Below, piece by piece: positions 1 to 32,168 of a stretch of DNA of 32,168 nucleotides. Position numbers and translations under genes: made by a program. The notes under the pieces were generated by a model. The model was not told where the DNA came from and searched no databases. It saw only the letters and a program-made list of their open reading frames with translations. Source of the stretch: Candidatus Thorarchaeota archaeon (GTDB taxonomy: Archaea; Asgardarchaeota; Thorarchaeia; Thorarchaeales; Thorarchaeaceae); contig JAWAQK010000025.1 in assembly GCA_038893995.1 (NCBI GenBank), forward strand, positions 1 to 32,168. The letters run 5' to 3'. Position 1 is the first letter of the stretch; each line of letters opens with the position of its first letter.

Positions 1-1411
1 GTATCACCAACTGGGCAAGGTCGTTGGCGATGTAGTCGAGTGCAGTGGAGTACGGCGGCGAGTTCACATTACCTCTTATCTCATGTATGTCCGAGATAGG
101 TTTCAGGTCGCTTGCATCAACCTCGTATACTCTTCCATGACCGACCCTTATTCCAAGAGTCGAATTGATCTGATTGAAGAGCAGAGCCCTCCGGCAGATG
201 TCCTCGACAACTCGGACCACTTCCTCTGCAAAGTTCTTTGTCTTCTTCCCCTTGAGATTGCTGATGCACATTGCAAGTGCCAGCCTCATGATGTTCTGAA
301 TGTCGCCCTTGAATATGCGTTCTACTATCAGTCTGGCAACTACCATCTCAGAGAGCACATCGTTTGTTGAGAACTCGTCATACACATCCGGGGCTGTTTC
401 ACGGATACCATCTATGATCGACTGGTCCAGTGGATAGGCAGGAGTGTCCAGGGTATCCTGCCCCTGCGACAGCGTCTTGAGGACCTTGAGTTCCCGCTGA
501 AGCGCAGAAACGAACGCGGAGGCCGCCTCATCCAGTGATGCTGGATCTACACGTAGGAGGGCACACTTGGCGTTTGCCATTAGGACGGACATCGGGTTGA
601 TCTCAGACCCACAGCTGTCTAGACCCATGAGACTCGCCTCGACCAGTAGGGTCCCACTGCCTGCGAAATTGTCCATCACAATACCTTCGTCCCTGGGCCA
701 TACCAGGTTTATCAGAGCTCTGGCCATCTTTGGATGGAACTTCCCCTTGTAAGGATGCATGCCGTGCGACAGATACAGAGAACACTCGCCCCTCTCTGCA
801 AAGTAGTCGAGAAGCCTCTTACCGACTCTTGCGCGCTCTGAGGCAGGTATCCGGTAGGTATGTCGTATCAGATTGTCGAACATACTGTCTACGAACTCTC
901 TCATTCTCTCGCGCGGGAGAGACTGTGTCACTCGTGTGATGTGTTCGGAGTTCTCGAGGAAGTACTGGTTGGTGATGATCCGGATCAGCGCAGTGTGGCC
1001 TACCTGAAAGGCATGACAGTTCTTCCCTAAGGCACCTTGAGGGAATATCCTTCTGAGCAGCGATTTCCATGAGTCCGCCTCGTCCACGACGTATATCTCT
1101 CTCGTGTACCCAAGCCTTCTCACAAGTCTGGGGATGTCATCAGGACGGACCTGCGTGCTCTCGAATCCCTGTACACGACCATATGCGCTCTCATGAGTCA
1201 GATAGTCCTGGAATCGGACAGAATCACTCTCATCGCCTCTCTTTGACACCTGGACGGCATCAGTGAACTCACTGAACGGGTGCTTCTTGAGAAGGTCTGC
1301 GGCGTTGCGCACGGGTACAACCGGACCTACTAGGCTCTCTAACTCGAGGCGCGCCAGCTCCACCTCATGATAGTCCTTGATGCTGTTGAATATCTTGAAG
1401 TAGGTGTACAT
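1..1411 (-). CDS. DNA amino-methyltransferase (m4C/m6A, SPPY-type, motif I before motif IV) with long N-terminal extension; runs off the left edge
   Basis: Not in the ORF track because there is no stop in the window. Manual translation from ATG 1411 is open to the edge: MYTYFKIFNSIKDYHEVELARLELESL...SHGMHPYKGKFHPKMARALIN...MDNFAGSGTLLVEA (SAM-binding motif I)...GSEINP...NVNSPPYSTALDY (catalytic motif IV). Confidence 0.85.
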   Translation of the reverse strand, partial: MYTYFKIFNSIKDYHEVELARLELESLVGPVVPVRNAADLLKKHPFSEFTDAVQVSKRGDESDSVRFQDYLTHESAYGRVQGFESTQVRPDDIPRLVRRLGYTREIYVVDEADSWKSLLRRIFPQGALGKNCHAFQVGHTALIRIITNQYFLENSEHITRVTQSLPRERMREFVDSMFDNLIRHTYRIPASERARVGKRLLDYFAERGECSLYLSHGMHPYKGKFHPKMARALINLVWPRDEGIVMDNFAGSGTLLVEASLMGLDSCGSEINPMSVLMANAKCALLRVDPASLDEAASAFVSALQRELKVLKTLSQGQDTLDTPAYPLDQSIIDGIRETAPDVYDEFSTNDVLSEMVVARLIVERIFKGDIQNIMRLALAMCISNLKGKKTKNFAEEVVRVVEDICRRALLFNQINSTLGIRVGHGRVYEVDASDLKPISDIHEIRGNVNSPPYSTALDYIANDLAQLVI

Positions 1412-1540
1412 CGTCGAGTTGCCTCTGACTACGGCAATCAGTTGTTGTGACAGTTGATAAACGTCCCTAATATGCAGATACCGCTCCTCCGCCTTTGTGA
1501 TACAAGGTTTGAAACGATAGTTGAGGGCCCGCATCCTATC

Positions 1541-2254
1541 ATGTCGATCTTTACCAAGGACAAGAAGATAGGGGAGATTGCCGTAAAGAAGGCGTACGCT
1601 CTGCTGAAGAAGGCAGGGTATGATCCGAGGTTACCCGCCGAGGCACAGAAGGACTACGATTTCCTTTTGGGGGATGGCAGGAAGGTCGAGGTCAAGTTCG
1701 ACGTCGTCATGGACTCGACAAGGAATCTTGCCATCGAATGGTCGGTTAGTGAGGATGTTGTAGGGTGGGGTCAGTACTGCAACGCCGACATTCTGATACA
1801 TTTCTACGACATGGACAATGCGATAGTCCTCGACTGGCGCAAGTTCAAGGCGTGGTTGAGTGATCACATGGATGAGTTTGAGCGAAAGCCATCAAGATAC
1901 AGCACTGCAATGGTCGTACTCGTTCCGATGGGGCACGTACCGCCGGAGATCACGATACCCGAATTGTCACACTTGTTCAGGTCGGACTATGGTCTCGAGC
2001 CCTGGGAGCTGGATGGAATCAGAGGTGGGGGGATACGAATTGGTGTGGCAAGACGAAGGGGATCTAACTGCACGGTCTGTAATGGACCCATTGAGAGAGA
2101 TGATCTGGTAATTGAAGGTAGGTCGGGGAAGAAACATATCTCGTGTGCAATCAGCGATGGAACCATCTCTCCTGAATCCATACCACGTGTCGAAGGTTTT
2201 TCCAGGCTCGATGATGCACAGCTGCAGCGGATCAGACAGCTCACGGGCCAGTGA
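1541..2254 (+). CDS. PD-(D/E)XK-family nuclease with C-terminal CxxC...HxxC zinc finger (candidate restriction endonuclease)
   Basis: YDFLLGDGRKVEVKFD...TRNLAIE fits D...ExK. C-terminal CTVC...KKHISC. The track start is 1454 (TTG); ATG 1541 (MSIFTKD) is more plausible. Confidence 0.65.
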   Translation: MSIFTKDKKIGEIAVKKAYALLKKAGYDPRLPAEAQKDYDFLLGDGRKVEVKFDVVMDSTRNLAIEWSVSEDVVGWGQYCNADILIHFYDMDNAIVLDWRKFKAWLSDHMDEFERKPSRYSTAMVVLVPMGHVPPEITIPELSHLFRSDYGLEPWELDGIRGGGIRIGVARRRGSNCTVCNGPIERDDLVIEGRSGKKHISCAISDGTISPESIPRVEGFSRLDDAQLQRIRQLTGQ

Positions 2255-3066
2255 ATCTGTCGTACGCGAGGAACTACTAGACAGAATGAATGTTGCTCTC
2301 TGCATACGGTCTCGTGTTGTTGCTCTTGTTGTCAGATCAGGTTTCAACTACCACGGCATCGTGTGACGCTGGACCCAAGAGCCGTATTCACCGATTGTCC
2401 CGAGCTGGCAACACCTCCGATAGTAGGTTTCGGGTCCCATCCCTTGTAAGGCATGCTATCTTCTCTTGGGATCGCCTTCAGGTCATCTAAATGCAACGTT
2501 GCCTCGGAGGATCAGCAGCACTGCATCCTTGTTACGTCGGATGGGCTGACGCTAACTCTGGAGGACTCAACCATGTCTCTAGTCATCAATCCACAAGAGT
2601 AAATGGAGATAGGATGTTCGGAATATCGGCTGTCAGGAAGGTTACACAGGGACATCCTCAGTGGACGCCTAATACGCCATGCGTACAGCTGCTCGGGCAA
2701 GGACTTCGTGGCTACCGCATCATCACTCCGCAGATGTCGGATCCGCATGTGTTGGTCCGGATGTTCCGTTGGGACCCTGATGGCGTATCGTTTCAATTGT
2801 CACCTTAGATGTTGTCCAGCAGATGTTGTACGAGATTACGGCTCTGCGTCTATTGAGGCAGTCAGTGTCACAGAGGACGCTATGCTGAGGTAGAGACCCT
2901 GGTACGAGAGGCCCCCCTAGGTGCAGATGTTGTCTGACCGGCGTTGTCATGGGCCCCTCCAAGGGCACTCTCACAAGGGCCATCTATGCGCTTCTTGGCA
3001 TGTCTGGCTCACATCTCGCCGAGCAAAGGTTCATGTTCATTCAGGCGATGGCCCCCGCGATCCAAT

Positions 3067-3309
3067 ATGGACACACATCGTGGTACACGGAGTTTCTTTA
3101 GAAGAGTCTCATCTCTGGACCCGTTCTTCGGGTGCGCTCTCTTAGTATTGGTCATCCTGCTGATCTATGTGATTGTCGGCAACAGTTACACTTACTATGA
3201 CGCGCTAGTCTTCATCGCAACGGTAGTTGGGCTGGGCACCATCGCAGCATTCCTCGTTCTGATGTCGATCAGACAGGTCTTGGCCAGGCAGATCAGAAGT
3301 GAGTCGTAG
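3067..3309 (+). CDS. Small two-TM membrane protein (paralog A)
   Basis: 80 aa from ATG 3067 with two hydrophobic helices and a basic C-tail; similar to 3733..3981. Confidence 0.6.
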   Translation: MDTHRGTRSFFRRVSSLDPFFGCALLVLVILLIYVIVGNSYTYYDALVFIATVVGLGTIAAFLVLMSIRQVLARQIRSES

Positions 3310-3732
3310 CACCCTGGGAGTCCTTTTCCCTTTACACTGACAATGCTGGCCAGCCATTCGTCGAGAGGAACATGTCGTAGGCTGCCCGATAGTCTAGACA
3401 CCTCTTAGCGAGTCTCCCATCCCGACTGGATCGCGATCTTGGCAGGTTGCTGCAGAGGCATTGGTCGCACCTGACTGGCTCACACTCAGTGCAGTCCAGC
3501 CAGCATCGTGCATGAAGTGGTCCGTGCTCGCTCTGGGCAGCTCGCTGCGTGATAGTGCAATCGAGCCGTACGACAGAGCCGCGACACCTCAATGTAATTC
3601 CTTCTGAGATCGAGGACCTTCCTTACAGTGAGGGCGGTCTCTCCCCAGCCATGGTGTCTGAGTACCTGCTTTCCAGAGTTGTTGTCACAGGGTTAATATG
3701 TGTCCGGGTCCACGCGTCTGGGGGTGAGTATT

Positions 3733-3981
3733 ATGGATACCGGGGCGCACTCGGGCCGACGGTCACTCAGAGCGCCAGCTCCTGATGAGATCCTGGGCTG
3801 TTCTCTGTATCTAATACTACTGACAGTGTTTGCGGCACTGGTATTTGGATTCCAGTCCGACGAGCCATACCGAGAGCTCATGTGGGTGACGGGGCTTGGC
3901 TTCGCATCGCTCTACTGTCTGATCCTGTCAATGAGGGGTATTCTCCGGGCCAGGCGTCTTGACCAACCGACATCATCCTGA
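3733..3981 (+). CDS. Small two-TM membrane protein (paralog B)
   Basis: 82 aa from ATG 3733, preceded by GGGGTGAG SD; two hydrophobic helices; shares MDT start, D-x3-GC-x-L and GLG with paralog A. Confidence 0.6.
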   Translation: MDTGAHSGRRSLRAPAPDEILGCSLYLILLTVFAALVFGFQSDEPYRELMWVTGLGFASLYCLILSMRGILRARRLDQPTSS

Positions 3982-4433
3982 AGACTAGTATCAGACTGAT
4001 GGCGAGAGGAGCGAGTAGATGGCCTCTGAATCGAAGGAATCATGCATCTCCCGGTTGCCTCCTTCGGAGCTCTGTCAGGCATTGAATCGAGTATCGTGCT
4101 CAATGATCTGAAGACTCACGTGCTAGGTCTCCCACCTAGTCCAATGTGGTCCAGGGCGGTCTGCTGCTGTCATGGTCAGGCGGGGGTCACTGTGTCAAGC
4201 AGGGGCTAGGAGTCGACGGCAGTGATAGCCTCATTGACCTCACAAGCGAGCATTCGTATTGCGGGCAGGCAGGTCCTCACGTAGACAGGAGCCGGGTGGT
4301 ACGGGGTGTTGTCTCAAGCCCTGTGTTCAGGACATCTCAGGTATCACGGAGCAACTCGGCCGGCCTCGGTACGCTGAGAGACACTCATTACTACAGCCGT
4401 CGACTGCTGCAGTGATGCGGCCATCCAGACGTA

Positions 4434-5093
4434 CTAGGGCTTGCGCTTCCTGTGCGACCTGACTACGTCGAGGAACTTCCTGACGTTGTCCGCAATCACA
4501 TCGAACCGATTTTCTGCAATTGCCTTCTTGTCTGTGATTGCAGACCCAACTCCAAGGGCGAACACTCCTGCGTCGAGGAATGCACCTGCTGTGTCGAGTT
4601 CAACCCCGCCCGTGGGTATCAGTGGGATGTGTGGGATCGGGGCCCTGATGGCCCTTATGTAGTCTGCACCCCCGACATTACCGCACGGAAACACCTTGAC
4701 CGCGTCCGCGCCCATGCTGTACGCCTCCACGATCTCGGTCGGAGTGAGCGCACCTGGGAAGCACAGTTTCCCATGGCGCCTGGTCGTCTCGATCAGGTCC
4801 CTGGAATAGATCGGACTCACTATGAACTCGGCGCCCGCAGCGATCGCCTCGCGAGCAGTGGCGCCGTCCAGCACAGTGCCTGCTCCGACGAGCACTCTGT
4901 CACCGACCCTGTCTGTCAGCTCGCGGAGGACATCTGTGGCCTTCGGAACACTGAATGTGACCTCGACGATGTTTACTCCGCCATCAAGGAAAGCCTCTGC
5001 GACCCTCAGTGCTGTCGCCGATGACTCGACCCTGATGATTGGTATCAGTGCTGTCTCTCCAATGAGACTGAATGCCCTTGTTCTGTCCCACAT
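4434..5093 (-). CDS. eda: KDPG / 4-hydroxy-2-oxoglutarate aldolase (bacterial-type class I)
   Basis: IVEVTF, VGAGTV, FIVSP, TPTE, VKVFP (Schiff-base Lys), PTGGV; AGGTGAT SD overlapping the kdgK stop. Confidence 0.93.
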   Translation of the reverse strand: MWDRTRAFSLIGETALIPIIRVESSATALRVAEAFLDGGVNIVEVTFSVPKATDVLRELTDRVGDRVLVGAGTVLDGATAREAIAAGAEFIVSPIYSRDLIETTRRHGKLCFPGALTPTEIVEAYSMGADAVKVFPCGNVGGADYIRAIRAPIPHIPLIPTGGVELDTAGAFLDAGVFALGVGSAITDKKAIAENRFDVIADNVRKFLDVVRSHRKRKP

Positions 5094-5100
5094 GTTCGAA

Positions 5101-6093
5101 TCACCTCTGAATCCTGAGGCCTGCGCCCTTGAGTATTGTCTCGGCCTCCTCCTTGTTGAGGATCGCGAAGTCGCCTGGGATAGAGTGTTTTAGCGCGGAC
5201 AGGGCTCCTGCAAAGTCCACGGCCCTCTGTACGTCTTTCCACTCGAGGTAGCCGTAGATGAAGCCGGCGCTGCACGAGTCGCCAGCTCCCAGTCTGTCGA
5301 CTATCTCGACCTCAAACTTGGGACTGTAGTAGAACTTCCCGCCTGAGAGAGCAAAAAGGGACCAGACGTTTCTCCAGACCGACGGAGTCTCGCGCAGGGT
5401 GATGACAACCACCTCGAAGCCATATTTGTCAGACAGTTTCTGAGCGACCTCTTCGTACGTCTTTCCCTCTATCCCGTACACGATCTTGGTGTCCTCTTCC
5501 GTGGTGATCAGGATGTCGATGTCTCTCGAGATCGGCTCCGTGAACTCTCTGGCCTTAGCCGGACTCCACAGCTTGCCCCTGTAGTTGACATCGTACGAGA
5601 CCTTGCAGCCCTGTTCCATGGCCGTCTTGATGGCCTCTGCGGTCACTTCTGCGGCACTAGAACTGAGCGCAGGTGTGATTCCGCTTGTGTGGAACAGTCG
5701 GGCACCACTGAGGATCTTCGGCCAGTTCACTTCGCCTCTCTTTATCCTGCTTATGGCTGACATCTTTCTATCGTATATTACACGCTGCGCCCTCGGTGCG
5801 GCCCCGAACTCCAGGAAGTAGATTCCCACCCTCTCCTCTGGGTCCCAGACTATGTGTGATGTGTCGACCCCGTGCATCCTCGCCTGATTTCTCAGGAAGT
5901 GGCCCACCGAGTTGTCTGTGAGCTTGGTCACATAGGCGGCCCTAAGCCCAAGTCTTGCACAGGCAACAGCCACATTGAGTTCTGCTCCGCCGGCCCTTGC
6001 GACGAAGCTGTTAGTCTGTTCAATCCTCATGAAATCTGGCGGAGAGAGTCTCAGCATCACCTCTCCGAATGTCACGACGTCATAGGCCATCAT
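5101..6093 (-). CDS. kdgK: 2-keto-3-deoxygluconate kinase-like PfkB sugar kinase
   Basis: FGEVMLRLSP, GGAELNVA, SGITPALS, DVNYRGKLW, VDRLGAGDS, ALKHSIPGD; adjacent to eda. Confidence 0.9.
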   Translation of the reverse strand: MMAYDVVTFGEVMLRLSPPDFMRIEQTNSFVARAGGAELNVAVACARLGLRAAYVTKLTDNSVGHFLRNQARMHGVDTSHIVWDPEERVGIYFLEFGAAPRAQRVIYDRKMSAISRIKRGEVNWPKILSGARLFHTSGITPALSSSAAEVTAEAIKTAMEQGCKVSYDVNYRGKLWSPAKAREFTEPISRDIDILITTEEDTKIVYGIEGKTYEEVAQKLSDKYGFEVVVITLRETPSVWRNVWSLFALSGGKFYYSPKFEVEIVDRLGAGDSCSAGFIYGYLEWKDVQRAVDFAGALSALKHSIPGDFAILNKEEAETILKGAGLRIQR

Positions 6094-6105
6094 GTCACGC
6101 TCGCT

Positions 6106-6152
6106 TCATGTTAAAGTCGGTTATAATCGGAGTACATTCCTGGTGTTAAGTA
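6106..6152 (-). promoter_or_regulatory. Putative kdgK-eda promoter with TTAACA boxes
   Basis: Minus strand reads TACTTAACA...ATTATAA...TTTAACATGA in the GRE-kdgK gap. Confidence 0.4.
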
Positions 6153-6174
6153 TGTCGAGAGGGACATCTCAGAC

Positions 6175-8520
6175 CTATCGGGCCGAGAACTCAGTCCGGG
6201 CAATTATCTCATCCTGCACGAATGGATCGAGCTCGACGAAGTAGGCACTGAAGCCTGCAACTCTCACTATCAGGTTCCTGTACTGAGCAGGGTTCCTCTT
6301 GGCCTCTTCAAGCATCTCTCTCGAGACCACATTAAACTGGACATGAAGACCGCCCATTCTGAAGTACGCCTCGATCATGGCCGCGAACTTCCTACGGTTA
6401 TCTTCGTCGACGAAGATGTCCGGTGTGAACTTCATGTTGTAGAGCGTGCCATCGTATGCCAGTGAATGGTTCAACCGGCTGACTGACTTCATGGCGGCGG
6501 TTGGACCGTTGACGTCCTTGTTTCGGGCAGGCGAGACACCATCGGACAGCATCATCCCCGCCTTGCGTCCGTCGGGTGTCGCACCAAGCGTGTCCCCCAT
6601 CGGGATGTACATGCTGACAGAGAAGAGCCCTGCATGGTATGGTCCACTCCTTGTCGTCATCCTTGACTGGACCGACCTGCAGAAGGTCTCTCCGACCCTG
6701 CGCGCAAGAAGATCCACCCTCTCGATGTCGTTCCCGTACCGGACCGGGAAGTTCTCCAGTCTGACCCTGAGGTCCTCATGTCCCTCGAAGTCCCTTGAGA
6801 GTGCGTCCAAGAGAGTGTCCATCTTGATCCTGCCCTGTTCGAAGACAAGACTGCGCACTATCTCCATCGAGTCGGCAACTATTGCAATCCCTACGCCCAT
6901 GATGCCTCCGGAGTTGTACCTCGCTCCGCCTTCCTGCATTGTCCTGCCCGTCCTGATACAGCCATCAAGCAGGGCCGACACGAATGGTGTTGGGGCCAGC
7001 TCCGCATGGACTGTGGCAGCTATTCTGTCAGCACGAGTCAGGAGCTCAATTGTGTGATCGACCTGTTCTTCAAACGCACTCCAGAGCTGAGAGAACTCCC
7101 TGAACTCCCTTGGGTCTCCTGTTCTCTTTCCGACGAGAAGACCTGTCCTCGGATCCGTCCCGTTGTTCAGGGTGATTTCCATTATCTTTGGAAGATTGAC
7201 ATATCCAATGTTCGGCCTGGCATCGGTCTTGCCCTCGATTATGGGCTCGACGCAGCCAAGTATCGAGTAGTCGTGAGCCTCCTGGGGGTCCGTGCCCTTC
7301 TCCACCATCATCGGAATGATGACGTGGTCGTTGAACAGGCCTGGCATTCCGAGACCCTTCGAGATGACGTCCACGACCCTTGACATCATGCTGCTGGGTG
7401 TGCCCCTGTGCCATCTGAAGGACACAGTTGGCTGTGTCATCCGCACATTTGCGGTGGCCTCCAGGACCAGTTCTGTGACCGCATTGCAGCTGTCCTTACC
7501 ATCTCGGTCTTGGCCTCCGATCGTCAGATTCTGAAACATTGGGAAACCTGCAAATGCAACACTATAGTACTCGTCTCTCAGCTTTATGAGCGAACTCAGT
7601 TTTATCCAGAGCATCTCGAGCAACTCGAGGGCCCTCTGTCTGGTGATACGCCCCTCTCTCAGGTCTGTCTCATAGAATGGCAGCATGTACTGGTCGAACC
7701 TGCCAGTCGAGATAGAGTGCCCGTTCGACTCTGTCTGGACAAGAAGGTGGATGAACCAGAACGACTGGAGAGCCTCGTGGAACGACTTCGCTGGCGATGC
7801 TGGCACGACTGAGCATATTCTCGATATCTCGAGCAGTTCCTGACGCCTCTCTGGGTCGGACTCCCTGGCTGCAAGTTCTCTGGCCAACAGACTGAACCTA
7901 CGAGCAAACTCTATCGCGGCCTCAAGCGATATCTCGACGGCGGTGTAGAATTCGAACTCCGGACTCGGTGACCTGCACTGCTCTCGACGCTCTCTCGCCT
8001 CTCGAATGATGGACTCCAGTCCCTCGTTGAGGACCCTCCTGTAGTCGACCGTGACATGTCCGATACCCGTACCAGGTGCGCCGATAGTGTATAGACCCGC
8101 ACGAGCGCCAGCCAGCGATTCTGGTGGTATCCTGGCATTCGAGGCCTCGGCAGTGCTACGTCCCTTCCAGAACTTGAACACCTCTCTGAGAGTCGCCTTG
8201 TCCTCCTCACTCACGTGGAACCGTTCGGTCCTTCTCTTGTCCAAGCGATCCAGTTCTCTGTCTATCCACTCCCACGAGTACTCGGGAAAGACCTGGCATG
8301 ACCTTGGAGTGGGTCCCATGTTGCCCACTATGAGTTCCTCGGGCTCAATCCTGATTGTCATGTTTCTGAGCACGTGCGCGAATGCGCCAGCCATCCTGAC
8401 GACTGCTGGTTGATCGAGATGACTGCTGACATATTCCGTGAATAGTCTTGCCCGCTCTGCTGACAGGGTGGGCATTGCATCCAGCACTCGTTGTCTCATG
8501 CGCATCGTTCGCTCAGTCAA
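6175..8520 (-). CDS. Glycyl-radical enzyme (PFL2/diol-dehydratase-like eliminase clade), substrate unknown
   Basis: C-terminal LIVRVAGFSAYF glycyl loop, single-Cys GCVEP loop, SNGHSISTGRFDQY, AGFPMFQNLTIGG, ATPDGR; 781 aa. Confidence 0.93.
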   Translation of the reverse strand: MTERTMRMRQRVLDAMPTLSAERARLFTEYVSSHLDQPAVVRMAGAFAHVLRNMTIRIEPEELIVGNMGPTPRSCQVFPEYSWEWIDRELDRLDKRRTERFHVSEEDKATLREVFKFWKGRSTAEASNARIPPESLAGARAGLYTIGAPGTGIGHVTVDYRRVLNEGLESIIREARERREQCRSPSPEFEFYTAVEISLEAAIEFARRFSLLARELAARESDPERRQELLEISRICSVVPASPAKSFHEALQSFWFIHLLVQTESNGHSISTGRFDQYMLPFYETDLREGRITRQRALELLEMLWIKLSSLIKLRDEYYSVAFAGFPMFQNLTIGGQDRDGKDSCNAVTELVLEATANVRMTQPTVSFRWHRGTPSSMMSRVVDVISKGLGMPGLFNDHVIIPMMVEKGTDPQEAHDYSILGCVEPIIEGKTDARPNIGYVNLPKIMEITLNNGTDPRTGLLVGKRTGDPREFREFSQLWSAFEEQVDHTIELLTRADRIAATVHAELAPTPFVSALLDGCIRTGRTMQEGGARYNSGGIMGVGIAIVADSMEIVRSLVFEQGRIKMDTLLDALSRDFEGHEDLRVRLENFPVRYGNDIERVDLLARRVGETFCRSVQSRMTTRSGPYHAGLFSVSMYIPMGDTLGATPDGRKAGMMLSDGVSPARNKDVNGPTAAMKSVSRLNHSLAYDGTLYNMKFTPDIFVDEDNRRKFAAMIEAYFRMGGLHVQFNVVSREMLEEAKRNPAQYRNLIVRVAGFSAYFVELDPFVQDEIIARTEFSAR

Positions 8521-8548
8521 TGATCACACCACCGTTGTACAGTCTCAT

Positions 8549-9736
8549 TCATGTAGGATGACCCTGTCTCCTGAGCAGTCTCGGTAGGAAAGCGTCTAGC
8601 CGGCTGATTGCCTCTTCTATGACCTCTGTCGAGACTGCGTAGCAGAGGCGTACGAATCCCTCGCCATAGCTACCAAAGCCTGAACCGTGTACGAGTACCA
8701 CTCCCGTCTGCTTGAGGATCTCTACTGCAAGGTCGTACGACTTCATACCGAACTCCCGGACATCGGGAAACACATAGAATGCTCCAGCAGGTGGGTCGAG
8801 ATACACTCCCTCGATTGAATTCAGGCCCCTTGTGATGATGTCCCTGCGCCTACGGAACGTGTCGATCATCATCTTGACGCTGTCCTGCGGTCCCTCAACT
8901 GCAGCCTCAGCTGCCTTCTGGGATATCGATGTCGGCATCGATAGAACGTGTTCCTGGAGTTTGACCATGGCTGCGATGACATCCCTCGGTCCGGTGCAGA
9001 ACCCTATCCTCCAGCCTGTCATGGAGTACGATTTCGAGAACGAGAACAGGGAGATGCAGCGTTCCTTCATGCCTGACAACGAGCCCATGTATGTCGGTCT
9101 CTCATCGTCGTACCTGAACTTCTCGTAGGCCTCATCGGCAAGGATGTAGAAGTCGTGCTCGATGGCCAACTCAGCAATCCTCTCCATCTCCTTCCGTTGC
9201 GTGACTCCTCCGGTGGGATTGTTGGGTGAGTTGATGACGAGCAGTCTGGTCTTGTCAGTGATGACTCTCTCAACGTCCTCGGCCATCATGGAGAACTTGT
9301 TCTCTCTCCTTAGTGGGACGGGGACAGGCCTTCCACCCGCTAGCAGGACGTGGGCATGATGACTCACAAAGCCTGGATCTGGGTAGATGACCTCGTCGCC
9401 GGGATTCACGAGGACCAGATTGGCCAGGACAAGCGAACCCATTCCACCTGCGGTCATCATGATCTCGGTCTCGGGGTCTGCGTCGATGGAGTTCTCCCTC
9501 TTCAGCTTCCGTGCCATCGCCTCTCTGACCTCTATGAGCCCAGCGTTATGCGTGTATTTCGTGATTCCGTCGTCGATCGCCTTCTTGGCCGCCTCCTTGA
9601 TGTAGGCTGGCGTGTCAAAGTCTGGCTGACCGACAGTCATGTTAAGCACGTCTCTGCGTCCCTGGACCATGTTGAACATCTTTCGGATCTCACTGGCTGG
9701 GACTTGTCTGGCTCGTTCTGACAGGATCATGGACAT
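8549..9736 (-). CDS. PLP-dependent aminotransferase class I/II (AspC/AspB-like)
   Basis: GQPDF, NSPNNPTG, ADEAY, SFSKSYSMTGWRIG, VRLCYA. Confidence 0.93.
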   Translation of the reverse strand: MSMILSERARQVPASEIRKMFNMVQGRRDVLNMTVGQPDFDTPAYIKEAAKKAIDDGITKYTHNAGLIEVREAMARKLKRENSIDADPETEIMMTAGGMGSLVLANLVLVNPGDEVIYPDPGFVSHHAHVLLAGGRPVPVPLRRENKFSMMAEDVERVITDKTRLLVINSPNNPTGGVTQRKEMERIAELAIEHDFYILADEAYEKFRYDDERPTYMGSLSGMKERCISLFSFSKSYSMTGWRIGFCTGPRDVIAAMVKLQEHVLSMPTSISQKAAEAAVEGPQDSVKMMIDTFRRRRDIITRGLNSIEGVYLDPPAGAFYVFPDVREFGMKSYDLAVEILKQTGVVLVHGSGFGSYGEGFVRLCYAVSTEVIEEAISRLDAFLPRLLRRQGHPT

Positions 9737-9760
9737 CAGGCCTGGGCATGTAGTCCCCCG

Positions 9761-9780
9761 CTTATATAGAATGTTAAAGT
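9761..9780 (-). promoter_or_regulatory. TATA-like box upstream of the aminotransferase
   Basis: Minus strand ACTTTAACATTCTATATAAG about 25-45 nt before the ATG, consistent with a leaderless or short-leader archaeal transcript. Confidence 0.45.
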
Positions 9781-9876
9781 GACCTCCAACTCAGGTCGGG
9801 AAGCTAAATCGATGCCTGCCCCCTGTCCGTGCAGATGTTTAATAGAGGTTTTAGTCTCAGTGATTCAGGTACTGCC

Positions 9877-10395
9877 ATGACCCAACCTACAGCTGAGGAA
9901 GTCAGAAAGAGGAACATGTTCACTCTCGCCAGTGCCCACGCTGTCTATGTGGAATGCATGAGAGAGAACTACGGCGAGCCGGGGCTAAGAGCGCTTGGTG
10001 AGGCGAACCGGCTTCACGGTCTGAGGCTCGGGCTGGAGGCTGTGGAACAGGGCGCTCTTCGCAGGGGTGACCTGAGGTCCATCTTTGAGTTCTTTCGGGC
10101 GGCCTATCCGTTCTTCGGGTTCGAACTGTCACTCGATACGGTCACCGACGACATAATTGAGATCAGGGTGACTCGTTGCCCGTGGATAGATGGGTTCAGG
10201 GCAAACCGTGCAGGTGCTGACATATGTCACTGGGTCTGCATGATCGACCACGGGATTGGACAGGCAGTAGACCCAACCCTTGAACTGAGTCTGCCTGTCT
10301 GCATGATGCGTGGCGATGAGTATTGCATCTACCGCTTTCGCAAGTCGACAACGAGTCCGACACATCACCGGCGCACTCAGATGCAAGGACGGTGA
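9877..10395 (+). CDS. V4R-like / L-2-amino-thiazoline-4-carboxylate hydrolase (ATC_hydrolase)-family protein
   Basis: IRVTRCPW, DICHWVCMID, CMMRGDEYCIYRF Cys pattern; ATG 9877 preferred over GTG 9829. Confidence 0.75.
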   Translation: MTQPTAEEVRKRNMFTLASAHAVYVECMRENYGEPGLRALGEANRLHGLRLGLEAVEQGALRRGDLRSIFEFFRAAYPFFGFELSLDTVTDDIIEIRVTRCPWIDGFRANRAGADICHWVCMIDHGIGQAVDPTLELSLPVCMMRGDEYCIYRFRKSTTSPTHHRRTQMQGR

Positions 10396-10560
10396 GACCA
10401 AAGTATCTCCGACACCGGGCAGAGGCATGAGTATCTTCGCTTGCGCTCGAGCTGGAGAGGCAGGTTCCGCCATCGGACAGTCGATCCATTGGTCCCGTCA
10501 ATGTCGATGTATTCGCGCAAATTACATCCATAAGCAACATCACCCCAGTGTCAGGCAGCC

Positions 10561-11643
10561 ATGGTCGATGCTCTCAGGGTCAGGGCCTATAACGTGGGCC
10601 TGGGAGACTGCATTCTTGTCACCATTCCCGCAGGTCGAGAACGGAGGCATATCCTGATCGACTTTGGTAGTACGCGAGGTAAGGACAAGCCCTACCTCAG
10701 TTCTGTCCTGAAGAACGTCCTTGAGGAAGTGTCTGGCGACCCACTCGCGGTGGTGCTCTCGCATGGCCACATGGACCACTTCAAGGGCCTTCACAACCAT
10801 CTTGCCGAGTTGGACCCCGTGACAAAGGTCTTTCTCACAACGCAGCACCTGAGGACTTCGGACACGATCAGAGCGGGAACCAGGGATGGTCCGATCCTCA
10901 AGGCATTGGATGGGGTCCTAAAAGACATCAAGTCCAGGCTGAGAGCAGAGGGCGCAGACGAGGAAACAAGGTCGTTGGCTGAGGAGAGGATCTTGACCGA
11001 CCAGATGCTCGACGAACTCTGCAGGGGACTGGGAGGTAGGGTCCGTTATCTATCGCGTGGTACAAGGGGGGTCCTCTCTCCGTTCCTGCGCGGAACAGGG
11101 GCAGACATCGGGGTGCTGGCCCCGGAGCAGGATGGCTCAGTATATGCAGAGAGAGTGTTTTCAAAGATCCTGCCAGCGAGAGAACGCACCGGGCTCCTCG
11201 GGAGCAAGCTGGCGAACGCAATCAGGGACAGGATGGGTGAGAGAGTGCCCATCAGAGATCTACTCATGGCGGAACGAGAGTATGACAACTCGACCAGCCT
11301 GGTGTTTGTACTCACATGGAGGGGTAAGCGACTGCTGTTCCCTGGTGACGCCGAGCTGCCAAGCTGGGAAACCATGTACAGGAATGGTCTCCTTGGACCT
11401 GTCGATCTGCTCAAGGTCGCCCACCATGCCAGCGTCAACGGTACACCTCTCGGGCTGCCCGAGTTATGGTCGTCGATGGTTGACCCGGACCGGAGACCCA
11501 AATTCCTCGTGTCCACGTACCCCCGAAAGGACTGGAACATACCCGACAGAAACCTCCTGAGGGCCCTAGGTGGATTCGGCCAGGTGGTGACCACGGAGGG
11601 CGTCGATGGCCATCCAGGCTTCGTAGACATCTCTCTGAGCTAG
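10561..11643 (+). CDS. Metallo-beta-lactamase-fold hydrolase (ComEC/Rec2-like MBL domain, soluble)
   Basis: YNVGLGDC, LIDFG, SHGHMDH, NSTSLV, FPGDAE, KVAHHAS. Confidence 0.85.
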   Translation: MVDALRVRAYNVGLGDCILVTIPAGRERRHILIDFGSTRGKDKPYLSSVLKNVLEEVSGDPLAVVLSHGHMDHFKGLHNHLAELDPVTKVFLTTQHLRTSDTIRAGTRDGPILKALDGVLKDIKSRLRAEGADEETRSLAEERILTDQMLDELCRGLGGRVRYLSRGTRGVLSPFLRGTGADIGVLAPEQDGSVYAERVFSKILPARERTGLLGSKLANAIRDRMGERVPIRDLLMAEREYDNSTSLVFVLTWRGKRLLFPGDAELPSWETMYRNGLLGPVDLLKVAHHASVNGTPLGLPELWSSMVDPDRRPKFLVSTYPRKDWNIPDRNLLRALGGFGQVVTTEGVDGHPGFVDISLS

Positions 11644-11758
11644 GCGCGGAGACTGAGTCAATCACCGACATAGAAGGAGTGGTCAATGCCAATAGACGTA
11701 GACTGGCAAGAGTGAGGCGGAAGGACCTTATCACTTCGGCAACATATGAGTCCTGAGT

Positions 11759-12889
11759 CTACAAGTACAGGGGATATCGGCCCCGCTTCTCAGCGTAATC
11801 GTACATCAGTACGATCTTCTCCGGTGCCGAGTCCGGCTGGATGTTGTGCGCTGGGGCCAGAATATACCCGCCGCCAGGGGCAAACGCTCTGAGCCTGGTA
11901 TCTATCTCACTCTTCAGGTCTTCGACGGTCCCCTCTGCAGACATCGCCCTCTGAAGATCGATCCCGCCGTGAAACACCAGTCTGTCTCCGTACTTGGCCT
12001 TAAGATGAGAGGAGTTCATCCCCTTGGCAAGTGGCTGCACCGGATTCAGTATGTTGACACCGATCTCGATCAGGTCGTTGATGAGAGGCTCAATTGCCCC
12101 GCAGCTGTGATAGAGCAGTTCCACGTGGGGCGCCCGCGAGTGTATGTCAGAGTATATCTTCTTGAGTCGGGGCTTTATCAAGTCTCGAAACATCTCAGGA
12201 CTCATGATGAGACCATTCTGATGACCCAGGTCGTCTCCGACCTGCACGACGTCGAGGTACTCGCCTACCCCATCGAGAAAGACCCTGTTCATGTCGAGTG
12301 CCAGTTTCATTGCCTTGTCCAGCATCGCCTCGGCAAGTGCTCTGTTCTCGACCAGGTCGTAGAGAAACCTCTCGAACCCTCTCATGAAGTGGGCACATAT
12401 CTCAAAGACTCCCCACGGACCTCCGACCATGCCAATGACGGCATACTCGTCATCATCGTGAAGTCTGCTGGCCCATTCCTCAACACCTTCCATCCTCGAG
12501 GGGTCCTCAGGGTCCAGCCATTCGTAGTCACGCACCTGGTCGACGTCTGTAAACTCCGCCCACGGATAGTGCACGACTTCCCAGTACGGGCCAATCCATT
12601 TCCCTCGGAAGCCCCACTCGGTGTCTGTGCTGCCATCGGGGTATGTCTTTGGCTGGAAGGAGGCTGACGGATTCATGTAGACCCTCCTGAAGTCGATATG
12701 GAGCCTCCGCAGCATCTCCTCCGATATCTTCCAGCTGCTCATTATGCCCCATTCCTGTGTCTCGGGTGCGTCAATTCCGAGGTATCTCTTCAGGTTCTGA
12801 TATGCGGCTGGGGTGATCCAGAGGTCCATTGGCACCCGGTCTGGTTCCTCATGGCTCACGCATCTGAGGAATCGCTCGCGCGGTTTCAC
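11759..12889 (-). CDS. Uroporphyrinogen decarboxylase (UroD/MtaA/CmuA) superfamily protein
   Basis: MKPRER...PDRVP, GDDLG, MSPEMF, YHSCG, LNPVQ, FHGGID, GGGYILAPAHNIQ. Confidence 0.88.
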   Translation of the reverse strand: MKPRERFLRCVSHEEPDRVPMDLWITPAAYQNLKRYLGIDAPETQEWGIMSSWKISEEMLRRLHIDFRRVYMNPSASFQPKTYPDGSTDTEWGFRGKWIGPYWEVVHYPWAEFTDVDQVRDYEWLDPEDPSRMEGVEEWASRLHDDDEYAVIGMVGGPWGVFEICAHFMRGFERFLYDLVENRALAEAMLDKAMKLALDMNRVFLDGVGEYLDVVQVGDDLGHQNGLIMSPEMFRDLIKPRLKKIYSDIHSRAPHVELLYHSCGAIEPLINDLIEIGVNILNPVQPLAKGMNSSHLKAKYGDRLVFHGGIDLQRAMSAEGTVEDLKSEIDTRLRAFAPGGGYILAPAHNIQPDSAPEKIVLMYDYAEKRGRYPLYL

Positions 12890-13261
12890 AGCAGGCTCCC
12901 TCTTGTCATCCGGAGTTTCGAAACAGGCATATCAACTGTCTTCCCCGTACTTAAGCCATCGCGTCTTGATATAGGAACTCGTGGCTGGAATCGGGAGGGG
13001 GGTCGAACTGATACCGATATTGGCCCGGGCTGCCTTGCATCGGACAGAACCTAGGGCATGGTCGCGTAATGCACAATGCAATATGGCGACTGACCTTATT
13101 GAGGGACAGGGGTGGACCGGTCGCTGCCAGCCTCATCTTGTGACCTCCGAGCTAGGCCGTGATCTCGATCCGTACGAACCCGTATGTCCTTCAGTCTGAT
13201 TCTCTCGTGACGGACCTTCATCCTCGTGGGGACTGATACTCGCCTGGATTAGGATCTCGCA

Positions 13262-13298
13262 AGAAAGAGGAGACTGTGTGCTCAGTACACACAGTCTC
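13262..13298 (-). terminator. Hairpin plus pyrimidine tract after the metalloprotease gene
   Basis: Perfect 11-bp inverted repeat GAGACTGTGTG (13270-13280) / CACACAGTCTC (13288-13298), followed on the minus strand by CTCTTTCT; 27 nt downstream of the stop. Confidence 0.6.
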
Positions 13299-13325
13299 TA
13301 TGTCTATTCTCCGCTTGACTTGCCG

Positions 13326-15005
13326 CTATAAGAATGGTGACTTTCGCAAGGACCAGTGGTATACACAATACCATGGAGCGTCAATGGCGTTACTATTCGA
13401 GGCGTCGGACATGCAGCACGACCGGTTGACACAGTACAACTCTGTGCCTTGGGCATCAGTCACGATTATGCCGGCGCGGTGACCACATTCGTGGAGCAGT
13501 GTCACCTTCGTCCATCTTCTGAAGATCTGACCAGTGGACTCCCCGGCCGCGCTGGTTATCAAGCCGTCAAAGATCGCAATTCCAGAGTCACCTGTACTGA
13601 GCTGGAAGTACAGACCTAGGGCGTTTGGTATCTCCAAACTCCTGTCAGCTATCAGGACCCACAAGTAGTTCGAATCTCCCTTGTGATCGGAGTACTGTAT
13701 CCAGTACGTTACGAGATCGTCGAAACTGGTGGGACTGTCGTAGGGCACGCCTTCGTCAATGTAGTAATCGTACCTACCATATCCATGGAGTCTGTAGTAC
13801 CATTTGACATAATCTGCTGTTGCCGCGATGTCAGAGAGAGCCATTATCGGAGTATTTTGAGCAGGGGGACTCTCCCACATGTAGTCGATCTCTAGCATGC
13901 AAGCTCTGTAGTTGAATGCGTTGTATGTCAGTTTCTTTCCGTAATACGGCGTTGCACTGTCCATTAGCTTCAATCTCACGTATACAGACTGCGCGAGGTT
14001 GTAGTCTCCGAAACCGATACTGTACGAAGCACCAGTGAGGACCGTCGTCCGGTACGTCCAGGCGTCAAGGGGAGACAATTTCGTGTAGATTTCGATCAGC
14101 GTTGCGCTACCGACCTCATTCTGAACGCATAGGTACAGTTGCGATACTGGCCCTCCGAGCACCTCGTAGTCCAGTATAGGATATGCACCATGAGGGAAGT
14201 ATTCCCAGAAATCTTGTATAGGTTCTGGGGGATACGGCCAACGACTGACGAATGGTTGGATATAGAGCAGTTTCCACTGGTGCTCCTTCCAACCGCAGTT
14301 GTATATCTCAAGCTCGATCCTGTGCTCCCCGGCAGCGACCCACCAGACTGAAACGTATCCGCTGAATCCGCTGCTTATCGTGGTACGGTAAACTACTTGT
14401 CCATCAAAATAGACCGTGAAGTATCTGGGGTATTCGTCCTGATCTCTCACGATGTTTATCCAGATGTCGAGAGTTGTGATGTAATTGGGATACGTGAACT
14501 TGAAGGCAAGGATCGAGTACGACGTCTGGGGGAACCAATGTCCGCTCTTGGCCGGACTCATGACTGGCTGGGGATATAGATGAGTCGGAGACATAGGGTA
14601 GTAGATCGTGCTTGGCGTTGCGGCGCTCGTCGTGTAGTCGCTGCCCGATTCGCGTGCAACGAGGTTCTGTTGAGGAGCCGAGTCCTCCAGAGTTGAGCAT
14701 GTCATGTTCCCGACCCATCCCTGATGGCAGGAACTTCCTGATGTGCTTGTGATCCCGCTCGGTGCTTTCGAAGCCGCAGTTTCCTGCTTCGCATCGATCT
14801 CGATCCAGTCACGAGACATGGCGTCAAGTATCTGTCTCTCTACTACTGAAGTGTAATCCGTATCCACCTCTCCGTGAGCTCCCTGCGCGTCTGTGACACC
14901 CTCGCCAGAAGTCACAGGAGTGAATGATGGATATAGAAACACTGAGCAGAGCACCACGAGTGCTATGGGTAGCACTATGCCTTTCTCTACTGTCTTTCGC
15001 CTCAA
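13326..15005 (-). CDS. Secreted or membrane-anchored zinc metalloprotease (HExxH, archaemetzincin-like C-terminus) with two beta-rich repeats
   Basis: N-terminal basic plus hydrophobic segment (RRKTVEKGIVLPIALVVLCSVFLY), Ser/Thr-rich linker, TLLHECGHRAG...C-x4-C-x-M...CxxH. TTG 15005 follows GGAGG; the track start is 15068. Confidence 0.7.
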   Translation of the reverse strand: MRRKTVEKGIVLPIALVVLCSVFLYPSFTPVTSGEGVTDAQGAHGEVDTDYTSVVERQILDAMSRDWIEIDAKQETAASKAPSGITSTSGSSCHQGWVGNMTCSTLEDSAPQQNLVARESGSDYTTSAATPSTIYYPMSPTHLYPQPVMSPAKSGHWFPQTSYSILAFKFTYPNYITTLDIWINIVRDQDEYPRYFTVYFDGQVVYRTTISSGFSGYVSVWWVAAGEHRIELEIYNCGWKEHQWKLLYIQPFVSRWPYPPEPIQDFWEYFPHGAYPILDYEVLGGPVSQLYLCVQNEVGSATLIEIYTKLSPLDAWTYRTTVLTGASYSIGFGDYNLAQSVYVRLKLMDSATPYYGKKLTYNAFNYRACMLEIDYMWESPPAQNTPIMALSDIAATADYVKWYYRLHGYGRYDYYIDEGVPYDSPTSFDDLVTYWIQYSDHKGDSNYLWVLIADRSLEIPNALGLYFQLSTGDSGIAIFDGLITSAAGESTGQIFRRWTKVTLLHECGHRAGIIVTDAQGTELYCVNRSCCMSDASNSNAIDAPWYCVYHWSLRKSPFL

Positions 15006-15833
15006 CCGACAACCCCTCCAACGGATTGTCACAGAGGTCTTGTCTTCAACGCTTAAGAATCTTGCCACTTCTCGCCCATTTGCCGCACGACTCCGGAGAG
15101 AGGGCAGTCAGAACCACGGAAGTCTCGTTGTCTGTTCCCCTATCCCTCGCCAATCGTAGGTGCGAGAGAGCCTACGACGAGTAACTGAGAGGAGACGATG
15201 AAACTGTTCTTCCCGCTGCAACAAGGTTCGCGATGCCGGGCTGCTATCTGCCATGTGCGCCGTCCGATGCTGTCCCCTGGTGGCCAGATTCCTCGCGAAC
15301 TGGACCTTAGACCCTCCCGCTGGGGATCTGGAGTTACTGACGGAGGGGGGCGTTCTGAGTCGGGTCAGTATATGCCGATCAAGATCCCCACTTGCTGTGC
15401 GTGACCAGTTGACTCCTGAGGTCGATGAAACACGGCTCAATCAATATCGACAGACGACATTGGTAAACATCTACAGTGGTTCACGAGTGTATTGCAGAGA
15501 GTAGCCCGCGATGAGTGAGGTACGTGATACTGCCTGTGGTATCGACCCGAGGGGCCACCTCACAGACGCGATATCTCCAGGCCGTTCATCGTTCCCCGCT
15601 CTTGCGTCCTGGGCACAGCATTCAGGATACATGTCTTCAGATTCTCGCAGGACGGCGGGGCAGCTCAGTTCTGCTCGCTCAGTGATCCCTCCTGGCTCAC
15701 ACGCCTCATGGTTCGTTCACACGACCTCATTGCGTACCCCCTCTTCTCGTCTAGTAACTTGACACGATACGGTATCTTGCCCCCTGTACTTGCTTCATCT
15801 AGTCCCTTGAAGATGTCCGAATGTCCCGATGGA

Positions 15834-16295
15834 CTACCGACGGGCTGCGTGACCGATGATACGTTCTTGGAGACGGAGGTTTGCTTCTGCGAGCTGCCAG
15901 TAGATACTATCCGGCTTGAAGGGCAACTCAAGAAAAGCATCGGCCCCAAGAGACAGGACGGTCTCTCTTGCGTTAGGATTCGCAGAGATGACAATCAACC
16001 ATGATGTCGTGTCAATCTGTCTGATCCTCCTCAGTGCTTCTTCACAACTCGAGTCGGGCACTGTAGAGTTGTCTAACATGACTATCTTCCGTTTCGAGAA
16101 ATCATGCCTGGTGAAGAAGTCATGGATGTCGTGGTACACCTCCGCAAGTTCACACGACCCACCTTGCTTCACCGCATGCCTGACCTGTCTGACGATACCG
16201 CTGTCCCCTGTGACCAGCACGACAGGTATGAATGCGCGCATATCGACCACTGTGCGTTCCCTCTCTTCACACTCTACACGTCGGACCATGAGCAT
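15834..16295 (-). CDS. Stand-alone atypical response-regulator receiver (CheY-like) protein
   Basis: VVLVTGD, IVMLDNSTVPD, LIVISAN, GADAFLELPF pattern; likely start ATG 16241. Confidence 0.65.
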   Translation of the reverse strand: MLMVRRVECEERERTVVDMRAFIPVVLVTGDSGIVRQVRHAVKQGGSCELAEVYHDIHDFFTRHDFSKRKIVMLDNSTVPDSSCEEALRRIRQIDTTSWLIVISANPNARETVLSLGADAFLELPFKPDSIYWQLAEANLRLQERIIGHAARR

Positions 16296-16948
16296 CTGTA
16301 CAATGGGGGAGCGTCAATACGAACCAGGGCCATACCCTCCGATCTAGTTCCAGATCCCGTTTGACCACTCTCCATGCTCATGTTTACAGATGCTCTGTCG
16401 AATGGAAGCTCAGGTCAACGGACCGAGTCCTGCGCTGAGATAACCTCTTGATAGATAACTCTTCGCAGCTTTCTAGAAATACGACACGCCCCCGACATAC
16501 ATTACTGCGCTCTCAAGCAACATCGGGAGTCGTAGTGGTCTGACAGTTCGATCCTGCGCCTCCAGCTGCATCCTCGATGATTCCCGCTGAGAATGAACCG
16601 GCCATCATAGCTCCTCTTCTCTGCTGGTCCACGCTCCCTCAGCCACCAGCTCTGCTCGTATGACAAGATCCAGCCAAGTCTGTCAGTGGGTAACGACCAG
16701 CAGATCGACCATAGTCCCCTGCGACTGGTTGATTCTCATCGATGACACACCATGGCCTGAGGACAGTTTCAGGTGCGTACGAACCACTCATTCAGTCATT
16801 GTGCACCGTGATACGTGCCGTCCACTGTCTTGAGGTCTCACATATTGGCCGCGGACATACCGTGACGAGCACCCAAGAGTGCTGCAAGGCTGTGCTTAAG
16901 TTGTTTCTTGTTGAGAGACTTCGCAGGCTCACACCTCAGGTGATCTGC

Positions 16949-18568
16949 TTGGACCGTCATGATGAGACCTTGACAGTCACCATTGAACCAGGACATCTGA
17001 CGATACAGACACGTCCGATGACTCTCCTAGAGGTGCTGAGGAGGAATGGTATTCTTGTCGAATCAGTCTGCGGTGGTCGTGGGAGATGCGGCAAGTGTCT
17101 GGTCGTTACGACGCCAGCACCTCCTCCCTCACTGACTGACAGGAGCCACCTGAACCCTGAAGACGTCGCCAGGGGCGTTCGACTGGCATGTCAACATTTC
17201 GTGACTGACGGTCTGGTCGTCCGTATAGCCTCAAGAGACGGTCATCTTCCCCTGCTCGAACCAGGAGTACGTCTCACCCCGCGTGTGTACGATCGTCCGT
17301 GGGAGAGCGACATCGGTATCGCCATCGACGTTGGGACCACGACCGTGAGCTACTACATTGTCGGACTACCGAGCGGCAACCTGCTCTGCGAGGCCTCTCA
17401 CGTCAATCCTCAGGTCTCATTCGGTACCGATGTGATAGCGAGGATAGAGTATGCATCTGATCACGAAGACGGAGTGCAGGTACTCAGAGAAGTGCTTCTC
17501 AGATCCATTGACCATGCAATACACCGTATATGCGATTCTGTTCAGTCATCGTGCGACCAGATCCGAAGGGTCAGCGTGGTTGGGAACACCGCAATGACGC
17601 ACATCCTCCTGGGTCTGGATCTCAGGCCACTGGGTCGGGCTCCCTACAGTCCCGTGTCTGTGAGTTCACGAGAGCTGTCTGCTGCTGAGCTGGGGCTGAG
17701 TTCATGTCCGGAAGCCAGAGTCTACACGGCTCCCATGGTCGCAGGTTTCGTCGGCGGTGACACGGTAGGGTTTGTGATGGCACAGTCAATTGACCAACAT
17801 GATGGGGTTGTGCTCGGCATCGATATAGGGACCAACACCGAGATTGTGCTGGGTGGAAGGGATGGTCTATGGTGCTGTTCTGCTGCAGCAGGCCCAGCCT
17901 TCGAGGGTGCTACTATATCCCGGGGCATGAGAGCCGAACCGGGTGCCATATCCCACGTGAGTATCAACGATCCGGATGGTGCTCCGCTACTTGAGGTCAT
18001 TGGAGATGAGCAGACGCCGCGGGGACTGTGCGGCTCTGGCATACTGGACCTCGTTGCGGAGATGACCCGCGCGGGCATTGTCGACTGTTCTGGATCGCTA
18101 GTCAGGTCCCGCAGAGTCATTGATGTAGGACCCTACGGACGGGCCTATCTTGTACATCAGGACGACAGGGGTCACTCCCTATTGTTCACACAGGATGACG
18201 TCAGACAGGTGCAGCTGGCAAAGGCCGCAATAGCAGCTGGGGCCGCAACGCTCATGAGGACACACGGAATCTCGCCTTCCCAGTTAGACGTGGTATACAT
18301 TGCTGGGGCATTCGGCTCTCATCTCTCACCCACCAGCGCACTGACAATTGGCATGCTACCCCCTGTCAGTGCCGACAGAGTGATCAGTGTGGGGAATGCG
18401 GCTGGAGTTGGAGCCAGGTCGCTCCTGCTATCGGCAGAGGCCCGCAGACGCGCCTCGAGGATTGCGCGTGCCATGGTGTACACAGAACTGGTCCGGACAC
18501 CCATCTTCCGCGACCTGTTCTTGCAGGCGACGCTTCTTGGGCAGACAGACATCTGGACCGGCACCTAG
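16949..18568 (+). CDS. ATP-dependent corrinoid reductive activator (RamA/RACo, ASKHA ATPase with N-terminal 2Fe-2S domain)
   Basis: CGGRGRCGKC...RLAC, IDVGTTTV, NPQ.SFG.DVI.RI, VGNTAM, GFVGGD, DIGTNTE, AAGPAFEG, LCGSG, AGAFG, GNAA. TTG 16949 follows an AGGTGAT SD; the track start is 16742. Confidence 0.9.
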   Translation: MDRHDETLTVTIEPGHLTIQTRPMTLLEVLRRNGILVESVCGGRGRCGKCLVVTTPAPPPSLTDRSHLNPEDVARGVRLACQHFVTDGLVVRIASRDGHLPLLEPGVRLTPRVYDRPWESDIGIAIDVGTTTVSYYIVGLPSGNLLCEASHVNPQVSFGTDVIARIEYASDHEDGVQVLREVLLRSIDHAIHRICDSVQSSCDQIRRVSVVGNTAMTHILLGLDLRPLGRAPYSPVSVSSRELSAAELGLSSCPEARVYTAPMVAGFVGGDTVGFVMAQSIDQHDGVVLGIDIGTNTEIVLGGRDGLWCCSAAAGPAFEGATISRGMRAEPGAISHVSINDPDGAPLLEVIGDEQTPRGLCGSGILDLVAEMTRAGIVDCSGSLVRSRRVIDVGPYGRAYLVHQDDRGHSLLFTQDDVRQVQLAKAAIAAGAATLMRTHGISPSQLDVVYIAGAFGSHLSPTSALTIGMLPPVSADRVISVGNAAGVGARSLLLSAEARRRASRIARAMVYTELVRTPIFRDLFLQATLLGQTDIWTGT

Positions 18569-18614
18569 CCCTACCGTTCAATTTATCAGAATCGGGTCCA
18601 CAGATTGGCCAAAG

Positions 18615-19673
18615 ATGAGTTCTCACGCTTCTGCGACATCACCACTGTCACTGGTCGAGTCCGTATTGAATCACGAAACTCCCGAACGTACACCTGTGGT
18701 CCCCATCGTCGGACTGGCCTCTGCTGAATACTCCGGGCACAGTGTCCGTGCCTTGCTGACCGATGCAGACGTACAGGCAAAGTCTCTGGTGTCGTCTCTG
18801 AGGCGGTTCAACTACGATGGGGTCTTCACAGTGATGGACCTTACGATGGAGGTCGAGGCACTGGGCGGCGAGGTCCATGTTCAGGAGAAGGCACCCCCTT
18901 ACGTCGCACATCCTCTGACGTGTGATCCGTCGGCAATCCTGGAGATTGAACCAGTCTCTTTAAGCTCAGGTCGCATAGGTGTCTTCACAGGGGCTGCACG
19001 GAGGCTAGTCAATGAGGTCGGGAACTCTCACCTAGTGAGCTCATACGTCATTGGTCCTTTCACGATGGCTGGACAGCTGATCGGTCTGACCAAGTTGCTG
19101 GAGCTCACAATCGACCAGGAATCGATGACGGAACGGGTCGTGAAGCACTGCTCACATCTGGTCACCCCGCTCATCGAGATGTATGGAGACATCGGAGTGC
19201 ACAACGTGGTCCTCCTGGAGCCATCTGCCAGTAGCAGTGTCATGTCCCCTCAATACTTCATGAAGTACTCCATGCCCTATCTGACCGACTGTGTCCGGGC
19301 AATACATGAGACAGGTGCCCGTGCAACGGTCCACGTATGCGGCAAGGCAGGCCAAATACTGAGTTACATGGCTCAGACGGGAGCTGACATCCTCAGCATA
19401 GATTCCCCTGTTGATCTGGTCATGGCGAGGACCGTAGTCTCTCGACAATGCGTGCTCCTCGGAAACGTGGACACCACATTGATGCTTGCTGGTCTACCCG
19501 ACGCCATCCTCCAGTCAGCCAGACGATGCATCGGAGATACAGGGGGTAATAGTTTCATACTCAGCACAGGCTGTGACGTGCCAATTGGGACCCCCACCAG
19601 GAACATTGAGGCACTTGTGAGATCAGTCCATGCACACACTGTAGGCCATTCGGACACATCAAAAGGACATTAA
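18615..19673 (+). CDS. MtaA/CmuA-family methylcobamide:thiol methyltransferase (MT2-like, UroD fold)
   Basis: DLTMEVEALG, GPFTMA, EPSAS, MSPQYF, Zn ligands HVCG and STGCD; ATG 18615 preferred over the 18387 overlap. Confidence 0.85.
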   Translation: MSSHASATSPLSLVESVLNHETPERTPVVPIVGLASAEYSGHSVRALLTDADVQAKSLVSSLRRFNYDGVFTVMDLTMEVEALGGEVHVQEKAPPYVAHPLTCDPSAILEIEPVSLSSGRIGVFTGAARRLVNEVGNSHLVSSYVIGPFTMAGQLIGLTKLLELTIDQESMTERVVKHCSHLVTPLIEMYGDIGVHNVVLLEPSASSSVMSPQYFMKYSMPYLTDCVRAIHETGARATVHVCGKAGQILSYMAQTGADILSIDSPVDLVMARTVVSRQCVLLGNVDTTLMLAGLPDAILQSARRCIGDTGGNSFILSTGCDVPIGTPTRNIEALVRSVHAHTVGHSDTSKGH

Positions 19674-19704
19674 AGGTGGAAGTACCTCATTCACTCGGTT
19701 AGCG

Positions 19705-20373
19705 ATGACAGTGGTCCAAGCATTACTTGAGGCTCTGAGTAGTTCAGTCATCAACGGCAGATCCGACGAGGCCCGAGATGCAGCTATCCGGGCGATTGAG
19801 GCCGGAATTCCTCCCCTCGATGCCATCACAGAGGGTCTGTCGAGGGGAATACTCGAGGTCGGAGAGAAGTTCGGTCGTGGCGAGGTCTTCCTAGTGGAGC
19901 TGGTTGCTGCCGCTCGAGCTATGAAGGCTGGCATGTCTGTCCTCCTTCCTGTGGTCAAGCAGAAACATGACAAGATGCCGACATTGGGTAAGGTCCTCAT
20001 CGGGACCGTTGAGGGCGACATACACAACATAGGAAAGGACATGGTCGCTACCATGCTTGAGGCCAGCGGATTCGAGGTCGTGGACCTTGGTGAGGATGTT
20101 CCGGTCAGCAAGTTCGTGGAGAAGGCGACAGAACACCGACCCGACATCGTTGCCATGTCTGCGCTCCTGACAGTATCCATGCAGAAACAGAGAGAGACTA
20201 TAGCGGCGTTGAGGTCGGCCGGCATTGACGCGATCATCCTCGTGGGCGGCGCACCAACTACGCGGGAGTGGGCCGAGCAGATTGGCGCAGATGGTTGGGC
20301 AAAGGATGCGTCGTCTGCGGCCACGCTTGCAAGGAAACTGATTGCTGAACGTGGTATGGCCAGGACGAAATGA
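19705..20373 (+). CDS. Corrinoid (B12-binding) protein, MtaC/MttC-like
   Basis: Four-helix cap plus GTVEGDIHNIGK (DxHxxG), SALLT, VGGAP, IGAD. Confidence 0.93.
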   Translation: MTVVQALLEALSSSVINGRSDEARDAAIRAIEAGIPPLDAITEGLSRGILEVGEKFGRGEVFLVELVAAARAMKAGMSVLLPVVKQKHDKMPTLGKVLIGTVEGDIHNIGKDMVATMLEASGFEVVDLGEDVPVSKFVEKATEHRPDIVAMSALLTVSMQKQRETIAALRSAGIDAIILVGGAPTTREWAEQIGADGWAKDASSAATLARKLIAERGMARTK

Positions 20374-20453
20374 GTCTAGATGTCCACTGGCCAGTTGGTC
20401 GTCTGAATCTCGGGGCTGAAGCGAAGACGTCCGACCCTCGATACAGACCGGAG

Positions 20454-20488
20454 TACTTAACAGAAACTTTAGCTTTGCGTTAACATGA
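20454..20488 (+). promoter_or_regulatory. Putative promoter/operator of the GlcD/GlcF-like pair
   Basis: TACTTAACA (20454) and TTAACATGA (20480), the same 9-mers seen upstream of kdgK. Confidence 0.4.
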
Positions 20489-20512
20489 CCGGCTACAGAC
20501 AGGAGAAGAGAA

Positions 20513-21895
20513 ATGCCAGACCTCAACAGGTTAACCCGCCTTCTAGCTGAGATTGTCGGTCCTGATAGGGTGACCGACAGAGACTTCGATCTCATTCCAT
20601 ATTCCAGGGACCTCAGTCCTGCCACTCAGAAAGTTCCAACGCACGTTGTCATGCCTGAGAACAGGGAAGAAATACAGAGCATTCTTCGCCTGGCGAACAA
20701 GATGAACGTTCCCGTGTACGTGAGGGGAGGTGGTACGTCGCACTGGGATGCCTATCTTCCACAGGAACCGGGAATCATGCTTGACCTGAACCGGATGAAT
20801 AGAATCATAGACATCAACGAGAGAGATCTGGTCGTGACAGTGCAGCCAAACTGCACATGGGCGAAGCTTGACGCAGAGTTGAGGAAGAGAGGGCTCACCT
20901 ACCTGTGCAGCGAGGCTGGCGGACCTGCAATGACGATTGGAGGATCTGTCATGAAGGCAGGAGGTGGGCCTCACTCGACAGCAAAGTTCGGGTTTCATGG
21001 TAACCATGATGTCGTCTGCCTAGAGATGGTCCTTCCAGACGGAGACGTGGTACAGACTGGTTCAGCAGCATGGCCCAGTGCAGGGAAGTTTGAGCGACAG
21101 TGTCTCGGCCCTGATCTCGCCGGGATGTTCATAGGTGCGGAGGGTATCCTTGGTATCTGTACAGAACTCACGCTGAGGATACGACCGGCCTCTAGCATCA
21201 GGGAGCGCATGGTCGCGGTATTCAGCTCTCTTGATGCTGTCGTTGAGTTTGGCCACTTCATTAACAGGTATGTGGGTGACGAGTATCTTCAGGGCTGTTA
21301 CCTCTGGGTCGATCCAACTGCCCCCGAGTCCTTCACAGTAATGATGGACGTGTTTGGCTACGAGTCGGAGATAGTCAGCCATCGGAAGCGACGAATAACG
21401 GAGAAAGTGTCTGAACTTCACGGACAGCTGGTGGACCCTGCCCCTGCTCATGACTACTACGACAGGATACTGACAGGGCTCCAGGGGATCTTCACCACTG
21501 GTGTCTGGCACTTTTTTGGGGCAGGTGTGTTACGGATTGACGACATCGGCTTCCTGTATAGGATCTGGCGCGAGGAGGTCATGGGGCGTTACGGTTACAA
21601 GAAGGCCGGTTTCGGAGGACAGGTCCTTCCCCGGCGTTGGCTTGCCTTCATGGTACTGAACTACAGGGAGCCCGAGGAACTGGAGTCGATTCGCAAGATG
21701 TGCGATGAGATAGACGAGATGGTCCTGAGAGGGCCGGTAGTCCCGTACGGAATCGGTGGAAGAGATGGTCTCAGGAGACATGTTGCAGCCAGAGACACGG
21801 GTTACTACCGACTCCTGAAGATGCTGAAGAAGACCCTCGATCCTAAGGACATACTTCAACGTGGTATATTCATTCCCAAGGAGGAATTGCGTTGA
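20513..21895 (+). CDS. FAD-linked oxidoreductase (GlcD/VAO superfamily)
   Basis: VRGGGTS, LNRMNRI, TIGG, GPDL..MFIGAEG.LGI.TE, LDP..IL. Confidence 0.88.
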   Translation: MPDLNRLTRLLAEIVGPDRVTDRDFDLIPYSRDLSPATQKVPTHVVMPENREEIQSILRLANKMNVPVYVRGGGTSHWDAYLPQEPGIMLDLNRMNRIIDINERDLVVTVQPNCTWAKLDAELRKRGLTYLCSEAGGPAMTIGGSVMKAGGGPHSTAKFGFHGNHDVVCLEMVLPDGDVVQTGSAAWPSAGKFERQCLGPDLAGMFIGAEGILGICTELTLRIRPASSIRERMVAVFSSLDAVVEFGHFINRYVGDEYLQGCYLWVDPTAPESFTVMMDVFGYESEIVSHRKRRITEKVSELHGQLVDPAPAHDYYDRILTGLQGIFTTGVWHFFGAGVLRIDDIGFLYRIWREEVMGRYGYKKAGFGGQVLPRRWLAFMVLNYREPEELESIRKMCDEIDEMVLRGPVVPYGIGGRDGLRRHVAARDTGYYRLLKMLKKTLDPKDILQRGIFIPKEELR

Positions 21896-23088
21896 GAATC
21901 AGCGACTATCGTGACATGATCTACGCCTGCGGCAGATGCAACTTCTGTCATGGTGCAGACTTCGACGAGCGTTGTCCGGAGCTGTATACTCAGTACTGGG
22001 AGTCCTCGACAGCTCGCGGAAGAATGGCCATCGCCAGAGGCATCCTCGAGGGAAAGATCAACTACACACCTGACCTCGCAGAGAGGATCTTTGGGTGTTT
22101 TCTCTGTGCCCGTTGCAGGGAAGAGTGCAAGAAGGCCGCAAACATAGATGTCATTGCCATCACGAGGGCCATGAGGGCCGACTTTGTGGACATGGGTGTA
22201 CAGATCCCGGATGGCGCCCGGACCATGATTCAGAACCTGACACAGAGCCGAAACATCTTTGCGGACCGCCCGACAGAGTATCTGCGCTGGTCGAGGGGCA
22301 TCGACTTCGAAGAGGGTTCAGGTACGCTGTTCTACCCCGGTTGCTTGGCAAGCCACCGGTTCAAGGAGAAGACAAACATCCTCGTCCAGGTCCTACAGTC
22401 TGCAGGCATCAGGCTGGACTCGTTGGGCGAGGATCAGAGATGCTGTGGGACACCGTTCTGGGTCACAGGGTCCCTGAGAGAGGCGCGTCAGTGGGCCAGT
22501 GATTTCACTGAACTACTCAAGTCAAGGAAGGTCAAGGAGGTAATAACACCCTGTCCAAGCTGTTTCCGTGCGCTCGAGGAAGAACATCCGCGTCTACTTG
22601 GACTGAGCTCTCCCGCGTTCAGGGTGCGGCACGCGAGCGAGGTACTTGAGAGTCTTCTCAGGACCAGGCGGCTCAGGCCCAAGATCCCTGTCGACAAGGT
22701 CGTCACATACCATGACCCATGCGAGATTGGGCGCTACCGGGGGGTCTACGACCAACCACGACAGGTTCTTCTCTCAATTCCCGGTGTGAGACTTGTCGAG
22801 ATGGCAAGGTCCCGCTCCGATGCGTTCTGTTGCGGCGGAGGCGGGGGCGTCAAGATCATGTACGAGGACAACTCTCAGAGAGTCGCCTCCAGAAGATTGG
22901 AAGAGGCAGTGGCAACCGGTGCTGAGATCGTGGCGACATGCTGTCCAGCATGCGAGCTCAATCTGACTCATGCCGTGTATGGGGCCGGCGCATCCATGAG
23001 GGTGCTCGACATTGCTGAGATGCTGGCGGTATCCTGCGGCATCGTGTCAGGTGAGATCCTTGAACCCGATTACATCCCTGAAGACTGA
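21892..23088 (+). CDS. Fe-S protein with 4Fe-4S dicluster and two CCG domains (GlcF/HdrD-like)
   Basis: CGRCNFC...CP, CFLCARC...C, PGC, RCCG, CPSC, YHDPC, FCCGGGGG, CPAC; 4-nt TTGA overlap with the upstream gene. Confidence 0.9.
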   Translation: MRISDYRDMIYACGRCNFCHGADFDERCPELYTQYWESSTARGRMAIARGILEGKINYTPDLAERIFGCFLCARCREECKKAANIDVIAITRAMRADFVDMGVQIPDGARTMIQNLTQSRNIFADRPTEYLRWSRGIDFEEGSGTLFYPGCLASHRFKEKTNILVQVLQSAGIRLDSLGEDQRCCGTPFWVTGSLREARQWASDFTELLKSRKVKEVITPCPSCFRALEEEHPRLLGLSSPAFRVRHASEVLESLLRTRRLRPKIPVDKVVTYHDPCEIGRYRGVYDQPRQVLLSIPGVRLVEMARSRSDAFCCGGGGGVKIMYEDNSQRVASRRLEEAVATGAEIVATCCPACELNLTHAVYGAGASMRVLDIAEMLAVSCGIVSGEILEPDYIPED

Positions 23089-23221
23089 GCCCGCTCCTAT
23101 CCGCCGTGGGATTTCTATCATCATCAGACGGTCCTCCTGGCCGGACATGCAAGTCTAGGTCAGTCGGGCCGGGCTCAGCGATCTGTTGGAGTCATCCACC
23201 GTGACCTCCCGCGTCGAGAGG

Positions 23222-23509
23222 CTATCCTCCGACCGCCGCTATCATGAAAACAACTAGGTCTCCCTCTGACAGTGGTGTATCAAGGCCGCTCGAGACTGCA
23301 TTGACACCGTTGAGAAACACTACAGTCTCCCGCTTCAATGTCCGCCGGTTGACATCGTCCATGTATATCTCCATCCTCTTCCCGAACTTCGTGTGAAGCC
23401 TCTCAATGAGTGTGCGCAGGGTCGGCCTCTCCCCGGCGTCAAAGGCAAATCTCTCGTGGTCAGAAGCATGAAGCGCCTTAGCCATCAACTTCACAAAGAC
23501 CTGTGTCAT
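23222..23509 (-). CDS. MoaD/ThiS/SAMP ubiquitin-like beta-grasp protein
   Basis: VFLNG...LDTPLSEGDLVVFMIAAVGG-COOH diglycine; ATG 23509 likely (95 aa). Confidence 0.88.
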   Translation of the reverse strand: MTQVFVKLMAKALHASDHERFAFDAGERPTLRTLIERLHTKFGKRMEIYMDDVNRRTLKRETVVFLNGVNAVSSGLDTPLSEGDLVVFMIAAVGG

Positions 23510-23551
23510 GACCGAGTCACCATCATGGCACCATGTTCTCACTAGATGCAC

Positions 23552-23600
23552 TTGAATAGTTATATATGGTTCTCTTGAAAAGGTTATAAAGATATTAATC
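23552..23600. promoter_or_regulatory. Divergent AT-rich promoter region (TATA-like boxes)
   Basis: TTATATAT and GAAAAGG-TTATAAA (BRE/TATA-like) between the SAMP and HARE-HTH/Mrr genes. Confidence 0.5.
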
Positions 23601-23656
23601 CTGTATCGGTCGTCATTGAGACAGCTCAGTCACTAGTTTCGGAGAGATTTGACCCC

Positions 23657-24469
23657 TTGAACTCATCACGGACAGATCGAATCACATTGAGACAGTACCT
23701 CCAGCAGAATGCAAGGTTCACTCCTGTCCACTACAGGGACATAGCCCGCGAGCTGGGACGTTCCGAGGCGTCAGTCATCGCATCGCTCTCGATTGAGGGA
23801 AGGCAGGCTGCAGAGTCTGGTAGGCCTCCGTATTTCATCAGGACCGGGCCCGGTCTGTACCGATACAACGATCTATGTGAGGGTGCTGCAGATGAGGAGT
23901 CGATAGACCAGGTGATGCGGACCCGCGCACAGGAGTTCAATCGCGCCACACGGAACGAGATGAACCGGATGATCTCATTGTTGGACCTCGATGCGTTTGA
24001 GAGTCTGACGAAGATAATACTTGTGAATATACGCGCATATTCCGATGAGCAATCGCCCGATGAATCGAAGCGACTCGTGGTCAGGCAGCGCCACGGTGAC
24101 ACTGTGGAGATGACCACTGCCTGGCGCGATGATGGCGGCTGCTCTCCTGTTGTCATCTACGCCAAGAAATGCTCTCTTGACGAGCCAATTGGTCCCGATA
24201 CCATTCGAGAGCTCAGAGGGACCCTACCACGCTACGGTGCGAATCAGGGTGTACTGATAACGAACGGTATTGTGACCGATGAGGGACGTAGGGAGGCTGT
24301 AGGATACTCGGAGGACGGGCTCAAGCTCAGCATTCCACCAGTCCACATCATGGACAAGGAGATCATCCTGAACGTTCTTTTTGAGAGTAGGACTGGGATA
24401 CGCACAAGGAATGTCGAGCTGTTTCTCCTGGACAAGGACTTCTTCCAGCAGCTGCGCAACTATCATTGA
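23657..24469 (+). CDS. HARE-HTH plus Mrr-like restriction-endonuclease-fold protein (catalytic motif degenerate)
   Basis: N-terminal PVHYRDIA...ASL...YFIRTGPGLY wHTH; C-terminal VVIYAKK...IG...IRELRG.L....NQGVLITN...EA...VHIMD typical of Mrr_cat. Confidence 0.75.
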   Translation: MNSSRTDRITLRQYLQQNARFTPVHYRDIARELGRSEASVIASLSIEGRQAAESGRPPYFIRTGPGLYRYNDLCEGAADEESIDQVMRTRAQEFNRATRNEMNRMISLLDLDAFESLTKIILVNIRAYSDEQSPDESKRLVVRQRHGDTVEMTTAWRDDGGCSPVVIYAKKCSLDEPIGPDTIRELRGTLPRYGANQGVLITNGIVTDEGRREAVGYSEDGLKLSIPPVHIMDKEIILNVLFESRTGIRTRNVELFLLDKDFFQQLRNYH

Positions 24470-24646
24470 GTCGAGATGTGCACGGGCACCACAGAAGCAA
24501 CTTGAATATCGGGCCGGTCGATCCGTGACTTAATCTGCACTTTAATGAGCGGCTACGAATTGGGTTAAGGTATAAATAACCGCTCGTCACTAGTATCTTC
24601 GTCACGGCAAGAGTCGCCGTGAAAAGCTGGAGAGAGAAAACGCAAT

Positions 24647-26194
24647 ATGAGCGGTCAGGACAAGCTCTTGTTTGTGCGTGAAAGCTCCGGTCTCGTGAAG
24701 GAGGTCGGACCATGGTTCGCGCTTTTGTTGCCAATTGCGTTGACCGTGGGCCCCTACTTCCACTTTGTGGCCCCACAGGTGTCAACCTGGTTCCCTGGCG
24801 CACACCTAGTTCCGGTGTTTGCGGTGGGTACCTTTGCGATACTGTGGGAAGGCATAGGCACGATGTGTCTCATGTTGGCGATGCCACGGTCTGGGGCTAG
24901 CTATCACTTCGTGGGCAGAGGTCTCCATCCGCTGTTCGGTGTGATGGAAGGCTGGCGGTCTGTGATCACGAACCCTGTCTTCAGAGGTTCTGCCAGCTTC
25001 TTTGCTGCACGTGTGTCTGCTGGCGGTTTCGTCGTAATCGGCGTCATAACCGGTAACCAGGCCCTGGTTGACATCGGAAACGCCCTGAGCAGCACCACAG
25101 ACTACGTACCCGTAGTCATCCTTGCGCTGGTACTTACGGCTATCGCCTTCATATTCAGCTACCTGAGCGTGAAGACGCTTGGATGGTTCGTCGTGATACT
25201 TGGCACGATCAACATCCTGGCTGTCATCGTCGCAGATGCTGTGCTGCTCTCAACCAATGTCGCCTCGATATGGGACACAGTAATGCCGGCCGGAAGAAGA
25301 GTGGCAGACCTGATGGCGACGTCATGGATCACAGACATCAATGCGTACACGACCCTGAACCTGGGCGCAGTGGCCGCTGCACTGACAACTGCCGTCGGTA
25401 TCATGTGGCCATATCTGATAATGCCGGTTGCGGGTGAAGTGTCACAGCCCAGCAGGAACATTCCGCTGAGCTGTCTCGGTGGAGTTGTCGGTATCGGTGC
25501 TCTGTTCATGCTGTCGGCCTACGCCGTCGAGTCAAGCATGGGCACGCTCCTGTACTGGAACAACAGCTCCAGCGTCGGTGTGTTCCCCGGCATTGGAAAC
25601 TTCGCCGCGATCGCACTTGCAGCGAACCCAGCACTTGCCATCTTCGTGGTCCTTGGTCCACTCTACGCCAGCACACTGGATGGGCCAAGCAACGCCCTGT
25701 GGGTGACGAGGCCATTCCATGCAATGGCAATGGACAGAATGTGTCCTGAAATAATGGCTCAGATCCATCCAAAGTACCATGTACCTCACATAAGCCTGTA
25801 CTACTGGCTGATTGTCCAGGTGGCAATCATTGTGATGGCCATATGGTACGACGTGTCCATTGCAATCGGAGTGCTGTTCACGTACACCTTCATCCGGTGG
25901 CAGTTCACACTGGTTGAGATCTCGCTGCCATACTACCGACCGACTCTCTGGGAGCGATCCGGTGCTTGGAAGATACTTGGCTTCCCGTTGGTCTCCCTCG
26001 CAGGTCTGATCAGCGGTGCTGTGTTCTTCTACGCACTGATCAGCTTCACTCCGAGTGCAGGTGTGCCCTTCGAGACTCTGTTCACCGTAGCCGTCTACCT
26101 ATTCGGTCAGCTGATGTACATGTACTACGGTGCAAAGAACAAGGCGAAGGGTGTGGACATGGCAGCCATCTTCGGTCAGTTGCCGCCAGAGTAG
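24647..26194 (+). CDS. APC-superfamily amino acid/polyamine permease
   Basis: LFVRESSGLVKE N-terminus, AMPRSGASY, AGEV..P, AMAMDRM.P...HPKY..P, many hydrophobic TM segments, C-terminal IF.QLPPE. Confidence 0.88.
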   Translation: MSGQDKLLFVRESSGLVKEVGPWFALLLPIALTVGPYFHFVAPQVSTWFPGAHLVPVFAVGTFAILWEGIGTMCLMLAMPRSGASYHFVGRGLHPLFGVMEGWRSVITNPVFRGSASFFAARVSAGGFVVIGVITGNQALVDIGNALSSTTDYVPVVILALVLTAIAFIFSYLSVKTLGWFVVILGTINILAVIVADAVLLSTNVASIWDTVMPAGRRVADLMATSWITDINAYTTLNLGAVAAALTTAVGIMWPYLIMPVAGEVSQPSRNIPLSCLGGVVGIGALFMLSAYAVESSMGTLLYWNNSSSVGVFPGIGNFAAIALAANPALAIFVVLGPLYASTLDGPSNALWVTRPFHAMAMDRMCPEIMAQIHPKYHVPHISLYYWLIVQVAIIVMAIWYDVSIAIGVLFTYTFIRWQFTLVEISLPYYRPTLWERSGAWKILGFPLVSLAGLISGAVFFYALISFTPSAGVPFETLFTVAVYLFGQLMYMYYGAKNKAKGVDMAAIFGQLPPE

Positions 26195-26201
26195 TACACA
26201 T

Positions 26202-26232
26202 GGGAGAGTTCCGCTCTCTCCCCTCCTTTTTT
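26202..26232 (+). terminator. Hairpin plus T-tract after the permease
   Basis: GGGAGAG (26202-08) / CTCTCCC (26216-22), then TTTTTT (26227-32), 7 nt after the stop and between convergent genes. Confidence 0.6.
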
Positions 26233-26249
26233 CTGTCGTCCGAGTATTC

Positions 26250-27284
26250 TCAGGGGTCTCCCTCATTTTCTTCAGCAGGAGGAAATCCCTCTCGACTTGC
26301 CTTGCTCACAAATGGCTGTAAGTCGTCCCATGTCTCGTGGAAGACGGACGGAAACGAGCATGGCCTGATAAGCCTCATCTGAACGGTCCCGCTTGCAGTC
26401 CTGTATCTCTCGAGTGCATCCCTGGCACATGTGAGCATGCGCTTGCGTTCGTCCTCGTCCCACACCTGTAGCCTGAACGTGTAACTGTCCTCATACCAGA
26501 TGAAGGCCAGCTCGGGGACGTCTGCGTCGAGCACAGTCACCTCTCGAATTAGCCTCCACGGCCAGAAGGTCGACATCTGCTCGAGCCGGGGGCTCGCACC
26601 ATAGAAGCTTATGGCCATGCCCTCGTCGGCAAATACGATGTCAGGGTCCCTCTCTTGGAACTTCTTCCTTGGCTTGGCCGAGGGTCCTGTCTTTATCCAG
26701 TCGTGCCACTTGAGCCTGATCCGCTCAACATTGTGGCATCTTGCCAGTGTGTATTCGACTGCTGCTGCAGTGCCATGATGAGCAAGCCCGGGTAACGAGG
26801 GCCTCTGCAGATATCTCTCCACGAGTCCCGTGACTGTATCTACATCTTCTTCTGGCACTATCGACCAGACCTGGAAAAAGGCCTCTCCCCTGGCACGCAT
26901 GAAGAGAAACAGTATACCTCCCGGACCGATCACGTCGTAACCATCAGGCGGAGTCTCGCTTATTGGCCATGTCTTGTCATCCTTGCAGCAGTTTACCCGG
27001 GAACTGTCAAATGCTATGACTTCGGGCCAGGTGACATCGAATTGGACCGTATAGCTCTTTCCCCTCTTCTTGCGTGGGAGTAGGAACTCCACGCCCGTCT
27101 GACTGATACGGGTCTCACCGTGGATCTTACTGTAAGGGTCAGCTCCAACGTAGTCGTATGATGCATCCTTCTCGAACAAGCCGTTCACCCATTCGAATAT
27201 CTGGTCTTCCTCACACTCCTGTCTGACGGGAACGGGAAAACGCTTATGTCTTTCTGACTTGGGAACCCCACAGGTTGTGAACAC
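26250..27284 (-). CDS. Hypothetical protein, possibly two PH-like domains
   Basis: 344-aa ORF with two beta-rich units, each ending QVW...E..(helix)..ERY; start uncertain. Confidence 0.65.
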   Translation of the reverse strand: MFTTCGVPKSERHKRFPVPVRQECEEDQIFEWVNGLFEKDASYDYVGADPYSKIHGETRISQTGVEFLLPRKKRGKSYTVQFDVTWPEVIAFDSSRVNCCKDDKTWPISETPPDGYDVIGPGGILFLFMRARGEAFFQVWSIVPEEDVDTVTGLVERYLQRPSLPGLAHHGTAAAVEYTLARCHNVERIRLKWHDWIKTGPSAKPRKKFQERDPDIVFADEGMAISFYGASPRLEQMSTFWPWRLIREVTVLDADVPELAFIWYEDSYTFRLQVWDEDERKRMLTCARDALERYRTASGTVQMRLIRPCSFPSVFHETWDDLQPFVSKASREGFPPAEENEGDP

Positions 27285-27286
27285 TC

Positions 27287-27994
27287 ATGAGCAGTAAACG
27301 AACTGGCGAACCGACTGCAGACCGACCTGATAGCATGGACGTGGACTCGTTTGAGTTTGATCCGAGCAGTCTAGATCTTGAGTGGTCGAAGGACTTCATC
27401 ACAGTCTTCGACGGATATAGGATCCACAGATGCTTCGACCTGACATTCATAGAGAAGGCACTGGGAGAGGGCAAGCTCGGCAAGGACTTCATCAGACAGT
27501 GGAAGTTCGTGCGGACGGTCCTCCATCGCTTTGCTGCAGTGTCGCCTGAGGTCCCAGGCGTGATGACATGGTACACCAGACGGCAGGCCCTGCGATTCTT
27601 CTCACTGATCCTGATCACAGTCACCGTTCCTGCGGTCGTCCTCTCTTGGGTCTTCTATCAGGTGTGGCTCATTCCCTACACGATTACGTTGGCCATCATT
27701 GCGGGGTTGACAATGGCCATTACCTGGACTATGGGACACTACTACAACCGAAAGATCGCCTGGGCAATTGAGCACTACTGGGAGGACCACCCGGAACTCT
27801 TGGTGCGTGAGAAGATGGCATTGAAACGATGGACCCAGACGACAATTCACCACGCTCGTCGTCTGATGAGGAGGACTGGTGCAGACCCGGCGAAGAATCT
27901 GATAAAGTTCTACAACAACGACTACGAGGGCATTCGAGTCCTGAACGAGCCGAACCTGTACAGGAAGCACTACACTGTTCAACTTGAGGTGTAA
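27287..27994 (+). CDS. Hypothetical two-TM membrane protein
   Basis: 235 aa with a central helical hairpin (FFSLILITVTVPAVVLSWVF / YTITLAIIAGLTMAITW) and soluble flanks. Confidence 0.75.
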   Translation: MSSKRTGEPTADRPDSMDVDSFEFDPSSLDLEWSKDFITVFDGYRIHRCFDLTFIEKALGEGKLGKDFIRQWKFVRTVLHRFAAVSPEVPGVMTWYTRRQALRFFSLILITVTVPAVVLSWVFYQVWLIPYTITLAIIAGLTMAITWTMGHYYNRKIAWAIEHYWEDHPELLVREKMALKRWTQTTIHHARRLMRRTGADPAKNLIKFYNNDYEGIRVLNEPNLYRKHYTVQLEV

Positions 27995-28025
27995 ATGCCA
28001 TTGTCGTTCGAGGACGACACCGCCC

Positions 28026-29144
28026 TCACTCTACCAGCTCCTCTATGGGTACATACTCTGTGTCGAAGCCAAAGTGCGATGGTCCCAGACACTGAAGTCC
28101 CGCAGGCTCCCTGAAGATAGGACTGGCAGTCTTCATTCCCACTACGCTCACCAGGTCATCCTTCTTGAGATCAGTGTTTGTGATGGGTTCGCCCGTCTTC
28201 TGATCGATGATCTCTATGAGGTCTGGGCTCATCACCCAGTACCTGTCGTCGAGCCAGCTCATGTGATTCTCGTTCTTGAACCATACCCTGAGCTCCGAGC
28301 CGGGCCTGACTCCGGAGCCTCGTATCAGTGTCTCACCCCACATGTAGCCTTCTCGGTTCTCCCATTTCTTCCCGACGACCCTCCCTCGGAACAGGACCCA
28401 TCCACCGACCCTCTCTGCTATGGCGTCTGCAGGATCGTCTCCAGATTCCCGAGAGGTGCGAATTGCCCTGCCCACATCCAACGCAGTGGTGAGCGTCCCT
28501 GGGATCACGGCCTCTCTGAACTCGGCTCCTCGCAGTGGGAATGCCACATTTCCCACACGGCCCCAGGCGGCCTCGCTGAGTGCCTTGGATATCCTCTCTC
28601 CCATCTCATAGCTGACAATATTCTCAACGATTGTGGTGTCCCCATACCAGTCGACCAGCGCCATTGGACCCATCGAGAGCCCCTTGATACACACAGTGTT
28701 CTGACTTATCTCGGGGACTGCTCGTCCCGAATAGTCGCCGTCCACACAGCGGGTCCGATGCTTCACGGCAGCATCAATGGGCGCCGGGGTATTGACTCCA
28801 CCGAGCTCGAATGGCACTACTGCCGCAAACTTGACGCCCATGTAGTCCTCGAGGACCCTCAACCCCGTCGACAGTTCAGCCTCGAAGTGACTCATCACCA
28901 TCCGGTTCCTTGCTCGTTCGACCTCCGGCGTAGGAGGGGCTATGGTGCCCGAGTAATATGCACAGGCAAGCCAGTCTGATTCGCGAATCTCTTCACAAGG
29001 CAGTAGTTCTATTGCGTTGCCACTGTCAGCGTGGGGATAGAGCATCTTCAGACCTAGTTCCTTGCTACCGCCTCCCCCTGTACCAAAGAACGTACAGCCA
29101 GTGGCAAGATCTTCCATGTCTGTCCTACTTTCGAGCCTCGTCAT
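28026..29144 (-). CDS. DUF917-family protein (family includes thiohydantoin desulfurases)
   Basis: FFGTGGGG, PFELGGVN, VDGDYSGRAVPE, FKNEN, MSPDLI. Confidence 0.9.
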   Translation of the reverse strand: MTRLESRTDMEDLATGCTFFGTGGGGSKELGLKMLYPHADSGNAIELLPCEEIRESDWLACAYYSGTIAPPTPEVERARNRMVMSHFEAELSTGLRVLEDYMGVKFAAVVPFELGGVNTPAPIDAAVKHRTRCVDGDYSGRAVPEISQNTVCIKGLSMGPMALVDWYGDTTIVENIVSYEMGERISKALSEAAWGRVGNVAFPLRGAEFREAVIPGTLTTALDVGRAIRTSRESGDDPADAIAERVGGWVLFRGRVVGKKWENREGYMWGETLIRGSGVRPGSELRVWFKNENHMSWLDDRYWVMSPDLIEIIDQKTGEPITNTDLKKDDLVSVVGMKTASPIFREPAGLQCLGPSHFGFDTEYVPIEELVE

Positions 29145-29253
29145 TGTGGCATACCACCCATTGTCTGTTCGTTTCCGATATCAAGAGGGACGTAGTGCTG
29201 AGTTGGGTCCTCCTGTCAGGTTCGACTCTCTGAACACACACTAGTCCGATGCG

Positions 29254-30204
29254 CTACAGCTCGACTCGTCCAGCGGTCGCCTTACCATGATCGACCGTTA
29301 TCACGAATCCCTTCAAGATACCCTCGCGGTATTCCGAACCGGGATTGACGCAGAGAGTCCTTCCGATGTTCGTGAACCCCACCGACTCGTGAATGTGACC
29401 ATGCATCGATACGAGAGGCTGGTACTTCTCAATGACCTTCCTGACCGCAGTACTTCCGACCGGCTTTGTCAGGGCGAAGCCTCCGGAATACTCTATCCTG
29501 TGATCGCCTGTGAGTGCCGGTGCAGTGTCTAGTCCGGATCCGTAGGGGGGCGCATGGAAATTGCACAGCAGATTCTCGTAGTCGGACGCACTGACGCGGG
29601 CAAACTCATCCTCAAGCTTGCGCTCGAGCTCCTCCTCGCTACACTGTCTCGGAGTTGCCCATGGGGTGTCATTCACCCACTCACAACTGATGAGTTTGTG
29701 GACAGGGCCTATCTCAACGACCCTCTTGAGCGGATATATGGCTCTCTCGTGATTCATGATGATATCATCTATGACCCACGGGTCGTCATTTCCTGGATTG
29801 ACCACCAGTATCACGTTCTCCGGGATCATCTTTGCAGCAAGGTCAAGCCAAGATATCAGGCGCTCCCTCATGAGTCGAGTGAACAGCTCCTCTTGTTTGG
29901 TCTTGTCCTCCTGCAGCTGAGCAATATCCTCCTCGGTCAGGACTACTGGGTAATATCCCTCGTTTGACTGCTGTTCGACGAACTTGTCCACATCGCTCTT
30001 CTTCTTGAATTCCTTCTTCTTACCATAAGGTTGCGCGTACCACCTTTCTTCCTTCTCCTGGACGACTGGCACTATTGCCTTGCCTGTCAGGTCTCCACAC
30101 ATCATGGCCACATCGACCTTGAAGGTGGATGGTGCTCGACACATCTGATACCAAGTCTTGTTGCTACCGTGCGGATCGCATGCCTGGAATATCCTCAGAC
30201 CCAT
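29254..30204 (-). CDS. Calcineurin-like (Icc-related) metallophosphoesterase
   Basis: CDPHG, CGDLTG, PGNDD, FHAPP, HGHIHE, NPGSEY. Confidence 0.88.
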   Translation of the reverse strand: MGLRIFQACDPHGSNKTWYQMCRAPSTFKVDVAMMCGDLTGKAIVPVVQEKEERWYAQPYGKKKEFKKKSDVDKFVEQQSNEGYYPVVLTEEDIAQLQEDKTKQEELFTRLMRERLISWLDLAAKMIPENVILVVNPGNDDPWVIDDIIMNHERAIYPLKRVVEIGPVHKLISCEWVNDTPWATPRQCSEEELERKLEDEFARVSASDYENLLCNFHAPPYGSGLDTAPALTGDHRIEYSGGFALTKPVGSTAVRKVIEKYQPLVSMHGHIHESVGFTNIGRTLCVNPGSEYREGILKGFVITVDHGKATAGRVEL

Positions 30205-30300
30205 TGGATAATTACTCCTTTAGTGATAGGTCATTGATGTTAATATCCGGTTAAGAGCTTAATGGTGACGACCAGGCCAGCTTAAGAAATGGTTAAAAGT
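30205..30300. promoter_or_regulatory. Divergent promoter region rich in TTAA cores
   Basis: AT-rich with repeated TTAA (GATGTTAA, GGTTAAG, CTTAAT, CTTAAG, GGTTAAAA); AAGGAG SD on the minus strand before the phosphoesterase. Confidence 0.45.
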
Positions 30301-30324
30301 TCGTACTGGAATCAGCTACCCGAT

Positions 30325-31119
30325 ATGTCGAGGCCATTTGGTGAGATTCTGGATGACTACCAGGCTGAGGCCAAGAGAATCGTTGACGCGGCCTCTTCGA
30401 GAGGATTCATACTCAGGATCCTCGGCTGCCTGGCGTTCAGGATACAGTGTCCCGAATATGTTGACCTGCATAAGAGCATGGGTCGAGAGGTCACTGACAT
30501 AGACTTCGCAGCCTATTACAAGGACATGGGCAAGATACGGAATCTGTTCCGAGATGACCTGGGATACACCTTTGTTCCGCCAGGATTTGCACGAGCGACG
30601 ACCCTTCGTGACCTCTTCATCAACCCGAAGACGAACTTCAAGGTGGACGTCTTCTACGACCAGCTCGAATTCTGTCATAAGATAGAGCTGAAGAAGGGAA
30701 GACGCCTCGACGTTGACCCGTATACGCTGCCCCTCGCCGAACTCTTCTTGGAGAAGACACAGATAGTCGAGATCAACGCGAAAGACCTGAAGGACCTGAT
30801 CATCCTGTTTCTCGCGCATGATATATCGGACACGCTCGATGATTCGAGGATCAACGGAAAATACATCGCCAAGATCCTCAGCGATGACTGGGGATTCTAT
30901 CATACCGTCACTGAGAACCTGAAGAAGTTCCAGGATTTCGTGTCGGGAGAGAGTGCCCTATCAGAGGAACAGAGAGAACTGATCCGACAACGTTCACTCA
31001 AACTGTTCCAGCTCATCGAGAATGAACCCAAGACAGGTGGTTGGAAACGCAGGGCTGCGATAGGCACGAAGCAGCGCTGGTATAAGATCGTACATGCCAT
31101 GGAGGGCGAGCGAAAGTAG
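30325..31119 (+). CDS. Uncharacterised nucleotidyltransferase-fold protein (Pol-beta/AbiEii-like signature)
   Basis: LRILGCLAF...REVTDIDF...KVDVF...LAELFLEK...KDLKDL matches the hG(G/x)xA...RxTxDxD...hD...K...KD..D pattern; ATG 30325 or 30289. Confidence 0.65.
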   Translation: MSRPFGEILDDYQAEAKRIVDAASSRGFILRILGCLAFRIQCPEYVDLHKSMGREVTDIDFAAYYKDMGKIRNLFRDDLGYTFVPPGFARATTLRDLFINPKTNFKVDVFYDQLEFCHKIELKKGRRLDVDPYTLPLAELFLEKTQIVEINAKDLKDLIILFLAHDISDTLDDSRINGKYIAKILSDDWGFYHTVTENLKKFQDFVSGESALSEEQRELIRQRSLKLFQLIENEPKTGGWKRRAAIGTKQRWYKIVHAMEGERK

Positions 31120-31151
31120 GCCAAACTGCCGGTACGTTGGGTGATTCAAAC

Positions 31152-32168
31152 ATGAAACTTAGCAAGGAAAACGCGCTAGACATGCTTATCGGAGCAGGCA
31201 TACTGGGAACGGGTGGCGGTGGACACCCCGAGAACTTTGGAAAACCGATTGTTGAGTGGGACTATGCAAGAGGCCGGGTGTACGAACTGACCGATCCTGA
31301 GCAAGTCCGCGATGACGCCTTCATTGTCTGCGGAGGATATATGGGGAGCGTGAAGGCGTTTACGTCCGTCGGTAATATGCTCGAGGTGTGGGAGTCGAGA
31401 TACGAGTTGCTAGAGGCAATGAGAGTCACCGAGAAGATCACCGGCAAGAAGGTGAACCACCTCGTCCCGTTCGAGATCGGTGGGCTGAACACTACAGTGA
31501 TGCTGTCTCTGGCTGCAAGAACAGGGATCACGACTGTTGACGGGGATGGACTCGGCCGTTCCGCCCCGGAGACCCAGATGATTACTTTCGTGGGGTATGG
31601 AATCGAACTGTGTCCAATGCCTGTGGTAACACGCAATGGTAGCGTGATAATAGTCGACAGGACTTCCAGTCCCGCCCTTGCTGACGAGATCGGTAGATTC
31701 GCCGTCGTTCAGGACGGAGGCGCAGGAGCCAATAATCACTACTACCAGACCGGGGCACAATTGAAACGAGCTGTCATCCCCAACAGCATTACAAAGGCAA
31801 TGACATTGGGAGAGCATATTCGTGACGCCAATGAGCACGGCCGCGATCCAATAGATGCGTTTCACGAGGTAATGGGTGGAAAGACACTCTTGACCGGCAC
31901 CGTCAAGCAACTGATCGGAGAGGACAGGGCCGGTCACTGGCATGTTCGCATGGTCATTGCAGCAGAGGACAGGAAGGGCAAGATCGAGGTGACTGTAAAG
32001 AACGAGTACATGATGCTGACCTGCGACGACCGACCGTGTGTCATGTTCCCGGACCTCATATGCATACACTATCCGGACACTGGCTACGGTGTGATGAGCT
32101 CTGATCTGAAAGAGGGCATGAGGGTGGTCGTCACAGCCGTAGCCGCTCATGAGCGTCTACGTCATGCC
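31152..32168 (+). CDS. Second DUF917-family protein; runs off the right edge
   Basis: Not in the ORF track. Manual translation: MKLSKENALDMLIGAGILGTGGGG...PFEIGGLN...VDGDGLGRSAPE...VKNEY...MFPDLI; GGTGAT SD upstream. Confidence 0.88.
   Translation, partial: MKLSKENALDMLIGAGILGTGGGGHPENFGKPIVEWDYARGRVYELTDPEQVRDDAFIVCGGYMGSVKAFTSVGNMLEVWESRYELLEAMRVTEKITGKKVNHLVPFEIGGLNTTVMLSLAARTGITTVDGDGLGRSAPETQMITFVGYGIELCPMPVVTRNGSVIIVDRTSSPALADEIGRFAVVQDGGAGANNHYYQTGAQLKRAVIPNSITKAMTLGEHIRDANEHGRDPIDAFHEVMGGKTLLTGTVKQLIGEDRAGHWHVRMVIAAEDRKGKIEVTVKNEYMMLTCDDRPCVMFPDLICIHYPDTGYGVMSSDLKEGMRVVVTAVAAHERLRHA

Follow-up and report, generated by a model that had tools for sequence, protein, structure and literature searches.

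A glycyl radical enzyme co-inherited with a KDG kinase and a KDPG aldolase in Thorarchaeota: a candidate radical entry into an Entner-Doudoroff-type pathway

In a Thorarchaeota genome, a glycyl radical enzyme (GRE) probably makes, by undescribed chemistry, the 2-keto-3-deoxy sugar acid used by the KDG kinase encoded next to it, since the genes of the GRE, the kinase and the subsequent aldolase have been gained, lost and have decayed together. As judged from sequence and gene context, chances are about even that this GRE is a new radical 1,2-eliminase which, from a hexonate or 2-amino-2-deoxyhexonate taken up by the cell, would produce the KDG consumed by KdgK and Eda. Slightly more tentative is the wider proposal that Thorarchaeia possess an oxygen-sensitive 'radical Entner-Doudoroff entry', in which the GRE would convert such a substrate to KDG by a previously undescribed dehydration or dehydrating deamination; it would be the first GRE with a sugar-acid substrate and the first function-assigned archaeal PFL-like GRE.

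The gene row and its products

The host genome is a Thorarchaeota MAG of 91% completeness. Within the stretch of 32,168 nt analyzed here (the window), four genes form a row on the minus strand, in the order aminotransferase (AT), GRE, KdgK-like kinase and Eda aldolase. Their common orientation and the gaps of 28, 81 and 7 nt given in the preliminary description were reproduced from the ORF coordinates. As this order and spacing is repeated in about 30 Asgard loci with a protein identity of only 64-73%, the arrangement is not due to chance. A TATA-like box, TATATAA (9762..9768, minus strand), can be read 26-32 nt upstream of the AT start codon ATG, and given this position the AT transcript is possibly leaderless. 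Another one, ATTATAA (6121..6127, minus strand), is located within the 81-nt gap, at a distance of 28-34 nt from the kinase ATG, and represents a possible internal promoter for kinase and aldolase. Divergently transcribed from the AT is a gene for an ATC_hydrolase-like protein (PF14196; 9829..10395, plus strand), which is syntenic in most loci. In genus g4, a 1147-aa gene sits between GRE and kinase; it codes for a multi-PAS histidine kinase, is uninformative on the substrate and was hence rejected as a substrate clue.

The GRE (781 aa; 6175..8520, minus strand), the sole GRE of the genome, belongs to an Asgard-specific clade and matches PF02901 (PFL-like, E 2e-212) and PF01228 (Gly_radical, E 5e-32) as well as TIGR01774 (780 bits, cut-off 678). 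It combines the PFL-like barrel with a C-terminal motif of the RVxG[FWY] type, found by Pfam and direct reading as R-V-A-G756-F-S (residues 753-758; 6247..6264, minus strand). A cognate radical SAM activase is encoded in the genome as well, though not adjacent to the GRE: the one TIGR02494 match above cut-off (310 vs 174 bits) lies on another contig (G000:C46:16422-17279). The AA_kinase gene beside this activase and the one beside the related P0121 GRE were rejected as equivalents, since they belong to different families and encode an isopentenyl phosphate kinase and a glutamate 5-kinase, respectively, with 24% identity.

The Cys loop of the enzyme, G422-C423-V-E425-P (7243..7257, minus strand; read directly), carries the CXE motif of GRE 1,2-eliminases and isomerases; C423 and E425 are invariant across the clade and align with C433 and E435 of 1r8w. 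Next to these residues and G756, NGHS and the general-acid His are retained, the latter at the end of a shortened loop, A-P-G-T-G-I-G-H155 (8056..8079, minus strand), from which the aromatic stretch N-Y-Y-Y/F-N is gone, with a one-residue deletion. Moreover, the alignments reveal a hairpin, D433-A-R435-P-N437-I-G-Y-V-N (7195..7224, minus strand), where glycerol and propanediol dehydratases have E-G-W-H-D447-(S/A)-A-F-F-N; D433, R435 and N437 are invariant in clade alignment A1. By these alignments, the pocket is different from that of every characterised enzyme, and the D-x-R-x-N hairpin, the shortened His loop and strand changes point to a different, probably larger substrate.

None of the NCBIfam equivalog models is reached by the GRE; those of HypD, CutC, HpfG/HpsG and PflD give 545-623 bits at cut-offs of 1000-1109. 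Likewise, the loop GCVEP with no Cys-Cys pair and a TIGR01255 score of 154 bits (cut-off 994) do not agree with a pyruvate formate-lyase. With no equivalog cut-off reached and differing pocket residues, the GRE is not the retained-specificity copy of a characterised enzyme that the preliminary description had named as speaking against its interpretation. Flags of '1 TGA' in GRE matches are natural stop codons of shorter orthologs, and selenocysteine was thus rejected. The clade displays 64-73% identity inside one Asgard family and no more than 46% to any other sequence, and is isolated, with a single representative at 50% clustering and a next relative at 44% identity. A few of its members (L019, L021) are found in other gene contexts on short contigs.

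The kinase (330 aa; 5101..6093, minus strand) is a KDG kinase-like PfkB kinase (PfkB E 1e-44) with the T. maritima KDG kinase 2afb as best PDB match (289 bits). In an alignment to 1v19, it conserves all six positions reported as KDG contacts of T. thermophilus KDGK (Tyr/Tyr/Arg/Ile/Arg/Asp; Ohshima 2004). It reaches 303 bits with KDG_KDGal_kin_Halo (cut-off 440), while the 377 bits of the kinase part with NF041633 (cut-off 700) refer to a fusion model. The aldolase (219 aa; 4434..5093, minus strand) is an Eda-type KDPG/KHG aldolase exceeding the TIGR01182 cut-off (190 vs 156 bits), and its closest natural structure is the T. maritima KDPG aldolase (1wa3/1vlw). With these nearest structures, the conserved contacts and a single genome copy each, kinase and aldolase look genuine. 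The AT (395 aa; 8549..9736, minus strand), a class I aminotransferase (PF00155, Aminotran_1_2, E 4e-73) and the first of the row, has the P. horikoshii AspAT/ArAT 1gd9 and 1dju as nearest structures.

Co-inheritance and the lack of an ordinary dehydratase

GRE ortholog, kinase and aldolase occur in the same ~60 of 86 family genomes and are jointly missing in ~21, these related genomes being non-independent samples in which joint loss may follow from physical linkage alone. Presence and absence of the three are also concordant within the mixed genera g2, g6, g9, g11 and g14; in g14, the trio is absent between the AT and the downstream genes. In genome G055, the GRE carries three in-frame stops and the kinase two, and both pseudogenes are located on different contigs. 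Hence, the orthologs are tightly linked to kdgK and eda physically as well as by presence/absence, a lack of such linkage being the other outcome that the preliminary description had regarded as contradicting it. At the 45 nearest bacterial GRE loci, no kdgK or eda was found near the GRE.

The AT had initially been placed in the pathway as well. In line with this, it precedes the GRE in 32 of the 36 clade loci, but since its ortholog persists in four genomes (G164, G161, G257 and G224) devoid of GRE, kinase and aldolase, the AT is not an obligatory member and its coupling to the GRE is loose, which weakens this part of the earlier claim. As a control, the SCP2-like neighbour, found in nearly all GRE-less genomes, does not co-vary with the module. 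The SCP2-like, FAD_binding_4 and CCG genes, 3' of eda in most loci, were rejected as pathway members given this distribution of the SCP2-like gene and its location on another contig here. A Zn-dependent dehydrogenase (TDH/IolM/IdnD-like), upstream in seven loci and considered as glucose-dehydrogenase step, was rejected as core member, the genome having no ortholog.

Over the 86 genomes, the phyletic pattern of GRE, kinase and aldolase is shared by a Thorarchaeota-specific APC-superfamily permease (515 aa, PF00324; 24647..26194, plus strand), a candidate pathway importer with homologs found only in Thor-type archaea. A divergent URO-D/MtaA-like protein (376 aa, PF01208 E 5e-29; 11759..12889, minus strand), which resembles MtaA 4ay7 only remotely, matches the pattern of the module, too, and is present as a pseudogene copy in G305. 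An RraA-like gene is also co-inherited. These URO-D-like and RraA-like genes fit nowhere in a simple GRE-KdgK-Eda scheme.

Dehydratases of the IlvD/Edd, enolase or UxuA/UxaA type had been reported as lacking from the window, which holds for the whole genome. There, IlvD/Edd, UxuA, UxaA/GarD, UxaC and KduI were not found, nor was an acid-sugar enolase-type (MR/MLE) dehydratase, glycolytic enolase being the sole enolase-superfamily match; the 91% completeness of the MAG leaves some room for a missed dehydratase. Full-text literature searches yielded no paper in which KDG kinase, KDPG aldolase or 2-keto-3-deoxy acids are connected with a GRE.

Possible reaction and rival explanations

According to the proposed mechanism, the lone activase on contig C46 would install the radical on G756, from where it would be relayed to C423. 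The latter would take an H atom from the OH- (or NH2-) bearing carbon beside the carboxylate, while E425 and H155 would help the neighbouring hydroxyl (or alkoxy) to leave and R435 and N437 may hold the anionic group. Return of the H atom would afford a 2-keto (or 2-imino, then hydrolysed) 3-deoxy hexonate, KDG or KDGal, for phosphorylation by KdgK, and Eda would then split the product into pyruvate and glyceraldehyde-3-phosphate. Uptake of the substrate is probably a task of the co-inherited APC permease; candidates are hexonates such as gluconate, mannonate, altronate and galactonate, or else a 2-amino-2-deoxyhexonate that would lose water as in the HypD reaction. Acid/base dehydratases readily make KDG, and radical chemistry is unnecessary for a plain hexonate. 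Further points against this reading are that the closest tree neighbours of the GRE are located in amino-acid-type loci, that its nearest relative with a solved structure uses a C3 compound, and that the few clade members named above have deviating gene contexts.

In a rival explanation that we regard as unlikely, the GRE shares pathway or regulon with KdgK but is not the source of the substrate of this kinase. It would convert a small anionic vicinal diol or amino alcohol (glycerate, glycerol phosphate or a dihydroxypropane-type acid) arising or consumed alongside KDG catabolism, with KDG being imported or formed by an unrecognised enzyme. The nearest solved relatives are indeed the C3-diol dehydratases 1r8w (722 bits) and 5i2a (673 bits), and the GRE retains the catalytic Glu and His usual in diol dehydration. 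Moreover, on a Thermodesulfobacteriota contig the partners of close KdgK, Eda and RraA-like homologs are a 2-hydroxyacid dehydrogenase and a TRAP transporter, with no dehydratase, and hence KDG-like acids can be acquired by uptake or by other routes. (A radical SAM gene by the bacterial KdgK-Eda-RraA cluster was rejected as GRE activase, as it does not encode one.) The loss of three aromatics from the His loop and the hairpin and strand changes, however, speak for another substrate, probably a larger one, and none of the aldehyde dehydrogenase, alcohol dehydrogenase or microcompartment genes usual for small-diol GREs is found next to the GRE. This reading would also have to account for the strict co-inheritance of the GRE with kdgK and eda and for their joint decay.

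Somewhat less probable again, GRE, AT and APC permease might jointly serve a substrate of amino-acid type (e.g. a hydroxylated amino acid) unrelated to KDG, with kdgK-eda as fellow traveller on the same island. Such a role is suggested by the groups P0121 and P0126 of the DxR-hairpin super-clade, the nearest to the GRE in the tree (SH support 0.994), which sit in amino-acid-type and not in sugar-acid loci: one sister group neighbours proB, SSF symporter and opine-oxidase-like genes, the other saccharopine dehydrogenase, M20 peptidase and GntR regulator genes. The co-inherited APC permease and the AT heading the row are in agreement with it as well. In contrast, AT orthologs survive without the GRE, GRE and kdgK decay in parallel at the separate loci of G055, and the order GRE-kinase-aldolase holds even with the histidine-kinase gene of g4 between GRE and kinase.

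The preliminary view that archaea have no GREs, taken as a claim on occurrence, was mistaken, as an Archaeoglobus GRE structure (2f3o) exists, GRE homologs occur in 207 of 301 sampled Asgard genomes, and GREs of Hermod/Thorarchaeota have been published, where they were read as alkyl/benzylsuccinate synthases (PMC8163825). A review of June 2026 lists all function-characterised PFL-like GREs as bacterial and the archaeal clades as an open gap (PMC13450708). That the GRE described here activates hydrocarbons anaerobically as such an alkyl- or benzylsuccinate synthase, a claim based on 29-33% identity to AssA/BssA and a single Cys (PMC8163825) and echoed by one database entry naming a homolog 'benzylsuccinate synthase alpha subunit', is highly improbable in view of a glycerol dehydratase match of 722 bits, far above BSS alpha (300 bits) and MasD (319 bits), the eliminase CXE motif with its His, and a conserved neighbourhood of kdgK and eda in which neither small-subunit nor beta-oxidation genes were found. 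Sequence and context evidence thus contradict the sole published reading of these Asgard GREs as hydrocarbon-activating enzymes.

If the radical route to KDG is true, sugar acids or amino-sugar acids would constitute a new GRE substrate class and an archaeal GRE would obtain its first testable physiological role, within a compact module of permease, GRE, activase, kinase and aldolase. For the abundant Asgard archaea of sediments, the carbon-cycling inference would then shift from alkane or aromatic degradation to the fermentation of carbohydrate-derived acids.

Comparison with known systems

Over its full length, the GRE is best matched in the PDB by the glycerol dehydratase DhaB1 of C. butyricum (1R8W/1R9D; 722 bits), while the GRE 1,2-propanediol dehydratase of R. 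inulinivorans (5I2A) aligns full-length as well (673 bits). All three share the Gly radical motif, the GCVEP Cys loop with its Glu, the general-acid His in G-x-G-H, and ESNGHS. In glycerol dehydratase, the C3-OH of glycerol is reportedly contacted by Asp447, Tyr339 and Tyr640 (O'Brien 2004), in addition to His164 and Glu435. His and Glu are kept in the GRE, whereas Asp447 is changed to Asn437, Trp445 to Arg, Tyr339 to Phe329 and Tyr640 to Phe633, and the loop NYY(Y/F)N is replaced by a shorter AP-GT; the residues expected of a glycerol dehydratase are therefore not all present. Phe329 and Val635 (Ser642 in glycerol dehydratase) agree with propanediol dehydratase, but these are the only such agreements; in a comparison with NY[YF][YF]NGVGH, GWHDAAFFN and GLYP[VA]SANVP, the motifs common to all 45 nearest bacterial homologs, loop and hairpin are different. 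In addition, the GRE clade has archaeal hosts and falls outside the clade of glycerol and propanediol dehydratases in the tree and, unlike in those systems, no activase, microcompartment or aldehyde-processing genes are adjacent.

With regard to pathway logic, the E. coli GRE isomerases YbiW/PflD (1,5-anhydroglucitol/mannitol-6-phosphate C-O lyases) and FsaA offer a similar case, in which a GRE-made deoxy-keto sugar is cleaved by an adjacent class I aldolase (PMC13450708). CXE and His are kept in both, and YbiW has an Arg aligned with R435, while glycerol and propanediol dehydratases have Trp. YbiW/PflD, however, match the GRE more weakly (538-547 bits), belong to a distant tree branch and act on a phosphorylated anhydro-sugar with an aldolase of transaldolase type, instead of the KDG kinase and KDPG aldolase found here. 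The chemistry that a 2-amino-2-deoxyhexonate would need is that of HypD, the trans-4-hydroxy-L-proline dehydratase, where a radical on the N-bearing carbon causes the neighbouring OH to leave with formation of an imine (PMC13450708). Compared to HypD (607 bits with the equivalog, cut-off 1100; 508 bits with PDB 6vxc), the GRE keeps NGHS, and no amine-binding acidic residue was seen in the motif. Finally, the downstream half, KDG kinase and KDPG aldolase, is the same as in semi-phosphorylative Entner-Doudoroff and uronate pathways, with T. maritima TM0067/TM0066 as nearest counterparts, and in the Thorarchaeota genome it is the GRE that stands in the slot of the classic gluconate, mannonate or altronate dehydratase.

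Gene row and co-inheritance of the trio

Four co-oriented genes on the minus strand constitute the row, a class I aminotransferase (AT; 8549-9736, 395 aa), a glycyl radical enzyme (GRE; 6175-8520, 781 aa), a KdgK-like PfkB kinase (KIN; 5101-6093, 330 aa) and an Eda-type aldolase (EDA; 4434-5093, 219 aa), and the gaps of 28, 81 and 7 nt given for them in the preliminary description agree exactly with the ORF coordinates. All four families were confirmed by Pfam and NCBIfam, and EDA passes TIGR01182. Because TATA-like boxes can be read about 30 nt 5' of the start of both AT and KIN, the row may consist of two leaderless units, AT-GRE and KIN-EDA. The genome assembly (2.33 Mb, 82 contigs, 91% complete) was found to encode exactly one GRE and, above cut-off, a single GRE activase, whose gene on contig C46 adjoins that of an isopentenyl phosphate kinase, with an aldehyde:ferredoxin oxidoreductase gene 4.5 kb away. 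Two AT paralogs, 40% and 31% identical, were detected. For KIN, this genome holds no other close copy, and EDA gives a single match here as in each genome searched across the family. The lack of IlvD/Edd and UxuA/UxaA, previously stated for the window, extends to the entire genome: family searches of this 91%-complete assembly returned no IlvD/Edd, UxuA, UxaA/GarD, UxaC or KduI, and the single enolase superfamily match is the glycolytic enolase.

KIN is closest to the KDG (2-keto-3-deoxygluconate) kinase of T. maritima (2afb) and, in an alignment to T. thermophilus KDGK, keeps positions Y89, Y103, R105, I134, R167 and D251, the KDG contacts of the latter enzyme. The nearest relative of EDA is the KDPG aldolase of T. 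maritima, and by these two resemblances a 2-keto-3-deoxy-hexonate appears to be a real intermediate.

A scan in which each species was represented by a single genome yielded 35 Asgard loci with GRE orthologs (64-69% identity), and the order AT-GRE-KIN-EDA is the same in every Asgard locus with enough flanking sequence; none of the 45 bacterial GRE loci contains the partner genes. Three members of the GRE clade (L019, L021 and L028) stand in another context, adjoining 2-oxoacid oxidoreductase and thermosome genes. Among 86 genomes of the same family, which are related rather than independent and in which physically linked genes can vanish jointly, one shared set of ~60 has the GRE ortholog, KIN and EDA, and ~21 lack all three, some of them 93-98% complete. 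The pattern is concordant within five mixed genera, and genus g14 has no trio between AT and the downstream thioredoxin/EamA genes. In one genome, G055 (97% complete; loci L028 and L106), the GRE and kdgK are both pseudogenes, interrupted by three and two in-frame stops, respectively, and lie on different contigs. The permease, URO-D-like and RraA-like genes described below are lost from it, so that the pathway seems to be in the course of decay there. Of two neighbours serving as controls, an SCP2-like gene, mostly located just 3' of eda, occurs in nearly all genomes and does not co-vary with the GRE module, and an AT ortholog is retained, in unrelated surroundings, by four genomes that lack the GRE. 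Such parallel decay at separate loci, together with the non-covarying neighbours, argues for functional coupling. Both gene order in Asgard loci and joint presence or absence in the 86 genomes link the GRE orthologs to kdgK and eda. In one genus, g4, a gene for a 1147-aa multi-PAS histidine kinase, which may be a dedicated pathway sensor, is inserted between GRE and kdgK (L107:9772-13215, genome G027).

Additional module genes and the remaining window

The module is larger than the four genes initially described, as three more genes match the presence/absence pattern of the trio. These encode a Thor-specific APC-superfamily permease (24647-26194), for which no PDB relative was found, a divergent URO-D/MtaA-like protein (11759-12889) and an RraA-like protein, which co-varies in most genomes and is absent from the present one. 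Here, the slot that the RraA-like aldolase/decarboxylase gene takes in most related loci is filled by an MBL-fold gene (10561-11643, plus strand), the product of which weakly matches the anti-phage Avs1a and 6A-MBL models.

A corrinoid methyltransferase set on the plus strand (16742-20373) comprises a RACo-type reductive activase (16742-18568), a URO-D-family methyltransferase (18387-19673) and a B12-binding corrinoid protein (19705-20373), suggesting demethylation of methoxylated or N-methylated compounds; in related loci (L091), an MttB-family gene is found instead. It is followed by genes for a FAD_binding_4 protein (distantly GlcD-like) and a CCG/HdrD-like iron-sulfur subunit (20513-23088, plus strand), a second copy of which, with the SCP2-like gene, lies directly 3' of eda in most related loci. 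Since small ORFs and a methylase (DNA methylase-like ORF, 2-1534, minus strand) replace these genes here, a local rearrangement or insertion is suggested. An Mrr_cat restriction endonuclease-like ORF is found at 23657-24469 (plus strand), and a 580-aa ORF (13326-15068, minus strand) has no Pfam or NCBIfam match. The S-Me-THD-like (DUF917; 28026-29144, minus strand) and ATC_hydrolase-like (9829-10395, plus strand) proteins belong to families associated with the chemistry of thiohydantoin or thiazoline rings.

Pocket and proposed reaction of the GRE

Among NCBIfam models, the GRE exceeds the cut-off of the PFL2/glycerol-dehydratase subfamily (TIGR01774) but that of no equivalog. On direct reading, it displays the motif RVAGFS, with G756, and the loop GCVEP with a single Cys. 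Its best solved relative is the B12-independent glycerol dehydratase (GDH) of C. butyricum (1r8w, 722 bits), followed by propanediol dehydratase (5i2a, 673 bits), the uncharacterised 9rco, CutC, PflD/YbiW, HypD and others. According to the alignment, C433, E435, the ESNGHS motif and His164, the acid protonating the leaving hydroxyl in GDH (PMC13450708), are kept, whereas Asp447 is changed to Asn437, Trp445 to Arg435, Tyr339 to Phe329, Tyr640 to Phe633 and Ser642 to Val635, and a shorter AP-GT takes the place of the aromatic NYYYN loop that precedes the His. These new pocket motifs occur in all Asgard clade members, invariant in an 18-sequence alignment, and the 45 closest homologs from bacteria (40-46% identity) all have propanediol-dehydratase-type motifs. 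Clustering at 50% identity in a library of 1.84 billion representatives leaves a single one for the whole clade (67% identity), the next relative being at 44%.

In a FastTree phylogeny, the Asgard clade falls outside the glycerol/propanediol dehydratase clade and groups with two uncharacterised groups (SH-like support 0.994) sharing the shortened loop and a D-x-R hairpin. The first adjoins proB, SSF symporter and opine-oxidase-like genes, the second saccharopine dehydrogenase, GntR regulator and M20 peptidase genes; both sit in amino-acid-type loci. A near relative with an R-x-N hairpin, P0122, belongs to another uncharacterised GRE system (Logan contigs L110/L112, 947-17679) that includes two pairs of GRE and activase, a sugar ABC transporter, a xylulokinase above cut-off, a 2-hydroxyacid dehydrogenase, an aldehyde:ferredoxin oxidoreductase and a glucose-6-phosphate isomerase of the cupin type; this system is probably a radical route for pentoses or pentitols. 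In E. coli YbiW, a sugar-phosphate C-O lyase, the residue aligned with R435 is also Arg.

In the proposed reaction, the activase would generate the G756 radical, which would be passed to C423, and the thiyl radical would then take a hydrogen from C2 of a hexonate or 2-amino-2-deoxyhexonate, E425 and H155 helping a hydroxyl or alkoxy group to leave from C3. Hydrogen return would yield KDG directly, or a 2-imine hydrolysing to KDG as with HypD, and KdgK and Eda would convert KDG to pyruvate and glyceraldehyde-3-phosphate. We consider the chances that the GRE supplies the KdgK substrate to be evenly balanced. Within this supply reading, plain hexonate and amino-hexonate share the weight about equally, and ether or anhydro acids receive less. 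The co-inherited APC permease, the adjoining AT and the contexts of the sister groups speak for an amino-acid-like substrate, whereas the dispensable AT and the unchanged NGHS motif speak against it. Alternatively, the kinase may act first, the GRE substrate then being a 6-phosphohexonate.

Comparison with known systems

KIN relatives outside Thorarchaeota show 59-63% identity, and the KdgK/Eda/RraA-like trio recurs in bacteria. On a Thermodesulfobacteriota contig (L120:4560-11719), TRAP DctQMP, a 2-hydroxyacid dehydrogenase, PfkB (59% identical to KIN), Eda and an RraA-like protein are encoded in a row, a carboxylate importer and a C2-acting enzyme filling the places of the Thorarchaeota APC permease, AT and GRE.

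Hermod/Thorarchaeota GREs have been published as alkyl/benzylsuccinate synthases (PMC8163825), a reading unsupported here, as the GRE matches BSS and MasD at no more than some 300 bits, compared with 722 for 1r8w. The assertion that no GRE feeding KdgK/Eda had been described agrees with full-text searches, in which no report of such a link was found. That archaea have none, however, is wrong for occurrence, since 207 of 301 sampled Asgard genomes contain GRE homologs at E<=1e-100, often several; it stands only for characterised function, which a June 2026 review gives for no archaeal PFL-like GRE (PMC13450708). As many of these genomes contain three or more paralogs (33-41% identical to the window GRE), the Asgard phylum has a large unexplored GRE repertoire. 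Overall, the observation underlying the preliminary description was confirmed and its interpretation supported in part. The same review names GD, PD, HpfG, HypD, HpyG, HpzG, CutC, IslA/IseG and HpsG as GRE eliminases and HplG, YbiW and PflD as isomerases (PMC13450708). The window GRE would be a putative 1,2-eliminase whose pocket and pathway context are new and whose host is an archaeon.
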